From assembly GCA_049287005.1 (NCBI GenBank), contig JBAQEZ010000003.1, positions 181,958-245,957 of the forward strand: a stretch of 64,000 nt of DNA. The letters run 5' to 3'. Of this stretch, positions 1 through 64,000 are shown one piece after another (the stretch's first letter is position 1; each line of letters opens with the position of its first letter). A program made the translations under genes and the position numbers. The notes under the pieces were generated by a model that had not been told where the DNA came from, did not search any database, and worked only from the letters and a program-made list of their open reading frames with translations. Origin of the DNA: Candidatus Moraniibacteriota bacterium (GTDB lineage: Bacteria; Patescibacteriota; Minisyncoccia; Moranbacterales; UBA1568).

Positions 1-3000
1 TTGCCAGCGGCGCATCAAGTCTGCTGAACAATATCGTCAAAAATAACCGCTACTTCGGCTTTCTGTTTGAAGCGGGAGGTTCTACGGTTTCTGGTGGTCT
101 TGTATCAGGCAGTCCATACGCTATCTTCAATCCTCGTGAACATTCCTTGGGTGTCATTGCCGTTCATAACGTAGATCTTTCAGGGACTACTGCGGCAGTA
201 GTAAACGACGCGGAGTTCTATTCGCTTGATGTAACAAAAAATTATTGGGGTAGTACGACAGGCCCCATCATCAATACCGACATTCAGGGTGCAGGCGTGG
301 CAAACGTTTCATTCGACCCATGGTATGTTAATTCCGGAAAAACGATTCTTTCAAGTGAGATTTCTGGAGGCGACACCGTTACAGCACCGAATGGCGCTGT
401 AGACGTAGAATTGCCTTCTGGTGCTCTCGGCGAGGCCGACCTACCAGCCGGAGTTACCGATGTCGTATTAGACAATGACTCTGGTCTAGATTTGTCGGCT
501 GGATTACAGGATAACGCAGTTACCTTGCAATCTGGAATTGCGGGTGCGGATGTTGTGTTGACCAATTCAGATTTAAGCGGTGTCAGCGCCAGTATTCCTG
601 ATGGAACATTGATTACCGGCCCAACTGGCTGGGATGGCATAATTACACCACCAACTTCTGGGACACCAGCCGGAGATGCTCCTGCAGGATTTGCTGTCGG
701 TGGGACCGTGATTTCAATTGGTTCACCCGATGGGACGCTTACCTTTGATACAGCGGTGACTATTGTATTGCCAGGTGTGACTGGTGCTGTCGGTTACAGG
801 CCATCAGGATCAACTGTGTGGCAAGAAATAACGAATGTCTGTACTGGAACATATGAGAACCCGACAGGTGCCGTATACCCTGGTGAATGTGCCATCAACA
901 ACGGAACCGATACGAAGATTCTCACTTTCCACTTCACGTCATTTGGTGATCTAGAGGATACTGCAGCCCCAACCGTTCCCGTTTTGCTTACTCCAGGTAA
1001 TAATGCATATTTAACAACGCATGACTTTACTTTCTCATGGGACACGGTTACCGATCCAAGCTCTCCGGTATCCTATGAATGGGAATTTTCATATGGAGCA
1101 ACTGTGAAGGGTGATGGTTCGTTCACAAGTAGATCGGGTTTTCACAGTCTGGCGTCTGCATCTGTATATAGTCCAGGAACACCAGACAATATCTATTATT
1201 GGCATGTACGAGCCATTGATTCTCTTGGTAATGCAAGTGCGTGGAGCTCAGCCTGGAAAGTAACTGTCGATACTGTCGCGCCTGCCACGCCTACCCATGT
1301 GAGCCCTGCTGATGGTACGTATACGACCACTGCCAATCTGATCAAGGCTGACTGGAGCGATGTCACGGATTCCAGTACGCCGGTTTCTTATTTCTACCAA
1401 TCTTCTCATTCTACAGCTCTTCATCTTGACGGTTCGTTTGTCAGTCCTGCTTATACTTCAGGAGCGCTTTCAGCTTCAGAAATTCCTACGCCGGGCACGC
1501 CTGCCGGTATCTATTATTGGCACGTGCGCGCAGTAGATGCCGCGGGAAATACAAGCGCCTGGAGCGATGCCTGGCAATTCACTGTCGATAACACTGCTCC
1601 GACAAAGCCAGTGTTTACGGCACCAACAAACAACCTCTTCACGAATGTAAACTTTGTTACCTTGATGTGGTCCAATGGCGATGACACAGGAACAACGCAG
1701 TCCGGAATCAAGGGGCACACGATCCGTTATGCCTTTGTTCCGATGGGTGGCGGCGCGACGATCCCTTGGACATCTGGCCTGATCGCCAGTGGCAACCCCA
1801 AGACGCATAGCGGTACCTACGGCCATGGACAGGGCACCTACACTCTGTATGTTTCCACCACTGACAATGCGGGAAACGTGAGTGCCGAGAGCAATCCTCT
1901 TGTGCTGAATTATGATGCTACGGCTCCCAATACCCCGCTTCTCAATACTCCGTCCGATGGTTTCGTGACCAAAGGTGTAGCGTTTACTCAGAAATGGTTC
2001 GCCGTTTCCGATGCGGTTTTGTATGAATACCAAAGTTGCAACACGGATCCTGGTGATACGGGCGATTCTTGTGGGAGCGTGAAGTGGACACAGAGCTTTA
2101 CTGGACTAACAAAGTCGGTAGGCGCTGGTCAACCTGACAGTCAATTCTGGTGGAGAGTGCGCGCCAAGGATGCGGCGGGAAATTGGAGCGGTTGGAGCGA
2201 ATCGAGAGAATTGAAAATAGACAATACCGCTCCGGTAACGACTGATAGTGGTACGGATGCTGATTGGCATAATTCTGATGTGACCGTGACTCTTTCTTGT
2301 GATGATGGAACGGGTAGTGGTTGTAACAAGACATATTACACGACCGATGGCTCGAATCCTACTTCCTCGTCGAATGAGGGCAATACTGTTGTAGTAAGCA
2401 GTGAAGGCACAACGACGATTAAATACCTCTCCGTGGATAATGCTGGCAATGCAGAAATAGTAAAAACAGCCGGAGAGTCAGTGAGAATCGACAAAACGAA
2501 TCCGGAGAGCGTCATTACCTTTCCAATAAATACTGCCACCAACCAAACTGTCATCACTAATAGTTGGGATGGCTCTATCGCCGGCACTGCCGCAGATACT
2601 ACCAGTAGTGTCGATCACGTCGCACTTTCCATAGAGCGCAGTTCCGATGGAAAATTCTGGAACGACTCAAACTGGGTTTCTGGTACTGAAGTAGGTACGC
2701 GAGTAACGTCCATAGGTACCACAAACTGGACTTATGCTATTATCCAAACCCTAGCCGAGGATACCTATACCATTACATCTCACGCTGTCGATGCCGCCGG
2801 GAATATCGAAAACTCCTATGTGATCACTGTTATCTTGGACAAGACCATCCCGGAAGTAACGCTGACTATCGATCCTGCGAATCCCAATGGAGACAACAAT
2901 TGGTATGCGACGGACCCAACAATCACCCTCGCTGCCAATGATAACTTCAATATTGATCGGATCCAGTACCAATTGAACAGCACAGGAGGTAGCTGGACCA

Positions 3001-3692
3001 CCTATGCTGCGCCAGTCACTCTCGCTGATGGCGTCTGGCAGTTCTACTACCGGAGCATCGATACGGCTTCCAATGCAAGCAGTATCGGCTTGAAAAACGT
3101 CAAAGTGGATACCGTTGATCCGGATAACGTGGATCATCTGGACGCTACCTACAGGCAATTACCAAACAGAGTGCAGCTGACGTGGGACGTGAATGACTCG
3201 GATATCGATTCCGTGTATATCTACCGCGGTAAGAGCAAGAATTTCAGTGTGAACACGATCTCTCGCATCGCCAAAAATAATCGGAATGACACCAACTACT
3301 CGGATGATAATGTCACGCCGGGCGAAAAGTACTATTACAAAGTGGTGACCATAGATAATGCGGGGAACAAGAGCAACGTCAACAGCCTCTCAATTGCTTT
3401 ACCTACCGAAGGAACGCAGGCGGTCGTAAAGAACGAAGGGACGGAAGCGTTGCCTGCGGGCACTGTCTTGGGAACAGAAACGGACAATAGCAATGGCGGC
3501 CAGGTGGAAGGCGCCAATGGTACAGGAGGGGATCAGTCAGGGCAGGTTCTGGGTGCGGAAACCGGTGGCTCGTCCGATAATGGGGGCGGCATACCTTTCT
3601 GGCAGTGGTTGCTCCTGGTCCTCGTTGTGGGAGGGGCAGGCTACTACGGTTACGGAGCCTACTACAAGAATCGCTATGAGCCTCTTCAATAA
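1..3692 (+). CDS. Large cell-surface protein with about 4 fibronectin type III-like repeats, further beta-sandwich/Ig-like modules and a C-terminal TM anchor. It is 5'-partial: the reading frame is open from the first base of the window.
   Basis: Repeated modules of about 100 aa each end in a YYWHVRA(I/V)D-x-(L/A)GN-x-SAWS motif, matching the bacterial Fn3 signature Y-x-V-x-A-x-D-x-AGN-x-S. The C-terminus has a hydrophobic stretch, WQWLLLVLVVGGAGYYGYGAYY. There is no in-frame stop between nt 3 and 147, so the gene starts upstream of the window. Confidence 0.6.
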   Translation, partial: ASGASSLLNNIVKNNRYFGFLFEAGGSTVSGGLVSGSPYAIFNPREHSLGVIAVHNVDLSGTTAAVVNDAEFYSLDVTKNYWGSTTGPIINTDIQGAGVANVSFDPWYVNSGKTILSSEISGGDTVTAPNGAVDVELPSGALGEADLPAGVTDVVLDNDSGLDLSAGLQDNAVTLQSGIAGADVVLTNSDLSGVSASIPDGTLITGPTGWDGIITPPTSGTPAGDAPAGFAVGGTVISIGSPDGTLTFDTAVTIVLPGVTGAVGYRPSGSTVWQEITNVCTGTYENPTGAVYPGECAINNGTDTKILTFHFTSFGDLEDTAAPTVPVLLTPGNNAYLTTHDFTFSWDTVTDPSSPVSYEWEFSYGATVKGDGSFTSRSGFHSLASASVYSPGTPDNIYYWHVRAIDSLGNASAWSSAWKVTVDTVAPATPTHVSPADGTYTTTANLIKADWSDVTDSSTPVSYFYQSSHSTALHLDGSFVSPAYTSGALSASEIPTPGTPAGIYYWHVRAVDAAGNTSAWSDAWQFTVDNTAPTKPVFTAPTNNLFTNVNFVTLMWSNGDDTGTTQSGIKGHTIRYAFVPMGGGATIPWTSGLIASGNPKTHSGTYGHGQGTYTLYVSTTDNAGNVSAESNPLVLNYDATAPNTPLLNTPSDGFVTKGVAFTQKWFAVSDAVLYEYQSCNTDPGDTGDSCGSVKWTQSFTGLTKSVGAGQPDSQFWWRVRAKDAAGNWSGWSESRELKIDNTAPVTTDSGTDADWHNSDVTVTLSCDDGTGSGCNKTYYTTDGSNPTSSSNEGNTVVVSSEGTTTIKYLSVDNAGNAEIVKTAGESVRIDKTNPESVITFPINTATNQTVITNSWDGSIAGTAADTTSSVDHVALSIERSSDGKFWNDSNWVSGTEVGTRVTSIGTTNWTYAIIQTLAEDTYTITSHAVDAAGNIENSYVITVILDKTIPEVTLTIDPANPNGDNNWYATDPTITLAANDNFNIDRIQYQLNSTGGSWTTYAAPVTLADGVWQFYYRSIDTASNASSIGLKNVKVDTVDPDNVDHLDATYRQLPNRVQLTWDVNDSDIDSVYIYRGKSKNFSVNTISRIAKNNRNDTNYSDDNVTPGEKYYYKVVTIDNAGNKSNVNSLSIALPTEGTQAVVKNEGTEALPAGTVLGTETDNSNGGQVEGANGTGGDQSGQVLGAETGGSSDNGGGIPFWQWLLLVLVVGGAGYYGYGAYYKNRYEPLQ

Positions 3693-4230
3693 AGACAGCT
3701 CTCGAAATCTGGTCATCGTCGGACTGGTACTCCTCGCGCTCGCGGAGGCAGTCTCTCTTGCTTTTGTCGGGCCGAGTCAGTCAGGTACCGGTAGCGTCCG
3801 TACCCAAGATGAGCAGCCCGCGGACGTCGCGCAGGCTCCGATTCAGAAGCTGTCTGAGATACGCGGAGCGCGCATTGATGATGGTGCGGGGACGATCGTT
3901 GTCGAAAGATCTTTGTCGGCACAGGTTCAGGCGAGAATATGCTTGACGCTGCCAGGGGGTCTCTGGATATTCCTCTTGCTGGGTTATGTCGCGCTGCTCA
4001 TTTTCAATTTCTCGTATACGTTCGATCGGGCTACCGCGCCACAGTGGGCGTGGGAGGCAGGACTGACCGCGCTGGCGCTCATCGCGTGGTATGCCTGGGA
4101 CGAATGTCGGACCAGTAGCTGGTTTCCTCTGATGGTAGTGAAGTCGGGACTGCTCGTCTTCATCGCGTATGCATATCTTTTGGAGAAAAAACTCTGGGTA
4201 AACAGCGACAAGACAGGGAGCCTGTTTTAG
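3676..4230 (+). CDS. Hypothetical membrane protein with several TM segments. It overlaps the 3' end of the surface-protein gene.
   Basis: ORF beginning at ATG 3676 (MSLFNKDSS...). Hydrophobic segments include LVIVGLVLLALAEAV, GGLWIFLLLGYVALLIF and LTALALIAWYAW. The longer ORF from 3493 lies in another frame inside the upstream gene, so the internal start is preferred. Confidence 0.4.
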   Translation: MSLFNKDSSRNLVIVGLVLLALAEAVSLAFVGPSQSGTGSVRTQDEQPADVAQAPIQKLSEIRGARIDDGAGTIVVERSLSAQVQARICLTLPGGLWIFLLLGYVALLIFNFSYTFDRATAPQWAWEAGLTALALIAWYAWDECRTSSWFPLMVVKSGLLVFIAYAYLLEKKLWVNSDKTGSLF

Positions 4231-4252
4231 CAGTTACTGCGCAAACAGAAAA

Positions 4253-4286
4253 AACCGAGCTTTTCAGGGCTCGGCTTTTCTTTTGG
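4253..4286. terminator. Rho-independent terminator; hairpin flanked by A and T tracts
   Basis: aaaaaCCGAGCttttcaggGCTCGGcttttcttttgg, lying 23 nt after the stop at 4230. Confidence 0.7.
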
Positions 4287-4338
4287 TTCAAAAAGTCTTT
4301 TTTACAAGAGACCGATCTGTCCAAAGAAGGTGAGACTT

Positions 4339-4581
4339 ATGACAGGAACGAGAGCGAGTAAGAATGCGAAACTCACCTCTTCATTTTTTGCCGCCTCTTG
4401 TGCCACTTGTGCACATTTGTCGCAACCGCCTGTAGAACAGGTATCGGTGTTTTGCGTTTCCATTGTTGGTTCCATAATATTTTTTATATTAATTTTTATA
4501 TTAATGTTTATGGTACCCAATTCGACTTTTGGGCTTTGCTTAGCGCATATTGAGAAAGAAAAAACGGGCTGTAGACAATGA
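4339..4581 (+). CDS. Small hypothetical membrane protein (about 80 aa) with Cys-rich motifs
   Basis: An AGGTGAG ribosome-binding site sits 6 nt before ATG 4339. The protein has SCATCAH and CVS motifs and a TM helix (IVGSIIFFILIFILMFMV), and a terminator hairpin overlaps the 3' end. A competing antisense ORF (4302-4520) lacks a ribosome-binding site. Confidence 0.25.
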   Translation: MTGTRASKNAKLTSSFFAASCATCAHLSQPPVEQVSVFCVSIVGSIIFFILIFILMFMVPNSTFGLCLAHIEKEKTGCRQ

Positions 4582-4599
4582 TGTCTTCACCCGTTTTTT
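4561..4599 (+). terminator. Rho-independent terminator
   Basis: ACGGG...agaca-atga-tgtct...CCCGT followed by TTTTTT (4594-4599). Confidence 0.5.
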
Positions 4600-4716
4600 A
4601 TTCCTCAATATAGCTAGTATAGCAGAAAATTGTGGTCTCGTCAACCCCGATCGGGTTTCGACGGTTTTTGTCTCTTCATCCGATGTCAGGTATACTTAAG
4701 AAGTGATATCAGATGA

Positions 4717-5466
4717 GTGATAAGAGATATGGAAGATATGCGCAGGAAAATTTTTGGAACGCTTCTGATTGCGGGGGCGATGCTGCTTTCCGGATGTGCC
4801 ACTCCCGAAGTGCGTAAAGACGCACCAGTAAAAGATGACCTGTCGTTTTATCCCGATGCCAGCAAATCAGGGGTGACCGCTCCCCAAGCATCACCTGGCA
4901 ACAAGACACCGCAAGCTGTGCCAGCCACCCCACCCGTTAATACACTTACCAATAAAAAAATGTATACAACAGCACCGCAGATGGCCATCGACAAGACCAA
5001 GACGTACAGTGCGACCCTGAAGACTGATGCCGGTGATATCGTCATCGATCTCGACACCAAGGCCGTGCCGATCACCGTCAATAATTTTGTTTTTTTGGCG
5101 CGGGAAAAGTTCTATGACCATACGATTTTTCACCGCACGATCAAAGGGTTCATGATTCAGGGGGGTGATCCGGAGGGGACCGGTGCTGGAGGTCCTGGGT
5201 ATCAATTCGTAGACGAACCGTTCGCTGGCGAATACACTCGTGGTACGTTGGCTATGGCCAATGCTGGGGCGAATACCAACGGCAGCCAATTCTTCATCAT
5301 GCACAGAGACACCGCACTGCCCAAAAATTATGTGATTTTCGGGCACGTGACTACCGGTTTGGACGTCGTGGACAAGATCGCGGAAGCTCCCACTCAATCA
5401 GGTGGCGAGGGGTCAGCACCAGTCACGCCGGTTGTCGTGCAAACGATTACGGTCAAGGAGAAGTAG
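4717..5466 (+). CDS. ppiB: Cyclophilin-type peptidyl-prolyl cis-trans isomerase; predicted lipoprotein
   Basis: Lipobox LLSGC after an N-terminal hydrophobic segment. Cyclophilin core FHRTIKGFMIQGGDPEGTGAGGPGY ... GTLAMANAGANTNGSQFFI. Confidence 0.9.
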   Translation: MIRDMEDMRRKIFGTLLIAGAMLLSGCATPEVRKDAPVKDDLSFYPDASKSGVTAPQASPGNKTPQAVPATPPVNTLTNKKMYTTAPQMAIDKTKTYSATLKTDAGDIVIDLDTKAVPITVNNFVFLAREKFYDHTIFHRTIKGFMIQGGDPEGTGAGGPGYQFVDEPFAGEYTRGTLAMANAGANTNGSQFFIMHRDTALPKNYVIFGHVTTGLDVVDKIAEAPTQSGGEGSAPVTPVVVQTITVKEK

Positions 5467-5500
5467 GGGGTACACATGAGATGAAGGATAAAAGGGGTAC

Positions 5501-7033
5501 ATGTTTCCCTGTATCAGAGGGTATCAGCGGAGCAACTCATCTCGTATCATGTGTCTTGCATCAATTATCTTGTATCCTATGTCATCCGTTCAAATCTATG
5601 CTTTCTTGCGCACACTTCTCGTATGGGGAGTTGGGATTTTTGTCTGTGTTGTCGTCGTACGAGGAACGGTTCCTGTAGCCTCTGCCGCCGATCAAGCCTT
5701 GCCCCAGGAAGCCCTGGTTGATTTGGTGAAACCATCAGTGGTACGTATTGCGCAGCATGTGAGCGGAACGGCGAAAATCCCTCACATCAAGGTAGATATA
5801 CTCAAGCATCTGGTGGCCGTGGTGCCCAATGCCTTTACTGAGGTGCCAGTGGACGAGTATTTGGTGGGAAGCGGTTTTGTCATCCATCCGGATGGGTATA
5901 TCGCTACCAATTCCCATGTGGTTTCCGAACAGACAGCCAAAGAAATGATGGCGTCTGATAGCGCTTTGGCGGCGCTGTATGAAAATGCTCTTTTCCTCAG
6001 CGACGTGGAGATGCAGAGTTTTTTACAGACCGAAACAGCCAATAGCTTTAGCAGACAGGTGCTGCAGTTCGTCATCACTCAGAGCGTTTTCGAGCTGAAA
6101 AGCGAAGTAGCAGTCCTCCGTCCAGCTTCCCTGAAGAAGTCGATACCTGATCTGCTGGCTGACGGTTTTCCCGCAACCGTGATTGCAGTGAATGATAACT
6201 TTTCGGAGGATGAGATGGATGTCGCATTGATAAAGATTAATGAATCGCGCTTGCCGGCACTGGCGCTCGGGGAAGGCGGGGCGATTACGGTCGGGAAAAA
6301 AGCGTTTATTTTCGGCTTTCCGGCTACAGCGGAACCCAATCAAAATCATTCTCTGGAAGCCACGTTCACCCAAGGAGTGGTCAGTGCTATCAAACAATCG
6401 ACCGACAAGAGTTTCAAATTGTTCCAGACCGATGCCAAAGTATCCGAAGGGTCGAGCGGTGGTCCTCTTTTCGATGAGTACGGAGCGGTCGTCGGCATAG
6501 TCACTTTTCAAACGGATGAATTGAATCGCTCGCAGGGAGATAATTTTGCCTTTGCTTTGCCGATTGAAATGATACGGGATGCGGCGCGGAAAGCCGGAGT
6601 TCCTCTCTCTGAAGGGCAATACGGCGATAATTTCAAAAAAGGGTTTCTGTATTTTTCTGAGAAACAATGCACGAAAGCAGAAAGTGCTTTCCGCGCAGCG
6701 CTCGAGGGGAATAACGGAACCTTTGTCACAGAGAACGGCCTAGGGGCATATTTCCAGAAATGTGATGCATGGCAAAAGGCGGGGACGGCACTCAATACTC
6801 GCTTCGATAGGATCAAAGCCTCGGTTCGTGCTTTGGGTGATCCCTTTTTCTACCTAGCGGGCGTAGGTCTGCTCTTCGTAGGATTTTTTGGCGGTGCGTT
6901 GTACTGGGTCTTGCGACAGGTGCAACGCGAAGAACGGGAAATCGCGGTGTTGGAAACGCGTTTACGCGCTGATGAGCATCTGCTCAAGCGGTACGAAAGC
7001 GGATCAGTAAAAAAAGAGAAGAAGATTCTTTGA
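5501..7033 (+). CDS. Trypsin-like (S1 family) serine protease with an N-terminal signal/TM segment and a C-terminal TM plus coiled-coil tail. The start is uncertain (alternative Met at 5579).
   Basis: Catalytic triad context: His in GYIATNSHVV, Asp in DVALIKI, Ser in GSSGGPLF. C-terminal TM LAGVGLLFVGFFGGALYWV. Confidence 0.8.
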   Translation: MFPCIRGYQRSNSSRIMCLASIILYPMSSVQIYAFLRTLLVWGVGIFVCVVVVRGTVPVASAADQALPQEALVDLVKPSVVRIAQHVSGTAKIPHIKVDILKHLVAVVPNAFTEVPVDEYLVGSGFVIHPDGYIATNSHVVSEQTAKEMMASDSALAALYENALFLSDVEMQSFLQTETANSFSRQVLQFVITQSVFELKSEVAVLRPASLKKSIPDLLADGFPATVIAVNDNFSEDEMDVALIKINESRLPALALGEGGAITVGKKAFIFGFPATAEPNQNHSLEATFTQGVVSAIKQSTDKSFKLFQTDAKVSEGSSGGPLFDEYGAVVGIVTFQTDELNRSQGDNFAFALPIEMIRDAARKAGVPLSEGQYGDNFKKGFLYFSEKQCTKAESAFRAALEGNNGTFVTENGLGAYFQKCDAWQKAGTALNTRFDRIKASVRALGDPFFYLAGVGLLFVGFFGGALYWVLRQVQREEREIAVLETRLRADEHLLKRYESGSVKKEKKIL

Positions 7034-7055
7034 GGGAGAAAACAAACAATCACCT

Positions 7056-8825
7056 ATGATCAGTCTTTTTGATATTTTGTGGAGCAGGGAATTCCGCTTA
7101 CCGTTTCTGATCATCCTGTGCATATTTTTATCCTTGCTGCTCGGCGAGAAAACGGTGTACGGGGTGGCGATTCTTTTCGGTATAGCGCAGCTGTTGTCCG
7201 AATCCTCTGCGCGCATCAAAAAGAAGCGCTGGAACTTGGACTACCTGGCATTTTTGGCGTTGGGGACATCTCTCGTCTTGGGGGAGTTTTTGGCCGGGGC
7301 AGTGATCGCCCTTATGGTTGCGGTCAGCGCGGCTTTGGAAAAATATGGCGCGACGCGAGCGGAGAAAACGTTGCGAGGGCTTTTTGAAAATATTCCCAAA
7401 ATAGCGCTGATAGTGACTGACGCGGGAACCCATGCGGTGTCTCTGCCGGCGATTCGAGAGGGGGATGTTTTGCTGGTGCGGCCGAATGAAATGCTCGCGT
7501 TTGACGGGTATCTGTTATCGGATCGCGCACTTTTGGATGAGGCGAATCTGACGGGGGAAATGGAGCCTGTTGTTTATGAAGAGACCGCCATGCTCAAAAG
7601 CGGTTCCGTCAATGTCGGTCAGGTGCTGACGATGCGCGTCCTCGGTGATTTCGAACACTCGAGTTATCGGAAAATACTTTCTTTGGTGGAAGAGGGCAAA
7701 TCGCATCCCGCTCCGATGGTACGTCTCGCGGAACGGTACAATATCTACTTCACGTTTTTTTCGCTCGTCCTGGCGTTCGGAGCGTATTTCTCGTTTGGCG
7801 ATTGGCAGCGTTTTCTGGCGGTACTGGTGATCGCGACACCCTGTCCGCTCTTGATCGCCGCTCCGGTTAGCTTTATCGGCGGGTTGAACAAAGCGGCGCG
7901 AAAAAATATTATCATCAAGAGTCCGCTCATCCTGGAACTACTGGCCAAAACGAAGATGTTTTTTTTCGACAAGACCGGTACTCTCACGCTGGGTGAACCT
8001 CGTTTGAAAAGAGTGGAATTGTTGGACAAAGCGTTTTCACAAGAAAAAGCGCTATCTATCGCGGCAGCGTTGGAGCAGCATTCCTTTCATCCTATTGCCA
8101 AAGCCATCGTTCGCGAACACGCCCTGCACGAAGGGACGATACTGGTAGCAGAAGAGGTGGAAGAAAAAATCGGCGAAGGTATTTTTGGGACGATAGCAGG
8201 GGCAGAGTACGGTATCGTGCAGACGAAGGCCAAGACGGAAAACGGGATTGTCGTCGATTTGGTCGTCTCCGCTACGGCGGTCGCGAGATTTTATTTTGAT
8301 GATGAGCTGAAGCCGCAGGTCAGCGATGTTTTCACATACTTGCGTAGTCATGGCTATACGCTGGGGATTTTGACTGGCGATAAGAAAAAGAATGCGGAAC
8401 GGATATTCGGACATTTCAAGCTACCCATCTATGCTGAATGTCGACCAGAACGCAAAACGGAACTCATACAGCGTTATCAGAGAGAGGGGAATCTGGTGGG
8501 TATGGTCGGTGATGGCATGAATGATGCTCCGGCGTTGGCTCTGGCAGATATCGGCATTGTGTTTTCCGGAACGGAAAATAGTGCCTCTATCGAGGCGGCC
8601 GATGTGGCTATTTTCGGACATGACGCTGCCCTCATCCGCGATGCGATCCATATCGGACGCAGATCTTATCACGTGGCTTTCCAGAGCATCCTGATCGGTA
8701 TCGGCTTATCGGCACTGGGCATGATCCTGGCTTTTTTCGGTCTGATATCGCCTTTGTATGGCGCGATTCTCCAAGAAGTCATCGATGTCATCGTGATCAT
8801 CAACGCCCTGCGCTCGACGTATTAG
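7056..8825 (+). CDS. P-type cation-transporting ATPase; short P1B-like form with no N-terminal metal-binding domain
   Basis: Motifs TGE (LTGEMEPV), TM CP-x (ATPCPLLIAAP), DKTGTLT and GDGMNDAPAL. Confidence 0.85.
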   Translation: MISLFDILWSREFRLPFLIILCIFLSLLLGEKTVYGVAILFGIAQLLSESSARIKKKRWNLDYLAFLALGTSLVLGEFLAGAVIALMVAVSAALEKYGATRAEKTLRGLFENIPKIALIVTDAGTHAVSLPAIREGDVLLVRPNEMLAFDGYLLSDRALLDEANLTGEMEPVVYEETAMLKSGSVNVGQVLTMRVLGDFEHSSYRKILSLVEEGKSHPAPMVRLAERYNIYFTFFSLVLAFGAYFSFGDWQRFLAVLVIATPCPLLIAAPVSFIGGLNKAARKNIIIKSPLILELLAKTKMFFFDKTGTLTLGEPRLKRVELLDKAFSQEKALSIAAALEQHSFHPIAKAIVREHALHEGTILVAEEVEEKIGEGIFGTIAGAEYGIVQTKAKTENGIVVDLVVSATAVARFYFDDELKPQVSDVFTYLRSHGYTLGILTGDKKKNAERIFGHFKLPIYAECRPERKTELIQRYQREGNLVGMVGDGMNDAPALALADIGIVFSGTENSASIEAADVAIFGHDAALIRDAIHIGRRSYHVAFQSILIGIGLSALGMILAFFGLISPLYGAILQEVIDVIVIINALRSTY

Positions 8826-8840
8826 AAACGAGGGAAACAA

Positions 8841-8874
8841 AAAGACTCCGCACGTTTTTATGGGAGTCTTTTCG
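8841..8874. terminator. Convergent-gene terminator; stronger in the minus orientation
   Basis: AAGACTCC-gcacgtttttat-GGAGTCTT. The minus-strand reading is followed by TTTTGTTT. Confidence 0.55.
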
Positions 8875-8890
8875 GCTGTAACGCCTGTCG

Positions 8891-10087
8891 TTACTTGTAT
8901 CTCAGAGCTTCCAGGGTATCGATATGAGAGGCTTTGCGGGCAGGGAAGATGCCGGTCAAGAATCCGATAAATGCACCAAAGGTAATGACGGTGACGATAA
9001 ACCACAGCGGGCTGTAGAAGAGGTCGACTGTTCCGCCGCCAAAGCGGTTCGCCACCAGGTTGATGACGATATTGAGACCCTTGCCCCCGAGATATCCGAG
9101 GATTACTCCTCCGAGCGCTCCCAAAAATCCCATCAACGTGGATTCCACGATGAACATCATCGAAATGCTCCCGCGTGAAGCGCCGATGGCTTTCATGATG
9201 CCGATTTCTTCCGTCCGTTCCAGAAGCGCGATGGTCATGGTGTTGAACATGCCGATGGCCGAAACGATAAGGGCTATCATGCCGAAGATCATCAGCACTA
9301 TCTGGACGATGCTGAAAACTTTGTTCGCCTGGTCGATGGTTTCGGAAATAGAAGAGGCGATAAAACCGCGACTCTCTATCTCTCCGCGCACCGCGTTCAG
9401 CACGCTGGTGGTCAGACATTTTACTTTCAGCTTGGTGTAGCTTTCAATGGGAATAGTCGTGAGAGAATCCAGTGAAAGGTAAATGATGTTTTCTTCACCG
9501 GAGACGACGCCGATGACGGTGTAGGGGGTTGGTAGCGTGTACGATGATTTTTGGCCGGACTGGTCCGAGGCAGTGCTTTGGAAGAGCGTGAGCAGAGCGG
9601 TTTTCCCCAACATCTTTTCCGGAGAAAGGTTGAAGATACGCGCCATGGCCGATGTGATGACAATATTTTGGCGCTCGTCTTGAGTGAAAAACCGCCCGTT
9701 TTCAATTTTCAAACCCTCATTTTTGAGGAGCGAAGCAGAAGAGCTTACCGTGCTGACATCGAGAGTGATATCATCGAATTTTCCTTGGCCAGGCGATTCC
9801 AACACCGGAATGACCTCGACGACATCCTGGATATTTTTGAGTTCTTCAGCGGTGGCGCTGTCTAGCTTTTGTCCACTATCGCCTTTCCCCAGCGTGATAT
9901 CCAGCGTGACGAGTGCGTCCGAAGTAGTGATTTTTTGGAGTAGTGTCCGTTGTAATCCGTAACCGAAGGAAACCAGAAAAATAATGGCAGCGATGCCGAC
10001 GCTCATACCAAGAATCGTCAGGAGCGTACGCATGGTGCGAGCCTTGAACATGCGGAGGGAGAGTTTGAGGAGATCGAAAAAACGCAT
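8891..10087 (-). CDS. ABC transporter permease of the FtsX/MacB/LolCE family
   Basis: N-terminal TM MRTLLTILGMSVGIAAIIFLVSFGYG, a large periplasmic loop, and three C-terminal TMs typical of the FtsX domain. Confidence 0.8.
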   Translation of the reverse strand: MRFFDLLKLSLRMFKARTMRTLLTILGMSVGIAAIIFLVSFGYGLQRTLLQKITTSDALVTLDITLGKGDSGQKLDSATAEELKNIQDVVEVIPVLESPGQGKFDDITLDVSTVSSSASLLKNEGLKIENGRFFTQDERQNIVITSAMARIFNLSPEKMLGKTALLTLFQSTASDQSGQKSSYTLPTPYTVIGVVSGEENIIYLSLDSLTTIPIESYTKLKVKCLTTSVLNAVRGEIESRGFIASSISETIDQANKVFSIVQIVLMIFGMIALIVSAIGMFNTMTIALLERTEEIGIMKAIGASRGSISMMFIVESTLMGFLGALGGVILGYLGGKGLNIVINLVANRFGGGTVDLFYSPLWFIVTVITFGAFIGFLTGIFPARKASHIDTLEALRYK

Positions 10088-10091
10088 AGAT

Positions 10092-11423
10092 TTATGAGTA
10101 TTTGAGAAGCATAATGATTTCTATCTCACGGACGATTTTTTCCGCGGTGCTTTTGTTGAGTCCTACGCCTCCAGAGGAAATCTTGCTGTCAAGGCGTTTC
10201 TGGAGTTCGGTTTGGCCAACTTGATTTTCTATGCGGAGTTTGAGCATGGCCTGGAGACGGAGTATTTGTTCGGGGGAAAGGTTGAGATGGAAATGAGTGG
10301 CGAGATATTCTGTAACAGAGAGGATGCCTTCTTGCGCATTTTCTTTGAGTTTTTGCACTTGGCCGAGAATCAGAGCTGTGTGTTGAGTAAATGATTGAGC
10401 GCGCAGCTTGTTCCAACCGGCGCCACCCTCATCGAGAGAGATATCCAGACGCTCTGAAAATGTTGAGAGGTCGATATTATTGAACAGGAGTTCTTTGAGA
10501 AAAGCCTCAGCCATACTGACTTGCTCGTCATTCAACTCAGAGAGGAGGTGTGAGAGGAGCTGTTTCGCCTTGAAAGGTACCAAGAGGATGTCAATCTGTT
10601 GGGGTAGGAGATTTTTGAATGATTCCATGAGCATTTTGAGTTCGAGAGACTCCTTGGATGGTGGCACTATTTCCATACCATCCGAACCTGCCGCGGTGGC
10701 CTCTTTGATTGGGCGTTTTTCCTTGTGCACTTCCTCCTTGATGATGTGCCCATCTTTCATATGAATGACACGATCGGCGTATACCAGATGTTCTGGATTG
10801 TGCGTTACCAAAACGATGGTTTTTTTGTCGACCTCGTTCAGCTCCTTCAGGATTTTGAGTACGTTTTCAGAGCTTTCGCTATCGAGGTTACCGACTGGCT
10901 CGTCCGCGAGAATAATATCGGGGTCATTGATGAGGGAACGGGCGATGGCGACGCGTTGCTTTTGACCGCCAGAGAGTTGGCTGGGAAATTTATCGGCCTG
11001 TTCGACGATGCTGAAACGGCGCAACAGCTGAATGCCGGCTTTTTTCCTGTCGCTGGGGTTTTCACCGCGAAAAATTTTTGGGAGGCAGACATTTTCGAGA
11101 ATATTGAGAGAGGAAATGAGATAGAAAGCCTGAAAAATCATACCGACACCGGTCTGATGGAGATCGAGCTCTTCTGCGCGGGTCATTTTGGAAATGGCCT
11201 TGCCTCGGATATAGACGGTTCCGTATGTGGCGCTCTGCAGTCCGGAAAGGGAATAGAGGAGTGTGGACTTGCCGCAACCGGATGGCCCGTAAATAATGAC
11301 GTATTCGTGCGGATAGATGGTCAGGTTGGTTTCTTCCAATGCGCGCATCTCATTGGATGCTCCCTGGTTGTAGATGACGCGCAGCTTGTCAACGGAAATG
11401 ATGGGATCGATTTGTTCGTTCAT
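10092..11423 (-). CDS. ABC transporter ATP-binding protein (MacB/LolD-like) with a C-terminal extension of about 200 aa of unknown function
   Basis: Walker A GPSGCGKST, signature LSGGQKQRVAIARSL, Walker B ILADEP. It lies 4 nt upstream of the permease, so they form an operon. Confidence 0.9.
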   Translation of the reverse strand: MNEQIDPIISVDKLRVIYNQGASNEMRALEETNLTIYPHEYVIIYGPSGCGKSTLLYSLSGLQSATYGTVYIRGKAISKMTRAEELDLHQTGVGMIFQAFYLISSLNILENVCLPKIFRGENPSDRKKAGIQLLRRFSIVEQADKFPSQLSGGQKQRVAIARSLINDPDIILADEPVGNLDSESSENVLKILKELNEVDKKTIVLVTHNPEHLVYADRVIHMKDGHIIKEEVHKEKRPIKEATAAGSDGMEIVPPSKESLELKMLMESFKNLLPQQIDILLVPFKAKQLLSHLLSELNDEQVSMAEAFLKELLFNNIDLSTFSERLDISLDEGGAGWNKLRAQSFTQHTALILGQVQKLKENAQEGILSVTEYLATHFHLNLSPEQILRLQAMLKLRIENQVGQTELQKRLDSKISSGGVGLNKSTAEKIVREIEIIMLLKYS

Positions 11424-11748
11424 GTTTTTGTTGCCATTTTGCTTTTATCATAGCACAGTTTCCTCCTGAGGATAAAGGGTGTTTCTTCGGCACAGTATGT
11501 CCACGCTCATTGCTTGAGAAAGAAATCCATACTAAAATGACGTAGAGAGGGATTTGATTCGCTCAGAGGGGTATGTATGCGACAACAATCAGTCATTATT
11601 ACGCTGGGGGTCATTCAAATCATCATTTTAACATTATTCGGATTGTATTTTTATCGTTTGGCGCACACGTCTTCTCAGGGTAAGCCGCCAGTGACGATAG
11701 AGAGCGGTCCGTCGCAAGGGGAACAAGAGCCATAATCGATGTGACAAT

Positions 11749-12501
11749 ATGCTGATCGCGCTGCTCAAATTTTTGGATCCGTTGGTCGTCTTGTGTTTTG
11801 AGCTGCATGATTTCGCGAGCAGTTTTATCGCGAAAAATTTTCTTGTGATAAAACGGGGCATGCTGGTAGTCGCTTATCTGAGCTTATTGTGGATTCTGTT
11901 TCCGGAGACGAGAAGAAGTTTCGGGAATGCGGCTGAAGCGATGCTCCTGTTTATTCTGTTCCTGAGCCCGATATCAAAGATTTTCCGTATGCGCCTCTTG
12001 TTTCAGGCGATGGGATTGCGGCGAGAACTGGGCATTCTGATGGGGTGTTTCGCTTTAGTGCACGGAGCGGCATATTTTATTGATCCCGCTTCTTTCTCTT
12101 TCGACATAGCGCCGTATCTGAACACTCATTTTTTTTCCATGCAGCCGCTTTTTTATTTCGGCATCTTTTCGCTCGCACTCACGGTGCCGCTTTTGCTGAC
12201 TTCAAACAACCTCAGTCAGCGTGTTTTGGGCGGAAGAAGATGGAAAATACTGCACCGGATCGTGTATGTGCTTTTGCTGGTCGTGTTGTTGCACGTGCTT
12301 TTCCTCCGGAGCATGCGCGGGGGGTATAGTGTCATAGAGTGGATTCCGCCCATCAGTATTATTTTGGGATATATCTTGCTCAAGGTTCTCGCTTGGAAGA
12401 ATTTTTTGCCCTTCTTGCGTGACGGCATCGCCGATGTTAGCGCACGTTACACAGCGTTTGCTCTCGCGAAGAAGGCCAGGACGCCTTTGCAGGCTCCATA
12501 A
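11749..12501 (+). CDS. Ferric-reductase-like transmembrane domain protein (MsrQ/YedZ-like, heme b)
   Basis: Six TM helices with conserved His residues (GCFALVHGAAYFI; RRWKILHRIVYVLLLVVLLHVLFL), resembling the RLG-x-x-WK-x-LH-x-xVY motif of YedZ/MsrQ. Confidence 0.5.
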   Translation: MLIALLKFLDPLVVLCFELHDFASSFIAKNFLVIKRGMLVVAYLSLLWILFPETRRSFGNAAEAMLLFILFLSPISKIFRMRLLFQAMGLRRELGILMGCFALVHGAAYFIDPASFSFDIAPYLNTHFFSMQPLFYFGIFSLALTVPLLLTSNNLSQRVLGGRRWKILHRIVYVLLLVVLLHVLFLRSMRGGYSVIEWIPPISIILGYILLKVLAWKNFLPFLRDGIADVSARYTAFALAKKARTPLQAP

Positions 12502-12521
12502 TTTTTTATGCAGAGAGGTTT

Positions 12522-13769
12522 ATGGAAACAGTACGATATATGTTGCTCGCAGTGGCTCTGAGCGGAATCCTTCTGATATTTCCGATGGCTTCTTTGGCAC
12601 AGGTGACATCTGGCGGTGCCGCGGATCAGGTGTTGGTCGAAGTGTTTGAACGGCAGGATTGCGCTCATTGCCAGGCGGAAATACAGTATCTGGAGACGCT
12701 GCTTGCGAAGAGAAACGATGTGCGGGTGCAGTATGTCGATATCGGAACCGCCGCGGGAACGGACTTGTTCAATAATTTTACTGAAGCACAGAAACTTTCC
12801 AAGGCCACGCCGATCACGGTGATTGGCGCGACTGTCTTGCAGGGGTTTGATTCAGAAAGAACAACGGGTAAACGCATAGAAAGTTTGATTGATGCGAATA
12901 AGAGTAAACCTGGTATCGGTATCGCAGGCTTGCTATCCGGACAAATGAGTGACATTGAAAAGACCAGGGGAGCGATCTGCGACAGTACGACGGGTATCTG
13001 TACGATGCCAGCACCGGAACCCCTGTTCGTGACGATCCCCTTTACGAGCAAGACTATCGATGCGGCGCAGTATTCGCTGCCAATACTTTCGGGTGTTCTG
13101 GGATTGATCGACGGCTTCAACCCATGCGCCATGTGGGTCTTGGTGACATTTCTCATCGTCCTCGTTCAGATGGGATCGCGCCGCCGCATGTGGACGGTAG
13201 CTGGCCTGTTCATTATCGCGGAGACAGTCATGTATTACTTGATCTTAAACGTCTGGTTTACGACATGGGATTTTGTCGGACTGGATCGTTTTGTAACGCC
13301 GATCGTAGGCATCGTGTCTATCGGAGGAGGACTGTTTTTCCTGTATGAGTGGTATCACTCTGATGGTACTTGCGAAGTGGTGGGTCTCGAAGGACGGGCG
13401 AAAATTTCCGGCCGTATCAAGAAGCTGGCTAGCGAGCCATTCACATGGCTGACCGCTATCGGGGTGGTTGCTTTGGCCTTTTCGGTGAACGTAATCGAAT
13501 TTGCCTGTTCTATCGGTATTCCGCAGGCGTTTACCAAAATTATCCAAATGAATGATTTGAACTTTTGGCAAACGCAGGGCTATATGATGGATTACATTTT
13601 TTTCTATATGATCGACGATTTCCTAGTGTTCGGATTGGCACTCTGGGGCTTTGACAAGCTGCACCTGACGCAATCCTATTCGAAGTGGTCGAATTTGATC
13701 GGCGGTATACTCATGCTGATTCTCGGCTATCTCCTTATTTTTCATCCGGCAGCGCTCCGTTTTGTTTGA
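12522..13769 (+). CDS. Fusion of a thioredoxin-fold (CxxC) domain to a polytopic membrane domain; DsbD/CcdA-like thiol-disulfide membrane oxidoreductase candidate
   Basis: Signal peptide, then a Trx-like region carrying CAHC. The membrane domain carries conserved Cys in GFNPCAMWVL and EFACSIGIP. Confidence 0.5.
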   Translation: METVRYMLLAVALSGILLIFPMASLAQVTSGGAADQVLVEVFERQDCAHCQAEIQYLETLLAKRNDVRVQYVDIGTAAGTDLFNNFTEAQKLSKATPITVIGATVLQGFDSERTTGKRIESLIDANKSKPGIGIAGLLSGQMSDIEKTRGAICDSTTGICTMPAPEPLFVTIPFTSKTIDAAQYSLPILSGVLGLIDGFNPCAMWVLVTFLIVLVQMGSRRRMWTVAGLFIIAETVMYYLILNVWFTTWDFVGLDRFVTPIVGIVSIGGGLFFLYEWYHSDGTCEVVGLEGRAKISGRIKKLASEPFTWLTAIGVVALAFSVNVIEFACSIGIPQAFTKIIQMNDLNFWQTQGYMMDYIFFYMIDDFLVFGLALWGFDKLHLTQSYSKWSNLIGGILMLILGYLLIFHPAALRFV

Positions 13770-13793
13770 ACGTAGGCCAATAATCTGGTATAA

Positions 13794-14672
13794 TTGTCGA
13801 GTAATAATGTGTTAATGAAAAATGCTATGGAAACAGGTGATATGTCTCCTCAGGAGGGAACAGGAGAAAAGAGGTTCGGCAAGGACGCCTTGCTCGTTGC
13901 CGGGGCGGTGCTTTTAGCCGGCTTGATTATTGCGGGATCTGTTGTCGCGGCGACACAAAAGCTGTCATCTCCATCCGTAACGACCGCTCAACCGGCAGCG
14001 GCACCGACAGCTGATAAAGGAGCTCAGCAACCATCCGACCCGAGCGTTACCCTTGATCAAATAAAGGGTCTGTTCAATGGTAAGAATATTTCATTCGGCA
14101 AGAAAGACAGCAAGGTGCTGTTTGTCGAGTTCAGTGATCCGAGCTGCCCATTTTGTCAGGTAGCCGCCGGAAAAAATCCAAACCTCAACAAGCAAATAGG
14201 TGCGCAGTTCACTCTGGTGAGTGACGGAGGTTCATATGTGGCTCCGGTACCGGAAATGAGAAAGCTGGTAGACGCCGGCAAGGCCGCGTTCGTATGGATC
14301 TATACGAATGGACACGGCAACGGTGAAATGGGAACAAAAGCCTTGTATTGCGCTCAGGAGAAAAAGAAATTTTGGGAAGTCCATGATTTGCTCATGAGTG
14401 AAGCCGGGTACAACATGATGAATACCGATGTGAAGAATGACAAGACCAAGTCCGGCGTTGTGGCAGACTTCTTGAAAAACGCGGTGAGCGCCAGCGATAT
14501 GAAATCCTGCCTGGATAGCGGCAAGTACGATAGTCGTATCGTAGAGGACACGGCCACAGCTAGCCAATTCGGCCTGAGCGGTACCCCGAAATTTTTCATC
14601 AACACCGAAAACTTCAAGGGAGCGTACAGCTTCAAAGACATGCAAGCCAGCGTCGATAAGTATCTCAAGTAA
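13794..14672 (+). CDS. DsbA-family thiol:disulfide oxidoreductase, membrane-anchored
   Basis: N-terminal TM, then FVEFSDPSCPFCQ (CPFC active site). A second conserved region runs FWEVHDLLMS ... GTPKFFIN, including the cis-Pro. Confidence 0.65.
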   Translation: MSSNNVLMKNAMETGDMSPQEGTGEKRFGKDALLVAGAVLLAGLIIAGSVVAATQKLSSPSVTTAQPAAAPTADKGAQQPSDPSVTLDQIKGLFNGKNISFGKKDSKVLFVEFSDPSCPFCQVAAGKNPNLNKQIGAQFTLVSDGGSYVAPVPEMRKLVDAGKAAFVWIYTNGHGNGEMGTKALYCAQEKKKFWEVHDLLMSEAGYNMMNTDVKNDKTKSGVVADFLKNAVSASDMKSCLDSGKYDSRIVEDTATASQFGLSGTPKFFINTENFKGAYSFKDMQASVDKYLK

Positions 14673-14795
14673 ACCGTGGCTTTACGGGTTCTGAGAAAAG
14701 AGGGCCTTTGCGACCAGCAGAGGCTTTTCTTTTTTGGTATACTGTAAGTAGTAGAATAATTTGGACGTGAAACGTCCAAATGTCAAATATATTGT

Positions 14796-16334
14796 ATGTC
14801 TCTTCTCAATCAACTGAGGGAATGGCGGAACAGTCAGGCGCGCACCGAAGGCGTGGAAACATTTCGTGTTTTTCCGAACGCTGTTTTGGACGCGCTCGTC
14901 GGCACCCTCCCTCAGAACAAAGAAGAGATGCTTGTTATCAAGGGTATCAAGGAAGCGAAGTATCGGAAATATGGAGCCGCTCTTTTGAAGATTCTTTCGG
15001 AACAGACGCCCTCTGGAAAAAAATCACCCGGCACCGCTCACTTGGAGGTTCAGCCTCCAAGTTATAGGGAAGACGGGAAAAAGGAAGATGAAGACCCGAC
15101 TCTTTCAGTGAGCCAGTTCCTTGATGGATTGAATACGGAGCTGTCCGGTATGGCAGCGCGTGTGCAGGGGGAAGTATCGAGCGTAGATGAGCGGGAACGC
15201 GTGGTCTATTTCACCATCAAAGATAGCAAGGATGAGAGCACTCTCAACTGTCTCATTTTCCGTTATCAGTATGATATTTCCGGAGTGAAAATCGCTCTTG
15301 GAGATGAGATTATCGTCGAGGGGAGTCCGGAGATTTACAAACTGAGCGGACGCTTGAGCCTGAAAGTCGGCGTGATAGAATTGTTCGGCGAGGGGGCGCT
15401 CAAGAAAGCCTATGAAATGCTTCGCTTGAAACTCGAACAGGAGGGATTGTTCGCGCCCGAAAGAAAGCGGGTCTTGCCGGAATTTCCGGAACGCATCGCG
15501 CTCATTACCTCGGAGCAGGGCGCGGCCATCGGAGATTTCACGATGAACCTCGGCGCGCAGGGTTTCCGCGTCACGTTTTATCCGACGAGCGTGGAAGGAA
15601 AAAAGGCGGTGTTTGAAATTATCAAAGCCGTACGGTATTTCAATCGGCATCCTGAAAAGTACGATGTACTCGTTATCGTGCGGGGTGGCGGCAGCCTAGA
15701 GAGCCTGCAAGCATTCAATAACGAAACCTTGGTGCGCGAGGTGGCAGAGTCGCGGATCCCGACGCTTTTGGGCGTCGGTCATGAAAAGGATATCACTCTG
15801 GCCGCCTTGGTTGCCGATATGATGGTGTCGACGCCGACGGCGACGGCCAAGCAGCTGCGCTTCCATTTTGACGAGGCCAGACACTCGGTGCGTCATTTCG
15901 AAGTACAGTTGCCGACGCTGTTTCGCCAGCAGCTTTCGGATGTCAGAAATAGGCTCGCCTCAGATAGCGAAGTCCTGCTCGGCCATTTGCATTCCTTCCG
16001 GGAATTGGTGACGACGCTGCGTCAGGATCTGGTAGAGAGACTGTTTCTTGTCCAGGCTCTCATAGAGGGAAAAATCGAACTCTTGAGGCAAGGGAGAAAG
16101 AGTTTGATGAATGGATTTGGAGCTCTTTTTGAGCGGATCACGGAGCGGATCAAGCATAGCGGCGAACGTCTGGAACAATACGATCCGACGCGCGTTCTCA
16201 AGCTCGGGTATAGTCTGGTGAGGAAAGGCACGCAGGTCGTAAAAAGTATCTCAGACGTGAAGATCGGTGATATACTGAGCATACAACTCAGTCATGGTAA
16301 GTTGAATGCAACAGTAGAAGAAATAATTAAATAG
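14796..16334 (+). CDS. xseA: Exodeoxyribonuclease VII large subunit carrying an N-terminal HRDC-like domain
   Basis: XseA core: OB-fold region VVYFTIKDSKDESTLNCLIFRYQY, catalytic region VIVRGGGSLESLQAFNNE ... LLGVGHEKD. Residues 1-70 resemble HRDC (LREWRNSQARTEGVETFRVFPNAVLDALVGTLPQNKEEMLVIKGIKEAKYRKYGAALLKI). Confidence 0.85.
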   Translation: MSLLNQLREWRNSQARTEGVETFRVFPNAVLDALVGTLPQNKEEMLVIKGIKEAKYRKYGAALLKILSEQTPSGKKSPGTAHLEVQPPSYREDGKKEDEDPTLSVSQFLDGLNTELSGMAARVQGEVSSVDERERVVYFTIKDSKDESTLNCLIFRYQYDISGVKIALGDEIIVEGSPEIYKLSGRLSLKVGVIELFGEGALKKAYEMLRLKLEQEGLFAPERKRVLPEFPERIALITSEQGAAIGDFTMNLGAQGFRVTFYPTSVEGKKAVFEIIKAVRYFNRHPEKYDVLVIVRGGGSLESLQAFNNETLVREVAESRIPTLLGVGHEKDITLAALVADMMVSTPTATAKQLRFHFDEARHSVRHFEVQLPTLFRQQLSDVRNRLASDSEVLLGHLHSFRELVTTLRQDLVERLFLVQALIEGKIELLRQGRKSLMNGFGALFERITERIKHSGERLEQYDPTRVLKLGYSLVRKGTQVVKSISDVKIGDILSIQLSHGKLNATVEEIIK

Positions 16335-16344
16335 CACGACTCTT

Positions 16345-16545
16345 ATGGCGAAGGTAAATTTGAGCGACTCTCTGAAGAAAGTGCAGGAAATCATCCGCTG
16401 GTTCGATAATCAGGAAGAGGTGGACGTGGAAAAAGGATTGGAAAAAATCAGAGAGGGCACGGTCCTGATCAAAGAGAGTCGCACGCGCCTGAAAGAAATC
16501 GAAAACGAATTCGAAGTGGTGAAAAAAGAACTCGAAAAAGAATAG
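16345..16545 (+). CDS. xseB: Exodeoxyribonuclease VII small subunit
   Basis: 66-aa helical protein lying 10 nt downstream of xseA; matches XseB-like features (EKGLEKIREGTVLIKESRTRLKEIENE). Confidence 0.8.
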   Translation: MAKVNLSDSLKKVQEIIRWFDNQEEVDVEKGLEKIREGTVLIKESRTRLKEIENEFEVVKKELEKE

Positions 16546-16588
16546 GGCGTGGTATAATCGAAACACAAACAAAAACATACAGGAGGGT

Positions 16589-18295
16589 ATGAAACATTTT
16601 TCAGGTGATATTTCTTTGGTTTTGGGCGGAGCGGCCGGGATGGGCGTGCAGACCGTCGAGGCGCTTCTGGTGCAGGTGCTCAAACGTGAAGGCTACCATG
16701 TTTTCGCGAGCAAGGAGTACATGTCTCGCATCCGCGGCGGGAGCAATTCGACAGAAATCCGGATTACTAATAAAAAGCGCGCCGCCTTCGTCAAGCGGAT
16801 CGATTTTCTGTTCGCTATGGACAAAGATGTGATACCGCATCTGGAGAAGCGTATCAGTAAGCAGACGATTCTCCTGGGCGAACGCGAAAAAATAGCCAGT
16901 ATTGACGGGCAGCACCAGATAATCGATGTGCCCTTCACGCGTTTTGCCAGCGAATTGGGTAATCCGATTTATACCAGCACGGTAGCGGTAGGGGTGGCAC
17001 TCGGCATCTTGCAGGCCGATGAAAAAGTGTTCGAAACCTACCTGCGGGAGCATTTCGTCCGCAAGGGCGGAGAAGTCGTGCAAAAAAATATCGAAGCCGG
17101 AGCGAAGGGGTATATGTTCGGCAAGCATATTGCCTACAACGAAGGCATCGAAGTGAATCTGGCCAAAAGCAAGGCCGTGGAACAGGAGATTTTATTGGAT
17201 GGGAATGATGCCCTGGGATTAGGCGTGTTGGCGGCCGGTTGCAACTATATTTCCTCGTATCCGATGTCGCCCGGGACGGGACTGCTCGCTTTTTTGGCAG
17301 AGCACGGTAAAGCCTGCGGCGTGGTGGTGGATCAGGCGGAAGATGAGATCGCGGCCATCAATCAGGGTATCGGAGCTTGGTATGCTGGAGCGCGAGCGAT
17401 CGTGACGACCTCGGGCGGCGGTTTTGATCTGATGGTGGAAGGAGTGAGCCTCGCGGGGATGATAGAAACACCGATCGTCGTGCATATCGGTCAACGTCCG
17501 GGTCCGGCGACGGGGCTCCCGACACGTACCGAACAAGCTGATCTCAACCTGGTTTTGTACGCCGGACACGGAGAGTTCCCGCGGGCTATTTTTGCTCCAG
17601 GCACTCCTGAGGAAGCGTTTTTGGTGGCGCAACAAGCATTTCATATCGCTGACAAGTATCAGATCCCGGTGTTTATTCTGACGGATCAGTACTTTTTGGA
17701 TTCTCTCCGGAGTTTTTCTCGCAAGAACCTGCGCATGTTGCCGCCGAAAAATTTCATCATCAAAACGACAGCGGATTATCAGCGTTATGCCCTGGCCGCG
17801 GACGGCGTTTCTCCGCGGGGCGTGCCGGGATACGGTGCGGGGCTGGTGGGTGTCGACAGCGATGAGCATGACGAGGCGGCACACATCACGGAAAGCGCGG
17901 AGATGCGTGTGGCGATGCACGAAAAACGATTGCGGAAAATGGTGAAGATCCGCGAAGAAACCTTCACGCCGACGGAGATCGGAGACGTGAAGCATGCGGA
18001 CACGGTCGTCGTGTCATGGGGATCCAATCGTGGTGTGCTGGAAGAGGCACTGGAAACGGTGGGGCACGAAGGTATTGCCGGGTTGCATTTCCATCAGGTG
18101 TATCCGCTGCCGGCAGAAGCGAAGAAACTGCTCACGAAGAAAAAAGTTGTGGTGATGGAAAACAATGCCGGCGGGCAGTTTGCTAATCTTCTCAGGCTCG
18201 AATACGGTATCAAAGTGACAGAAAACATTTTACAGTATAATGGCGATCCGTTTTCCGTGGAGGAATTAATCGCACAGCTGAAGAAGCTTTTGTAA
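16589..18295 (+). CDS. korA: 2-oxoacid:ferredoxin oxidoreductase alpha subunit (gamma-alpha fusion)
   Basis: N-terminal gamma-like domain (GGAAGMGVQT ... RIRGGSNSTEIRI). Alpha domain GNDALGLGVLAAGCNYISSYPMSPGTG ... ETPIVVHIGQRPGPATGLPT. Confidence 0.85.
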   Translation: MKHFSGDISLVLGGAAGMGVQTVEALLVQVLKREGYHVFASKEYMSRIRGGSNSTEIRITNKKRAAFVKRIDFLFAMDKDVIPHLEKRISKQTILLGEREKIASIDGQHQIIDVPFTRFASELGNPIYTSTVAVGVALGILQADEKVFETYLREHFVRKGGEVVQKNIEAGAKGYMFGKHIAYNEGIEVNLAKSKAVEQEILLDGNDALGLGVLAAGCNYISSYPMSPGTGLLAFLAEHGKACGVVVDQAEDEIAAINQGIGAWYAGARAIVTTSGGGFDLMVEGVSLAGMIETPIVVHIGQRPGPATGLPTRTEQADLNLVLYAGHGEFPRAIFAPGTPEEAFLVAQQAFHIADKYQIPVFILTDQYFLDSLRSFSRKNLRMLPPKNFIIKTTADYQRYALAADGVSPRGVPGYGAGLVGVDSDEHDEAAHITESAEMRVAMHEKRLRKMVKIREETFTPTEIGDVKHADTVVVSWGSNRGVLEEALETVGHEGIAGLHFHQVYPLPAEAKKLLTKKKVVVMENNAGGQFANLLRLEYGIKVTENILQYNGDPFSVEELIAQLKKLL

Positions 18296-18296
18296 G

Positions 18297-19163
18297 TTGG
18301 AACCTATGCTTGATAAGAAAATATACGATATGCCGAGGGGGACGGATATGGCCTGGTGTCCAGGCTGTGGCAATTTTCCTATTTTGAATATCGTGAAGAT
18401 GGCCCTGGCGGAGCTGGATATACCGCCAGAGGATGCGGTCATCTGTTCCGGTATCGGCCAGGCTGCCAAGACACCGCATTATCTGCGCGTCAACTATTTC
18501 AACGGTCTGCATGGCCGGGCTTTACCTCCGGCCATCGCCATCAAGGTGGCCAATCCGCGCTTGACCGTCATCGCTGAGAGCGGTGATGGGGATACGTATG
18601 GCGAGGGTGGCAACCATTTCATCCATACCATCCGTCGCAACCCGGACATCACGAGCATCGTCCATGATAATATGATCTATGGCCTTACCAAGGGTCAGGC
18701 TTCGCCGACCAGCGAGAAGGGCCTGAAGAATCCTATCCAGAAAGACGGCGTCATCGTGGATCAATTCAATCCTCTGGCCGTCGCACTCTCGCTCGATGCC
18801 ACGTTCGTGGCCCGCGCCTTCACGGGGGACATTGTGCAGAGCAAAGAAATCATCAAAGCGGCCATCCTCCACAAAGGCTATGCTCTCGTCGATGTCTTCC
18901 AGCCGTGCGTGGTGTTCAATAAGCAGAATACCTATCAGTGGTTCAAAGACAAGGGCTACTACGTGGATGAAAGCCACGACAAGGGAGACAAGATGAAGGC
19001 GCTGTCACTGGCTTTCGATCTCGAGCGTTTGGCACTCGGCATCATCTATCAGCGCGAGGGCAAACCCACCTATGAAACACTCATCCGCGAGGGCAGCGAG
19101 CCGCTCTATAAAAGCACATTGGATAAACGGGCTTTGGACGCCTTGATCGATACCTATCAGTAA
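18297..19163 (+). CDS. korB: 2-oxoacid:ferredoxin oxidoreductase beta subunit (TPP-binding)
   Basis: WCPGCGNF, and TPP motif SGDGDTYGEGGNHFIHTIRRNPDITSIVHDNMIYGLTKGQ. Its start abuts the korA stop. Confidence 0.85.
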   Translation: MEPMLDKKIYDMPRGTDMAWCPGCGNFPILNIVKMALAELDIPPEDAVICSGIGQAAKTPHYLRVNYFNGLHGRALPPAIAIKVANPRLTVIAESGDGDTYGEGGNHFIHTIRRNPDITSIVHDNMIYGLTKGQASPTSEKGLKNPIQKDGVIVDQFNPLAVALSLDATFVARAFTGDIVQSKEIIKAAILHKGYALVDVFQPCVVFNKQNTYQWFKDKGYYVDESHDKGDKMKALSLAFDLERLALGIIYQREGKPTYETLIREGSEPLYKSTLDKRALDALIDTYQ

Positions 19164-19164
19164 C

Positions 19165-19191
19165 AAAAAACCGCTCAGAGAGCGGTTTTTG
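19165..19191. terminator. Bidirectional rho-independent terminator between the convergent korB and DUF59 genes
   Basis: aaaaaaCCGCTcagagAGCGGttttt. Confidence 0.75.
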
Positions 19192-19509
19192 TCAATCAAG
19201 GCCGAGTTGGATCTTGGAGTCCTCGGACATTTTGTCGATCGTCCAGGGCGGATCGAAGGTGAGATTGATTTTCACTTCGTTGACCGCGGGAATTTCCATC
19301 ACCTGATCCTCGATTTCTTTCTGTATCTGCGCGAAGAGAGGACAGCCGATGGTCGTCAGGGTCATAGTGATGGTACACACCCCTTCTTTGTTTACGATCA
19401 CTCCATAGATCAGCCCCAAATCCAAAATAGACACGCCCAATTCGGGATCGAGCACGAGCTTGAGCTTTTCTTTCACTTTAGCCTTGAGGGATATTTTTTC
19501 TGCTGACAT
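19192..19509 (-). CDS. sufT: DUF59/MIP18-family Fe-S cluster assembly protein (SufT-like). An alternative upstream start at 19566 would add 19 aa.
   Basis: MSAEKISLKAKVKEKLKLVLDPELGVSILDLGLIYGV ... CTITMTLTTIGCPL, the typical DUF59 pattern (VxDPE ... D/NLGLI ... TxxxCP). Confidence 0.6.
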   Translation of the reverse strand: MSAEKISLKAKVKEKLKLVLDPELGVSILDLGLIYGVIVNKEGVCTITMTLTTIGCPLFAQIQKEIEDQVMEIPAVNEVKINLTFDPPWTIDKMSEDSKIQLGLD

Positions 19510-19674
19510 GACTTTTAGCGTGAAGAAAAGGTACAAAATAGAAATCAATTTGAGAAAAGATTTCAAAATGTTTTTTAGGGAGCCTTTAGCGAAATTGCTT
19601 CGGTACGGCTCATCTAAAAACTTTTGAAATCTTTTCAGTACCTATCTTTATTTTATGGAGCTTAGCTCCAAAGA

Positions 19675-19947
19675 TTATTCCGGGAAAATGACTTTGCCTG
19701 TCTCATCCTTGATGATGATGGCGGCTACCGGACAGGAACGCGCGGCGTTCAAGATGATGTCCTGGCTATCTTGATCGACGGTCGCCAGGATAGAGGCTTT
19801 GCCGCTGTCATCGAGAGCGAATGTCTTGGGCGCCATGGCAGTACAGGGCGCCGCGCCGATACAGGCGCCATGATCGACTTCTACGGTCCAACCATTGTTC
19901 ATTTTTACGGGTCCGGCTGGTCTGGCTTCGTCTTTCCATTGTGACAT
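19675..19947 (-). CDS. Small mono-cluster ferredoxin
   Basis: 90 aa with Cys ligands in HGACIGAAPCTAMAP and ARSCPVAAI (C-x-x-x-x-x-C ... CP pattern). Confidence 0.75.
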   Translation of the reverse strand: MSQWKDEARPAGPVKMNNGWTVEVDHGACIGAAPCTAMAPKTFALDDSGKASILATVDQDSQDIILNAARSCPVAAIIIKDETGKVIFPE

Positions 19948-20065
19948 ACGCTTTTATGGTTACATTGTTACATTGTTTTATAGCCGAGCATTCAGTCCTG
20001 ATGAGCCATGAAACAATACAACCATGAAACCGCTTCTGCTTCTTTATGACGACGGTATCTTCGGT

Positions 20066-20431
20066 TCAGACTTTGGAAAGGAGAGCTTGGTGCAACGTTT
20101 CCAAGGAGAGGAGTCCGCACTTCAGCCGATTGGGCGAAAGCGTGACACCGAGCAGATCGAGCACATGCTTGGGTTCCAGGGCGAGCGCTTCCCCAAGCGG
20201 CTTCTTTTTGGCGTATTCTGTCAAAAGCGAAGCGGAAGCCTGGGAGATGGCGCAACCGGAACCGGAAAACTTCACATCTTCTATGATATCATTTTTGACG
20301 ATTATGTCTATGCGAAGCGTATCCCCGCACGCCAAGTTGGCGGCATCGGCGCGATGGGTCGCTTTTGCCAAGACTCCGTGGTTGCGGGGATTGCGATAAT
20401 GATCCAGGATGAGATCTTGGTAAAGGGACAT
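20066..20431 (-). CDS. sufU: SUF-system Fe-S scaffold/sulfur acceptor SufU (IscU/NifU-like N-terminal domain)
   Basis: NPRNHGVL ... NLACGDTLRIDI ... FSGSGCAISQASAS ... LKCGLLSLETL, the conserved Cys/Asp ligands of SufU. Confidence 0.8.
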   Translation of the reverse strand: MSLYQDLILDHYRNPRNHGVLAKATHRADAANLACGDTLRIDIIVKNDIIEDVKFSGSGCAISQASASLLTEYAKKKPLGEALALEPKHVLDLLGVTLSPNRLKCGLLSLETLHQALLSKV

Positions 20432-20432
20432 A

Positions 20433-21659
20433 TTACTTGGAAAACAGGGTTTGAATTTCTTTCAGCACAACAATCAATCTTTTGATGTTGTTTTCATTGT
20501 TGTAGAGGGAAAAGCTGATACGGGTTGTGGCATGTAGATGGAGACTCCTGTGGAGAGGGGTGGCACAGTGCTCGCCGGCTCGCACGCAGATGTTCTGTTC
20601 GCCCAAGAGGTGAGCGATATCATGCGGGTGGATGTTTTCGAAAGAGAAAGCGATGATACCGCCGCGCTTCGCCGGATCAAGCGGACCGACGATGCGGATA
20701 GTCTCGCCGAAGGTTTCCTTCAGGCGTTTGAGAGCGTACGCGGTGAGCGCCATTTCGTGGGCGCGGATGTTGTTTGTCCCGATACTTTCTACGTACTCGA
20801 TAGCGGCGCCCAGAGCGATGACCCCCCCGATATTGGGTGTCCCCGCTTCAAAACGATAGGGGCTGTCTTTGTACAGTGTTTCTTTCGCGCAGGCGTCCAG
20901 AACCATGCCGCCGCCGAAATGGATAGGATGAAGCGTTTCCAGGAGCGACTGTTTTCCATAGAGGACGCCGACGCCGGTTGGTCCGAACATCTTGTGAGCG
21001 GAGAAGGCGACAAAATCAGCGCCCCACTCGGAAACAGCCAGGGGCAGATGCGAAACGGCCTGAGCCGCATCGACGACTACGATAATGTGCGGGTGGATGC
21101 TTTTTATGAGTGCGGTTATTTCTTGGACCGGATTGATGGTGCCGAGGACGTTCGAAACAGCGGAGAAAGCGACTACTTGGGTATGCTCATCAATGAAATT
21201 TTTGAGTACGGCGATATCCAGCAGTCCTTCTGGTGTGATGGGGAGCACGCGAAAATCAAGAGAGCGCCTCTTGGCCAATTCTTTCCAGGGAAGGAAATTG
21301 GAATGGTGTTCCATCTCTGTCGTCGCGACATTGTCTCCCGGCTGGAGCCGGTCAGCCAGCAGCTCTGCGACCAGATTGAGCGCGCCGGTCGCGCCGGCGG
21401 TAAAGATGATTTCCTGGGAGCTGGCGGCTCCGATGAAAGAGGCAATTTTCCCCCGTACCGCTTCGAACTTCTCTGTCGCTTTTTCGGCCAAGGGGTAGAG
21501 TCCGCGGGCGATATTGGCGGAATAGCGTTCTAGGTACTCCCGTTCCGCGTCAATGACGATCTGGGGCTTGAGAGCGGTGGCAGCCGAGTCTAAATACACG
21601 AGATCTTTTTCGTGTGTAAAAAGAGGGAAATCGAATTTTGCTTGCTTGATGTCTTTCAT
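20433..21659 (-). CDS. sufS: Cysteine desulfurase SufS (class V aminotransferase fold)
   Basis: YLDSAATALKP ... PLP-Lys region FSAHKMFGPTGVGVLYGK ... active-site Cys RAGEHCATPL. Confidence 0.9.
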   Translation of the reverse strand: MKDIKQAKFDFPLFTHEKDLVYLDSAATALKPQIVIDAEREYLERYSANIARGLYPLAEKATEKFEAVRGKIASFIGAASSQEIIFTAGATGALNLVAELLADRLQPGDNVATTEMEHHSNFLPWKELAKRRSLDFRVLPITPEGLLDIAVLKNFIDEHTQVVAFSAVSNVLGTINPVQEITALIKSIHPHIIVVVDAAQAVSHLPLAVSEWGADFVAFSAHKMFGPTGVGVLYGKQSLLETLHPIHFGGGMVLDACAKETLYKDSPYRFEAGTPNIGGVIALGAAIEYVESIGTNNIRAHEMALTAYALKRLKETFGETIRIVGPLDPAKRGGIIAFSFENIHPHDIAHLLGEQNICVRAGEHCATPLHRSLHLHATTRISFSLYNNENNIKRLIVVLKEIQTLFSK

Positions 21660-22252
21660 AGTGCTTGTAAATATTCTTTCAGTGTAGCGGTTATTGCTTG
21701 CGTGTCTATACCCCGGTCCTCTATTTTTAACAGGGCGTCATTGAAAAAGCCTTGCACCAGAAGCGTTTTGGCTTGTGCCGGCGAAAGGCCGCGTGTCTCA
21801 GCGAAAAAAAGAGCTTCTCTGTTGAGCGGACTGGCGGTGGCCGCATGGCGGCATTTCACGTCATCGGCCAGGATTTCCAGCACGGGGTTCATGGAGGCGA
21901 AGGCATCAGGAGAAAGGAGGAGGGCGCGGCTCTCCTGTGAAGCATCGCTTTGTGGAGCATGCGCGGCAATGAAGATGAGTCCCTCGTACGTGTAGCGCGA
22001 TTCATCCGACACGACGCTTTTGACGAGCGTATGAGAGACGGTTTTTGGGGCGAGATGTTGCTGTCGTATCCGCAAAGAAGACGTGTCGGCGTTCTTTCCG
22101 ATGAAAAAAGAAAAAATGTGCGCTTCCGCGCCGCTCTCGGCGAGCTCAAACACGACGTCTCCCGAGCGATTGAGCATGAAGAAGACAGCCTTTTCGTCTT
22201 GGCCGAGGCGGTAGGTATTTTTATAGTCTTGTGAGATGTCTCTGAATTGCAT
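21656..22252 (-). CDS. sufD: Fe-S cluster assembly protein SufD (short form)
   Basis: C-terminal SufB/D signature LADDVKCRHAATASPL. Overlaps sufS by 4 nt (ATGA). Confidence 0.7.
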   Translation of the reverse strand: MQFRDISQDYKNTYRLGQDEKAVFFMLNRSGDVVFELAESGAEAHIFSFFIGKNADTSSLRIRQQHLAPKTVSHTLVKSVVSDESRYTYEGLIFIAAHAPQSDASQESRALLLSPDAFASMNPVLEILADDVKCRHAATASPLNREALFFAETRGLSPAQAKTLLVQGFFNDALLKIEDRGIDTQAITATLKEYLQAL

Positions 22253-22266
22253 AAGGTAATAATTTG

Positions 22267-23706
22267 TTATCCCACACTTCCTTCCATTTCCATGTTGATC
22301 AATCGGTTCAGTTCTATCGAATATTCGAGCGGAATCTCTTTGACGACCGGATCGATGAAGCCGTTGACGAGCAATCCTTCGGCATCTTCCTTCTTGATAC
22401 CGCGCGAGGTGAGATAGAACAACTGTTCCTCGCCTATTTTCTCCACCGTCGCTTCGTGTTCGAACGTGGCGCTCTTTTCCTTGATCGACATCGTCGGGTA
22501 CGTGTCTGAGCGTGAAGTATCATCGAGGAGAAGAGCGTCGCAGACGACGGAGGCCTTGGCATTTGTGGCACCGCGTCCGATATGCACCAAACCGCGGTAG
22601 GAAGTCCGCCCGCCATCTTTGGAAATGGATTTGGAAACAACGCGGGAAGTGGTATCGGGAGCCAGGTGCACCATCTTCGCGCCGGCATCCTGATGCTGGC
22701 CCGCGCCGGCATAGGCGATGGAGAGGACTTCGCCGTGAGCGCCGCGTCCCGTGAGATAGACCGCCGGGTATTTCATGGTGACGCCGGAGCCGATATTGCA
22801 ATCCACCCATTCCATCACGGCATTTTCTTCCGCTCGCGCGCGTTTGGTGACGAGATTAAAAATATTTTTGCTCCAGTTCTGCACCGTGGTGTAGCGGACG
22901 TGCGCGTTCTTGGCGACGAATATCTCTACCACCGCTGAATGTAGCGAATTGGTCGTATAAATCGGAGCCGTGCAGCCTTCGACATAGTGCACGGAACTGC
23001 CTTCTTCCGCGATGATGAGCGTGCGTTCGAATTGGCCGAAGGCCTCGGCGTTGATGCGGAAATAGGCCTGGAGCGGCAGCTTGACTTTCACGCTTTTCGG
23101 TATGTACACAAAAGAGCCGCCGGACCAGACGGCGGAATTGAGCGCGGCGAATTTGTTATCGTGAGCCGGGATCAGTGTGCCGAAGTATTTCTTGACGATA
23201 TCCGGATATTTTTTGACCGCCGTATCCATATCACAGAAGATAACGCCCAGTCGGTCGAGTTCGCGACTGATGCTCTCGTAGACTACTTCGGATTCATACT
23301 GCGCGGAAACGCCGGCGAGAAATTTTTTTTCCGCTTCCGGCACGCCGATGCGGTCGTAGGTTTCTTTGATCTCCTGCGGCAGGTCATCCCAGCTCGTCGC
23401 CTGCTTGTCGGTCGCTTTGAGATAGTAGGTGATAGCGTTGAAATCAATTTTGGAAAGATCGGCGCCGAAGCTGGGCATCGGTTTGCTCTTGAAAATTTCA
23501 TAGGCGCGCAAACGCAGATTCCGCATCCAGGCAGATTCATTTTTGATCTGGGAAATTTCAGCCACGATTTTTTTATTCAGACCCAGGGTGGTTTTATGCA
23601 CCGAGCGTTCCGGCATGGCGAAACCGAACTTGTAATCTCCGAAGTCGATGTTTTTTTTCTTTGCGTCTCGCATATTATTTGATGTGTTCGAATCCCTTTT
23701 GTTCAA
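22267..23706 (-). CDS. sufB: Fe-S cluster assembly protein SufB. An alternative start at 23673 would remove a 32-nt overlap with sufC.
   Basis: Long SufB-specific conservation, including EGCTAPIYTTNSLHSAVVEIF ... GAKMVHLAPDTTSRVVSKSIS ... VVCDALLLDD. Confidence 0.9.
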   Translation of the reverse strand: MNKRDSNTSNNMRDAKKKNIDFGDYKFGFAMPERSVHKTTLGLNKKIVAEISQIKNESAWMRNLRLRAYEIFKSKPMPSFGADLSKIDFNAITYYLKATDKQATSWDDLPQEIKETYDRIGVPEAEKKFLAGVSAQYESEVVYESISRELDRLGVIFCDMDTAVKKYPDIVKKYFGTLIPAHDNKFAALNSAVWSGGSFVYIPKSVKVKLPLQAYFRINAEAFGQFERTLIIAEEGSSVHYVEGCTAPIYTTNSLHSAVVEIFVAKNAHVRYTTVQNWSKNIFNLVTKRARAEENAVMEWVDCNIGSGVTMKYPAVYLTGRGAHGEVLSIAYAGAGQHQDAGAKMVHLAPDTTSRVVSKSISKDGGRTSYRGLVHIGRGATNAKASVVCDALLLDDTSRSDTYPTMSIKEKSATFEHEATVEKIGEEQLFYLTSRGIKKEDAEGLLVNGFIDPVVKEIPLEYSIELNRLINMEMEGSVG

Positions 23707-24391
23707 TTATTTTGGCGAGAGCGCTGGTTCCCGTGCTGACGAGACGGCCATCTTTGATGATCAGAACTTCCTCTGGCTTGATATATTTGAGCAAGCGCGT
23801 CGAGTGGGTGATGAAAACGAGAGTGGTAGTCTTGGGCAGATGCTCTTTCAGGAAGTGAGCAATAGTGCGGAGCGCGTCGACATCGACGCCGGTATCGATT
23901 TCGTCCAACAGGGCGAATTTCGGAGCCAGGAGAACGGCCTGGAGGGCTTCCAGCTTTTTCTTTTCTCCGCCGGAGAAACCATCATTGAGAGAACGTTTCA
24001 AGAGTTCATCTTTGATGCGGAGTTCTTTGGCATATTCTTTTATTTGTTTATGCAGGGTAACCGGATCCACTTGTTTTTCGAGAGCGAGCCGGAGGAGTTC
24101 GAAGACGGTCACTCCTGGCAGCATCATGGGTGTCTGGAAAGAGAGAAAAATACCCAGTCGGGCCCGTTTATCTGGGGAAAGGTTTTTGATGTTCCTGCTA
24201 TTCGCCAGTATCTTGGATGCGCGAGAATACACAATATTCGGATGTCCCATGATGGCACTCGCCAGGGTGGATTTACCGGAGCCATTCGGGCCCATCAGCG
24301 CATAGGTTCTGCCTGGCTTGAAATCAAACGAGATGTCGTCGAGGATTTTCTTGTTTGCGATGGAAACAGAGAGATTTCTGATGTGCAGCAT
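23675..24391 (-). CDS. sufC: Fe-S cluster assembly ATPase SufC
   Basis: Start MLHIRNLSVSI at the internal Met (track ORF extended to 24490). Walker A GPNGSGKSTL, signature FSGGEKKK, and SufC-type MGHP motif. Confidence 0.9.
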   Translation of the reverse strand: MLHIRNLSVSIANKKILDDISFDFKPGRTYALMGPNGSGKSTLASAIMGHPNIVYSRASKILANSRNIKNLSPDKRARLGIFLSFQTPMMLPGVTVFELLRLALEKQVDPVTLHKQIKEYAKELRIKDELLKRSLNDGFSGGEKKKLEALQAVLLAPKFALLDEIDTGVDVDALRTIAHFLKEHLPKTTTLVFITHSTRLLKYIKPEEVLIIKDGRLVSTGTSALAKIIEQKGFEHIK

Positions 24392-24398
24392 AGGGGTG

Positions 24399-24809
24399 TT
24401 ATCGTGAAATATTTTTTGGAATGAGACTGGCGATAGAAATGTCCGAAAGCGTTTCCTCGATCTTATTTTCCAACGCGCGCCACACTTCATTGGTTTGGCA
24501 GTGGCTCACATGGAGACAGGGCAGGATGCCTGCGACAGAAGCGGTGAATGTTTTGATCGGTCCGTCGAGTGCGCGGAGGATGTTCCAGACACTGATACGG
24601 TCTGTTTCGCGCGCCAAAGCATAGCCACCGGCCGTGCCTTTGGTAGCCTCTACGATACCGGCTCGGCGGAGACTTTGGAGGATTTTTTCCAGATAATCTT
24701 CTGGCAAGCCCTCCGCGGCGGCGAGAGCATGAATAGAAAGCGTCGTATCGGTTTGGGCGAGAGCTACTATGGCTCTGAGCCCATAATATGCTTTCTTTGA
24801 TACCTTCAT
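24399..24809 (-). CDS. Rrf2-family transcriptional regulator (IscR/SufR-like)
   Basis: N-terminal wHTH AYYGLRAIVALAQ ... LSIHALAAAEGLPEDYLEKILQSLRRAGIV, plus a C-terminal Cys pair (CLHVSHC). First gene of the suf operon. Confidence 0.8.
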   Translation of the reverse strand: MKVSKKAYYGLRAIVALAQTDTTLSIHALAAAEGLPEDYLEKILQSLRRAGIVEATKGTAGGYALARETDRISVWNILRALDGPIKTFTASVAGILPCLHVSHCQTNEVWRALENKIEETLSDISIASLIPKNISR

Positions 24810-24824
24810 GATATTTTCATAATT

Positions 24825-24841
24825 CAGACTAATTTAGTCTG
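24825..24841. promoter_or_regulatory. 17-bp perfect palindrome CAGACTAATTTAGTCTG, 16 nt upstream of the rrf2 start; candidate Rrf2/IscR-type operator
   Basis: Its core GACT-AATTT-AGTC matches the IscR type-1 consensus half-sites (GACTR-www-YAGTC). Confidence 0.5.
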
Positions 24842-24937
24842 ATATTAATAGAAAAGGCAGATTTTGTCAACCTTACTGTGGACAAGGAGACTGCTTCCTG
24901 CTACAACTCCGAGAGTAGTTTAACAGTGAGGTGAGAC

Positions 24938-25333
24938 ATGAATGCTTCCTATGAAGGCGTATGGTACAGTCCGGGACAGCTGTTTTGTGAGCTCGGCGTG
25001 GAGCGGCTGTATGTGTACCGTCCGCGCCGCCCTTTGGACAGGAGCGTCGTTCTCGATATCATCGAACTCGATGAGAATATCCGCAATTATGGTCTGGCGT
25101 TTCTTTTCCTCCCTATGGAAAATGGCGCGCTGGAGCCGATTGTGTTTTGCGAGAATGATACGGAGCAGTCCGTCTGTCTCTTTCTTACGTTCGATTATAC
25201 GGAAGGAAAATTCTTTTTCGGCTTGCGTGCGAAAGGGGGGAACGAGGTCGTCTCTCGCACCCTTCTTGAGATGCGGTTCAAGTGCCGAGCGCTGTCGTTT
25301 GAGAGGGACACTTTCTTCCTTTTTCCTTCGTGA
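24938..25333 (+). CDS. Hypothetical protein (131 aa)
   Basis: AGGTGAG ribosome-binding site 5 nt upstream of ATG 24938. The composition is more protein-like than the overlapping antisense ORF (24920-25351), which is R/K-rich. Confidence 0.3.
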   Translation: MNASYEGVWYSPGQLFCELGVERLYVYRPRRPLDRSVVLDIIELDENIRNYGLAFLFLPMENGALEPIVFCENDTEQSVCLFLTFDYTEGKFFFGLRAKGGNEVVSRTLLEMRFKCRALSFERDTFFLFPS

Positions 25334-25433
25334 CTCCTTGAGAATCTTCAAGCCGTCGCGAGGGATTTTTGTTTTTTATGACCAACGGGGCATGGTTTCT
25401 TTTTTTTGAAAAATACAGTACACTGGTGCAACT

Positions 25434-26684
25434 ATGATCAAACCAGGTGATGTGGAAATTATGGCGCCAGCTGGAAGTTTTGAGAGCTTGGCGGCGGCCA
25501 TCAAGGGCGGATGCGACAGCGTCTATTTCGGCGTGACCCAGCTCAATATGCGTGCCCGGGCGGCGGCCAATCTGACGCTGTCCGACCTGGCAGAGGTGGC
25601 GCGGATCTGTCATGCAAAAAACGTCAAAGCCTATTTGGCGGTCAACACGCTCCTGTATGATCATGACACGCAGATCATGCGCAAGCTCGTGGACGCTGCC
25701 AAAGAAAATACTATCGATGCCGTCATCGCGTTTGATTTCGCGACAATACAGTATTGTAACGAGATCGGCATGCCAGTGCATATATCGGTACAGTTTTCTG
25801 TTTCCAATTATGAGTCGCTGAAGTTCTTCGCGACGATGACGAATCGCGTAGTGCTAGCACGCGAACTGACGCTCGATCAGATGCGCGTGATACATGAGCG
25901 TATTGAAAAAGAACAACTCATGGGGCGAGAAGGGCGGCTGATGGAAATAGAGGCGTTTGTGCACGGAGCGCTCTGCGTGGCGCAATCGGGACGCTGTTTC
26001 ATGAGCACGTATACGGATAATGCTTCCGCCAATCGCGGAGCCTGCTTGCAGAATTGTCGCGGGCAGTACAAGGTGACTGATATGGAAACTGGCAAAGAAC
26101 TCGTGCTGGACAATCATTATGTGATGAGCGCGGCGGATATCTGTACGATTGATTTTTTAGATGAACTCTTGAAAGCTGGCGTGCAGACATGGAAAATCGA
26201 GGGACGCGGACGTTCTCCGGAATATGTCTATACGGTAGTCAAGACATACCGGCAAGCACTCTGTGATTTGGCAGCGGGTGAATATACGAAAGCAAAGGTG
26301 GTAAAATATTTCGAAGATTTGAAGACGGTCTATCATCGCGGATTGTCGCATGGGAACTATTATCTGGGTCGCGAATTGGACGCTTACGGTGATGCATACG
26401 GATCGAAATCCACCAAAGAGAAGGTTTTTGTCGGTACGGTGAAAAAATATTTTGCCAAAGCGGGCGTGGCTGAGGCAATGATTGATGCCGGTACTCTGGC
26501 TCAGGGTGATGAGATCCGCATCCTGGGTGCCACAACGGGAGTGTACGAAGGAGGTGTCAGCGAGCTCCGGGCGGCCGACATGACACCCCGAACAAGCGGA
26601 AAAAAGGGGGATATCGTGACCTTTCCGGTGACGGAACGAGTGCGCGTGAATGACAAAGTATATTTGTGGAAAGATAAGAAATAA
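25434..26684 (+). CDS. Peptidase family U32 (collagenase-like protease or RNA/quinone-modification enzyme family)
   Basis: N-terminal signature MIKPGDVEIMAPAGSFESLAAAIKGGCDSVYFG and the central conserved region CVAQSGRCFMSTY. Confidence 0.85.
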   Translation: MIKPGDVEIMAPAGSFESLAAAIKGGCDSVYFGVTQLNMRARAAANLTLSDLAEVARICHAKNVKAYLAVNTLLYDHDTQIMRKLVDAAKENTIDAVIAFDFATIQYCNEIGMPVHISVQFSVSNYESLKFFATMTNRVVLARELTLDQMRVIHERIEKEQLMGREGRLMEIEAFVHGALCVAQSGRCFMSTYTDNASANRGACLQNCRGQYKVTDMETGKELVLDNHYVMSAADICTIDFLDELLKAGVQTWKIEGRGRSPEYVYTVVKTYRQALCDLAAGEYTKAKVVKYFEDLKTVYHRGLSHGNYYLGRELDAYGDAYGSKSTKEKVFVGTVKKYFAKAGVAEAMIDAGTLAQGDEIRILGATTGVYEGGVSELRAADMTPRTSGKKGDIVTFPVTERVRVNDKVYLWKDKK

Positions 26685-26688
26685 TTTT

Positions 26689-26925
26689 ATGGGTACTCAG
26701 AAGATCACTCTCTGTCATAAAAGGAATGATTGCATCGGTTGCGGGTCGTGCGCGCTCTTGGCGCCGGACAGATGGCAGATGAATGAACAGGACGGAAAGG
26801 CGGATCTGCGCGGTGGCGAATGGAAAGGCGGTGAATTTGTCGTGGCGAAAATCGAGGGAGAGGAACGTGCGGCCAATAAGCAAGCGGCCGATGCCTGCCC
26901 GGTGGGGATTATTCGACTAGATTAA
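26689..26925 (+). CDS. Small ferredoxin-like protein (78 aa)
   Basis: CIGCGSCALLAP ... ADACPVGIIRL. The track ORF begins at 26650, but the ATG at 26689 lies just after the U32 stop. Confidence 0.55.
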   Translation: MGTQKITLCHKRNDCIGCGSCALLAPDRWQMNEQDGKADLRGGEWKGGEFVVAKIEGEERAANKQAADACPVGIIRLD

Positions 26926-27020
26926 AGAGAATCTTTTATAAGTTTTCCCTTTTCTTTCCCCTTTTTCTCCGTCGAACATTTCCGAAAAAAGTCGCCGACA
27001 AAAGAGCTGTCCTGCTCTAA

Positions 27021-27056
27021 GAGCCGAAACGGCTCCGAGCGTCACGCTCATTTTAT
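27021..27056 (+). terminator. Tandem hairpins followed by a U-rich tract
   Basis: GAGCCGaaacGGCTC then cGAGCGtcaCGCTC followed by ATTTTAT. Confidence 0.5.
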
Positions 27057-27106
27057 ACCGGCACTTTTATCGCAAATGTTACCGCTGTAGATCGGGAGGG
27101 CAGAAA

Positions 27107-28201
27107 ATGAAAAACTTACAAAAGATTCATAAAGATAATAAGAGTTTTTTTATGCAGCCATATCTCGGATTTTGGGGAAAATTAGAGAAACCGTTTTTCG
27201 TTCTGGCGCCACTGGCCAATGTCACGGACGCGGTGTTTCGGCGCGTCATAACGAAGTATTCGAAATACGGAGGAAAAGATATAACAAATGGCTCGGAGGC
27301 AAGTTTACCCGCCGAAGCGCTGCGCGTAGGAGGGCCGGATGTGACGTGGACGGAATTCGTCTCGGCGGACGGGCTCTGTCACCCCAGGGGGCGCGAGGCA
27401 CTCATGCGCGACCTGTCTTTTACCGAAGGCGAGCGGCCGATCGTGACTCAACTCTTTACAGCGCATCCGGGAGCGATGTTCGAGGCGGCAAAATTCGTCG
27501 CGGAGCTCGGGTTTGATGGCATTGATATCAATATGGGTTGCCCCGACAAGAATGTGATGAAGCAGGGAGCCGGCGCGACACTGATGAAAGATCCAAAGCT
27601 GGCGCAGGAGATTATTCGAGCGGCACAAGAGGGAATAAAAGCTTCTGGAAAAGAAATACCGATTTCTGTGAAGACACGCCTCGGATTCAATGAGGATAAC
27701 TTGGAGGCGTGGCTGCCGGTGTTGCTTGAAACACGGCCGGCGGTTATTACGGTACACGCGCGGACAAAAAAGGAAATGTCTAAAGTGCCGGCTCGTTGGG
27801 GGAGGATCAAGCGTGCGGTAGAGATCGCGGCGGGGAGCGGGACACTTATCATCGGCAATGGCGACGTGAAAGATCTGCGCGACGCGGGAGAGAAAGCGCG
27901 GGAGACCGGCGCGGATGGTGTCATGCTCGGACGGGCGATCTTCGGCAATCCCTGGTTGTTTGATAAAAACAAAACCGCAGTAACGGTGGAAGAAAAATTA
28001 CAGGCTGCCGTCTGGCATACGCGGCTCTTTGAAACGGTGTGGGGGGATACGAAAAGTTTCGAGCTGATGAAAAAGCACTACCAATCCTACGTCAATCACT
28101 TTCCCCAGGCGAAGGAGCTGCGCGTCCAGATGATGGCGTGTCATTCCGCGCGCGAGATAGAGAAAGTAGTGGCGGATTTTTTGGCTCAGAGTCGGGTGTA
28201 G
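27107..28201 (+). CDS. dus: tRNA-dihydrouridine synthase (DusB-like)
   Basis: FVLAPLANVTDAVFRRV ... DINMGCPDKNVMKQGAGATLM ... KTRLGF. GGGAGGG ribosome-binding site before the ATG. Confidence 0.85.
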   Translation: MKNLQKIHKDNKSFFMQPYLGFWGKLEKPFFVLAPLANVTDAVFRRVITKYSKYGGKDITNGSEASLPAEALRVGGPDVTWTEFVSADGLCHPRGREALMRDLSFTEGERPIVTQLFTAHPGAMFEAAKFVAELGFDGIDINMGCPDKNVMKQGAGATLMKDPKLAQEIIRAAQEGIKASGKEIPISVKTRLGFNEDNLEAWLPVLLETRPAVITVHARTKKEMSKVPARWGRIKRAVEIAAGSGTLIIGNGDVKDLRDAGEKARETGADGVMLGRAIFGNPWLFDKNKTAVTVEEKLQAAVWHTRLFETVWGDTKSFELMKKHYQSYVNHFPQAKELRVQMMACHSAREIEKVVADFLAQSRV

Positions 28202-29289
28202 CTGGTCTGGAGCTTCTGCTCCTTGCGGAATCTTTCCATGGCCAGTCCGATCAGCCTGTCGATGAGTTCGGTATAGGGGATACCGCTCGCTTCCCACAAT
28301 TTCGGATACATGCTGATCTCTGTAAAGCCGGGGAGCGTGTTGATTTCGTTGACGATGATCTCGTCCTTATCTGTCAGGAACACATCCACTCGTCCCAGGC
28401 CCTCGCAGGAGAGGGTTTGAAATGTTTGTACGGCGAGGGTCTGTATTTTTTGCAAGACGGTGTCTGAGATCTTGGCCGGGATTTCTATGCGGGCGCCTGT
28501 TCCGTCGATATATTTGGTTTCGTAGGAATAAAACTCGTCCGCCAGCACCACTTCGCCGACCGTGGAGGCGATCGGGTCAGCGTTGCCTAAGACGGCACAT
28601 TCCAGCTCCCTGCCCTGGATATATTCTTCAATCAGGATTTTGGAATCATACTGAAATGCTGCGCGGATGCTCTCCCTGTACGCGGCTTCATTATGGGCTT
28701 TGCTCACGCCGACCGATGATCCGAGATTGGCTGGTTTGATGAAACAAGGAATGCCGATGGTTTCTCGGATGCTCTCGTACTCGGGGATGGCTTCTTCAGA
28801 GCGGAGGGCGATGAATTTCCCGATAGGCAGGTGAGCGTCGCGGAGTAGGCGTTTCATCACGTCCTTGTCTATGCCGACGGCGGAGCCCAGCACGCCCGCT
28901 CCGACGAACGGGACGTCGGCCAGCTTGAGCAATCCCTGGACAGTCCCGTCTTCTCCGAGCGGTCCGTGGAGAATGGGAAAAATAACATCGAGCGTTAGGG
29001 CGAGGGCGTCGTTCGATAGAGGGAGCATCTCGCCATGCCTTCCTGGAATTAGGGCGACGGCATTGCCCAGCTCATGCAAGGGCACGTAGGCCGGATCCCG
29101 GCTCTCCAGGAGGAAGGTTTTTTCGTCGAGCAGGTGCCACTTGCCTGATTTATCGATGCCGATCAGGATCGGGTTGTATTTCTCCTTGTCGATGGCCGTG
29201 AAAATATTCTTGGCTGATTGCAGGGAGACTTCATGCTCCGTCGATTTGCCTCCGAAGAGAATGCCGACATTGATTTTTTTCTCATGCAT
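28186..29289 (-). CDS. ddl: D-alanine--D-alanine ligase
   Basis: INVGILFGGKSTEHEVSLQSA ... ATP-grasp core ... EINTLPGFTEISMYPKLW. Confidence 0.9.
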   Translation of the reverse strand: MHEKKINVGILFGGKSTEHEVSLQSAKNIFTAIDKEKYNPILIGIDKSGKWHLLDEKTFLLESRDPAYVPLHELGNAVALIPGRHGEMLPLSNDALALTLDVIFPILHGPLGEDGTVQGLLKLADVPFVGAGVLGSAVGIDKDVMKRLLRDAHLPIGKFIALRSEEAIPEYESIRETIGIPCFIKPANLGSSVGVSKAHNEAAYRESIRAAFQYDSKILIEEYIQGRELECAVLGNADPIASTVGEVVLADEFYSYETKYIDGTGARIEIPAKISDTVLQKIQTLAVQTFQTLSCEGLGRVDVFLTDKDEIIVNEINTLPGFTEISMYPKLWEASGIPYTELIDRLIGLAMERFRKEQKLQTSYTRL

Positions 29290-29399
29290 AGCGGGTTCTG
29301 AAAAAAGTTAGTATGGAAAAATTTGAAAAGTTTTTCCAGCAGTTCTTTGGGATTTATACAGTATATCACGGCGTTCTCGATCTCTAAATCAGCATTGGT

Positions 29400-29436
29400 T
29401 AAAAAAATGCCTCGGTACGCGTTGCGCACCGAGGGC
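29400..29436 (-). terminator. Rho-independent terminator downstream of pyrC
   Basis: Minus-strand reading: GCCCTCGGTGCGCaaCGCGTACCGAGGC followed by ATTTTTTT. Confidence 0.75.
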
Positions 29437-29465
29437 TTGATTGGCGTCCATTTGGACTGAGAGGT

Positions 29466-30575
29466 TCAACTCGAGACTGCTTGCCATTCGATCGTTTCGC
29501 CGGCGCACAGGGGAACGACTTTATCGTCACCGTAGTCGTCACTCTCAGACACAGTCCATGGCTTGCGCTCGATGATGATAAGGTCATTGTTGAGCGGTAG
29601 GTCACGTGTTAGGGCGCCGTTCACGCTCATGAAGTTTTCCAGCCGGTCATCTAATGCCCCTGCCGCTTCGAAGGCTGCAACGTACATGGGGACGCTCACG
29701 GGGGCGACATAAGCTCCGGCACAGCCGCAATCCGCGAGCTTGGCTTTGCCTCTGGGGCCATGTTCCGGATGCGGGGCGGTGTCGTCGCCAGCACAGAACT
29801 TCTGGCTTCCCGACACGATTGCTTGAATGATCGCGTCCTTATCCCCGATATGTTTGTAGAGAGGCAAACAATAGCGGAAGGGCCGGAGACCGCCTTCGAA
29901 AAGGCTGTTGATGGAATACCAGAGATGTTGCGGCGTGACTGTCGCCGTCACGTTTGCAGAGGTATTCAATACGAACTGCACAGCTTCTTTTGTGGTGATA
30001 TGTTCCGCCACGAGGAGCAGGTTCGGGTGCTCTTCCACTGTCGGCACCAACTCCTCCTGGATGAAGTAGCGTTCGAGATCGAGGATGTCCGAATGCACCG
30101 CTGATTCACCGTGTACCAACAGGCGCACGCCGTACTCTGCCATAGCTGCGATGGCATCATCGACATCACGGAGACTGGGTACGCCGGCCTGGGAGCCCGT
30201 GGTGCCATGGGTGGGATTTTTCGGATAGAACTTGAAGTCCATCCCGTGCACTTTGGCGAGCCGGACATCTTCTACGGTTGTGCCCTTATGCAGGTAGACC
30301 GTCATGTGCGGAAACCGCTCGGCCCGTTCCTTCGAGAAGCCTTGTGTGATGAGGGTAGCAACGATTTCCTGGCGATAGACGAGCGCCTCGAATGGCGTCA
30401 TGATCGGCCCGGTATTGGGCATAATGGTCATCCGGGCGTAGATGCGAGCCGACTCGGCCGCGACTGCTTCCATTTGCTTCCCTCTGCGGACATGGCCGTG
30501 CCAATTGTCCGGCCGCCGCATTGAGAACTTCATAATCCGACCATCCGGATCTTGTTGCAGGACTCGCATTGCCAT
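29466..30575 (-). CDS. pyrC: Dihydroorotase, class II (E. coli PyrC-type). The likely start is the internal Met at 30533.
   Basis: IMKFSMRRPDNWHGHVRRG (HxH metal site), TIMPNTGP, LLVHGE, FVLNTSANVTATVTPQHL, and LGTDSAPH-equivalent AGDDTAPHP. The architecture is co-linear with E. coli PyrC. Confidence 0.85.
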   Translation of the reverse strand: MAMRVLQQDPDGRIMKFSMRRPDNWHGHVRRGKQMEAVAAESARIYARMTIMPNTGPIMTPFEALVYRQEIVATLITQGFSKERAERFPHMTVYLHKGTTVEDVRLAKVHGMDFKFYPKNPTHGTTGSQAGVPSLRDVDDAIAAMAEYGVRLLVHGESAVHSDILDLERYFIQEELVPTVEEHPNLLLVAEHITTKEAVQFVLNTSANVTATVTPQHLWYSINSLFEGGLRPFRYCLPLYKHIGDKDAIIQAIVSGSQKFCAGDDTAPHPEHGPRGKAKLADCGCAGAYVAPVSVPMYVAAFEAAGALDDRLENFMSVNGALTRDLPLNNDLIIIERKPWTVSESDDYGDDKVVPLCAGETIEWQAVSS

Positions 30576-30638
30576 GATTCTTTCCTTTCAGTATGGCCGA
30601 GGCTATGGGCCGGTTGTGAGATGTGCTGCGGAGATGTT

Positions 30639-31655
30639 TCACAGCATACAGGAGCCGTCGAAGACGGTGTAGGCTCGCGCAATGATACTGCGGAGCCGCC
30701 AGGGACGGAGCAGGGCAACTGATGCGATAGAAACAGAGTCCGCGCCTGCCTTTTTTAGGCGGTCGACATGGTTGGCGCAGAGAATTCCGCCACCAGCGTT
30801 GATGTGCTTCTTGAATCCCGCTTGGCGCGCTTTCCGTACCCAGACTTCTACCTCTTTCAGGAGCGGCCTGCCGGATAATCCGCCGCCACCCAAATGATCG
30901 AGCGGTGACTTGCCGGTGAAGATGCTGAGCGGAAAATAGAGTGCCTTTTGGAACCACGTCAGTGTCGACCAGGGGAACGCGTTCGTGACACAGACCCCGG
31001 CGCACTGCGGATGCTCCGAGAGCTTGACGGCCGCTTCCGGTTGCATCAAGGTGTTGATCTTGAAAACAATCTGTACGTCCGGCAAAGAGCGAGCCTGGAT
31101 TTCCAGATAGCCCAAGCCCTCTTTGAGGATGATGGCATCGGACTTCTTACCCGCTTTGACATTTGGGCAACTTATGTTGACCTGAGAGAAAAACTGGGCC
31201 AAAAATTGGTGACGGTGTTCAGAGAGCATCACACAAAAATGTTGAAATTCCGCGAGATGTATGCGCACCGTGTCTTCATCGGTGGCTCCTTTTGCGATGG
31301 ACATGAACGAAATCATGAAGGGTTGTGTCATCTTTTGCCAGATGTTCCTTCTCAGCAGAGACAGGGCGCCTGGGCCGCTGAGACCGACGGCATTGAGCAA
31401 GACGCCCAAGAGAAACTGCCAGGGACCTATGATGATGCACGCCGGTCGGAATTCCTTGGGAGTGACTCCGTCTTCTCGCATGGGCATATTGCCCTTGTTG
31501 GAGAGCAGGGTGGTGGTCTTCGCGACGAACAAGACGCCGTTAAACGTGAAGCGTTTGCCGAAGAGTTGTGTGCAGATTCGGTGGAACGGGAAGCCCTCGC
31601 CGAAGAAGTTTTGCACGCCAGACATTCCCCAGATGGGAGGCAGAAGAGTTTTCAT
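30639..31655 (-). CDS. pyrD: Dihydroorotate dehydrogenase family protein
   Basis: ISCPNV, GGLSGRPL and NAGGGI motifs of the DHOD/DHPD TIM-barrel. Adjacent to pyrC. Confidence 0.75.
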   Translation of the reverse strand: MKTLLPPIWGMSGVQNFFGEGFPFHRICTQLFGKRFTFNGVLFVAKTTTLLSNKGNMPMREDGVTPKEFRPACIIIGPWQFLLGVLLNAVGLSGPGALSLLRRNIWQKMTQPFMISFMSIAKGATDEDTVRIHLAEFQHFCVMLSEHRHQFLAQFFSQVNISCPNVKAGKKSDAIILKEGLGYLEIQARSLPDVQIVFKINTLMQPEAAVKLSEHPQCAGVCVTNAFPWSTLTWFQKALYFPLSIFTGKSPLDHLGGGGLSGRPLLKEVEVWVRKARQAGFKKHINAGGGILCANHVDRLKKAGADSVSIASVALLRPWRLRSIIARAYTVFDGSCML

Positions 31656-31833
31656 TTATTTCCCCTTTCAGGGTCAGTTAGTTGAGTTGTTAATGTGCCG
31701 CAAAACTGGGAATCCAGCTTTGGGTTATGATAGGGGAAGAGGGCTGGAGAGTCAAGAAAAAACCGCTGGCACGCTTTCTTTTTCCGGGGACTGGATATAT
31801 ACTGAGAGCCGGTTCAAAACAGCATCATTTTTT

Positions 31834-32889
31834 ATGAAAATAGCGGTACTCGTTTCGGGCGGGGTGGATAGTTCGGTGGCTTTGCGGCTGCTCCAGGAAG
31901 AGGGGCATGAACTTACGGCTTTCTATCTCAAAATCTGGTTGGAAGATGAATTGTCTTTTTTGGGTGAGTGCCCCTGGGAGGATGATTTGGCATACGTGCG
32001 CGCGGTCTGCGAGCAGGCCCACGTGCCGCTCGTCGTGGTGCCATTCCAGAAAGAATACTGGGCACGCGTCGTCGCTTATACGATCGCCGAGGCGCAGGCG
32101 GGTCGGACGCCGAACCCGGATATGCTCTGCAACGCGCGCATCAAGTTCGGCGCGTTCTATGAGGCGTTCGGGAAAAATTTCGACAAGGTGGCGACCGGGC
32201 ACTACGCCTGGACCGAGGAACGAGACGGAAAAACAGTGCTCATGATGTCACCGGATCCGATCAAGGATCAGACCTATTTCCTTTCCCAGCTGTCGCAGGC
32301 CCAGGTGGCGCAGGCGCTTTTTCCGATCGGGAAATATGAGAAACGGGAAGTGCGGGAGCTCGCTTCGGAATTCAAACTGCCGAACGCAGCGCGTAAGGAT
32401 AGCCAGGGCATCTGTTTTTTGGGCAAGATCCCCTTCGATAAGTTTCTGGAGTATCACTTGGGCAAGCACCCGGGCCAGCTGATCGAATACGAGACAAAGA
32501 AAGTGTTGGGCGGGCATGACGGCTTCTGGTATTTCACGGTTGGGCAGCGGCGCGGCATCAAACTCCACGGCGGGCCCTGGTACGTGGTAGCGAAAAAGCC
32601 CGAGACGAACGAAGTCTTCATCTCGCACGGAGAACACCACGCAGAATTAGCCCGGGATGTGTTTATCGTCGGCGGACTGAGTTGGATTGCTGGGAGTCCT
32701 CTGGAGAAAACTGAGCTGCAGGTCAAGATACGCCATGGCGCCAAGATGTATCCGGCCGCGATCGAATTTCTGGAAAATGATAAATTGCAGGTAACATTAA
32801 AAGAAAAAGACCAGGGTGTTGCCGCTGGTCAGTTCGCCGTATTGTACGACGGAAAGGAGTGTCTGGGTGGGGGAATGATTTTGGAATAA
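31834..32889 (+). CDS. mnmA: tRNA-specific 2-thiouridylase MnmA
   Basis: MKIAVLVSGGVDSSVA (PP-loop SGGxDS), the NPD-x-x-CN motif in PNPDMLCNARIKF, and C-terminal barrel domains. The track ORF 31261-32889 over-extends upstream across pyrD. Confidence 0.9.
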   Translation: MKIAVLVSGGVDSSVALRLLQEEGHELTAFYLKIWLEDELSFLGECPWEDDLAYVRAVCEQAHVPLVVVPFQKEYWARVVAYTIAEAQAGRTPNPDMLCNARIKFGAFYEAFGKNFDKVATGHYAWTEERDGKTVLMMSPDPIKDQTYFLSQLSQAQVAQALFPIGKYEKREVRELASEFKLPNAARKDSQGICFLGKIPFDKFLEYHLGKHPGQLIEYETKKVLGGHDGFWYFTVGQRRGIKLHGGPWYVVAKKPETNEVFISHGEHHAELARDVFIVGGLSWIAGSPLEKTELQVKIRHGAKMYPAAIEFLENDKLQVTLKEKDQGVAAGQFAVLYDGKECLGGGMILE

Positions 32890-33039
32890 TTTTGAATTTC
32901 TCATTTTGAATTTTGATTCAAAATTGAATAGTTTCATTCAATAAAAATTTATTCAAAATTTAAAATTAATAATTCGAATTTTATTTCGTATGAGGTAATG
33001 AGAATCTATTCAAGTAAAATAAAATATTTCGAAGTAGTA

Positions 33040-33999
33040 ATGCATGATTTCTTCACGAAAGTCGGGCGGGAGCATCTGCCGTGGCGCAGGAAGAACATCA
33101 CGGCCTACGCCGTGTGGGTGTCGGAAATCATGCTCCAGCAGACGCAAGTGAACCGCGTCACGGAATATTATGGGCGCTTTCTCAAGCGTTTTCCGACGGT
33201 GGAAACTTTGGCAGGGGCCAGCTGGGTGGAATTCCTGCCGTATTATCAGGGGCTGGGCTATTATCTGCGAGGGCGCAATATGCTGCGGACAGCGCAGACC
33301 GTCGCGACCGAGTACGGCGGGACATTTCCGCGCGACAAGCGCTTGCTCGAAACATTGCCGGGGATAGGACCGTATACGGCTGCGGCGATCATGAGCTTCG
33401 CGTACGGAGACGATCATCTGGCCTGGGATACGAACCTCAAGCGCGTCATCGGACGTTTCTTTTTTGGAGGTAAACAGCTGGTAGAGGATGAAAGTTTTTG
33501 GGAAGAGAAATTCCAAACGCCGAAGAAAACACTCAATGCGGCGCTCATGGATTTCGGGAGCGCCATCTGCGTGGCGCGGCCGAAGTGCAAGGCCTGCATG
33601 CTCCGGAGCGCTTGCGTCTATTATCGGGAGAGAGGCAGAGGCGAGATGCAAGATAAGGGGCAAGAAAGAGAGAAGAAAGAGGGAAACATTGATTGGAAGG
33701 AGGCGCGGGTATACGTTTTCCTGCACGAGAAGCATCAAAAATATTATTCTTCCAAGAAAAAAAGTTTCCAGCCGTTCATTCTGCCTGCTGGTTACAATAC
33801 GCGCACCGGCATCAAAAAATATTTCCAGGAGAAATATGGCCTGCTCCTCTCGGTCCGGCCACCGCACAAGAAAGAGGTGATCAAAGGCCAGCCGACGCTT
33901 TCGGTCAACGCGCAGATCCTGCTCGGTGAGCCGCCGTTCGGGGTATTTTCAAAAGCGAGCGTGAGGGAGTATAATAAACTCGAACCTAAAAAGCCATAA
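33040..33999 (+). CDS. mutY: A/G-specific adenine DNA glycosylase (MutY family) with a C-terminal MutT-like domain. An alternative start at 32998 is possible.
   Basis: LPWRRKNITAYAVWVSEIMLQQTQV ... HhH-GPD LPGIGPYTAAAIMSFA ... 4Fe-4S loop CVARPKCKACMLRSAC. Confidence 0.85.
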   Translation: MHDFFTKVGREHLPWRRKNITAYAVWVSEIMLQQTQVNRVTEYYGRFLKRFPTVETLAGASWVEFLPYYQGLGYYLRGRNMLRTAQTVATEYGGTFPRDKRLLETLPGIGPYTAAAIMSFAYGDDHLAWDTNLKRVIGRFFFGGKQLVEDESFWEEKFQTPKKTLNAALMDFGSAICVARPKCKACMLRSACVYYRERGRGEMQDKGQEREKKEGNIDWKEARVYVFLHEKHQKYYSSKKKSFQPFILPAGYNTRTGIKKYFQEKYGLLLSVRPPHKKEVIKGQPTLSVNAQILLGEPPFGVFSKASVREYNKLEPKKP

Positions 34000-34016
34000 A
34001 CTCATAGTTCAATGCC

Positions 34017-35075
34017 ATGCAACTCAAACACCTCAATGTTTATTTCTTTTTCTTCCTCTTGCTTTCTGTCGGGGCCGCGGTATTTTTCATTTTCCAGCCA
34101 TTTTTGACGGCCATCGTGGCGGCGGCCATCCTCGCGGCTCTTTTCAAGAAACCCTATTTTACTTTTCAGAGATGGACCCGTGGGCACAAGGGCTGGAGCG
34201 CGTTCTTCACCTGTCTGGTGGTGGTTTTTATCGTTGTGACGCCGATTTTTTTGGTACTCAGTCTGGCTATCGGTGAAGCGAACAATCTGTATCACACGCT
34301 CAGCGAGGAATCTTCGCTTGAAAAAATCATCAATCAGACCGTCGAGACAGGGCGCTCTATCCCATATCTCAATATTTTCTTTGATACGCAAACACTCAAT
34401 CAGGCTCGTATTTTGGATGATATCAAACGATTCAGTCAGAACTCCCTCGGATTGATCCAGGCCGCCTATCAGGGGATTACCAGCTTCCTCTTCTGGGTAT
34501 TTGTGATGTTCTTCACGCTCTTCTACTTTTTGATCGACGGCAAACAGATGCTCGGACATCTGATGAACTTGAGCCCTCTGCAAGATGAGCATGACAAGCT
34601 CCTGATCAAGAAATTTGTCTCTATCAGTCGCGCCACGCTCAAAGGATCAATTGTGATAGGGTTGATCCAGGGTTTTCTGGGGGGAATCACTTTTTGGATC
34701 GCCGGTATCCCATCGCCCGTTATTTGGGGATTGGTCATGGCGCTCTGCTCCATCATTCCCATGGTCGGCTCAGGCCTCATCTGGCTGCCAGCCGGTATCA
34801 TCATGTTTCTGCTCGGGGATATTTGGCAGGGAGTGTTCATCTTTGCGGTGGGCATAGGGATCATTTCCGTGATAGACAACGTCTTGCGTCCCAAGCTCGT
34901 CGGCAGAGATACGGAGATGCACCCGCTTCTGGTGCTGTTCGCGACGCTGGGCGGTATTTCTCTGTTCGGCTTGTCGGGATTCATCATCGGGCCGATTGTC
35001 GTCTCGCTCTTCATGGCTTTGGGCGAAATCTACGATATCGAGTTCCGCGATCAGCTCAAAGAGTACAACCAATAG
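34017..35075 (+). CDS. AI-2E family transporter (PerM/UPF0118)
   Basis: 8 TMs with the conserved C-terminal region GLIWLPAGIIMFLLGD ... LRPKLVGRDTEMHPLLVLFATLGG. Confidence 0.8.
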   Translation: MQLKHLNVYFFFFLLLSVGAAVFFIFQPFLTAIVAAAILAALFKKPYFTFQRWTRGHKGWSAFFTCLVVVFIVVTPIFLVLSLAIGEANNLYHTLSEESSLEKIINQTVETGRSIPYLNIFFDTQTLNQARILDDIKRFSQNSLGLIQAAYQGITSFLFWVFVMFFTLFYFLIDGKQMLGHLMNLSPLQDEHDKLLIKKFVSISRATLKGSIVIGLIQGFLGGITFWIAGIPSPVIWGLVMALCSIIPMVGSGLIWLPAGIIMFLLGDIWQGVFIFAVGIGIISVIDNVLRPKLVGRDTEMHPLLVLFATLGGISLFGLSGFIIGPIVVSLFMALGEIYDIEFRDQLKEYNQ

Positions 35076-35128
35076 TAGTTACAAGTTTGTAAAGTGAAAA
35101 AGTTTGTAAAGTATCAACTTCGAACTTT

Positions 35129-36007
35129 ATGAATTTGAAAGACTTTATGAACTCTTTTTGGCGGCATCTTCCGGAAACCATAAACCCGATCGCATTCACG
35201 GTCGGTTTTTTTTCATTGTATTGGTATGCGGTGTTTTTTCTCGGCGGCGTTTTGGGGGCCTGGTTGCTGGCGCGCTTCTGGGCGCGGAGAGGCATGGCGC
35301 CCTGCGCAGAGGAGGAAATGTTCGATGTCCTGCTGTTTCTTTTTTGCGGAGCTCTGGTGGGCGGGCGTATCGGCTATGTGCTGTTTTATAACTTCGATCT
35401 CTTTCTGGGAACCCCGCTGGCGATCATTTCTCCGTATGATTTCCAGCGCAGCGCGTGGACCGGTATTTCCGGCATGAGTTATCACGGCGGCTTGATCGGG
35501 GCGACGGCGGCCCTGTACTGGTGGGCGCGCACAAAAAATATCCCTTTTTGGAACATGGCGGATTTTGTCGCTTTGCTTGTGCCGGTGGCGACGTTTTTCG
35601 GGCGTTTGGGTAATTTTTTCAATGTGGAACTCTCCGGCAGGGTGACAACGGAGCCTTGGGGGATGCTGTTTCCTGCTATTGCGCCCAGAGGAGTCTTGCG
35701 GCATCCCTCGACGCTCTATGAAGCTTTTTTGGAAGGCATCGTCCTGTTCGTGCTCATGATGTTACTGCGTAAGAAGATGCCCTTTTCCGGGGCGCTGGCC
35801 TGCGTCTATATAGCCGGGTATGCGAGTGCGCGCTTTCTGGGGGAGTATTTCCGTGCGCCGGACGAACAACTCGGACTTTTTGCCGTTCCTCTGGCTGGCG
35901 AACTCACTGCGGGGCAGCTTTTTTCTGTTGGTATGCTCGGTATGGCGGGCGTGATTTTCGTATGGCTCAAACATCAAAATCATGTTAAACTGATACAAAA
36001 GAAGTAA
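35129..36007 (+). CDS. lgt: Prolipoprotein diacylglyceryl transferase
   Basis: YGLFYAIG-type N-terminus (YWYAVFFLGGVLGAW), GRIGYVLFY, and the Lgt signature in MSYHGGLIGATAAL ... GRLGNFFNVELSG ... PW. Confidence 0.9.
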   Translation: MNLKDFMNSFWRHLPETINPIAFTVGFFSLYWYAVFFLGGVLGAWLLARFWARRGMAPCAEEEMFDVLLFLFCGALVGGRIGYVLFYNFDLFLGTPLAIISPYDFQRSAWTGISGMSYHGGLIGATAALYWWARTKNIPFWNMADFVALLVPVATFFGRLGNFFNVELSGRVTTEPWGMLFPAIAPRGVLRHPSTLYEAFLEGIVLFVLMMLLRKKMPFSGALACVYIAGYASARFLGEYFRAPDEQLGLFAVPLAGELTAGQLFSVGMLGMAGVIFVWLKHQNHVKLIQKK

Positions 36008-36026
36008 ATTACTTTATGCATCTGGT

Positions 36027-36449
36027 ATGTTTGAAAAGTTTGAAAAGAAGACCATAGCTATTCTGCTTGGAACGCTTGTCGTTGTGGGCGGCTTGGTTTA
36101 CTGGGGGCTTCAGGATAATGGTCAGTCTCAGATAGTCGATGATCCGGATGCCATCGTGTACTATTATGGCGAAGGCTGTCCGCATTGCAAGGTGGTTCAG
36201 GATTTTCTTGATGACAATGACATCGCCGCAAAAGTCTCTTTCGAGAAGAAAGAGGTGTGGTCTGATAAGCAAAATGCTGCTGAAGTGGGTCGGCGCGCGA
36301 AGGTCTGCGGCATCAAGCCGGATGGCATGGGCGTGCCGTTCGTTTACGGTGGCGATGGGCGATGCTATATCGGCGAGCCGGATGTTATCAACTTCTTCAA
36401 AATCAAAAGCGGTATGAACACAGAGGCGCCTGCTGCAACACAAAACTGA
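36027..36449 (+). CDS. Membrane-anchored thioredoxin/glutaredoxin-like protein
   Basis: N-terminal TM, then YYGEGCPHCKVVQDFL (CPHC active site). Confidence 0.6.
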   Translation: MFEKFEKKTIAILLGTLVVVGGLVYWGLQDNGQSQIVDDPDAIVYYYGEGCPHCKVVQDFLDDNDIAAKVSFEKKEVWSDKQNAAEVGRRAKVCGIKPDGMGVPFVYGGDGRCYIGEPDVINFFKIKSGMNTEAPAATQN

Positions 36450-36462
36450 CAACAATATCCTC

Positions 36463-37452
36463 ATGAAATTACCGCTTCCTTATCAAAATCAATTTTCACA
36501 GGGTCTCTATAAGCAGAGAAAAATGCTGGATGTCGTGATGCCGCATCGACTGGTTTCTCCTGTCAGAAATACATCGCAGGATGTTCGTGCCCAGAGCGTG
36601 GACATCAAGGTGACAGCAAAGAAGCGCGGATTCGATGGTATCCGTACGGAGAAACGCGCGCTTCTCCAGCAGCTGAGGACACGGTCGTTTCAGGATATTT
36701 TATGGCGTTTGTTCCGTAAAACGGAGCTGTACTGCCGTTTCGTGAAGCGGATCATCATCTCCTTCACTCCGAATATTGCCCCGCACAAGATGCTTTATGG
36801 GTCACTGATCGGCGGGGTAGCCTTTGGCATCGTTTCCATGGGATTCATAGAACATTTTTTTGGACCAGGAGTCTTTGCTCGTTCTTCCATAGAGCAGTCG
36901 GTAGCCGTCGCGACAGGAGATCCAACTGACACGGCCACCTCGATCTCTGGAGAAAATGTTGACCTGGGGCAATCGGATCAGGGGAGCGGATCAGACATCT
37001 TTTTTGAGTATTTCAATGAAGCGGCGGATGAAAAATATAAGGAGAATGTCAAAGAGATGGTCAAGGGTTACCCGATTGAGGCCATGTTGCCGTATATTTT
37101 CGAGCAAGATCGGTTGACCGTGGCGTTTCTCATAGGTATTGCCAAGAAAGAAAGCAACTGGGGGAAGCGCGTTCCGGTGCTTGATGATCAGGATTGCTTC
37201 AATTATTGGGGCTATCGCGGGATACGCCGGATGATGGGGACGGGCGGGCACACCTGCTTCAATAGTCGTCAAGACGCCGTGGAAACGGTTGCCAAGCGCC
37301 TCAACACGCTTATCCGCTCTGAGGCACTCAATACGCCGGAAAAAATGATTGTCTGGAAATGCGGGTTCAGCTGCAGCGGGCACAGTCGCGAAAGCGTGAA
37401 AAAATGGATCAGTGATGTGGATATGTACTTCAGCCAGGTGGGCGACGAATAG
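36463..37452 (+). CDS. Membrane-anchored protein with a GH73/glucosaminidase-like domain; putative peptidoglycan hydrolase (paralog 1)
   Basis: FLIGIAKKESNWGKRVP resembles the GH73 catalytic motif (A-x-x-ESGWG-x-S). A downstream FNYWGYRG resembles the YNF/Y-x-GI motif. N-terminal TM. Confidence 0.4.
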   Translation: MKLPLPYQNQFSQGLYKQRKMLDVVMPHRLVSPVRNTSQDVRAQSVDIKVTAKKRGFDGIRTEKRALLQQLRTRSFQDILWRLFRKTELYCRFVKRIIISFTPNIAPHKMLYGSLIGGVAFGIVSMGFIEHFFGPGVFARSSIEQSVAVATGDPTDTATSISGENVDLGQSDQGSGSDIFFEYFNEAADEKYKENVKEMVKGYPIEAMLPYIFEQDRLTVAFLIGIAKKESNWGKRVPVLDDQDCFNYWGYRGIRRMMGTGGHTCFNSRQDAVETVAKRLNTLIRSEALNTPEKMIVWKCGFSCSGHSRESVKKWISDVDMYFSQVGDE

Positions 37453-37470
37453 GTGGGTATGAAAATTGGA

Positions 37471-37499
37471 AAAACACCTTCAATAAGGTGTTTTTTTGT
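37471..37499 (+). terminator. Rho-independent terminator
   Basis: AACACCTTcaatAAGGTGTT followed by TTTTTTTGTG. Confidence 0.75.
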
Positions 37500-37647
37500 G
37501 TCTGTGGATAAGATGATTGACGAAAAGCCAGAAGTTTGGTATCCTTGGGTTTCTGTTGCTAAGAGGTTTTTGCCACCTTTCTGTCTGTGTCAGGAAGAGC
37601 AAGACCTTAATCCGTAATGCTGTTTCAGGGGCAATTACAGGCTTTGA

Positions 37648-38472
37648 TTGCAGGATGGGAACAGTCACGCTATGAAGAATGGTTTCGGTGCAAGGAATTT
37701 TGGAAACTCTCTCTCGCAATTGAATATGCTCTGTCAAAGAGCGCTTTTGACGAAAAGCGGCATGTATTCCTGTCTCGCTTTTTTTTCTTTCGGTATGATG
37801 GGAATCGTACCTGTTTTGCCACGGATACCAGAGAGCGCTTCTGTTGTTCGAGGGACACTCGCGGCTATCAGTGAAAAGACGTCGGAAAATCCCTCGGCTA
37901 TGGAGCGCTGCTATTGGCAGGAGGATGTGACGCAGTTTTTGACTTTGCAAGAACAAAAGAAGGGGATCTCCCAAACAGATATCCCTTGCGCAAAGAAGCT
38001 TACGGCCAATAACCCAGAAGCGAAAAAGAAACGAATCGTTTCCGAGACTGAACTGGGCACGACGATTCATGAATTGACAGACGGATATCCGCTGCAGGCA
38101 ATGGCACCGATGATTGCACAGTATGATCGCGGCGTAGCCGCTCTCATTGTTGGGATTGCCAAGAAAGAAAGCAATTGGGGGAAACGCGTCCCACTGGATA
38201 AGGAGGGAGCAGACTGTTTCAATTATTGGGGATACAAAGGGGCGGGGACTCGCGGCGTCGCGATGGGACATGGCTGCTTCGGCAGTCCTGAGGAGGCTGT
38301 TACGGCCGTTGGCAATCGTTTGAAAACATTGGTGGCACTGAGAGAGACGAGCGCGCCGGCAGATATGATCATCTGGAAGTGCGGTTCCAGCTGCAAGGGT
38401 CACAGTGATGAGAGTGTCAGAAAATGGATCAGTGATGTTTCTCTCTATTATAATCGCGTAGCCTTCAAGTAA
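37648..38472 (+). CDS. Paralog 2 of the GH73/glucosaminidase-like domain protein. The start is uncertain.
   Basis: LIVGIAKKESNWGKRVP ... CFNYWGYKG ... IIWKCGSSCKGHSDESVRKWISDV, about 50% identical to the preceding gene over the C-terminal 150 aa. Confidence 0.4.
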   Translation: MQDGNSHAMKNGFGARNFGNSLSQLNMLCQRALLTKSGMYSCLAFFSFGMMGIVPVLPRIPESASVVRGTLAAISEKTSENPSAMERCYWQEDVTQFLTLQEQKKGISQTDIPCAKKLTANNPEAKKKRIVSETELGTTIHELTDGYPLQAMAPMIAQYDRGVAALIVGIAKKESNWGKRVPLDKEGADCFNYWGYKGAGTRGVAMGHGCFGSPEEAVTAVGNRLKTLVALRETSAPADMIIWKCGSSCKGHSDESVRKWISDVSLYYNRVAFK

Positions 38473-38716
38473 TGATGGTTGTAATCGCCTGGCAGCGTCC
38501 CTGTCGGGTGATTTTTTTTATTTTCTTTTCCGCAGACTTCATGAGGGCCGCAACGAAGTTTTGCGTACTGAATATCGGATACGAAGACAGTCGTGCCGTA
38601 TGGTGACGGAGTAACGGTAGCATCGCGCGTCATGAGCGGGAAATCATATGTTTTGGTACGATACGCATGGCTCACAACCCTGCGTCAAGTTACGCAAAAG
38701 GAAGTATATAAAAAAC

Positions 38717-38745
38717 TTGACAAGTATCAGTGAAAATGCTATGAA
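38717..38745 (+). promoter_or_regulatory. Candidate sigma70-type promoter (TTGACA-17 nt-TATGAA) with an upstream A/T-rich region
   Basis: TTGACA at 38717-38722, a 17-nt spacer, TATGAA at 38740-38745, about 120 nt upstream of the lipoprotein start. Confidence 0.4.
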
Positions 38746-38865
38746 GACCGCACAAGTGAGAAACTTCCTTCGCTTAAAAAAGTGCGGGGAGCGGGTAATG
38801 GAAGAGGATGTCCTTTAATAGTTGTTCAACAACGCCCTAACGGGCACACGAAAGAGAGGCTCAAG

Positions 38866-40329
38866 ATGGAAAGCTCCAGAAACGTTGGTCGTGGTTCGAT
38901 CATTTGGGCGGCCCTTGTGGCTGCGTCTATTTTCCTTTCCGGCTGCGGTGGCGGCGATGGGGGGAACGAAGGGAGCGGGGGAGTAGCCCCGCCTCCCGCA
39001 CCGACCACCGTCGAGGTGGTCTGCCCCAATGGGAAGCCTTCGACGGGAGCAACGACAGCCGAGGCGAAGGCCGCCTGTCTCGTTCCGGTCGTACTCTCGG
39101 TCGTTCCGGCCGATGGCACCAAGAAGGTGGCTCTTCCCTTCGCGGGGATCGTGGTGGTGACAGACAGTCTGCTCGATATGGGCAGCTTCACGGTTACCAT
39201 CAGTGTGGGCAGCAGTGTGACGGCCAGCGGGCCTGTCACGAAGACCGACGACAAGGGATTCAAGTATCTCCCCTCGGTGGTTCTCCAGTACGGCCAGGCC
39301 TATAGCTACCTCATCAAGGGGGCGGATACGTTCGGCAAGCCGATCGAGGCCAGCGGGTCGTTCACTACGGCCACGCAATCCTTCGACAAGGCGGTGGTAT
39401 CGGGGGCAGTGTCCATCACCATGATGGATCTCACCACATCTGCCACCCAGACGCCGACGATTACCGATAGCGGTTGTCTCGGCGTGGCCTATAACGGTCA
39501 GACGGGGATGATCCGCATCTACTGTTCCGCATCCCCGACCACGAAGTATTTCTGGGATGTCGACCCTATCACGGCAGCCGCGACACCGGTGACAGCACCC
39601 TTCGCGGGCTTTGATGGGGTGGCCAAGGCGCTCTTGTCTATCGGCGCGAACGGCCGGCAGTACTATGTAGTCGGCTTTCCTCTGAGCGGCAAATCCAGCT
39701 CGCGGGTGGTGGCAGTGGATAACGGCGGCACCAAGCTCGCCGAAATCCCGCTCTCAACTCATGCTACTTCTTCCGACTACATCCTCTGGATGCAGCTGGA
39801 TGAAGCGAGCGGAAAGCTGTGGATCGCTTCCCGGGGCGGCGTTCTGGATCGTATTGATCTGGGGACGCTGAAAACCGATCTGTCTATCGCCACGGCCACG
39901 ACGCTCAACATGATGAAAATCATGGGTGGCAATGTCATCGTCGCTGTGGACCGCACGACATCCGGAGCCGACGCCCTCGTTTTCAACAAGCTGACGGGAG
40001 CCAAAGTGAAGGAGATCGCTTTGCCGGCTACGGGAACAACCGGTGTCAGGCTGTCGTATGGCATGGTGCTCACGACAAGCGATATCGTGATCGCGTCACC
40101 GGGCGGATACTACCGTCTTGACCCGGAAACCTTTGCCGTACGGGGGTTCGTGCCGGTCGCTGTGTTTTTCGGCGGCACCTCCGATGACATGATCAGTGTC
40201 AGCGGGCACGTCTACGGGAATCACGCGGATGACATCTTCAGTCTTCCGCTGGATCTCTCGGTGGCGACGAAAATCGCCACAGTAGCCGGCTCGCGGGGTG
40301 TCACGCGCGTCACGAACGTTACGCCCTAG
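38866..40329 (+). CDS. Hypothetical secreted lipoprotein (about 490 aa, beta-rich)
   Basis: Start MESSRNV with an AAGAGAGG ribosome-binding site. Signal peptide plus lipobox IFLSGC followed by a Gly-rich linker. Threonine/valine-rich beta-strand pattern throughout. Confidence 0.5.
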   Translation: MESSRNVGRGSIIWAALVAASIFLSGCGGGDGGNEGSGGVAPPPAPTTVEVVCPNGKPSTGATTAEAKAACLVPVVLSVVPADGTKKVALPFAGIVVVTDSLLDMGSFTVTISVGSSVTASGPVTKTDDKGFKYLPSVVLQYGQAYSYLIKGADTFGKPIEASGSFTTATQSFDKAVVSGAVSITMMDLTTSATQTPTITDSGCLGVAYNGQTGMIRIYCSASPTTKYFWDVDPITAAATPVTAPFAGFDGVAKALLSIGANGRQYYVVGFPLSGKSSSRVVAVDNGGTKLAEIPLSTHATSSDYILWMQLDEASGKLWIASRGGVLDRIDLGTLKTDLSIATATTLNMMKIMGGNVIVAVDRTTSGADALVFNKLTGAKVKEIALPATGTTGVRLSYGMVLTTSDIVIASPGGYYRLDPETFAVRGFVPVAVFFGGTSDDMISVSGHVYGNHADDIFSLPLDLSVATKIATVAGSRGVTRVTNVTP

Positions 40330-40354
40330 TTCCTTCAGAGTCGCACTGATGACT

Positions 40355-40394
40355 CGCCGCTACGCACAGTTTTCCCTGCGTAGCGGCTTTTTTA
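40355..40394 (+). terminator. Strong rho-independent terminator
   Basis: CGCCGCTACGCAcagttttcccTGCGTAGCGGC followed by TTTTTTAT. Confidence 0.85.
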
Positions 40395-40479
40395 TACTTG
40401 CAACCACTCGACAGATTTCTTGATGAGTATCCAGTGCGAGGTTTCGTGCTCTCTCTTTTTGTCCGTTCCCCTCCGTTCT

Positions 40480-42657
40480 TCAGGCATGAGAATCGTCTGA
40501 GTCGGCGGCGTACGAGGCGGGGCTGTCAGAATGTGAATATATATACGTATCACGCAGGCCTAAATCCTTTGTGAGGAGGAGTGCCGCTTCGATCAACTGG
40601 TCGGATAGCGCGGCGTTTTCCGTTATGCCGGTCGATGTGGACGCTCGCGGGTATTTCAGGAGCAGCGTCTGTCCGTATGGGTGACGCTCTTCCGGGCAGT
40701 CATCTGGGACGATACCCACGAATTCCGCTCCCCTCAGGACGACTGATTGCGGCGCACAATGAAAATTCGCAAGACAGAGGGCAAAACATACGATAGTATT
40801 GCCATGTTGATTCCCGCTGTCAGACGTCAGCAACCGTGAAGCGGGTGTACAGAGGAGTCGGTCACTACCGAGATCTGTACGAAGAAGCGTAATCTGTCCG
40901 GCGATATTCCCATTCCTCTCTGTAGCGATAAGCACGAAATGTTTGGCAATATTTTTTTCATACTGCTTTTCATCCACCGTCAGCGGCTGCCAGCATTGAT
41001 GGTAAAGCTGATAGGAGGCGTGTATTCTGGGCGAGTGCGGAACAAGAAGAGAAAACGTGAGGTGATCCGTTTTCAAAAGTTCCTGTATCAGTTCGAACTG
41101 ATTCGGCGGCAGCTGTTTCTTGAGAACAGTGCGCTGCACTTTCCCCGTCGAAGTCATAGGGAGTTTTTCTGATGCGATGGAGGTGATATATCGTGGGGTC
41201 TCATAGGTGCTGATGTGCGGCGATTCCGAGAGCAACAGGAGTTTCAGATGTCTCGTCTTGTTCTCAATATCGACGCCGGGCTTCCAACAAATGGCAGCCG
41301 CGACCTCCTCTCCATAGCGATCATCCGTTACGCTGATGACGTAGGCCTGATCGATATCGGCCGATATTTTCTTGAGACTATTTTCTACGGCGGAGGGAGA
41401 AATATTGACACCGCCTTTGATGATGATTTCTTTTTTTCTCCCTTTGAGGAAAAAGAAACGCCGCCCTTCGAGAATTTTGAACAATCCGATGTCTCCCGTC
41501 AAAAAATATCCGTCCCGAAAAGCTGGCTCTCCGCCCACGTATCCATCCATGACAGCCGCTCCTGCAACGATAAGCTCGCCCTCTTCGTTTTCGTTGAGGA
41601 TTACACCGGCGTCATCCGCAATTTGCAGATCCGCCCAGGGCATCGGAATACCGATAGAATTCGCTTCAATCATCTCTTGATACAGGTTCGCAGAGAGATC
41701 CATCGGTACGCCCGTCACACGGAGGGACGTTTCGGTTTGACCATAGCCTTGATAGAGCGGGATGTGGTATTTATTGTGGAATTCAAAAACGCTTTGCGCA
41801 ATGACGGGAGCAGAACCGATCTGGATCCGATTCAAGAGCAGCTCTTTTTTTACGGACGCGTATTCGGACTCGCGGCTGAGTTGGTCGTGCACGATGGACT
41901 GAACGATGGACGTGAACGTCGTACGGGTTGCGGCGGCCTGATGCCAGAAGTTCGAATTCGAATACGCCGGGGGGATGGCGATGGAGCCGCCAGACAGCAG
42001 TGTCGCGAGACAGAACGTTGTTGAATTGATATGGTGGAGCGGCAAATTGACGAGAAAACGATCTCGTTCCTCTATCCGCAGCCAGTGGCGGATGCCGTTC
42101 GCGTTCACTACGAGATTCTGTAGTGAGAGTTTCGCGCCCTTAGGATAGCCGGTGGTTCCGGAGGTAAATAAAATAAGCGCGAGGTGCGACAGGTCGTCTG
42201 CCCATGGCGTGTTCCCGATCGCTGTGCGCGGCAATGCGGAAAATATCTCGATCTTGATTCCCGAAAAACCGTCACGATCGATAGTTTCAGATATTTTGTC
42301 TTGGATGATGAGCAGCTTGGCGTGGTTCAGCGCGATTTTGTACCGATAGAGCTCGCTGGTATCATGCTTGACGTCGAGGGGAACGGTAACGATACCTATG
42401 CTCCATGCCGCCCAACTGAGTATCAGGAGTTCTGTTGAGTTGCTGAACGCCAGCGCAATGCGGCTGTCTTTTCGGAGCCCTAACCCCAAGAGGTAGGCGG
42501 CGGCATCTTCTATCTTTTCTGCCAGCCGACCATAAGAAATCTCCTCAGTGATGAGCCCATCTTGCGCGCAAGAGAGGAGAGCGATCTTTTCGGGATTATT
42601 TTTCGCCGCAGAAGCGAAGAAAGAGTGAAGATTTTCAGCGGGAGAGGTCGCTTTCAT
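40480..42657 (-). CDS. AMP-dependent synthetase/ligase (fatty acyl-AMP ligase or acyl-CoA synthetase-like adenylation enzyme) fused to a C-terminal domain of about 195 aa of unknown function
   Basis: ANL-superfamily core motifs: LFTSGTTGYPKGA (A3), YGQTE (A5), LTGDIG (A7), GRKKEIIIKGGVNISP (A8), PMTSTGKVQR (A10 Lys). The C-terminal region (GNTIVCFALCL ... VLRGAEFVGI) has no motif I can assign. Confidence 0.8.
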   Translation of the reverse strand: MKATSPAENLHSFFASAAKNNPEKIALLSCAQDGLITEEISYGRLAEKIEDAAAYLLGLGLRKDSRIALAFSNSTELLILSWAAWSIGIVTVPLDVKHDTSELYRYKIALNHAKLLIIQDKISETIDRDGFSGIKIEIFSALPRTAIGNTPWADDLSHLALILFTSGTTGYPKGAKLSLQNLVVNANGIRHWLRIEERDRFLVNLPLHHINSTTFCLATLLSGGSIAIPPAYSNSNFWHQAAATRTTFTSIVQSIVHDQLSRESEYASVKKELLLNRIQIGSAPVIAQSVFEFHNKYHIPLYQGYGQTETSLRVTGVPMDLSANLYQEMIEANSIGIPMPWADLQIADDAGVILNENEEGELIVAGAAVMDGYVGGEPAFRDGYFLTGDIGLFKILEGRRFFFLKGRKKEIIIKGGVNISPSAVENSLKKISADIDQAYVISVTDDRYGEEVAAAICWKPGVDIENKTRHLKLLLLSESPHISTYETPRYITSIASEKLPMTSTGKVQRTVLKKQLPPNQFELIQELLKTDHLTFSLLVPHSPRIHASYQLYHQCWQPLTVDEKQYEKNIAKHFVLIATERNGNIAGQITLLRTDLGSDRLLCTPASRLLTSDSGNQHGNTIVCFALCLANFHCAPQSVVLRGAEFVGIVPDDCPEERHPYGQTLLLKYPRASTSTGITENAALSDQLIEAALLLTKDLGLRDTYIYSHSDSPASYAADSDDSHA

Positions 42658-42800
42658 AGCTTTGAATTACGAAGCGCTGCGATATCCAGAGACAATCTTT
42701 ATCACCAAAAGCAGGCTTATTTTAAAACATGATAAGTATAACATATATGAATTTCGCGATCTGCAAGATCCGTTGAAGCGCATTGGTTTCAAAACCTCAT

Positions 42801-42829
42801 TTGAAATTGTCGCCGTATTCTGTTAAAAT
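42801..42829 (+). promoter_or_regulatory. Candidate sigma70-type promoter TTGAAA-17 nt-TAAAAT
   Basis: TTGAAA at 42801-42806, a 17-nt spacer, TAAAAT at 42824-42829, about 40 nt before the 42868 start. It lies in the divergent region between the FAAL-like gene and the PKS-like operon. Confidence 0.5.
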
Positions 42830-42867
42830 AGAAGAGTTAAAGCCTGCGTTTTTAATCAATTAAAGCA

Positions 42868-43281
42868 ATGAGAAGTATGAAAATCAAAACATTATTAGGA
42901 GTCTCTGCCGTCTACATGGGACTGCTTGGACTCGGATTTTTATTGGTGCCGGGAATGATGAGTCTCGGGGCGGTTCCTGCGGGGGCATCTGCGGCGATGA
43001 TCGCCTACCTGCGTATCCCTGCCAGCCTGTTCATCGGCATAGCGGTTGTCAATTGGATGGTAAGGAAAGCGGAGCCCGATGCTGCGCTGCGAGTCATCGT
43101 TTTTGGCAACATGGTCGGTTTTGGTCTGACGGCTCTCCTGGAGGTGCTCAGCGCGTTCAGCGATAACCGTATCTCTACTTTTGTATTCGCGGCTATCAAT
43201 ATGTTTTTCGCGGTTGCTTTTCTTTTGGCGCGAGGGCAAGCGCAGCAAGCCAATCCTCAGGACCCCGGACATTTTGAGTAG
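42868..43281 (+). CDS. Small 4-TM membrane protein of unknown function
   Basis: 137 aa with four hydrophobic helices (LLGVSAVYMGLLGLGFLLV; LFIGIAVVNWMV; VIVFGNMVGFGLTALLEVL; FVFAAINMFFAVAFLL). Confidence 0.45.
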   Translation: MRSMKIKTLLGVSAVYMGLLGLGFLLVPGMMSLGAVPAGASAAMIAYLRIPASLFIGIAVVNWMVRKAEPDAALRVIVFGNMVGFGLTALLEVLSAFSDNRISTFVFAAINMFFAVAFLLARGQAQQANPQDPGHFE

Positions 43282-43483
43282 TCGTTGTTAGGCGCCTCTT
43301 CCCAGGTGACCCAAGAAAAACGTGCAATCGCTCGTGATTTATGGGTCATCTGCTCTGCCGGTCTTGTTCTGCGCGGGTACTCTGCGATTCACGGCAGGCG
43401 TACAACCTCGAGCATACGCTCGCGGGGGTTCAGGCAACGCGCTCTGCCAAAAAGCGAAACTCAGAAGGTAATCACGATACTGC

Positions 43484-45562
43484 ATGAAAAGGCACTCCTA
43501 TTACAATAATGATATTTGCGTTGTTGGCGTGGGGTGTGTTTTGCCTGGCGCGCGTAATCCTCGTGAATTTTGGAAGAACATCCTTGCAGAAAACTGTTCC
43601 ATAAAAGAAATGCCCGAAGAAAGGTTCAAAAAAAGCCTTTATTTCAGCAACGACAAAAACGAAAAGGACAAAGCGTATTCCAACCAGGCGGCGTTCATTG
43701 AAAATAGCTGGCTGGAAAAAATATGCGAAGATGCGGGCTTGGATTTCTCAAAAAACAATAGGCTGCAGGTCATGTCCGTTGAAGCGGCGCGACAAGCTCT
43801 GTCTTGTTTACGAGCCGGTTCCCTGAAAAAAAGAACGGAAAACACCTCCGTGTTTTTGGGATGCATGGAAACGGACGCCGGCTTTGCTTTAGAGAAATTT
43901 TTTTCTTATAATGAAACATCGCTGAAGAAATATATTGAAAAAAGCGGACTGAAGGATCAGCAGCGGATTTTTGGAGCGATCAAAAAACATTGCGGCGGAG
44001 GCGGGAGCACCGCCGAAAATGAAAAAATCGCGACGGTGCTGGCAATGTCAGCGGTCAGCGCGATCAAGAAACAATTCAGCGTGCGAGGAGAAGGTGTTCT
44101 CGTGGATGCCGCCTGCGCTTCGTCTTTGGCGGCTCTCGATACGGCAGCGAATGCCTTGAGAAACTATCAGACTGATTTCGCGATTACCGGAGGGGCGGAG
44201 AGCAATTTGAAACCCGATTCTTTCGTGTTATTCAGCAAGGTTGGCGCCTTATCGAGCGGCACCTGCCTGCCTTTCGACAAAAGAACCGACGGTCTGTCTC
44301 AGGGCGAGGGAGCGGTCATTTTCGCTCTACAAAGGATGGAAGACGCGGTGAAAGACAAGAACAAAATTTATGGCGTCATACAATCCATCGGCGGTTCCAG
44401 TGACGGCAGAGGGTCCAGTCTGTTTTCGCCGTCTTTGGGGGGTCAGCTTTTGGCTTATGAAAGAGCGTATCAAGGCCTCGATAAAGAGAGTGTCGATTAT
44501 ATCGAATGTCATGGCACTGGCACGAAATTGGGTGATTCGATGGAAGTGAAATCACTGAACAAATTTTTTCCTAGCGGGAAGATCCCTATCGGTTCGGTAA
44601 AATCACTGATCGGACACACCAAAGGAGCCGCCGGAGCCGCCGGACTTTTGAAATGTCTTTTGATGATGGAAAAGAAAACGATCCCGTCTTCGCGATATAT
44701 CCGATCCTCTATGGCGCCTCAAGAGGGGACAGTCTATACGAATAAAAAACCGATGCAGATTCGGCGCAAAAACAAGCCACTGCGTTTCGGAGTTTCTTCA
44801 TTCGGATTCGGCAATATCAATTACCATGTGGTGCTGGATGAATTCAAGGAGAACGGGGCAGTGATGCCGCCAGCGGTGAAGAAGCCGGCGGGTGAGCGCG
44901 AAATCGCGGTCATAGGAGAGGGTTCGGCGCGTTACGATGAAATCGATCCCAGTTTGTTCGTGGAAAAATTCAAGATTCCTCCGAAAAGCCTTCCGCACAC
45001 GGACAAAATACAATTATTGGCGCTGTCCGCCGTGCATGACGCTTTCGAAAAATCCAACATCAAAATCGATTCCTTGGATAAGGAAAAAGTGTCCGTTCTC
45101 TCCGCTTCCATCATCGGATTGGATGCGGCTTTGGATTTTGCTTATCGGATAATGACGTTTGAATTTCAGGAGGCTTTGAATTTTCTTGATGAAGAGTCGC
45201 TCAATGCGATGGTAACGTATAAGAACAGGTTTCCTGAAGTGACGGAAGATACCGGTCCCGGTATTCTGAACAATGTCATTGCGGGCAGGATCTGTAACAC
45301 GTTTGATTTCAAAGGGAAGAATTTCAATATTGATGCGGATCTCAATTCTTTTCCTGCAGCCTTGAAGATAGCTCTGGCAGAGTTTGCCAGATATGATGGC
45401 ATCATCGCGCTGGTGTTTTGCGAAGAAAAGCTCGATAAGAAAAGAATGCGCATTGCAAGGAAGCAGGCCGTATCCTGTATCTTGCTCTCGACGCTTGATG
45501 TGGCGAAACAAGAAAATTACCCGATTCGCAGGCTGATTAAAAGCGTACACTATCATGAATAA
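43484..45562 (+). CDS. Type I PKS-like beta-ketoacyl synthase with a C-terminal degenerate KS-like (chain-length-factor-type) half
   Basis: KS active-site Cys in VLVDAACASSLAALD, His in ECHGTGTKLGD and His in SLIGHTKGAAGAAG. The C-terminal 260 aa are KS-like but have Ser/Gln in place of the catalytic Cys (VLSASIIGL). Confidence 0.85.
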   Translation: MKRHSYYNNDICVVGVGCVLPGARNPREFWKNILAENCSIKEMPEERFKKSLYFSNDKNEKDKAYSNQAAFIENSWLEKICEDAGLDFSKNNRLQVMSVEAARQALSCLRAGSLKKRTENTSVFLGCMETDAGFALEKFFSYNETSLKKYIEKSGLKDQQRIFGAIKKHCGGGGSTAENEKIATVLAMSAVSAIKKQFSVRGEGVLVDAACASSLAALDTAANALRNYQTDFAITGGAESNLKPDSFVLFSKVGALSSGTCLPFDKRTDGLSQGEGAVIFALQRMEDAVKDKNKIYGVIQSIGGSSDGRGSSLFSPSLGGQLLAYERAYQGLDKESVDYIECHGTGTKLGDSMEVKSLNKFFPSGKIPIGSVKSLIGHTKGAAGAAGLLKCLLMMEKKTIPSSRYIRSSMAPQEGTVYTNKKPMQIRRKNKPLRFGVSSFGFGNINYHVVLDEFKENGAVMPPAVKKPAGEREIAVIGEGSARYDEIDPSLFVEKFKIPPKSLPHTDKIQLLALSAVHDAFEKSNIKIDSLDKEKVSVLSASIIGLDAALDFAYRIMTFEFQEALNFLDEESLNAMVTYKNRFPEVTEDTGPGILNNVIAGRICNTFDFKGKNFNIDADLNSFPAALKIALAEFARYDGIIALVFCEEKLDKKRMRIARKQAVSCILLSTLDVAKQENYPIRRLIKSVHYHE

Positions 45563-48500
45563 GAGCCAAGGACATTATTTCGGACGATACGATATTGTCG
45601 GGATCGCATATAGGGGCCCTGATTTTTCAAGACGGTGTTTTGTTTTTCCGGGGCAGGGATCGGCCTTTCCCGGGATGTGCAAAGATGAGTACCTCGCATT
45701 CAATATCATCCGAGAAAAATTTGCGCTGGCCGATGCGTTGGTGCAAAAATTTCACTTTCCCAAAATATCGGATTATATCTTACATCCTGACGGACTCAGC
45801 CAAGAAACGCTGCCGGCCATGGCGAATCTGGCTCTTTTTACTCTGGAGTCGGCCTTGTGTGATGTCCTGATTTCTTTGAAAGTTACTCCTGAGGTTATCA
45901 CCGGCCACAGTTTCGGTGAATACACGGCACTCGTGGCCTCGGGCATCCTCCCCTTTGAAGAAATGATCGCTATTATTTACCATCGAGATATGTTCTGTCC
46001 GCAGGCGCATGCTCTGGGTTTTCTGATAGCGGTGAACGCGGACGTCAAACAAGTGAAAACCATTCTGGGAACAAGGGAGTATCATATCAGCAATATCAAC
46101 AGTCCCAGACAGACTGTCATCGCGGTTGCCAAGGACGCCGTCGCTGCCGTCGCGCAGATATTTGAAAGCAAAAAAATAAAGCATAAAGTTTTATATAATG
46201 TGCCTCAGCCGTATCACTCCCCGTATTTGGAAGGATCCAAAAAGAAGATTAAAAAATATTTAAAAACCAAGCAATTTTCCTTCAGCAAGCCTAAAATCCC
46301 ATTTTTTTCCTCAGTTTTGAAGAAACTGATTGACGAAAATAATTTTAAAAAAGAAGATATAGACAAGATTCTGATCAACCAGATTACGACCCAAGTTGAT
46401 TTTATCAGTCAAAGCAAGTCGATATACGACCGCGGCTGCTCTTATTTTTTGGAAGTGGGTCCAAAAAAATTATTCGCCGTTTTTATCGATGACATTATGG
46501 CAGCGGATGCTAAGGAAGTAAAAACCGACTGCGCGCTTGGTGTGCTGCGCCAAGAGAAGCAAAATGATTTCAAACCAGTCAGTCTGAAGGGCCATAAACT
46601 GTTTACCCTGATCAGCCAGACCATCGGGAAAATCACGGGTTATGAAATCGAGAAAATATACCCCGAAGGCAGATTCCAGGAAGATTTGGGCATCGATTCC
46701 ATAAAAAGAGCCGATATCCTGCTGACGGTGTTTGATGAACTGAAGATCTTGCTGGGCGAGGATTTCAACACCTCGGAATTTAAAAGCATCAATGACGTCA
46801 TCGCGTACATCGAAAAGGCGAAGGAGGAGGGACGGACGAGGAAAGCCCTGTCCGTGGGTGCCGCTCTGGCACAGGAAAAGACACGCTTCAAAAGATATAT
46901 TTTTGTGCCGGTCGCAGAGTCTTTGCCGCAAAAGTATTTTTTGGACGCTTCTCGCAAGGATGGATATTTTCTACTGCCTCTTTCTGACATTGTGCGAAAG
47001 AGTGGGGATGCTTTGGAGCGGCTACGATCTTTTTGCGAGGCACTCGGGAAGAAAATGAGGAGACCCGACATCATCATCCTCGCCGATGGGATCCAGTTTG
47101 ATTTCGCTACGATGATGCTGATTTTCAAGTTCTTCAGGGAGTACGCGCGTTCGGCAGTCGAAGATGGGGTGAATGTGGTTCTTCTTTCCGCGGGTCGAGA
47201 TGCGCACCCCTATATCTATGGGCTGGCTTCTTTCCTGAAATCCCTGAAAAAAGAATTCCCCGGGATGTTTTTCAAGCACATCCATTATGACAGGATGGGC
47301 GCTGAGCGAGAGGCGCTGCGCGTCGCTTGCCAAGAAGCGCGGGAAACTGACGGTATGGATGTCGTGTATAAAAACGGAAAAAGATTTGTTTTGAAACCCA
47401 GGCTTGCGCAAGCAGGAAAGAAACCAAACTTGAATGAGAGCTCGGTGGTTGTGGCGATCGGCGGGGCAAAAGGCATCACTTTTTCGCTCATCAAGAACAT
47501 CTCACGAAAATACAAGCCGGTTCTCTATCTGGCTGGTAAAAGTCGGGAAGATGACAAGGTGGTGCGGGCTCATATCGAGGAGCTGAAGAAAGAGAATCCC
47601 AACATATATTATGCATCACTCGATGCCTGTGATATGAGATCTCTGGATAAGCTTTTTGCCAGCATAAAAAAGCAGCATAAAAAGATTGATCTGGTGATCA
47701 ACGGCGCGGGTACGGTCAAGATAGGATTCTTGAAAGAAAAAACTGATGAGGATATGGAGTCTGAATTCTATAACAAAGTCCTGCCCGCTTTTCATATTTT
47801 AAACCTCGCATCAAAATATAAGCCCAAGAGAATCATTCATTTTTCATCCATCATTTCAAGATACGGCAGCGCCGGCCAGAGCGTTTATACGGCAGCGAAT
47901 GAACTCGTGAGCGGATTAACCGCGGCCTATGCCACGGTTCTGAAAAAGTCCGGCACCAGAGCGTCTGTCGTTCATTGGCCGCCATGGGATAGCATAGGAA
48001 TGACCGGGAACCAAGGCGTGTCCCAAAAATTGAAAGAGGCCGGGGTTTCCTTGTTGGGCTCGAGGAAGGCGGATACATTATTTTTGTCCGACCTCTCTTC
48101 TCCCGGAGAAGGCGCGGTGTATTATCTGGATGAAGCGGACGACAGATTCTATTCCTTTGCCTTGAATAATCTGGAGCCATTTCGGTCTTTGATAGGCGAG
48201 ATAGCGGATCCCTTCAGTCTTTCGGCATCCAGGGCAGTTTTCCGTAAAATATTCGATTTGCAAAGCGATACGTATCTGAAAGATCATATGGTACGCGGCA
48301 CAAGCTATGTCCCGGCCGCGGTGGGAATAGGCATGTTCCTGTGTTTGGGGAAAATGTATGGGAAGCGATTTCCCGTGCTGAAGAATATCGCCATAAATAA
48401 TCCGATCATAGTGAAGGAGAGGCCGGCGGAGTGTTTGTTGGAGACCACGAGCAAAGATGGGCTTCATTTGTTCTCTATAAAATCGTATGTACCCCACTTC

Positions 48501-49013
48501 TCTGCCGAAGCGGCGTACCCAGAAGAAAAGAAGATACCCCCGCGGCATTTCGTGAAAAGAGGCAAGAAAATTGAAGGCAGCACCGTCTATGCCGATTATG
48601 CCTTGAAGAATAGTCTCTTTCTGGGGACGGTTTTCCAGTCCATAGAACGGATATGGATCGGGGGGAATAACGTGGCTCTGGCTGTTATCAATAACTCCGT
48701 CTTGCTTCCGGTGTTTGGCCTGAGCATGTATGATAGATTGATTCAATGGATCGACGCCTCTTTCCAGGCGCTGGGTGTCGCGGCGCTCAGACACGACGCC
48801 ATCCTGTTGCCGGTAGGCGTTGCCAGTCTTTCCTTTTTTCCCAACGCCGAAATTTCTCAGCGTGTGTATGCGATACCTTCGTCAGTCGTAGCTACCGACG
48901 CTGGTGTGCAGGGGGATGTGGCATTGGTCAACGAAAAAGGGGAAGTGATTCTTGATTTAGTCGGGATTTTCCTGAAGAAGACAGAAGATAATCAAATATC
49001 AAACGAAAAATGA
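45555..49013 (+). CDS. Multidomain PKS-like protein with acyltransferase, ACP, ketoreductase and dehydratase domains, in that order
   Basis: AT: FPGQGSAFPGM and GHSFGEY. ACP: EDLGIDSIKRADIL (phosphopantetheine attachment Ser). KR: VVVAIGGAKGITFSL Rossmann fold and YTAANELV. DH: H-x-x-x-G-x-x-x-x-P in DHMVRGTSYVPAA and a D-x-x-x-Q motif in WIDASFQAL. Overlaps the KS gene stop by 8 nt. Confidence 0.85.
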   Translation: MNKSQGHYFGRYDIVGIAYRGPDFSRRCFVFPGQGSAFPGMCKDEYLAFNIIREKFALADALVQKFHFPKISDYILHPDGLSQETLPAMANLALFTLESALCDVLISLKVTPEVITGHSFGEYTALVASGILPFEEMIAIIYHRDMFCPQAHALGFLIAVNADVKQVKTILGTREYHISNINSPRQTVIAVAKDAVAAVAQIFESKKIKHKVLYNVPQPYHSPYLEGSKKKIKKYLKTKQFSFSKPKIPFFSSVLKKLIDENNFKKEDIDKILINQITTQVDFISQSKSIYDRGCSYFLEVGPKKLFAVFIDDIMAADAKEVKTDCALGVLRQEKQNDFKPVSLKGHKLFTLISQTIGKITGYEIEKIYPEGRFQEDLGIDSIKRADILLTVFDELKILLGEDFNTSEFKSINDVIAYIEKAKEEGRTRKALSVGAALAQEKTRFKRYIFVPVAESLPQKYFLDASRKDGYFLLPLSDIVRKSGDALERLRSFCEALGKKMRRPDIIILADGIQFDFATMMLIFKFFREYARSAVEDGVNVVLLSAGRDAHPYIYGLASFLKSLKKEFPGMFFKHIHYDRMGAEREALRVACQEARETDGMDVVYKNGKRFVLKPRLAQAGKKPNLNESSVVVAIGGAKGITFSLIKNISRKYKPVLYLAGKSREDDKVVRAHIEELKKENPNIYYASLDACDMRSLDKLFASIKKQHKKIDLVINGAGTVKIGFLKEKTDEDMESEFYNKVLPAFHILNLASKYKPKRIIHFSSIISRYGSAGQSVYTAANELVSGLTAAYATVLKKSGTRASVVHWPPWDSIGMTGNQGVSQKLKEAGVSLLGSRKADTLFLSDLSSPGEGAVYYLDEADDRFYSFALNNLEPFRSLIGEIADPFSLSASRAVFRKIFDLQSDTYLKDHMVRGTSYVPAAVGIGMFLCLGKMYGKRFPVLKNIAINNPIIVKERPAECLLETTSKDGLHLFSIKSYVPHFSAEAAYPEEKKIPPRHFVKRGKKIEGSTVYADYALKNSLFLGTVFQSIERIWIGGNNVALAVINNSVLLPVFGLSMYDRLIQWIDASFQALGVAALRHDAILLPVGVASLSFFPNAEISQRVYAIPSSVVATDAGVQGDVALVNEKGEVILDLVGIFLKKTEDNQISNEK

Positions 49014-49636
49014 AGCATCCGAAAGACTTTCGTGGCCAAACCAGGCTCGCGACCCGCGTCGCTCGATCTCTGGCGCAGCCACAGGGACAGGCGCAAGCGG
49101 ATCTATGGGATATAGACCAGCAACGGTCAGTGGCGGATGTGTTGGTGTATGAGTTGACGGGGAAAAAAATGAGCCGTTCCCAAATGGGCAGACCCCGTAT
49201 CGGTACATCGGCGGACGTATCTCTCTCCCATAAGAATGACTTTGTTGCCGTGGCTACCGTTCCGGCGCCGTACAGGATCGGCATTGATGTGGAACATCTC
49301 GTGACCGGCTTGAACGCAGAACTTTTTTTCGGGCCGGCAATAACAAGCCGTGAGTTGCCTTTTTTCAAGACGTTTTGTGAAAAAAACAACTTTTCTTATT
49401 CTTCCGGAGTTGCCGTCTTCTGGTCCATCAAGGAATCCTTTTTTAAGTGTCTTGATTATGATTTCAAACCTGCTAAGATAAGCGTGCGGAGCATTTCAGG
49501 AAAAGGGAAAATCCGTTTTGATATGTCTGATGAAATAAAAACACTGATGGAGGGGAGAGGCTTGGCGCTGTGTTCGTCAAAGACGCTGTTGCGGGGCGAG
49601 CATATTTTTTCTCAAACAGTCATGAGAAAAATGTAA
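49010..49636 (+). CDS. 4'-phosphopantetheinyl transferase (Sfp-type)
   Basis: PPTase motifs G-x-D in RIGIDVEHL and W-x-x-KES-x-x-K in FWSIKESFFK. ATGA overlap with the upstream gene. Confidence 0.75.
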   Translation: MKHPKDFRGQTRLATRVARSLAQPQGQAQADLWDIDQQRSVADVLVYELTGKKMSRSQMGRPRIGTSADVSLSHKNDFVAVATVPAPYRIGIDVEHLVTGLNAELFFGPAITSRELPFFKTFCEKNNFSYSSGVAVFWSIKESFFKCLDYDFKPAKISVRSISGKGKIRFDMSDEIKTLMEGRGLALCSSKTLLRGEHIFSQTVMRKM

Positions 49637-49645
49637 GGTCGTTCT

Positions 49646-50713
49646 GTGGACACATACCAATATCATATGAAGCATCAACAGGAGGCCCTGCAACGCTGGC
49701 AGACACTGGATATCATAAAAACCGTCGGGCTTTTGGGTGCGCTTTTTTTCCATGTTTTCGTCTGGTGGTTCGGAAAAAATTGGGGAGCAACAGGCGCCGC
49801 CTTCTATAGTTTCATCGGAGCACCCGTGTGGCTCATGCTTACTTTTTTGGTAGTCATCCATTTTCTTCTGTTGTCCGCGGGCGCCTCATTGTACTTTTAT
49901 CTGAAGAAATATCAGCCAACGCTCAAAACAATACTGCTTCGAGTAGTCCTGTTATTGTTACTGGGTGTCGTATTCGGATTGAATCTGCACCCTCTGGTGG
50001 TGTTTTGGAATGTTTTTATGCTGTATGCCGTTTCGGTCTTGACCATTTTTCTCCTGGATCGTTATGTCGGAAAGCGGGCGATTATGATGCTGACCGCGGC
50101 ATCTCTCCTCCTCACGCCTTTTTTGCGTTTCTTTTTGGGTACGATGGCTCCGCAGCATTATGCGTCGTACGTTCTTGTCGGTGACCCGGCGGGTATCGCA
50201 AGTTTTTACCCTTTTTTTCCATGGTTTTTTCTGATGGGCGCTGGATTCTTAACCAGTCATTTCTATCGCCAGTACCAGAAGGCAAAACTCCTTGGATATG
50301 GGTTGTTTGGCGGAGCGATAACTACATTGCTCGTCGTGCCCTTTTTGCGAATACCTGATTTTACCAATATTTTCGGCTTCACCTCTCAAATGTCGATAAG
50401 TTATGCCGTGCTCATGGCTTCCACTTTCATTTTTCTGGTCTCTTGGCTGGAGTTGCTTTTGCACAACATAAAACTTTCTCCGTATAACCCGGCTGTCGCT
50501 CTCGGCAGGCACATTTTGCCGGTGTATCTGACGACGGTTTTTATCACTCTGATCATGGTGCCTCTGATGAAACAATACGTACACTATAGAGACGGTACCC
50601 GTGTTTTTCTGATTCTTGAGATCATGACATTTCTCATCGCGTATCTGGTGGCGGCTCTGTTGACGTGCCGCGCCGTTAGACGGAGAGATCATCGCGCGGC
50701 CCCTTTTGCATAA
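49646..50713 (+). CDS. Integral membrane acyltransferase (acyltransferase-3/OafA/OpgC-like family)
   Basis: N-terminal family signature R-x-x-x-LD-x-x-K-x-x-x-x-x-x-V-x-x-x-H in QRWQTLDIIKTVGLLGALFFHVF. About 10 TMs. GTG start with a TAAGGT ribosome-binding site. Confidence 0.55.
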   Translation: MDTYQYHMKHQQEALQRWQTLDIIKTVGLLGALFFHVFVWWFGKNWGATGAAFYSFIGAPVWLMLTFLVVIHFLLLSAGASLYFYLKKYQPTLKTILLRVVLLLLLGVVFGLNLHPLVVFWNVFMLYAVSVLTIFLLDRYVGKRAIMMLTAASLLLTPFLRFFLGTMAPQHYASYVLVGDPAGIASFYPFFPWFFLMGAGFLTSHFYRQYQKAKLLGYGLFGGAITTLLVVPFLRIPDFTNIFGFTSQMSISYAVLMASTFIFLVSWLELLLHNIKLSPYNPAVALGRHILPVYLTTVFITLIMVPLMKQYVHYRDGTRVFLILEIMTFLIAYLVAALLTCRAVRRRDHRAAPFA

Positions 50714-50760
50714 TGGTTCGATTATGTTATTATAATCATATGAAAAATTAAACATATATC

Positions 50761-52959
50761 ATGAAAAATAAATTTTTTGGAGCGCTTTTTATTTTCGTTT
50801 TTATCACCATGCTCAGCGCGCCGCGCGCGGCTCAGGCGGGCAGTGTGGCTGATGCCGTAGGGGATGCCGTAGGGAATGGGATATCTATAGTCTCAGGGGT
50901 CGTTCAGGGAACGGTAAATTTGGTTACTGGCGAAAGTTTCAGCTCGGGCTATTGCGATGGTTTTAATTCTTTGGGCGGCACGGGCGATGGAGGCATTCTC
51001 AATCCGGGTAGTTGTGACGGTGGCGGTGGTGGTTCTTGCGTGGGCAACTACGGCCAATCCTGCGGCAGTTGCGGGGGTGTGATTCAGTGCGACGGTGCCT
51101 GTAGCGACACGAGCAACTCCGGCGCCAGCTGTTCATCGTGCAATGCGTGCGGGGCCTGCAGTGGAGGCAGTATTCAATGCAACGGAGCTTGCAGCGCCGG
51201 AGCTCCTGCTCCAGCGCAAACAGGAAGGACCGGGCATTCCTGCTCGGAGTGGGATGATCCGGGCAATGATCAATGTTACGCCGGTTCCGTAGATGAAGTT
51301 TTCTATTGTGATGGTTCCTGGAATTATGAAAATAACGGCTGTTATGGAGTAAGTTGTTGCGTTCCGTATGCGGGTTCCTCTTGTTCGGCCACTTCTTCTC
51401 CCAATGCCTGCGGTGACACCGACACAAACTATGGCAGCTACACCTGCGAGGGTGCCTGTACGGCGTCAGCGCCGAGTGCTCCTCCGATAACAGAAGTAGG
51501 GAGGACTACCTATGATTGCTCAACTTTCAATGATGCCAACAATTGTTATGCCGGCACCGTAGACGGGGTTGGGTTTTGCGATGGCTCATGGCAAGCCCAA
51601 AACAACAATTGTTACAATATATCCTGTGGGCCGGTATGCGTTCCGTATGCGGGTTCCTCTTGTTCGGAGACTTCTTCTCCCAATGCTTGCGGTGACACGA
51701 ATACCAGCAATGGCAGCTACGACTGCAATGGTGCCTGTACGGCCTCTACGCCTGTTCCTCCTGCCACTCCATGGTATGTGGGCGCCACCTGTTATTCTTC
51801 CACGAACTCCTGCGGGCAGTGGGACAGGGGAGCATACGATTGCAACGGTTCCTGCAGCGCCTCCACCCCTGACGAGCCTTGGTATGTGGGCGTCGGCTGC
51901 TCATCATCCGCGAACTCCTGCGGGCAGCGGAACTCAGGGACGTATGATTGCGGGGGCTTCTGCAGCGCCTCCACCCCGTCGGATAGCAGTTGTCCATCAT
52001 CTTGTGCTTCGAATGAAGGTCAGGCTTGCACCTCATCCGCGAACTCCTGCGGGGATACCAATGGAGGATCCTACGATTGCAACGGTTCCTGCAGCGCCTC
52101 CACCCCGGATGATCCATGGTATCTCGGCGTAGGCTGCTCATCATCCGCGAACTCCTGTGGACAGAGAAACAGCGGGACATATGATTGCAACGGTTCCTGC
52201 AGCGCCTCCACTCCGTCGGAGAGCTCCTGTTCTTGTGTTGCGAATAATTGCGCGGCGAGCACCTGTTCGAACGATACCTGTTGGAACGGATGCAGTACCG
52301 TGTGGGGCGATGTGTCCTGTATACCCGCACCCACTATCAATATCTTCAACGCCGCGCCTCTTTCTATCATGAGTGGAAACTCTTCAACCCTCACCTGGAC
52401 CACCTCCAATGCTTCATCCTGCTTCGCTTCCAATGGCTGGAGCGGCTGGAAAACCAATACGGGCGGCAATGAAACAGTCTGGCCCGCATCCACCACCACC
52501 TATGCTCTCGAATGTTGGAACAGTGACGGTGTCACAAGCGGCGTAGCGAGCAGGACCGTGACCGTGACCGCCGCGGTTCCTGCGCCCTCACTCACCTTCT
52601 TGGTCAGTTCGCCATCACTCAGTTCGGGGCAATCAGCCACGCTACAGTGGAACGCTGCGAATGCTGCGACCTGCACCGCGACTGGCGATTGGAGCGGAAC
52701 GAAAGCCACCGGCACACAAAGCGAGACACAATCCAATATCACCAGCTCCAAAACCTACTATCTGGAATGTTGGAACGGCGCGAGTGTTTCTACCGGCAAA
52801 AAGATGGCAACGGTGACATTGTTGGCCTGCGTGCCTGATTGCAGTGCCGCGAAAGCCGGTGCGGTCTGTGCCGGTCAGCCATACAGTGACGGTTGCAGCG
52901 GAACTTGCAATAATGCTGCGCGTCACTGCGATTACAACTGGAAAGAAGTGGCGCCGTGA
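50761..52959 (+). CDS. Secreted cysteine-rich tandem-repeat protein with two C-terminal Ig/Fn3-like domains
   Basis: Signal peptide MKNKFFGALFIFVFITMLSAPRAAQA. Repeated modules of about 35-40 aa such as PWYVG-x-GCSSSANSCGQRNSGTYDCNGSCSASTP, and CVPYAGSSCS-x-TSSPNACGDT modules. Two C-terminal domains of about 95 aa (LTWTTSNASSC ... YALECWN; LQWNAANAATC ... YYLECWN). Confidence 0.55.
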   Translation: MKNKFFGALFIFVFITMLSAPRAAQAGSVADAVGDAVGNGISIVSGVVQGTVNLVTGESFSSGYCDGFNSLGGTGDGGILNPGSCDGGGGGSCVGNYGQSCGSCGGVIQCDGACSDTSNSGASCSSCNACGACSGGSIQCNGACSAGAPAPAQTGRTGHSCSEWDDPGNDQCYAGSVDEVFYCDGSWNYENNGCYGVSCCVPYAGSSCSATSSPNACGDTDTNYGSYTCEGACTASAPSAPPITEVGRTTYDCSTFNDANNCYAGTVDGVGFCDGSWQAQNNNCYNISCGPVCVPYAGSSCSETSSPNACGDTNTSNGSYDCNGACTASTPVPPATPWYVGATCYSSTNSCGQWDRGAYDCNGSCSASTPDEPWYVGVGCSSSANSCGQRNSGTYDCGGFCSASTPSDSSCPSSCASNEGQACTSSANSCGDTNGGSYDCNGSCSASTPDDPWYLGVGCSSSANSCGQRNSGTYDCNGSCSASTPSESSCSCVANNCAASTCSNDTCWNGCSTVWGDVSCIPAPTINIFNAAPLSIMSGNSSTLTWTTSNASSCFASNGWSGWKTNTGGNETVWPASTTTYALECWNSDGVTSGVASRTVTVTAAVPAPSLTFLVSSPSLSSGQSATLQWNAANAATCTATGDWSGTKATGTQSETQSNITSSKTYYLECWNGASVSTGKKMATVTLLACVPDCSAAKAGAVCAGQPYSDGCSGTCNNAARHCDYNWKEVAP
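51740..52240 (+). repeat. Intragenic near-identical DNA tandem repeats encoding the Cys-rich modules
   Basis: Units such as GCTCATCATCCGCGAACTCCTG(C/T)GG ... TATGATTGCAACGGTTCCTGCAGCGCCTCCAC recur at about 51840, 51900, 52080 and 52140. Confidence 0.7.
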
Positions 52960-53048
52960 TACAGAGGAGAAGAGAAACGGCTTGTGCGAGACGCAAGGTG
53001 ATAGTATAATAAAAATATCCCATTAATTAAATAAACAGACATAAAAAT

Positions 53049-53351
53049 ATGTTGGAACAATCTCAGCGACCGGTGAAAGTTGTGTTACTTGTGGTATTGG
53101 CTATCGCTCTGATAGCGCTCGTCTCTGTGATTTTGGCGCAGAGGGGCATGTTCGGTAATCCGGCTCCTACTCCGCAGCCTGTTTCCAAAACGACGATCCC
53201 TGTGCCGACAGGAACTGCCACCGCTCCGGCTTCTACTGCTACTCCGGTTGTCCCGAAGCAACTCAAGGACTTACAAGATCAGGTGAACGCCGGCACGCTT
53301 TCTCCCGCAGAAGCCAAAAAACGGTTGGAAGCTCTCTCAGTACCCAAGTGA
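53049..53351 (+). CDS. Small membrane-anchored Pro/Thr-rich protein
   Basis: TM VVLLVVLAIALIALVSVILA followed by a PAPTPQPVSKTTIPVPTGTATAPASTATPVVP low-complexity linker. Confidence 0.35.
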   Translation: MLEQSQRPVKVVLLVVLAIALIALVSVILAQRGMFGNPAPTPQPVSKTTIPVPTGTATAPASTATPVVPKQLKDLQDQVNAGTLSPAEAKKRLEALSVPK

Positions 53352-53407
53352 CTTCCTCTCACGCTTCTTGTTGACGCCAAGAAGCAAGGAAGAGAAGCAG
53401 AGCAAGA

Positions 53408-53444
53408 CTGCCCCGCTGATAATCAGCGTGGCAGCTTTTTGTTT
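53408..53444 (+). terminator. Rho-independent terminator
   Basis: CTGCC-c-CGCTGA-taa-TCAGCG-t-GGCAG followed by CTTTTTGTTTT. Confidence 0.6.
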
Positions 53445-53510
53445 TAAAGGAGAGTCTTTTGAGGTATACTACAGAAAGACTTTCAAGACAGAGCCTCTAT
53501 CATTAAAGGA

Positions 53511-54461
53511 TTGGTACCTATGACGTGGGTGTTTGTAGCGTTGCTGGGATATTTTCTCAATTCCGGAGCGGCGATATTGGACAAGTATCTTCTGTCGGGA
53601 CCGATCAAGGGGCCGGCGGCGTATGCTTTTTTCGTTTCCTTGTTCAGCCTGTTCACGCTTCTTTTCATACCTTTCGGTTTCCAGTTTTTCGGTTGGGAAT
53701 CGACCGGAATTTTCTTGCTTTCCGGCATCTTGTTCCTGTACGGTCTGGTGGCGCTGTACACCGCCGTGCAAGGACAGGAAATCTCACGTATTTCGCCTTT
53801 GGTTGGCACGGTGGTTTCTCTGGTAGCTTTTGGGGCGGCAATCTTTCTTCCTCATGCTTTGGGAGAGACGTTCTTTACCGTGCGATATATGTTTGCGCTC
53901 ATGTTGCTGATCGGGGGCGGATTGCTTCTTTCGTTCGATCTGCCGCTCCGACAGGGCGAACGCATTTCCCGATTCGTATTTGTCGCGGGCTTGGCCATGG
54001 GAGGGTCGCTCCTCCTTTTGAAATACGGATACGGACAGGCGAATTTTATCAGCGGTTTGGTGTGGTCGCGCCTGGGTATGTTTCTGGCAGGATTGAGCCT
54101 TCTTTTTGTGCCGCAGTTCCGACGTCAGATTTTTGGTGATGCCAAGCAAGCGACTGGGTCATCCAGAACGGCCGTCCATACGGGCATCGTCTTCGTAGCC
54201 AACAAAGCGTGTGCGGGACTGGCCACCCTGCTCATCACGTATGCGACGTTTTTGGGGCCGCTCTCTTTCGTGCAGGCTCTGTCTGGCATGCAGTATGTCT
54301 TTCTTCTTCTGCTGGCGTTGCCGCTCTCTCTCCGTTTTCCGCGGATATTCGGTGAGCGGCTTTCTTTCTGGGACTGGTTCCAGAAAATATGCGCTATCGC
54401 GCTTATCGGTTTGGGATTATGGCTTTCTGCTACCGGCGGAGTGAAGTTGTTATTTATGTGA
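53511..54461 (+). CDS. Polytopic membrane protein (about 10 TM; DMT/EamA-like candidate)
   Basis: Ten hydrophobic helices arranged as two five-helix halves. No diagnostic motif recognised. Confidence 0.45.
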   Translation: MVPMTWVFVALLGYFLNSGAAILDKYLLSGPIKGPAAYAFFVSLFSLFTLLFIPFGFQFFGWESTGIFLLSGILFLYGLVALYTAVQGQEISRISPLVGTVVSLVAFGAAIFLPHALGETFFTVRYMFALMLLIGGGLLLSFDLPLRQGERISRFVFVAGLAMGGSLLLLKYGYGQANFISGLVWSRLGMFLAGLSLLFVPQFRRQIFGDAKQATGSSRTAVHTGIVFVANKACAGLATLLITYATFLGPLSFVQALSGMQYVFLLLLALPLSLRFPRIFGERLSFWDWFQKICAIALIGLGLWLSATGGVKLLFM

Positions 54462-54517
54462 TGTTACCTTTTTTAGATTCATGGGAGAAAAATTTGCAAT
54501 AATTTTTTTGTGAGAAA

Positions 54518-55534
54518 GTGCATATGTGGCATGTGTTGAAGATAATTGGTATCGTAGCATTGACAGTCGTCGCAGGCCTGTCCGCGGTATTTGGCTATTT
54601 CAATCTTGCCGGACCCGCTCCGCGTCAGGACGTGAAGTTGGGCATGACTTTTTCATCGCGCTACGCGACTGACCTGGGTCTTGATTGGAGAAAAACCTAT
54701 CTCGCGCTTCTCGATGAGGTGGGCGTGAAAAAACTCCGTCTGCCGGTCTATTGGGATCTCGTGGAAACAAGTCCGGGCGAATACCATTGGGGCGATCTTG
54801 ATTGGCAACTGGGAGAAGCAGAGAGGCATGGCGCCGATGTCATCCTCACTATCGGGCAAAGAGTGCCGCGCTGGCCGGAGTGCCATATTCCTGCTTGGGT
54901 GGATCAATCCGCGGATACCAGACAGGCCGCATTGCTGCATTTTATGGGGAAAACTGTCGAGCGTTACAAGAATAATAGAACAGTCATTACGTGGCAGGTA
55001 GAGAACGAACCGTTCTTGGTATTCTTCGGCGTGTGCCCGCCTTTGGACAGCGCTTTTTTAGATCAGGAGGTCGCTTTCGTGAAGGGTTTGGATCCTACTC
55101 GCCCAGTGCTGTTGACCGATAGTGGTGAGTTGTCATTGTGGATCAGCGCGGCCAAGCGCGGGGACATTTTTGGTACGACGATGTACCGGCATATTTGGAG
55201 CAGTAAATACGGATATATCACCTATCCGATCGGGCCGAATTTTTTTCGTGCCAAGGCGTGGTTGGTGCGTACTTTTACTCGGCAAAATAATCTCATGGTC
55301 ATCGAGCTCCAAGCGGAACCGTGGGCCTCCGGGTGGGTGGCAAATGTTTCGCTCGCGGAACAGTTCCGTACCATGGACGAAACGAAACTCAGAGAAAATG
55401 TCGAATATGCGAAGCGCGTCGGCTTTGGAGAAGTCTATCTGTGGGGCGGAGAATGGTGGTATTGGCTTAAGGTTGAGAAAGGCTATGGTGCCGTCTGGGA
55501 CGAAGGAAAAAAAATCTTTAGCGAACAACAGTAG
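54518..55534 (+). CDS. Membrane-anchored glycoside hydrolase, clan GH-A (GH5/cellulase-like TIM barrel)
   Basis: N-terminal TM. Conserved NEP acid/base motif in ITWQVENEP, and RLPVYW ... H-x-x-GDLDW features typical of GH-A barrels. Confidence 0.6.
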   Translation: MHMWHVLKIIGIVALTVVAGLSAVFGYFNLAGPAPRQDVKLGMTFSSRYATDLGLDWRKTYLALLDEVGVKKLRLPVYWDLVETSPGEYHWGDLDWQLGEAERHGADVILTIGQRVPRWPECHIPAWVDQSADTRQAALLHFMGKTVERYKNNRTVITWQVENEPFLVFFGVCPPLDSAFLDQEVAFVKGLDPTRPVLLTDSGELSLWISAAKRGDIFGTTMYRHIWSSKYGYITYPIGPNFFRAKAWLVRTFTRQNNLMVIELQAEPWASGWVANVSLAEQFRTMDETKLRENVEYAKRVGFGEVYLWGGEWWYWLKVEKGYGAVWDEGKKIFSEQQ

Positions 55535-55566
55535 CGTGAGCATTTGAATTCGGTGCTTCTGTCATT

Positions 55567-56121
55567 ATGCAAAAAAGGAAAGAACTTATTCTCGTTATTC
55601 ACAATGTCCGAAGCGCTCTCAATGTCGGCGCGTTGTTCCGGACGGCAGATGGCGCAGGAGTCAAGCGTATTTTTCTCACCGGTTATACTCCGTGCCCGCA
55701 TCCCTTGGGAGAAAGCGCTCTCCCGCCGGCCTATCTGACACCGGCACAAAAATCACTAGCGAAGACGGCTCTGGGTGCCGAAAAAATCGTCTCTTGGAAA
55801 AAATCAGTATCGCCCGGTAGGGTGCTGGCCGAGCTGCGTCAAGCGGGTTTCGCCATCGTAGCCTTGGAACAACACGAGAAGAGCATCGATTACCGAGAGT
55901 ACGCGTCAGAAGCAGGCGTAGCGCTCGTGATCGGAAACGAAGTGCGCGGGCTGGATGCGAAAATTCTCAAGCAGTGCGATGTAATTTTGGAAATCCCGAT
56001 GCGCGGAGCAAAGAATTCGCTCAACGTCTCAGTCGCCGCCGGCATTGCTCTCTATCAAATAGGGGGTATAATGGAGGCAGGGTATCCTATAAAAATAAAA
56101 ACCGTATGCTCAAAAAAATAA
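55567..56121 (+). CDS. SpoU/TrmH-family RNA 2'-O-methyltransferase
   Basis: LILVIHNVRSALNVGALFRTADGAGV ... IGNEVRGLD ... LEIPMRGAKNSLNVSVAAGIALY (SPOUT knot motifs). Confidence 0.8.
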   Translation: MQKRKELILVIHNVRSALNVGALFRTADGAGVKRIFLTGYTPCPHPLGESALPPAYLTPAQKSLAKTALGAEKIVSWKKSVSPGRVLAELRQAGFAIVALEQHEKSIDYREYASEAGVALVIGNEVRGLDAKILKQCDVILEIPMRGAKNSLNVSVAAGIALYQIGGIMEAGYPIKIKTVCSKK

Positions 56122-57563
56122 ACCTGTTTGCCGTACTGGCGATTACTTTGGTAGTCGGAGGAGTGGTCGTGTGGGGAGGATATGGTGTCAAGTTTTTTAG
56201 CGGAGCTGTTTTTGCTGAGGACCGTGCTCTCGGCGACGGAGTACCGGCAGCGGATTCAGTCAAGAAGATTGACACGCCGAAAATGACCGATACGCGTTCA
56301 GAGACGACGGTGTCACTGAAACAAGAAGAAACACAGAAAGAAGCAAAAAAAGCAGAAGAGAAGCGTTCTTCAGCGGAAACCAGCGTCAAGAATGTGTCGG
56401 GATCTGCCGTATCTTCTTCGCAAGACACCAACAAGCCCCGCGTGCAGGAGAAAAAAGTAGAAGTGACCACCAAAACCGCCGATGCGACGAAGGTGGAATA
56501 TTATATTCAGCCGAAACAAGAGAGCGTGGTGGCGTCGTCCGTAGCAAAGAAGCAGCTTCCTCAGTCTGCCTTACGGGTGGAGACACAGGAGACGAAAGCG
56601 GCGGAGGTAAAAACCACCGCGGCAGAGACGGTAGCGACAAAAAATTATCTGGGAACAGCCGCCAATGACAATCCTGGAGAGTGGAATCTGACTATTGACA
56701 CTGAAAAACGCTTGCCGAATGGCGAATATCAGATTGTTCCGAAGCTCTATCAGAAAGATGGCACGATCGTGAATGGCAAGGGGACGGCGCTTACCGTGAA
56801 TGATCCGAGGGAAACGTTATCTCCGGAGGAAAAGGTGAAATTCGAGTATTCCGAGGCAGACACGGACGGCGATGGTGTTCCGAATAAAGAGGAAATCCGT
56901 TTCGGCACCAATCCGACGCTCGCTGATTCCGACGGAGACGGTTTCCTGGATGGGGACGAAATAAAAAAAGGTTTTAACCCGCTGAAATTTTCGTCTGGCG
57001 ACAAGAGTGACAAGGTGGTGTTCGAATCTCCCAAGACGGTCGCGGCAACAACGGACAACGCCGCCGCATCGCCGGCAACAGAAAAACGGACGGTGGATGA
57101 CAGTCGTTTCACGGTCAACGCGGTCGCGATGGCCGATATTCCCGCTACCGGAGGTACACAGAAAAAGGCGGCGCGTTTTTCCGGGAAGGCTCTGCCGAAT
57201 ATTTTTGTCACGCTGTACATCTTCAGCGACCCGATTATCGTAACGGTCAAGACGGATGCGGAGGGAAATTGGACGTATGATCTGGATAAAGAGTTGCCGG
57301 ACGGAGACCATGAAGTCTACGTGGCGGTAACGGATAATGTCGGGAAAATCACCTCTCAGAGTCGGGCTTTGCCATTCGTGAAGACGGCTGACGCTATCGT
57401 GATGCAGCCACTCACCGCTGCTACGGCAGGAGAAATACAGAAGAACACCTCGCCGCTGGAGCGGTCACGAACAGAAATTATGGTGAGTGCCGCTATCATC
57501 ATTGCCAGCTTTATCGGGGTTGCCCTGGTGCTGATCGGCCGCCGATCCTCGTTTATTCGCTAA
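56106..57563 (+). CDS. Surface-anchored protein with calcium-binding (thrombospondin type 3-like) Asp repeats, an Ig-like domain, and TM segments at both termini
   Basis: Start MLKKINLFAVLAITLVVGGVVVW. DTDGDGVPNKEE ... DSDGDGFLDGDE repeats. C-terminal TM IMVSAAIIIASFIGVALVLIG followed by RRSSFIR. Confidence 0.5.
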   Translation: MLKKINLFAVLAITLVVGGVVVWGGYGVKFFSGAVFAEDRALGDGVPAADSVKKIDTPKMTDTRSETTVSLKQEETQKEAKKAEEKRSSAETSVKNVSGSAVSSSQDTNKPRVQEKKVEVTTKTADATKVEYYIQPKQESVVASSVAKKQLPQSALRVETQETKAAEVKTTAAETVATKNYLGTAANDNPGEWNLTIDTEKRLPNGEYQIVPKLYQKDGTIVNGKGTALTVNDPRETLSPEEKVKFEYSEADTDGDGVPNKEEIRFGTNPTLADSDGDGFLDGDEIKKGFNPLKFSSGDKSDKVVFESPKTVAATTDNAAASPATEKRTVDDSRFTVNAVAMADIPATGGTQKKAARFSGKALPNIFVTLYIFSDPIIVTVKTDAEGNWTYDLDKELPDGDHEVYVAVTDNVGKITSQSRALPFVKTADAIVMQPLTAATAGEIQKNTSPLERSRTEIMVSAAIIIASFIGVALVLIGRRSSFIR

Positions 57564-57567
57564 AGAC

Positions 57568-58953
57568 GTGAGCATGTTTTTTCAAGCCATCGAAAAAGGG
57601 ATAGTTTTCACGCGGAAAAATCCGACGATTCTGTATTCGCTTGCCCTCATTGTCGTCATTACGGGAGCGCTGTTCGCCAATAGCTATTATTCTCTCAAAA
57701 AATTTCAGGATACCGCCGACGCGCTCCTCAAGAGCAAGGCGGTGCTCGCGGAAAATATTTTCCGCACCCTCGGCAGCGACTTGCTGCGTGATCCCGTATC
57801 TCTCCAGGTGAAACTCGACCAAGTGAAGGAAGAGAACAGCGACGTAGCGGAAATAGCCGTCTTCAGCCGTGCCACCGACGACGATTCTTTTATTACAATC
57901 GCCGCGACGGATCAGTCGTCTATCGGTACCCCGGTTGCCGAAGTGTCTTTGCCGTATCTCATCGCTTGGCAGGATGGACGCGTCGCGTCGACGTTTCTCA
58001 CCAATGAGAACGGTGAGCGCTATTGGAATGTTGTGAAGAAAATAACGGATGCAAGCGGCCACGGACTCGGGTTGATTGTTTTCCAGCTCTCGCTCAAGGA
58101 ACATGACGCCTTCGTGGAGAAAGCCATTCTTCAGGCGTACGCGGTTTCTCTTCTCTCCCTCTTTTTTGTGCTGTTGCTTCTGATGAACCACATGCGTTTC
58201 TTTCGTTATGCGCTACGTGTGACGAAGCTGGAAGAAGTGGATCATATGAAAGACGACTTCATCTCCATGGCAAGCCATGAATTGAAAACGCCGTTGACGG
58301 TATTACGCGGGTATGTGGATCTGTTGAAAGAGAGCGTTGGCGTACCGCGTTCGGAAGAAACTGCTCAGCAGACGCAGACATATCTGGAAAACATGGACAG
58401 TTCCATCGCGCGTTTGAATGATCTGATCGAAGATATCTTGAATGTTTCCCGTATCGAACAGAACCGTCTGCCTATTGCCATCGCACCAGTGGATCTTTTG
58501 CCTCTTTTATCCGATATAGCCGCACAATTTTCCGTATTAGCGAAGAGCAAGGGGCTCATCTTCCAGTATGAACCGCAAACGCCGCTGTCAGTCGCTGCTG
58601 ATCCGGCACGCGTGAAACAGATACTGGTCAATCTTGTAGGGAATGCCGTCAAATACACGCCTCACGGGACCGTCACGCTTTCCGTGAAAGAGGCGGATGA
58701 CGCGGTTGTCGTGGAAGTAGCGGACACGGGTCTGGGTATCGCCGCCGAAGCCGTGCAGAATCTTTTCGCCAAGTTTTATCGCGTGAAAACAGGCTCCACG
58801 GCCAAGATTTCCGGCAGCGGCCTCGGCTTGTGGATCTCTCGGGAGATTGCGCGTCAGATGGGTGGAGACATCACCGTCGAGAGCATCGAGGGTGTCGGAT
58901 CGCACTTTCATCTGCGTTTGAAAAAGTTTGTGCCTCTCAAATCAGGACAATGA
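57568..58953 (+). CDS. Sensor histidine kinase with two N-terminal TMs and a periplasmic sensor loop
   Basis: H-box FISMASHELKTPLTVL, N-box LVNLVGNAVKYT, G1 VADTGLGI, G2 GSGLGLWISREI. Confidence 0.85.
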   Translation: MSMFFQAIEKGIVFTRKNPTILYSLALIVVITGALFANSYYSLKKFQDTADALLKSKAVLAENIFRTLGSDLLRDPVSLQVKLDQVKEENSDVAEIAVFSRATDDDSFITIAATDQSSIGTPVAEVSLPYLIAWQDGRVASTFLTNENGERYWNVVKKITDASGHGLGLIVFQLSLKEHDAFVEKAILQAYAVSLLSLFFVLLLLMNHMRFFRYALRVTKLEEVDHMKDDFISMASHELKTPLTVLRGYVDLLKESVGVPRSEETAQQTQTYLENMDSSIARLNDLIEDILNVSRIEQNRLPIAIAPVDLLPLLSDIAAQFSVLAKSKGLIFQYEPQTPLSVAADPARVKQILVNLVGNAVKYTPHGTVTLSVKEADDAVVVEVADTGLGIAAEAVQNLFAKFYRVKTGSTAKISGSGLGLWISREIARQMGGDITVESIEGVGSHFHLRLKKFVPLKSGQ

Positions 58954-59675
58954 AAACCAAAAAAAACAAGATCGCTATATTTGATATCGATGGAACGATT
59001 TTTCGCAAGAATCTTCATTTTGAGCTGATTAATGAGCTGTCATGGATGAAAGTTTTCCCCGCAGCAGTGCGCAATAGATTGACGGAAATCTATACCAGCT
59101 GGTTGCAACATGAGGGAACGTATGAGGATTATCGCAAGGCTCTTGTCGCGTTATATGCCGAGCATATCCAGGGGTGTTCGCAGGCAGACGTACTCAAGGC
59201 TTGCAAAGTACTGATTCCTTTTCACGCCAAGCGTACGTATATCTTTGCAGAAAAACTGATCAAAAAGCTCCGTGCCGAGGGATATCATTTGATCGCCGTG
59301 TCCGGTTCGCCTATCGAAGTGGTAGAGGAATACAACCGTCAGTATTTGAAATTCGACAATGTGTTCGGGAGCATCTATACGCTTGACGCTGAAAAGAGGT
59401 ATACTGGAGCGGCGGAATTCGAACCGTCCAGAAACAAGGGTCACGTGGTGGAACAATACGTGTACGAACACAAGCTGACGTTCAAGGACTCGTACGGCGT
59501 GGGTGATACGGAATCAGACATCAGCCTGCTCAAGCTTGTGGAAAACCCGATCGCCTTCAATCCGAACAAAAATCTGAAGGCAGTCGCTGAAAAAGAGCAT
59601 TGGAAAATAGTGGTAGAGAAAAAAGACGTTGTCTATGAAGCAACCTCGGAAGGGCTTCATGATCTCAAACTATGA
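58950..59675 (+). CDS. HAD-superfamily hydrolase (HAD-IB/PSPase-like)
   Basis: Motif I IAIFDIDGTIF, motif II in VSGSP, motif IV GVGDTESD. ATGA overlap with the kinase stop. Confidence 0.75.
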   Translation: MKTKKNKIAIFDIDGTIFRKNLHFELINELSWMKVFPAAVRNRLTEIYTSWLQHEGTYEDYRKALVALYAEHIQGCSQADVLKACKVLIPFHAKRTYIFAEKLIKKLRAEGYHLIAVSGSPIEVVEEYNRQYLKFDNVFGSIYTLDAEKRYTGAAEFEPSRNKGHVVEQYVYEHKLTFKDSYGVGDTESDISLLKLVENPIAFNPNKNLKAVAEKEHWKIVVEKKDVVYEATSEGLHDLKL

Positions 59676-59787
59676 ATCTCGGCAAGTCTCTCGACAATTT
59701 CGTACGAAGAACGTTGTGGCTGTGGCTGCCGTTTTATGCTTTTTTTGATCTCATCAAAGAGCTGGGAGAGCGATCCAGTAAGAAGAA

Positions 59788-60210
59788 ATGACGTATATGC
59801 AAGATTGGCTGAAACTATTTCCGCTTTGGTCGCGCGGAGCATCGCTCCTGTTGTGGATGGGAGTGATTTTCTTTTTTTCCTCTCTCCCCGGCAGCCCGTA
59901 TCCTTTTGAACCGACCTGGTCGTATTTTCTGGAACGCAAGAGCGCGCATGTGATGGAATACGCCGTGCTGACGATTCTCGCAGTACGCTTCGTGTACGCG
60001 GCTTTTCCGCGAGAAACTTTTTTGAACATTCTGCTGGCGGCGACGCTTTTCTCTGTCGCATACGGATCATCCGATGAATTGCATCAATTTTTCGTGCCAT
60101 ACCGCGGAGCGAAAATAAGCGATGTTCTTATAGACAGCCTCGGCGCGTTATCTCTTGCGTGCGTTTATTATGCCCTCTACCGAAAAAAGAGCCGTCTTTC
60201 GCGCCCATAA
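59788..60210 (+). CDS. VanZ-like family membrane protein
   Basis: 4 TMs, with a conserved SSDELHQFFVPYRGAKISDVLIDSLGA matching the VanZ signature (DE-x-x-Q-x-x-x-P-x-R ... D ... N/D-x-x-G). Confidence 0.65.
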   Translation: MTYMQDWLKLFPLWSRGASLLLWMGVIFFFSSLPGSPYPFEPTWSYFLERKSAHVMEYAVLTILAVRFVYAAFPRETFLNILLAATLFSVAYGSSDELHQFFVPYRGAKISDVLIDSLGALSLACVYYALYRKKSRLSRP

Positions 60211-60355
60211 AAGATGTTGGGTTGTCCGGCCTCATTTTTGGCAACGTTTATGGCGTAACGAAGCTCTTTCCTGCGTCTATCGTGGCTGAAGCTTGCGCGC
60301 CCTTTTCTTTGTTGAAACGCAGAGAAGGACTCCTGCGTCCAAAAGGAGCGCGGGA

Positions 60356-60384
60356 TTGACAAAAGTGAGTTTATCAGCTACAAT
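60356..60384 (+). promoter_or_regulatory. Consensus sigma70-type promoter TTGACA-17 nt-TACAAT upstream of nusA
   Basis: TTGACA at 60356-60361, a 17-nt spacer AAAGTGAGTTTATCAGC, TACAAT at 60379-60384. A leader of about 105 nt runs to the nusA ATG at 60497. Confidence 0.7.
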
Positions 60385-60496
60385 AGTTTATGAAAGTAAG
60401 GCTGGTATGGAAGTTCGCTCGTGGCGAGCTTTTTTCGTTCAAATGTCATATTCGGTCATAATTCGTAATTTTTTTATCCATAATTCACATATTACT

Positions 60497-61780
60497 ATGC
60501 CAAAGAAGAAACAGACCGTAGAAGAAACAGGAGCTGCTGAAGAGGGGAGTCTTTCTGGGCGCCTCGGCGAATTTGGAAGCGCGGTAATGCAGATCGCCGA
60601 AGAAAAGGGCATTTCCAAGGAACGGGTCTTGGAAGTAGTCGAGGCAGCGCTCGCGGCCGCCTACAAGAAAGACTACGGCAAGAGGGGCCAGGTAATCCGG
60701 GCGGCCTTTGACGAGGTGCAGAAAGAGGCGAAGTTTTTCTTGGTTAAAGAAATTGTCGATGAGACGACGCGTGAATTTGTCGAAGAAAACGATGAAGAGA
60801 TTGCTGACGCTCATCAGGCCAATGAAGTGAAAGAAGCGAGTGAAACGGATGAGGAGCGTTTGCCGCGCTTCAATCCAGAGCGCGATATGCTGCTTGCAGA
60901 AGCGAAGAAATTGAAAAAAGGCATCAAGCTCGGCGAAACGATCGAGTTGCCTCTCGAGAGCCACGATGAATTCGGACGAGTGGCCGCTCAGACTGCGAAG
61001 CAGGTGATTATCCAGCGTATCCGTGAAGCGGAACGTGAATCGATGTTTATCGAATACAAAGAAAAAGAAGGCCAAGTAGTCAATGGTATCGTCCAGCGTG
61101 TCGAAGGACGCAATGTCTTCGTTGATCTCGGAAAATCTATCGGCATCCTGTTTCCTTCAGAGCAGATCGAAGGAGAAAACTATCGTGTTGGACAACATTT
61201 GAAAGTGTTCCTCGTGCGAGTAGAGTCGGATACCAAGGGACCGGGGCTGCTCCTGTCGCGTATCCATCCGGAGATGGTGCGTCACTTATTTTCGCTCGAA
61301 GTGCCGGAAATCTTTACGGGTACCGTAGAGATCAAAGCCATCGCGCGTGAAGCCGGCTCTCGCACCAAGATTGCTGTTTTTTCAGCTGAAGAAGGTGTTG
61401 ATCCGATCGGCTCTTGCGTCGGGCAGAAGGGGACGCGCGTGCAGGCTATCATCGATGAATTGGGCGGAGAAAAAATCGATATTATCGAATGGAACGAGAA
61501 TGTAGAGAAGTTCATCAGTGCCGCCTTGTCGCCAGCCAAAGTGCTTTCCGTCACATTGTTTGAGGCGGAGAAGCGGGCGCTGGTGAACGTGCCAAACGAT
61601 CAGTTGTCGCTGGCGATCGGCAAGCGCGGACAAAACGTGCGTCTGGCTGCCAAGCTGACTGGTTGGAAAATCGATGTGGCAAGCGACGAAACGCTGGGCG
61701 TCAAGGAAGTTGCTCAGGAGGCAGAGGCGATTGTTTCGGAAGACGCGTCGGAAGCTGTTTCTGAGGAGGTAAAAGAATAA
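60497..61780 (+). CDS. nusA: Transcription termination/antitermination factor NusA
   Basis: N-terminal domain, S1 (VNGIVQRVEGRNVFVDLG) and tandem KH domains (GSCVGQKGTRVQAI ... SLAIGKRGQNVRLAAKLTGWKIDV), with an acidic tail. The track ORF is over-extended upstream. Confidence 0.9.
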   Translation: MPKKKQTVEETGAAEEGSLSGRLGEFGSAVMQIAEEKGISKERVLEVVEAALAAAYKKDYGKRGQVIRAAFDEVQKEAKFFLVKEIVDETTREFVEENDEEIADAHQANEVKEASETDEERLPRFNPERDMLLAEAKKLKKGIKLGETIELPLESHDEFGRVAAQTAKQVIIQRIREAERESMFIEYKEKEGQVVNGIVQRVEGRNVFVDLGKSIGILFPSEQIEGENYRVGQHLKVFLVRVESDTKGPGLLLSRIHPEMVRHLFSLEVPEIFTGTVEIKAIAREAGSRTKIAVFSAEEGVDPIGSCVGQKGTRVQAIIDELGGEKIDIIEWNENVEKFISAALSPAKVLSVTLFEAEKRALVNVPNDQLSLAIGKRGQNVRLAAKLTGWKIDVASDETLGVKEVAQEAEAIVSEDASEAVSEEVKE

Positions 61781-61818
61781 TGTATTTTTTCGGATATAAT
61801 TATTGTAAATGAAAAATT

Positions 61819-62349
61819 ATGAATTTGTGGCATGAAATTTCAGCCGGCGAAGACGTACCGAATATCATCAATGTCATTATCGAATGTCCCAAAGGCTCCA
61901 AGAATAAGTATGAGATCGATAAGGAAACCGGTCTTATCAAGCTGGATCGAGCCATGAAGACGAGCCAGGATTATCCGTTCGATTACGGGTTCGTGCCGCA
62001 AAGCTTGTGGGAAGATAATGATGCTCTCGACGTCGTATTGTTATCGACCAATCCTTTGCATCCCGGGATTCTGGTGGAAGCCCGACCGGTCGCCATTATG
62101 AATATGGTGGACTGCGGCGAAGGGGACGACAAGATCATCGCGGTTCCCAAGAGCGACCCCCGTTTTGATGAAATCCTGAATCTCGGCGATATCAATAAGC
62201 ATACGCTCAAGGAGATGCAGCATTTCTTCGAGACCTACAAGACGATTGACGGAAAAAAAGTCGTCGTAAAAGGTTTCAAGAAGAAAAGCGACGCGCTGAT
62301 CGCCGTCAAGAAAGGATTGAAAATGTACAAGGAGAAGTACGGAAAATAG
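61819..62349 (+). CDS. ppa: Inorganic pyrophosphatase (family I)
   Basis: IECPKGSKNKYEID ... DYPFDYGFVPQSLWEDNDALDVVLL ... DDKIIAV. Confidence 0.9.
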   Translation: MNLWHEISAGEDVPNIINVIIECPKGSKNKYEIDKETGLIKLDRAMKTSQDYPFDYGFVPQSLWEDNDALDVVLLSTNPLHPGILVEARPVAIMNMVDCGEGDDKIIAVPKSDPRFDEILNLGDINKHTLKEMQHFFETYKTIDGKKVVVKGFKKKSDALIAVKKGLKMYKEKYGK

Positions 62350-62397
62350 ACACGCGGCTCGTGAATCGACCGCTTAAGACGTAATTGTTCTGAAACT

Positions 62398-63687
62398 ATG
62401 GAAGTAACCGTAAAAAAACTGCCGAAATCGAAAGTGGAAATTTCCGTGACCCTGCCATGGGAAGAATGGAAGGGCGAGATGGATCATGCGGCTGAACATT
62501 TGGCGAAAGATGTGAAGGTAGCCGGTTTTCGTCCGGGCAAGGTACCGCGCGCTGTCATCGAAAAGCGTGTCGGCAAAGAGGCGATCCTCATGGAAGCGAC
62601 CGAACACGTCATCGATCATTCTTATCCCACGGTCCTCAAAGAGCACAAGATCGAGGCGATCGGTCGTCCGGAAGTGACATTGGGGAAAGTCGCTTTGGGC
62701 GAGCCATGTACCTATAGTGTGGTGACAACAGTGATGCCTGAAGTGATGCTTGCATCATGGAAAGACGCAGTGAAAAAAATCAATGCCGATTTCGCGAAAC
62801 GGCAAGATACGATTGAAGATGTGGAGATTGACGTGGAACTGGGAAAATTGGCCGATATGCGCGCGAAGCTGGTGACAGTGAATCGTGAAGCCAAGCTGGG
62901 CGACAACGTATTGGTAGATTTTTCCGTCATGCAAAGTGGCGTGCCTATCGAGAACGGGAAAAGCGAGAAGCACCCGCTGGTCTTGGGGAAGGGCGTCTTC
63001 ATTCCGGGGTTTGAAGAACAGCTGCTCGGCATGCGGGCGGGTGAGGGAAAAACATTCGAACTGACTTTCCCGGCGGAATATCACGCGAAACAGCTGGCTG
63101 GAAAACCGGCTACCTTTCAGGTGAAGCTCGGGGTGGTGCAAGAGCGCGACGTGCCGATTGTCGACGATGCTTTTGCCAAAGGGCTGGGGAGTTTCGAGTC
63201 GCTCGAGAAGTTGAAAGAAAATATGCGCGAAGGGATGCTTGAAGAGAAGACAATAAAAAGCAACGAAGATCATCGTACTACGATTCTCGACAGCCTCGTA
63301 GAAAAAGCTACCATCGATTATCCAGAAGTCCTGGTGCAGGAAGAACAATCTCGGATGGTGCGTGAATTCGAAACGCAGATCCAGTCCATGGGACTCAACT
63401 TCGCGGAGTATCTCGCTCAGACGAAGAAAACGGAAGAAGAGATGAAGAAAGAGTGGGAGCCGCAGGCGAAAAAGCGTCTGGCCGCCCATCTCATATTGAA
63501 TATGCTGGCGGATACAGAGGAGATCGATATCGATAGTCAGGAAGTCGAGGCCGAAATGAATAAAACACTCTCGAGCTACAAGAATATCAAGGACATTGAG
63601 AAGAACATCGATATGGAGCGTCTCTACAGCGCGACACGCGGACAGTTGCGCAATGCGAAAGTTTTTGAGTTTCTCGAAAAACTCTGA
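62398..63687 (+). CDS. tig: Trigger factor
   Basis: N-terminal ribosome-binding domain with GFRPGKVP, a central FKBP-like domain, and a C-terminal helical arm. Confidence 0.9.
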   Translation: MEVTVKKLPKSKVEISVTLPWEEWKGEMDHAAEHLAKDVKVAGFRPGKVPRAVIEKRVGKEAILMEATEHVIDHSYPTVLKEHKIEAIGRPEVTLGKVALGEPCTYSVVTTVMPEVMLASWKDAVKKINADFAKRQDTIEDVEIDVELGKLADMRAKLVTVNREAKLGDNVLVDFSVMQSGVPIENGKSEKHPLVLGKGVFIPGFEEQLLGMRAGEGKTFELTFPAEYHAKQLAGKPATFQVKLGVVQERDVPIVDDAFAKGLGSFESLEKLKENMREGMLEEKTIKSNEDHRTTILDSLVEKATIDYPEVLVQEEQSRMVREFETQIQSMGLNFAEYLAQTKKTEEEMKKEWEPQAKKRLAAHLILNMLADTEEIDIDSQEVEAEMNKTLSSYKNIKDIEKNIDMERLYSATRGQLRNAKVFEFLEKL

Positions 63688-63796
63688 TTTCGGATGCGAG
63701 ATGTTCGATGCATGATGAGTGGTGTATGACGGAATCTTTGAAGTTTGTCTTTCTTTATCGCTTATCCATTATCTCTTATCAATTACCCTCATTCTT

Positions 63797-64000
63797 ATGA
63801 AGAATCAATACCTCATTCCCATGGTGGTGGAAAAGACCAGCGCGGGCGAGCGGGCGTACGATATCTACTCGCGCCTGCTCAAGGATCGCATCATCTTCAT
63901 TGGTTCGCCGATCGATGATGGCGTGGCAAACGCTGTGATCGCGCAGCTCCTCTTTCTCGAATCGCAGAATGTGAAAGAGGACATCAAAATGTATATCAAC
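63797..64000 (+). CDS. clpP: ATP-dependent Clp protease proteolytic subunit; 3'-partial, running off the window end
   Basis: [53 protein letters not shown], matching the ClpP N-terminus. Confidence 0.85.

What the first reader, a model, noticed from the sequence alone, without database searches (positions are those of the whole stretch)
50761..52959. Large secreted Cys-rich tandem-repeat protein with DNA-level repeat instability potential
The 732-aa secreted protein is built from at least 8 cysteine-knot-like modules (4 Cys per 35-40 aa; CSSSANSCGQRNSGTYDCNGSCSASTP). It ends in two Ig/Fn3-like domains and a final Cys-rich cap. Several modules are nearly identical at the nucleotide level (51.8-52.2 kb), so repeat number could vary by slipped-strand or recombination events. 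I cannot place the module type in a known family. It sits directly downstream of the PKS-like operon, which could be coincidental.
Basis: seen in the sequence. Interest (0 to 1): 0.55.

Follow-up and report, generated by a model that had tools for sequence, protein, structure and literature searches.

The report
Disulfide-module surface protein of CPR bacterium
This is a real 732-residue secreted protein of a Moranbacteria (candidate phyla radiation) bacterium, made of eight copies of an uncatalogued 36-residue four-cysteine module, two Ig-like domains and a strictly conserved C-terminal tag; it is most likely a cell-surface stalk or adhesin, and its DNA repeats are diverged, not near-identical.

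Summary
The ORF (50761-52959, +, 732 aa) is real. It has a Sec-type signal peptide, 68 Cys, eight copies of a C-x6-9-C-G-x8-11-C-x-G-x-C module, two Ig-like beta-sandwiches and a Cys-rich C-terminal cap.

The claim of near-identity at the DNA level is wrong. Repeat copies are 78-84% identical, the longest exact repeat is 35 nt, dS between copies is 0.29-0.56 and dN/dS is 0.23-0.51. These are old duplications under purifying selection, not an assembly collapse. A near-identical pair of orthologue contigs does differ by exactly one 684-nt repeat period, so module number changes in this family.

The module matches no Pfam, NCBIfam or PDB entry and no EGF, chitin-binding or TSP1 fold. It is nonetheless a clear family: 844 instances in 180 proteins, and 580 of 1.84 billion cluster representatives, mostly Patescibacteria. 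AlphaFold confidence is pLDDT 92.

SufB places the window in Ca. Moranbacteria. The PKS adjacency is not conserved. The cap ends in an invariant CDYNWKEVAP shared by otherwise unrelated secreted proteins.

Best reading: a disulfide-stabilised surface stalk or adhesin with a variable middle. The architecture is shown; the function is inferred. Interest is moderate.

The parts
50705..50733 (+). Promoter-like site TTTGCA-17-TATTAT with TG extension, in the AT-rich 47-nt gap upstream of the ORF
   Evidence: Consensus scan and sequence. Suggests the gene has its own promoter. Consensus match only.
50761..50838 (+). Signal peptide, aa 1-26 (MKNKFFGALFIFVFITMLSAPRAAQA, AQA|G)
   Evidence: Read from the translation. 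Orthologues have an N-terminal TM or signal anchor at the same place.
50839..51036 (+). Gly/Ser/Val-rich N-terminal region, aa 27-92. Includes a degenerate copy of the family N-terminal motif (ES.SS..C.GF.SL.G.G.GGIL.PGSC, aa 58-86).
   Evidence: Alignment A5 shows conserved E58 S59 S61 S62 F68 S70 L71 G75 G77 G78 P82 S84 C85. AF2 pLDDT <50.
51043..51213 (+). Modules 1 and 2 (aa 95-118 and 117-151), degenerate 4-Cys modules
   Evidence: HMM domain E 4e-4 and 1e-7. AF2 low confidence.
51214..51363 (+). Cys-rich insert A (aa 152-201), first half of the 93-aa super-repeat
   Evidence: The 279-nt-spaced direct repeat D2 lies in the module part of the super-repeat (51358-51483 and 51637-51762). It overlaps insert A by only 6 nt and does not cover inserts A and B. 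AF2 pLDDT <50. A short counterpart is present in P0003.
51364..51480 (+). Module 3 (aa 202-240)
   Evidence: HMM E 2.5e-9. pLDDT ~73.
51481..51642 (+). Cys-rich insert B (aa 241-294), counterpart of insert A in the second super-repeat
51643..51756 (+). Module 4 (aa 295-332)
   Evidence: HMM E 4.9e-11. pLDDT ~90.
51769..51984 (+). Modules 5 and 6 (aa 337-372 and 373-408), canonical 36-aa modules starting PWYVG
   Evidence: HMM E 4e-16 and 6e-17. AF2 pLDDT 91-97.
51985..52008 (+). Linker SSCPSSCA with two extra Cys (aa 409-416)
   Evidence: pLDDT dips to 65.
52009..52221 (+). Modules 7 and 8 (aa 417-451 and 452-487)
   Evidence: HMM E 1.6e-16 and 4e-18. AF2 pLDDT 85-98.
52222..52323 (+). Cys-rich linker (aa 488-521, 7 Cys)
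   Evidence: AF2 pLDDT <50.
52324..52578 (+). Ig-like beta-sandwich 1 (aa 522-606), Cys554/Cys585 pair
   Evidence: AF2 strands 525-605, pLDDT ~90. Foldseek hits to tandem Ig domains.
52579..52827 (+). Ig-like beta-sandwich 2 (aa 607-689), Cys638/Cys670 pair
   Evidence: AF2 strands 610-689, pLDDT ~75. Foldseek.
52828..52959 (+). C-terminal 6-Cys cap ending in the invariant C-D-Y-N-W-K-E-V-A-P, then the stop codon
   Evidence: Alignment A8. The same ending occurs on at least 13 otherwise different proteins. AF2 pLDDT <50.
53049..53351 (+). Adjacent 100-aa single-TM protein, conserved next to the orthologue. Possible partner.
   Evidence: 44% identity, E 2e-22, to the gene adjacent to the orthologue in L001 and L017. 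Absent next to the L030 counterpart.

Best explanation
The gene encodes a Sec-exported, disulfide-stabilised, modular cell-surface protein of a Candidatus Moranbacteria (CPR/Patescibacteria) bacterium.

Shown:
- A signal peptide is followed by eight copies of a small, independently folding 36-residue four-Cys module, joined by short Pro-rich linkers like beads on a string.
- Two Ig-like domains and a 6-Cys cap follow. The last nine residues of the cap (CDYNWKEVAP... strictly DYNWKEVAP after the Cys) are invariant across otherwise divergent secreted proteins.

Inferred:
- The module array acts as a protease- and shear-resistant spacer. It may also be a multivalent binding surface. It projects the Ig-like domains and cap away from the cell.
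- The conserved N- and C-terminal motifs are handling or anchoring signals common to a family whose middle parts are swapped and change in module number.
- The biological role is attachment to, or interaction with, another cell or surface, as expected for an episymbiotic CPR bacterium.

The gene is transcribed independently of the upstream PKS genes.
For: Architecture:
- ORF and composition.
- Eight modules.
- AF2 on a 27-sequence alignment of the four-module segment gives pLDDT 92.1 with low pTM 0.47. This means confident small domains with undefined mutual orientation.
- The full-length model shows two beta-sandwiches that match tandem Ig domains of titin, Fc receptors and bacterial adhesins or hooks (SiiE, intimin, GhpA).

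Family:
- 844 module instances in 180 proteins, 2-21 copies each. Conservation among the 678 near-complete instances: C8 100%, S10 92%, N13 99%, C15 100%, G16 92%, G21 97%, C25 97%, G27 84%, C29 100%, A31 81%, P34 92%.
- 580 of 1.84e9 cluster representatives match at E<=1e-3.
- The genomes carrying it are mostly Paceibacterota, Kaiserbacteria, Minisyncoccia, Parcubacteria and Yanofskybacteria.
- Partner domains are extracellular adhesin-type: CARDB, PKD, SdrD_B, Big, TSP_1 and PG_binding_1.

Disulfides rather than free thiols:
- The mature protein has an even Cys count (68).
- Each Ig-like domain carries one Cys pair.
- The same window encodes a TM-anchored DsbA/MdbA-like CPFC protein and a Trx-CcdA-like fusion.
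- MdbA-like oxidoreductases are reported as CPR-enriched (bioRxiv 10.1101/335083).

Selection and host:
- dN/dS between internal copies is 0.23-0.51.
- SufB is 90% identical to Ca. Moranbacteria.

Variable middle, conserved ends:
- In L030 the flanking genes are 63% and 70% identical. The counterpart protein shares only one module and the C-terminal end.
- Orthologue alleles carry 3-9 modules.

Independence from the PKS:
- A promoter-like site lies in the gap.
- No PKS genes occur in 30 related loci.
Against: - No experiment or annotated homologue shows adhesion. Every homologue is 'hypothetical' or named only after an accessory domain.
Metal coordination by the four Cys is therefore not excluded.
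- The protein has no recognisable anchor: no LPXTG, no C-terminal TM, no lipobox. Surface retention is an assumption that rests on the unexplained C-terminal tag.
- About 40% of the protein is modelled with pLDDT <50: aa 8-198, 242-293, 493-518 and 693-732.
Confidence: 0.55

Rival explanations
1. Metal-binding array. Each module uses its four Cys to coordinate a metal ion (Zn, Fe or Cu) instead of forming two disulfides, making the protein an extracellular metal store, scavenger or redox protein.
For: - Four invariant Cys per module, with a C-x3-C and an N-x-C-G knuckle-like motif.
- A weak, sub-threshold but recurrent hit of 20 of 27 segments to the SPRTN zinc-binding domain model (best E 0.0013, 12 residues only).
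- The module co-occurs with the 'putative metal-binding motif' PF11617 in 4 of 65 relatives.
- 19 of 678 modules tolerate loss of Cys3 alone.
Against: - The protein is Sec-exported.
- The Ig-like domains carry classical Cys pairs, and the genome encodes DsbA/MdbA-like machinery.
- The SPRTN_ZBD score (14 bits) is far below the cut-off of 27.
- PF11617 hits lie in separate regions of those proteins, not on the module.
- Modules lacking Cys3 often have an extra Cys just upstream (P0004 sequence), as expected for disulfide rewiring.
Confidence: 0.1
2. Structural envelope component. The protein is a building block of the cell envelope, an S-layer-associated lattice or a pilus-associated fibre, not an adhesin. 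The C-terminal tag would mediate self-assembly.
For: - The terminal residues are strictly conserved on many paralog-like proteins.
- The tag P-x-F-x-E-F follows directly on the last beta-strand of an Ig-like domain in many relatives. This is compatible with strand insertion or docking.
- A conserved small TM neighbour exists.
Against: - The family is sparse (580 representatives of 1.84e9) and not universal in CPR.
- Architectures are highly variable, and the locus is hypervariable between relatives. This is more typical of interaction proteins than of core envelope parts.
Confidence: 0.2
3. Contingency locus. As the first reader proposed, the gene changes module number frequently by slipped-strand or homologous recombination, giving phase or antigenic variation within a population.
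For: - The orthologues in L001 and L017 differ by exactly one 684-nt repeat period, with 98-99.8% identical flanks.
- Alleles with 3-9 modules exist.
- In the window, a 35-nt exact repeat lies 237 nt apart.
Against: - In the window gene the repeats are only 78-84% identical, with dS 0.29-0.56. Recombination should therefore be rare.
- The orthologue difference could be short-read assembly collapse of a 92% repeat.
Confidence: 0.12
4. The repeat region is an assembly artefact, or the ORF is not a real gene.
For: Repetitive, compositionally biased DNA creates long alternative-frame ORFs on both strands, for example 51569-52132 (+) and 51746-52330 (-).
Against: - The copies are diverged and therefore assemble unambiguously.
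- The frame is supported by homologues at E down to 3e-91, by dN/dS <1 and by confident folds.
Confidence: 0.03
5. The protein is functionally tied to the upstream PKS-like genes, for example by binding or exporting their product.
For: Same strand, 47 nt downstream of a membrane protein that follows KS, AT-KR-DH and PPTase genes.
Against: - No PKS gene lies near any of 30 related loci.
- In L030, synteny is with the downstream genes (a membrane protein and a GH-like protein), not the upstream ones.
- A promoter-like site lies in the gap.
Confidence: 0.03

Closest known systems
Thrombospondin type-1 repeat (TSR; Pfam PF00090 TSP_1 and PF19030)
   Same: Small, extracellular and Cys-rich, used in tandem arrays. 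It shares a C-S-x-x-C-G-like motif. Genuine TSP1 domains occur in the same proteins as the module (P0023, P0038, P0054), and the orthologues' cap is CSVACGGGTQTRSC.
   Different: A TSR is ~55 aa with 6 Cys and W-x-x-W / R-x-R layers. The module is 36 aa with 4 Cys and different spacing. There is no Pfam hit, hhalign probability is 0.3%, and no structural match was found.
EGF-like and hevein/chitin-binding type-1 domains
   Same: 30-45-aa disulfide-rich extracellular modules that are often tandemly repeated.
Modular bacterial surface adhesins and fibres built from tandem Ig-like domains (SiiE, intimin, SdrD B-repeats, Aureispira GhpA)
   Same: Secreted and elongated, with tandem small beta domains. 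The two C-terminal domains match these structurally. Relatives carry SdrD_B, CARDB, PKD and Big domains.
   Different: There is no LPXTG, beta-barrel or T1SS anchor. The stalk is made of 4-Cys mini-domains rather than Ig repeats. The host is a CPR bacterium.
Uncurated family of Patescibacteria 'hypothetical proteins' carrying the same module (e.g. P0001-P0010; 580 cluster representatives)
   Same: They share the module signature. The closest relatives (P0001, P0003, P0005, P0010; 40% identity) have the same overall plan, including Ig-like domains and the DYNWKEVAP end.
   Different: The window protein has a cleavable-looking signal peptide instead of a TM anchor. It has two extra 50-aa Cys-rich inserts and a non-TSP1 cap. 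It is itself absent from the public protein collection.

Membership tests
Thrombospondin type-1 repeat (PF00090) | Match to the Pfam TSP_1 or TSP1_ADAMTS model above the gathering score | tested here: not met
   No hit for the whole protein at E<=10, nor for 27 four-module segments.
Thrombospondin type-1 repeat (PF00090) | ~55 aa, six Cys, W-x-x-W and R-x-R layered core | tested here: not met
   The module is 36 aa with four Cys, at most one Trp and no conserved Arg. hhalign against bacterial TSP1 domains gives probability 0.3%.
Thrombospondin type-1 repeat (PF00090) | Three-stranded elongated TSR fold | tested here: inconclusive
EGF-like domain | Six Cys in the C1-C3, C2-C4, C5-C6 pattern; match to EGF models or folds | tested here: not met
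   Four Cys per module. No Pfam or PDB match.
Chitin-binding type 1 (hevein, CBM18) | Eight Cys in 30-43 aa with conserved aromatic sugar-binding residues; model match | tested here: not met
   Four Cys. The only semi-conserved aromatic residue is Tyr4 (56%). No Pfam or PDB match.
Ig-like beta-sandwich (aa 522-689) | Seven- to nine-stranded sandwich that matches solved Ig-like domains | tested here: met
Patescibacterial 36-aa four-Cys module family (uncurated; defined here) | Signature Y-G-x-x-C-x-S-x-x-N-x-C-G-x4-G-x3-C-x-G-x-C-S-A-x-x-P and a significant match to the family HMM | tested here: met
   Eight domain hits. Four of them have E 4e-16 to 4e-18 and all invariant positions.
DYNWKEVAP-terminated cap family (uncurated; defined here) | ~45-aa cap with 6 Cys that ends the protein in C-D-Y-N-W-K-E-V-A-P | tested here: met
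   Alignment A8 has invariant C2, C15, C24, C35 and D-Y-N-W-K-E-x-A-P. The stop codon follows directly.
Sortase, exosortase or other known C-terminal sorting signals (LPXTG, PEP-CTERM, etc.) | Motif followed by a TM helix and a basic tail | tested here: not met
   The protein ends at the motif with no TM segment. No NCBIfam sorting-domain model hits.
Contingency / phase-variable repeat locus | Long, (near-)identical tandem DNA repeats, and length heterogeneity in a population | tested here: not met
   Repeat identity is 78-84% and the longest exact repeat is 35 nt. Population heterogeneity is not testable without reads. The orthologue pair shows a one-period difference.

The most novel reading that the evidence does not exclude
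The invariant C-terminal end (C-D-Y-N-W-K-E-V-A-P-COOH, and the related P-x-F-x-E-F-COOH), together with the conserved N-terminal motif (SSSE.GF.SLSP.G..GG.I.PASCE), would mark a previously undescribed, CPR-specific system for sorting, anchoring or assembling surface proteins. Its cargo would be interchangeable, copy-number-variable stalks of a new disulfide mini-domain, used by these episymbionts to contact host cells.
Probability: 0.2. Interest if true: 0.65.

Novelty: new variant of a known kind. Interest (0 to 1): 0.35.

Why it matters
- **Little is known about CPR surface proteins.** CPR/Patescibacteria are thought to live attached to other cells, yet few of their surface proteins have a described fold or function.
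- **The module could be curated.** It is confidently foldable (pLDDT 92), strongly conserved and has no entry in Pfam, NCBIfam or the PDB. It could become a new domain family, which would improve annotation of hundreds of 'hypothetical' CPR proteins.
- **The terminal tag is a concrete lead.** The invariant C-terminal tag on otherwise unrelated secreted proteins points to how cells without an outer membrane or classical anchors retain or assemble surface proteins.
- **The significance is limited.** There is no evidence for function. The kind of protein (a modular Cys-rich adhesin-like protein) is familiar. The feature that drew attention, DNA-level instability, does not hold for this gene.

Tried and rejected
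1. Pfam and NCBIfam on the whole protein gave nothing, apart from DUF3869 at E 0.39.
2. Pfam at E<=10 on 27 four-module segments gave only sub-threshold SPRTN_ZBD over 12 residues. I rejected this as compositional.
3. PDB sequence-profile searches with the four-module and single-module profiles gave nothing meaningful. The Ig region alone also gave nothing.
5. hhalign gave module vs TSP1 0.3%, module vs cap 0.8% and cap vs TSP1 0.4%. There is no detectable relationship.
6. An exact look-up showed the window protein is not in the collection.
7. A genome-contig scan with the whole protein found no close relative. It worked with the smaller A3. In A3 I mistyped two residues of one helper sequence. 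That sequence served only to generate search patterns, and the hits were confirmed by tblastn against the genuine window segment.
8. A search with the 59-aa C-terminal segment returned no candidates, so the breadth of the tag could not be measured that way.
9. Literature searches found no description of the module or the tag.
10. No other ORF in the window ends in the tag.
11. Disulfide connectivity could not be derived.
Full report
**1. Observation**

The ORF exists exactly as stated: 50761..52959 on the + strand, ATG start, 732 aa.
- The N-terminus, MKNKFFGALFIFVFITMLSAPRAAQA|GS, has the basic, hydrophobic and A-x-A layout of a Sec signal peptide. This is read from the sequence; no predictor was available.
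- The protein has 68 Cys (9.3%), all in the mature part, and is rich in S, G, A, T and N.
- A regular expression and then an iterated HMM find eight copies of a C-x6-9-C-G-x8-11-C-x-G-x-C module.
- The copies lie at aa 95-118, 117-151, 202-240, 295-332, 337-372, 373-408, 417-451 and 452-487, with domain E-values from 4e-4 to 4e-18.
- Modules 5-8 are canonical 36-aa units. Modules 3-4 each sit behind a ~50-aa Cys-rich insert inside a 93-aa super-repeat. Modules 1-2 are degenerate.

**2. The DNA-level claim does not hold**

- Tandem Repeats Finder reports one array, 51772-51977, period 108, at 78% matches.
- The two long direct repeats are 82% identical (192 nt, 237-nt spacing) and 84% identical (126 nt, 279-nt spacing).
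- The best module pair is 83% identical in DNA but 91% identical in protein. The longest exact repeat is 35 nt, at 51835 and 52072.
- Nei-Gojobori estimates between repeat copies give dS 0.29-0.56 and dN/dS 0.23-0.51.
- These are old duplications kept by purifying selection. Copies this diverged assemble unambiguously, so a collapsed-assembly artefact is unlikely, and frequent slippage or recombination is not expected in this gene.

**3. Module number does change in the family**

- The closest relatives, P0001, P0003, P0005, P0010 and P0014, are about 40% identical to the window protein and have the same plan. P0001, P0005 and P0014 are 94-97% identical to P0003 (P0010 is 81%) outside whole-module indels, and carry 3-9 modules.
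- Contigs L001 and L017 are 99.8% identical over 5.9 kb upstream and 98.1% identical downstream of the gene.
- Their genes differ by exactly 684 nt. That is the spacing of a 300-nt, 92%-identical direct repeat in L001.
- This is either a genuine repeat-mediated deletion or duplication, or a short-read collapse. Reads would decide.

**4. The module**

- Neither the whole protein nor 27 four-module segments match any Pfam or NCBIfam model. The only recurrent signal is a 12-residue, sub-threshold match to SPRTN_ZBD.
- Profile searches of PDB sequences are empty.
- AlphaFold2 on a 27-sequence alignment of aa 337-487 gives mean pLDDT 92.1 and pTM 0.47. Each module has two short strands plus a bridge, so these are confident mini-domains with undefined mutual orientation.
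- hhalign between the module profile and the bacterial TSP1 domains found in the same protein family gives probability 0.3%.
- Across 678 near-complete instances the signature is P-x-x-Y-G-x-x-C-x-S-x-x-N-x-C-G-x-T-N-x-G-T-I-x-C-x-G-x-C-S-A-x-x-P.
- C8, N13, C15 and C29 are at least 99% conserved. S10, G16, G21, C25 and P34 are at least 92% conserved.
- In total there are 844 instances in 180 proteins, with 2-21 copies per protein.
- An exhaustive HMM search finds 580 of 1.84 billion cluster representatives at E<=1e-3, and 288 at E<=1e-10.
- Species-representative genomes that carry the module are mostly Patescibacteria, with isolated Polyangiales and other hits.
- Partner domains are extracellular: CARDB, PKD, SdrD_B, CarboxypepD_reg, Big, TSP_1, MopE-like, phospholipase C and PG_binding_1.

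**5. The rest of the protein**

- The full-length model has mean pLDDT 63.8. It shows two beta-sandwiches, aa 525-605 (pLDDT ~90) and aa 610-689 (~75), each with one Cys pair.
- The C-terminal cap is a ~45-aa six-Cys segment ending in C-D-Y-N-W-K-E-V-A-P followed by the stop codon.
- The same ending, preceded by D-x-C-G-x4-C-x-G-x-R-x-C, closes at least 13 otherwise different secreted proteins in metagenomes. Some have Fn3-like or other middles and no module at all.
- Of 184 module proteins, 18 end in this type of tag. Another 39 end in a P-x-F-x-E-F type tag directly after the last Ig strand.
- A conserved motif also follows the N-terminal signal or anchor: SSSE.GF.SLSP.G..GG.I.PASCE. It is degenerate in the window protein, at aa 58-86.
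- No known sorting-signal model matches, and no TM segment follows the tag.

**6. Context and host**

- SufB in the window is 90% identical to Candidatus Moranbacteria proteins. The other genes are ordinary chromosomal genes.
- Upstream lie KS, AT-KR-DH, PPTase and a membrane protein.
- None of 30 related loci has PKS genes, and the 47-nt AT-rich gap holds a promoter-like site. The PKS adjacency looks coincidental.
- In contig L030 the downstream genes are conserved: a membrane protein at 63% identity and a GH-like protein at 70%.
- The protein in the corresponding upstream position in L030 is only 336 aa. It shares just one module and the C-terminal end. The locus is therefore hypervariable relative to its flanks.
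- A 100-aa single-TM protein next to the gene (53049-53351) is 44% identical to the gene next to the orthologue in L001 and L017.
- The window also encodes a TM-anchored DsbA/MdbA-like protein with a CPFC motif, and a Trx-CcdA-like fusion.
- MdbA-like oxidoreductases are reported as enriched in CPR (bioRxiv 10.1101/335083). This supports disulfide formation in exported proteins.

**7. Interpretation**

Shown: a Sec-exported, modular, Cys-rich protein with eight small independently folded modules, two Ig-like domains and a family-specific terminal cap. It is under purifying selection and belongs to a sparse family that is mostly patescibacterial.

Inferred:
- The modules are disulfide-stabilised and form an extended stalk or multivalent surface.
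- The conserved ends are handling or anchoring signals.
- The role is cell-surface interaction or adhesion, in line with the episymbiotic lifestyle generally ascribed to CPR bacteria. That last point is my own knowledge and was not tested here.

Rivals:
- metal-binding Cys4 sites;
- a structural envelope or fibre subunit;
- a true contingency locus;
- an assembly artefact;
- a functional link to the PKS genes.

**8. Verdict**

The feature is real and the architecture largely confirmed, but the instability claim is overstated. The module and the tag are uncurated and have no solved relative, which makes this a new variant within the familiar class of modular bacterial surface proteins. Interest is moderate (0.35). 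The more novel possibility is a CPR-specific C-terminal sorting or assembly tag with swappable stalks. The evidence does not exclude it, but it is unproven.

Noticed in passing
window 52930-52959; also L020, L021, L023-L030 and P0080, P0131: An invariant protein ending, C-D-Y-N-W-K-E-V-A-P-stop, closes at least 13 otherwise different secreted proteins. A related P-x-F-x-E-F-stop ending is found on 39 of 184 module proteins. There is no TM segment after it, no NCBIfam or Pfam model, and no paper containing the string. It may be an undescribed sorting or assembly tag.
   Followed up: partly
window 50932-51018 (aa 58-86); P0003, P0023, L029 and L030 proteins: A conserved motif sits right after the N-terminal signal or anchor (SSSE.GF.SLSP.G..GG.I.PASCE). 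It is shared by proteins with either type of C-terminal tag and is degenerate in the window protein.
   Followed up: partly
window 53049-53351: A 100-aa single-TM protein with a Pro/Thr-rich linker and a conserved C-terminal helix (KDL.DQ..AGT..P.EA.K.LEA). It is adjacent to the Cys-rich gene here and 44% identical (E 2e-22) to the gene next to the orthologue in L001 and L017. The order is inverted between the two loci. It is absent next to the L030 counterpart.
   Followed up: partly
window 40480-49636: A type-I-PKS-like gene set sits in a Candidatus Moranbacteria genome: AMP-ligase (minus strand), KS, AT-KR-DH and a Sfp-type PPTase. To my knowledge secondary-metabolite-type synthases are unusual in CPR bacteria with reduced genomes. 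No ACP domain was seen among the Pfam hits of these four genes.
   Followed up: no
window 11749-14672: A cluster for extracytoplasmic thiol-disulfide chemistry: a Ferric_reduct-like TM protein, a secreted thioredoxin-like (CAHC) domain fused to a CcdA/DsbD-like membrane domain, and a TM-anchored DsbA/MdbA-like protein with a CPFC motif.
   Followed up: partly
L030 289-3432 versus window 50761-55534: The downstream membrane protein and GH-like gene are 63% and 70% identical between the two contigs. The surface-protein gene in front of them is replaced by a 336-aa protein that shares only one module and the terminal tag. The slot is hypervariable.
   Followed up: partly
L001 6452-6751 / 7136-7435 versus L017: The orthologous gene differs by exactly 684 nt, one repeat period, between two contigs with 98-99.8% identical flanks. 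This is either real module loss or gain, or an assembly collapse.
   Followed up: yes
window 147-3692 and 55974-57563: Two further large secreted-type proteins have Ig-like domains (Big_13, Ig_Rha78A_N, CHB_HEX_C_1; and Big_13 with bacterial TSP3 repeats). Neither carries the four-Cys module or the C-terminal tag.
   Followed up: no
window 14796-16334: The exonuclease VII large subunit carries an N-terminal HRDC domain, an unusual fusion.
   Followed up: no

Follow-up and report, generated by a model that had tools for sequence, protein, structure and literature searches.

The nusA gene of a Candidatus Moraniibacteriota bacterium was preceded by a compact module of promoter, hairpin and U-tract, which is almost certainly a genuine conserved cis element. 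The favoured reading, drawn by analogy with known leaders, is that the module serves as a promoter-proximal attenuator of nusA(-ppa-tig-clpP), at which NusA probably stimulates termination as a feedback, and a probability of about 0.55 was assigned to it. Taken separately, action by termination or attenuation is likely, and a response to NusA, also argued from analogy, has slightly less than an even chance. Bacteria of the candidate phyla radiation (CPR) are uncultured and have tiny genomes, and to our knowledge almost nothing is known about their gene regulation.

The nusA leader in the 64-kb window

The element was located in the window (the whole stretch of 64,000 nucleotides analysed) within the 286 nt that separate nusA from a VanZ-family gene (59788-60210). 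Its parts and the downstream genes are listed in Table 1. The original prediction held that no rimP precedes nusA here and that ppa, tig and clpP follow it. This was borne out by the Pfam domains: rimP and infB were absent from the nusA unit of the window, with VanZ upstream and ppa, tig and clpP downstream.

Table 1. Coordinates of the leader features and of the genes of the nusA unit in the window.
Feature	Coordinates	Strand	Remarks
-35 hexamer TTGACA	60356..60361	+	Promoter scan; TTGAC invariant in 60/60 aligned leaders
-10 hexamer TACAAT	60379..60384	+	17-nt spacer; T, A and final T invariant
Predicted start (~60390-60392) and unpaired G/A/U-rich, C-poor 5' stretch	60390..60411	+	Inferred from the -10 position
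5' stem arm AGUUCGC	60412..60418	+	Alignment columns 65-71; UUCGC near-invariant
Loop UCGUG, 5 nt	60419..60423	+	Length and sequence vary among relatives
3' stem arm GCGAGCU	60424..60430	+	99.3% of cells paired
U-tract TTTTTT	60430..60435	+	First U also closes the stem; T4-9 in relatives, mostly 6-7
AU-rich spacer to start codon, 61 nt	60436..60496	+	No Shine-Dalgarno sequence, no second promoter
nusA CDS	60497..61780	+	427 aa; Pfam NusA_N, S1, KH_5
ppa (inorganic pyrophosphatase)	61819..62349	+	Pfam; co-transcription with nusA probable
tig (trigger factor)	62398..63687	+	Pfam
clpP, 5' part, extends past the window edge	63797..64000	+	Pfam CLP_protease

The nusA reading frame was open upstream to 60293 and contained an in-frame ATG at 60408, preceded by AAGG. 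This ATG was considered as the real nusA start or as the start of a leader peptide, and was rejected. The N-terminus M[PA]KKK of NusA was conserved in 60-odd relatives, with stop codons directly 5' of it in most of them, so the nusA start was placed at 60497 and the hairpin is non-coding. Moreover, relatives had ACG, GTG, TTG or TCG in place of the ATG before the stem, and the second clade described below had a different reading frame. None of the nusA, ppa, tig and clpP genes of the window was preceded by a Shine-Dalgarno sequence, and a GTAATT/TAATTT motif was enriched 14-43 nt before the nusA ATG.

The TTGACA-N17-TACAAT promoter of the original prediction was found at 60356-60384. It scored 11/12 in the promoter scan and was the sole 11/12 match on both strands of the window; by our own estimate with uniform base composition, about 0.85 sites of at least 11/12 would be expected by chance per 128 kb. 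From the predicted start near 60390-60392 to the ATG at 60497, the leader would measure about 106 nt. No second promoter was detected between the hairpin and the ATG, where scores equalled those of shuffled sequence (8.1 versus 7.9), and the sole conserved promoter of the leader was the one upstream of the hairpin. Inverted repeats linking the promoter spacer with the initially transcribed region were also considered as a feature, and were discarded because they were not enriched (mean longest complementary run 3.93, versus 3.92 in shuffled sequence).

The GCTCG (60417-60421)-tgg-CGAGC (60425-60429) string and the TTTTTT after it (60430-60435) were present in the window as predicted. An intrinsic terminator was defined canonically as a G+C-containing stem of at least 5 bp with a loop of 3-8 nt, immediately followed by at least 5 U in 8 nt. 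The scan on this definition listed 60417-60429 plus TTTTTTCGTT, and the conserved register, with 7 bp plus extensions, conformed to it as well. In the minimum free energy (MFE) fold of the window leader, 60412-60418 paired with 60424-60430 around a 5-nt loop, with G/A-U extensions into the U-tract, and the pairing of 60417-60421 with 60425-60429 was unable to form in most relatives. Thus, the hairpin and its T-run were retained, and the GCUCG/CGAGC register was replaced by AGUUCGC/GCGAGCU on the MFE and comparative data. Folding of the leader RNA, which had been proposed as a check, gave the hairpin in this shifted register, but the stability of the whole leader was not unusual compared with shuffles (z = -0.99). 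The window contained 27 terminator-like sites, versus 16.1 +/- 4.0 in shuffles. Neither the promoter nor the hairpin alone beat chance, and the significance of the element therefore comes from its conservation in relatives.

No Rfam family matched the window at the gathering threshold, only noise was returned at E<=10 on 60200-60520, and the tRNA/tmRNA search found none. Two other functions of the inverted repeat were rejected. For a repressor operator, that is, a DNA palindrome, the loop was too variable (3-10 nt) and the arms were complementary only via G-U pairs, which argues for pairing at the RNA level. A bidirectional terminator was discarded since the minus strand had no T-run.

Conservation in Moranbacteria and in a second clade

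Relatives were collected by a scan with the NusA protein, taking one genome per species, which gave 67 loci with NusA 64-90% identical to that of the window. Nearly all were labelled Candidatus Moranbacteria or Moraniibacteriota, and several TPA assemblies carried the label Bdellovibrionales. These matches assign the window to a CPR (Patescibacteria) bacterium. The promoter-hairpin-U-tract module was present in 62 of the 63 Moranbacteria nusA loci having upstream DNA. Loss of the hairpin in relatives, which had been named as the outcome that would speak against the element, was accordingly not observed. The strict pattern, found in the window and 59 relatives, consisted of a promoter scoring 10-12/12, 24-35 nt, TTCGC-loop(3-10)-GCGRRC and T4-9; the promoter spacer was 17 nt in 58 of these 60 leaders. 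Two further loci had variant stems (L041 and L044), the element was also present in L075, and it was missing only in L052, for which 251 nt upstream were available.

A covariance model built from the leader alignment, whose E-values are rough owing to a shortened calibration, gave 63 matches of 36-80 bits in 536 kb on both strands. All of them were nusA leaders, and the next match scored 30 bits. Similarly, 546 kb of sequence contained no further occurrence of the stem pattern. Columns that were invariant in the MAFFT alignment comprised TTGAC, TA...T, UUCGC, GCG and the T-run, whereas neither the spacer within the promoter, nor the loop, nor the spacer downstream was conserved. RNAalifold predicted a single 7-bp stem, corresponding to 60412-60418/60424-60430 of the window. 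Pairing was possible in 99.3% of the stem cells, versus 28-52% when the partners were slid. Changes on both sides occurred in two stem pairs (A-U to G-C in 6 sequences and G-C to A-U in 4), and two further pairs alternated between U-G and U-A. The 10 cells changed on both sides were reached in none of 500 shuffles, and the number of pairs with such changes (2 of 7) was reached in 113 of 500. Since the stem sequence itself is conserved within Moranbacteria, covariation was modest.

Between the U-tract and the ATG, relatives had 23 to 434 nt, and several had only 23-26 nt. Insertions in this spacer included palindromic elements and, in L021, a co-oriented 23S-rRNA-IVP gene. The variable length and the insertions indicate that it is a tolerant linker and not a separate control region.

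The leader hairpins were weak, with energy quartiles of -8.2, -7.5 and -7.0 kcal/mol (U's excluded). Among terminator candidates at gene ends in the same sequences, which were taken as a hairpin plus T-run at ORF ends by a crude ORF rule and so include noise, 67 of 186 had energies of -12 kcal/mol or lower, and the strongest reached -20 to -26 kcal/mol. In several loci, a strong gene-end terminator lay a few tens of nucleotides upstream of the nusA promoter. Furthermore, both U residues of the 5' arm were never C, though the base opposite was G in over half of the sequences. One U-to-C substitution would make the stem stronger, which suggests that hairpin stability is kept low.

The occurrence of the element in other lineages was investigated with the metagenome scan pattern GAAGTTCGC-N3-10-GCGRRCTTTTTT. 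Most of the 120 matches were unrelated terminators sharing the A-rich/GC/T-rich pattern. About 30 matches lay upstream of nusA, some of these nusA genes being only 42-52% identical to that of the window. A sample selected by pattern is biased, so the second clade was resampled by NusA protein identity alone, which gave 8 different NusA genes. The name of this clade rests on two members designated Candidatus Pacebacteria by NCBI, and its NusA is about 50% identical to that of the window. All 8 loci of this leader-blind sample had the promoter, a hairpin of 6-9 bp, the U-tract and the gene order nusA-ppa-tig. The gap from the -10 hexamer to the hairpin was about 9-10 nt in most loci and up to about 27 nt, and the hairpin began about 2-4 nt after the predicted start. 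As a counterpoint to a terminator role, this position also fits a stem-loop that protects the 5' end.

The second-clade stems were GUCCGU/ACGGAU, GUCGGU/ACCCGAC, GUCGGC/GCCGAU, GUCGGG/CCCCGAC, AUCCCGU/ACGCGGAU and GUUCGC/GCGGAC, and their energies were within the range of the Moranbacteria leaders. Because the stems differ between the clades, it is structure and position that are conserved across them, not sequence. Strict conservation of the stem sequence beyond Moranbacteria, as suggested by the pattern-selected matches, was unsupported by the leader-blind sample and was abandoned. In addition, a Parcubacteria locus (L072) had a promoter, a long AU-rich hairpin and CAUUUUUU abutting the nusA ATG. 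In a marine lineage of 33% GC (L090, L106, L128 and L163), a consensus promoter and a look-alike hairpin occurred before ytxH; the scan pattern forced this similarity, and the case was treated as possibly unrelated.

The specificity of the module for nusA was surveyed at TTGAC-N16-18-TAnnnT sites in the CPR sequence examined, by recording a hairpin plus T5 within 80 nt. This combination followed 56 of 60 nusA promoters. It also followed 10 of 78 other promoter-like sites, 8 of which proved to be further nusA leaders, which left 2 of 70 sites outside nusA. One of these two exceptions preceded a 57-aa ORF on the minus strand of the window (4553-4644), and the other preceded tig in L204; the architecture is thus not exclusive to nusA.

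Comparison with known leaders

Attenuation in the leader of the nusA operon has been described in other bacteria. The rimP-leader is regarded as the most ubiquitous attenuator (Naville & Gautheret 2010, Genome Biol 11:R97, PMC2965389). This terminator is short, weak and conserved in sequence, carries a GGGc...gCCC stem with a G-rich 5' arm, and has no antiterminator. It lies 4-130 nt before rimP-nusA-infB, and NusA is its proposed effector (PMC2965389). According to references within that paper, NusA of E. coli represses its own operon. The CPR element would work like the rimP-leader: both are short, weak, sequence-conserved terminator hairpins with a U-stretch in the leader of a unit carrying nusA, both lack an antiterminator, both stand at a variable distance from the gene (4-130 nt versus 23-434 nt in Moranbacteria), and NusA is the proposed effector of both. 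However, the CPR element is not a sequence member of that family. The GGGc...gCCC stem was absent, GUUCGC/GCGRRC being present in 60 of 60 Moranbacteria leaders, and GGG...CCC occurred in only 1 of 8 second-clade loci (L204, GUCGGG/CCCCGAC). Moreover, rimP and infB were lacking, and the element stood directly before nusA in a nusA-ppa-tig-clpP unit. In Firmicutes controls (L068-L071), the rimP-leader signature was seen as AGAGUGGG...CCCACUCU followed by U-rich sequence.

The gammaproteobacterial rimP leader RF01770 is likewise a cis-regulatory leader of the nusA operon and ends in a short GC hairpin plus U7, but it is a tandem terminator/antiterminator of 102 nt. It gave no match to the window at its 47-bit gathering threshold, nor at E<=10 on 60200-60520, whereas the E. 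coli positive control scored 102 bits.

In B. subtilis, nusA is autoregulated through a leader terminator that NusA stimulates (Mondal et al. 2016, as summarised in PMC12288461 and PMC8060035). Suboptimal hairpins form with the help of NusA, which stimulates termination at them (PMC8060035). In both B. subtilis and the CPR bacteria, an intrinsic terminator of the suboptimal hairpin class, without an antiterminator, would control entry into nusA. The two leaders differ in that the B. subtilis operon begins with rimP (ylxS), that its leader is about 180 nt long whereas the CPR hairpin is promoter-proximal, and that NusA dependence is experimental in B. subtilis, as far as that summary reports, and inferred here. 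The U-tract of NusA-dependent terminators in B. subtilis often has distal interruptions (PMC8060035). As a counterpoint to NusA dependence, the U-tract of the window is uninterrupted.

A close intrinsic terminator is also found in GraL, the leader of E. coli greA, in which the promoter is followed after about 19 nt by the terminator and RNAs of 37-59 nt are made (PMC6829880). About two thirds of the GraL transcripts stop, and the encoded factor feeds back in cis (PMC6829880). The likeness to the CPR leader is one of architecture only, namely a gene for an elongation factor preceded by a promoter and a close terminator. The gene and factor (GreA) are different, the sequences are unrelated, and GraL also acts in trans and terminates imprecisely.

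The literature search turned up no account of a nusA leader element from CPR bacteria. The present result would extend the attenuation logic of nusA-operon leaders to these bacteria, which is unsurprising in principle and overturns no current view. The setting differs from the known cases, with nusA joined to ppa-tig-clpP in place of rimP and infB, a different stem and a putative terminator almost at the transcript start. More than 70 sequences of a short, clean cis element are available to examine whether control of the NusA level by leader termination has an ancestral or a convergent origin. The element also provides evidence for consensus sigma-70 promoters and canonical intrinsic terminators in these organisms. 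We know of no CPR transcription system that has been tested for intrinsic termination or for stimulation by NusA, and the leader could serve directly in a first round of in vitro termination assays using CPR polymerase, NusA and NusG.

Proposed mechanism and alternative explanations

Whether the hairpin belongs to nusA or to the gene before it could be judged from the arrangement of the loci. A terminator of the upstream gene was rejected, since the conserved promoter separates the hairpin from that gene, and in several relatives a separate strong terminator stands ahead of this promoter. In L199-L201, the upstream gene is divergent from nusA and cannot be terminated by the hairpin. Furthermore, no second promoter was present and the U-tract came as close as 23 nt to the ATG, so nusA must be transcribed through the hairpin. 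No antiterminator was found, RNAalifold predicting the terminator stem alone. By inspection, the C-poor 5' stretch was unable to pair with either arm, and it spans just a few nucleotides in most loci of the second clade. The weak conserved hairpin, the lack of an antiterminator and the precedents of the rimP-leader and B. subtilis support well the attenuator reading that had been advanced for this leader.

According to the proposed mechanism, transcription would start near 60391 from the near-consensus sigma-70-type promoter. About 20 nt of unpaired C-poor RNA would be made first, and then the short, weak AGUUCGC/GCGAGCU hairpin and U6. A fraction of the polymerases would terminate at the U-tract and release an RNA of about 45 nt, and the remaining polymerases would read through the AU-rich spacer into nusA. 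As no alternative RNA fold was found, the read-through fraction would depend on proteins that act at the elongation complex. The likeliest such protein is NusA, perhaps with NusG; by stimulating termination at a suboptimal hairpin, it would exert negative feedback on its own level. The NusA of the window has the N-terminal, S1 and KH domains needed for this role (Pfam). Both ends of the leader RNA, as well as its termination, are predictions made here from the DNA sequence.

It is also conceivable, with a rather low probability, that the attenuator is constitutive, stopping a fixed share of the transcripts from a very strong promoter, or is controlled by something other than NusA feedback, such as NusG, the UTP level or another protein. 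All of the comparative evidence is shared by this explanation, and the sequence itself does not point to NusA as the effector. The U-tract is perfect, as in factor-independent terminators, and the similar greA leader GraL was unaffected by overproduced Nus factors, as far as the source describes it (PMC6829880). On the other hand, the module is tightly tied to nusA and not to other genes in two very different clades, the stability of its hairpin is weak and narrowly distributed, and NusA feedback at nusA-operon leaders has experimental precedent.

A more specialised role of the RNA was considered doubtful, namely that the hairpin could be a dedicated NusA-sensing RNA whose sequence is read by the S1 and KH domains, with the released RNA perhaps acting in trans. 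The near-invariant 5' arm with its flank GAAGUUCGC recurs upstream of nusA in lineages with NusA about 50% identical. The released RNA of about 35-60 nt might then be GraL-like, for example titrating NusA or targeting other transcripts. If this were true, the NusA-sensing RNA would keep a core transcription factor in balance across the CPR, in organisms of minimal regulatory repertoire.

Improbable, too, is a stand-alone small RNA gene, making an abundant trans RNA of about 35-60 nt, perhaps with an additional cis role, for which the position before nusA would be incidental or secondary. The promoter and terminator form a compact unit whose internal spacing is maintained, and in Moranbacteria the 5' arm and a portion of the 5' tail are conserved in sequence beyond what pairing requires. 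The link to nusA is loose in so far as the spacer of 23-434 nt is invaded by palindromes and by the 23S-rRNA-IVP gene of L021, and GraL is a documented case of dual cis and trans action (PMC6829880). However, nusA has no other promoter and its spacer is as short as 23 nt, the RNA of the second clade would hardly extend beyond the hairpin and would have no seed-like region, the stems differ between genomes, and the element always stands immediately upstream of nusA in the same orientation.

The chances are slim that the element does not terminate transcription at all and is instead an mRNA-stabilising stem-loop at the 5' end, a pause site, a protein-binding site or a processing site, its U-run being part of the AU-rich translation start region, which has no Shine-Dalgarno sequence. 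The second-clade hairpin, 2-4 nt from the predicted 5' end, would suit such a role; the U-run abuts the start codon of nusA in L072 and that of tig in L204, and the genes here have no Shine-Dalgarno sequence. In Moranbacteria, however, the hairpin is 20-28 nt from the predicted 5' end, which is too far for protection, and 70 of 71 cases had the geometry of an intrinsic terminator. The U-tract always followed the stem directly while its distance from the ATG varied from 23 to 434 nt, and being fixed to the stem it is not a translation signal. Finally, a chance co-occurrence of promoter-like and terminator-like strings, which the window's chance expectation would allow for each feature alone, was refuted by the module in 62 of 63 relatives and 8 of 8 second-clade loci, in intergenic DNA that was otherwise unalignable.

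Promoter-proximal hairpins at genes other than nusA, and rimP-leader stems

A second promoter and terminator-like module was found in the window, on the minus strand. Its promoter, TTGACG-N17-TATACT, was followed about 17 nt further on by the hairpin AAAAAACGGGUG...CAGCCCGUUUUUU (about −14.7 kcal/mol), and the module scored 30 bits with the covariance model built from the Moranbacteria nusA leaders. About 85 nt beyond the hairpin lay an ORF of 57 aa, for which no Pfam match was obtained; its product has a CxxC motif and ends in a hydrophobic stretch. In L204, a genome of the second CPR clade, the promoter TTGACA-N17-TAGACT was overlapped by a strong ppa terminator. It was followed by the weak hairpin GUGUCCG-caa-CGGACA and AUUUUUAUU, 6 nt upstream of the tig start codon, indicating that tig has its own promoter-proximal hairpin and U-run there.

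The metagenome scan also returned a marine lineage of 33% GC, whose contigs carry purT, rpsT, maf and tyrA-like genes. Here GAAGUUCGC-UUAG-GCGGAC-UUUUUU was located 38 nt beyond a consensus promoter, and the next gene was of the YtxH family, not nusA. The resemblance of this hairpin to the Moranbacteria element was imposed by the scan pattern itself.

In the four Firmicutes rimP-nusA loci from the genome scan, AGAGUGGG-loop-CCCACUCU followed by a U-rich stretch corresponded to the published rimP-leader stem. These stems were not detected with Rfam 15, because RF01770 covers the Gammaproteobacteria form only.

Features at the nusA loci and elsewhere
Feature	Location	Strand	Remark
Promoter and terminator-like module	window 4553-4644	minus	second in window; ORF 4474..4302 downstream
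tig promoter and hairpin/U-run	L204 2975-3090		second-clade genome
Consensus promoter and look-alike hairpin	L090 4962-5054		also L106, L128, L163
rimP-leader stem	L068 ~2420-2470; L069 ~2385-2430; L070 ~2450-2500; L071 ~2330-2380		rimP-nusA loci
nusA, ppa, tig, clpP starts	window 60485-60499, 61805-61821, 62384-62400, 63783-63799		AU-rich
GTAATT/TAATTT motif	window 60458-60472		nusA spacer
Similar motif before tig	window 62378-62387		CGTAATTG
nusA-ppa-tig(-clpP)	window 60497-64000		also L196-L204
12/12 promoter TTGACA-N17-TATAAT	L037 6904-7040		~3.9 kb downstream of nusA start
23S rRNA intervening-sequence protein family gene (PF05635)	L021 2572-3000	co-oriented	129 aa

Translation starts and the spacer motif

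No Shine-Dalgarno sequence preceded nusA, ppa, tig or clpP in the window (four of four genes), and the starts had AU-rich surroundings. Translation initiation in this genome therefore seems, judging from these sequences, to be independent of Shine-Dalgarno pairing. Furthermore, a motif was over-represented in the spacers of L001-L066 that link the U-tract to the nusA start codon: of 60 spacers, 14 contained GTAATT (expected 2.8) and 23 contained TAATTT (expected 5.5). The copies were mostly 14-43 nt upstream of the nusA start codon, and a similar sequence was present 20 nt upstream of tig. The motif might serve to signal where translation begins, or it might be a weak −10-like element.

Gene order and insertions in the linker

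The usual rimP-nusA-infB arrangement was replaced by nusA-ppa-tig(-clpP) in Moranbacteria and in the second, Pacebacteria-labelled clade, and NusA was only about 50% identical between the two. Downstream of nusA in L037, the 12/12 promoter was followed by a GC-rich, folded-looking leader about 100 nt long and then by a gene starting MAKREPKP; in L031 and L040 the corresponding position matched less well.

In several genomes, foreign sequence had invaded the linker that separates nusA from the leader terminator. L021 carried the PF05635 gene, and L004, L010, L029, L053, L063 and L075 contained long palindromic MITE-like inserts, one of which was common to L004 and L075 (gcgaccccgcacaatttc...).
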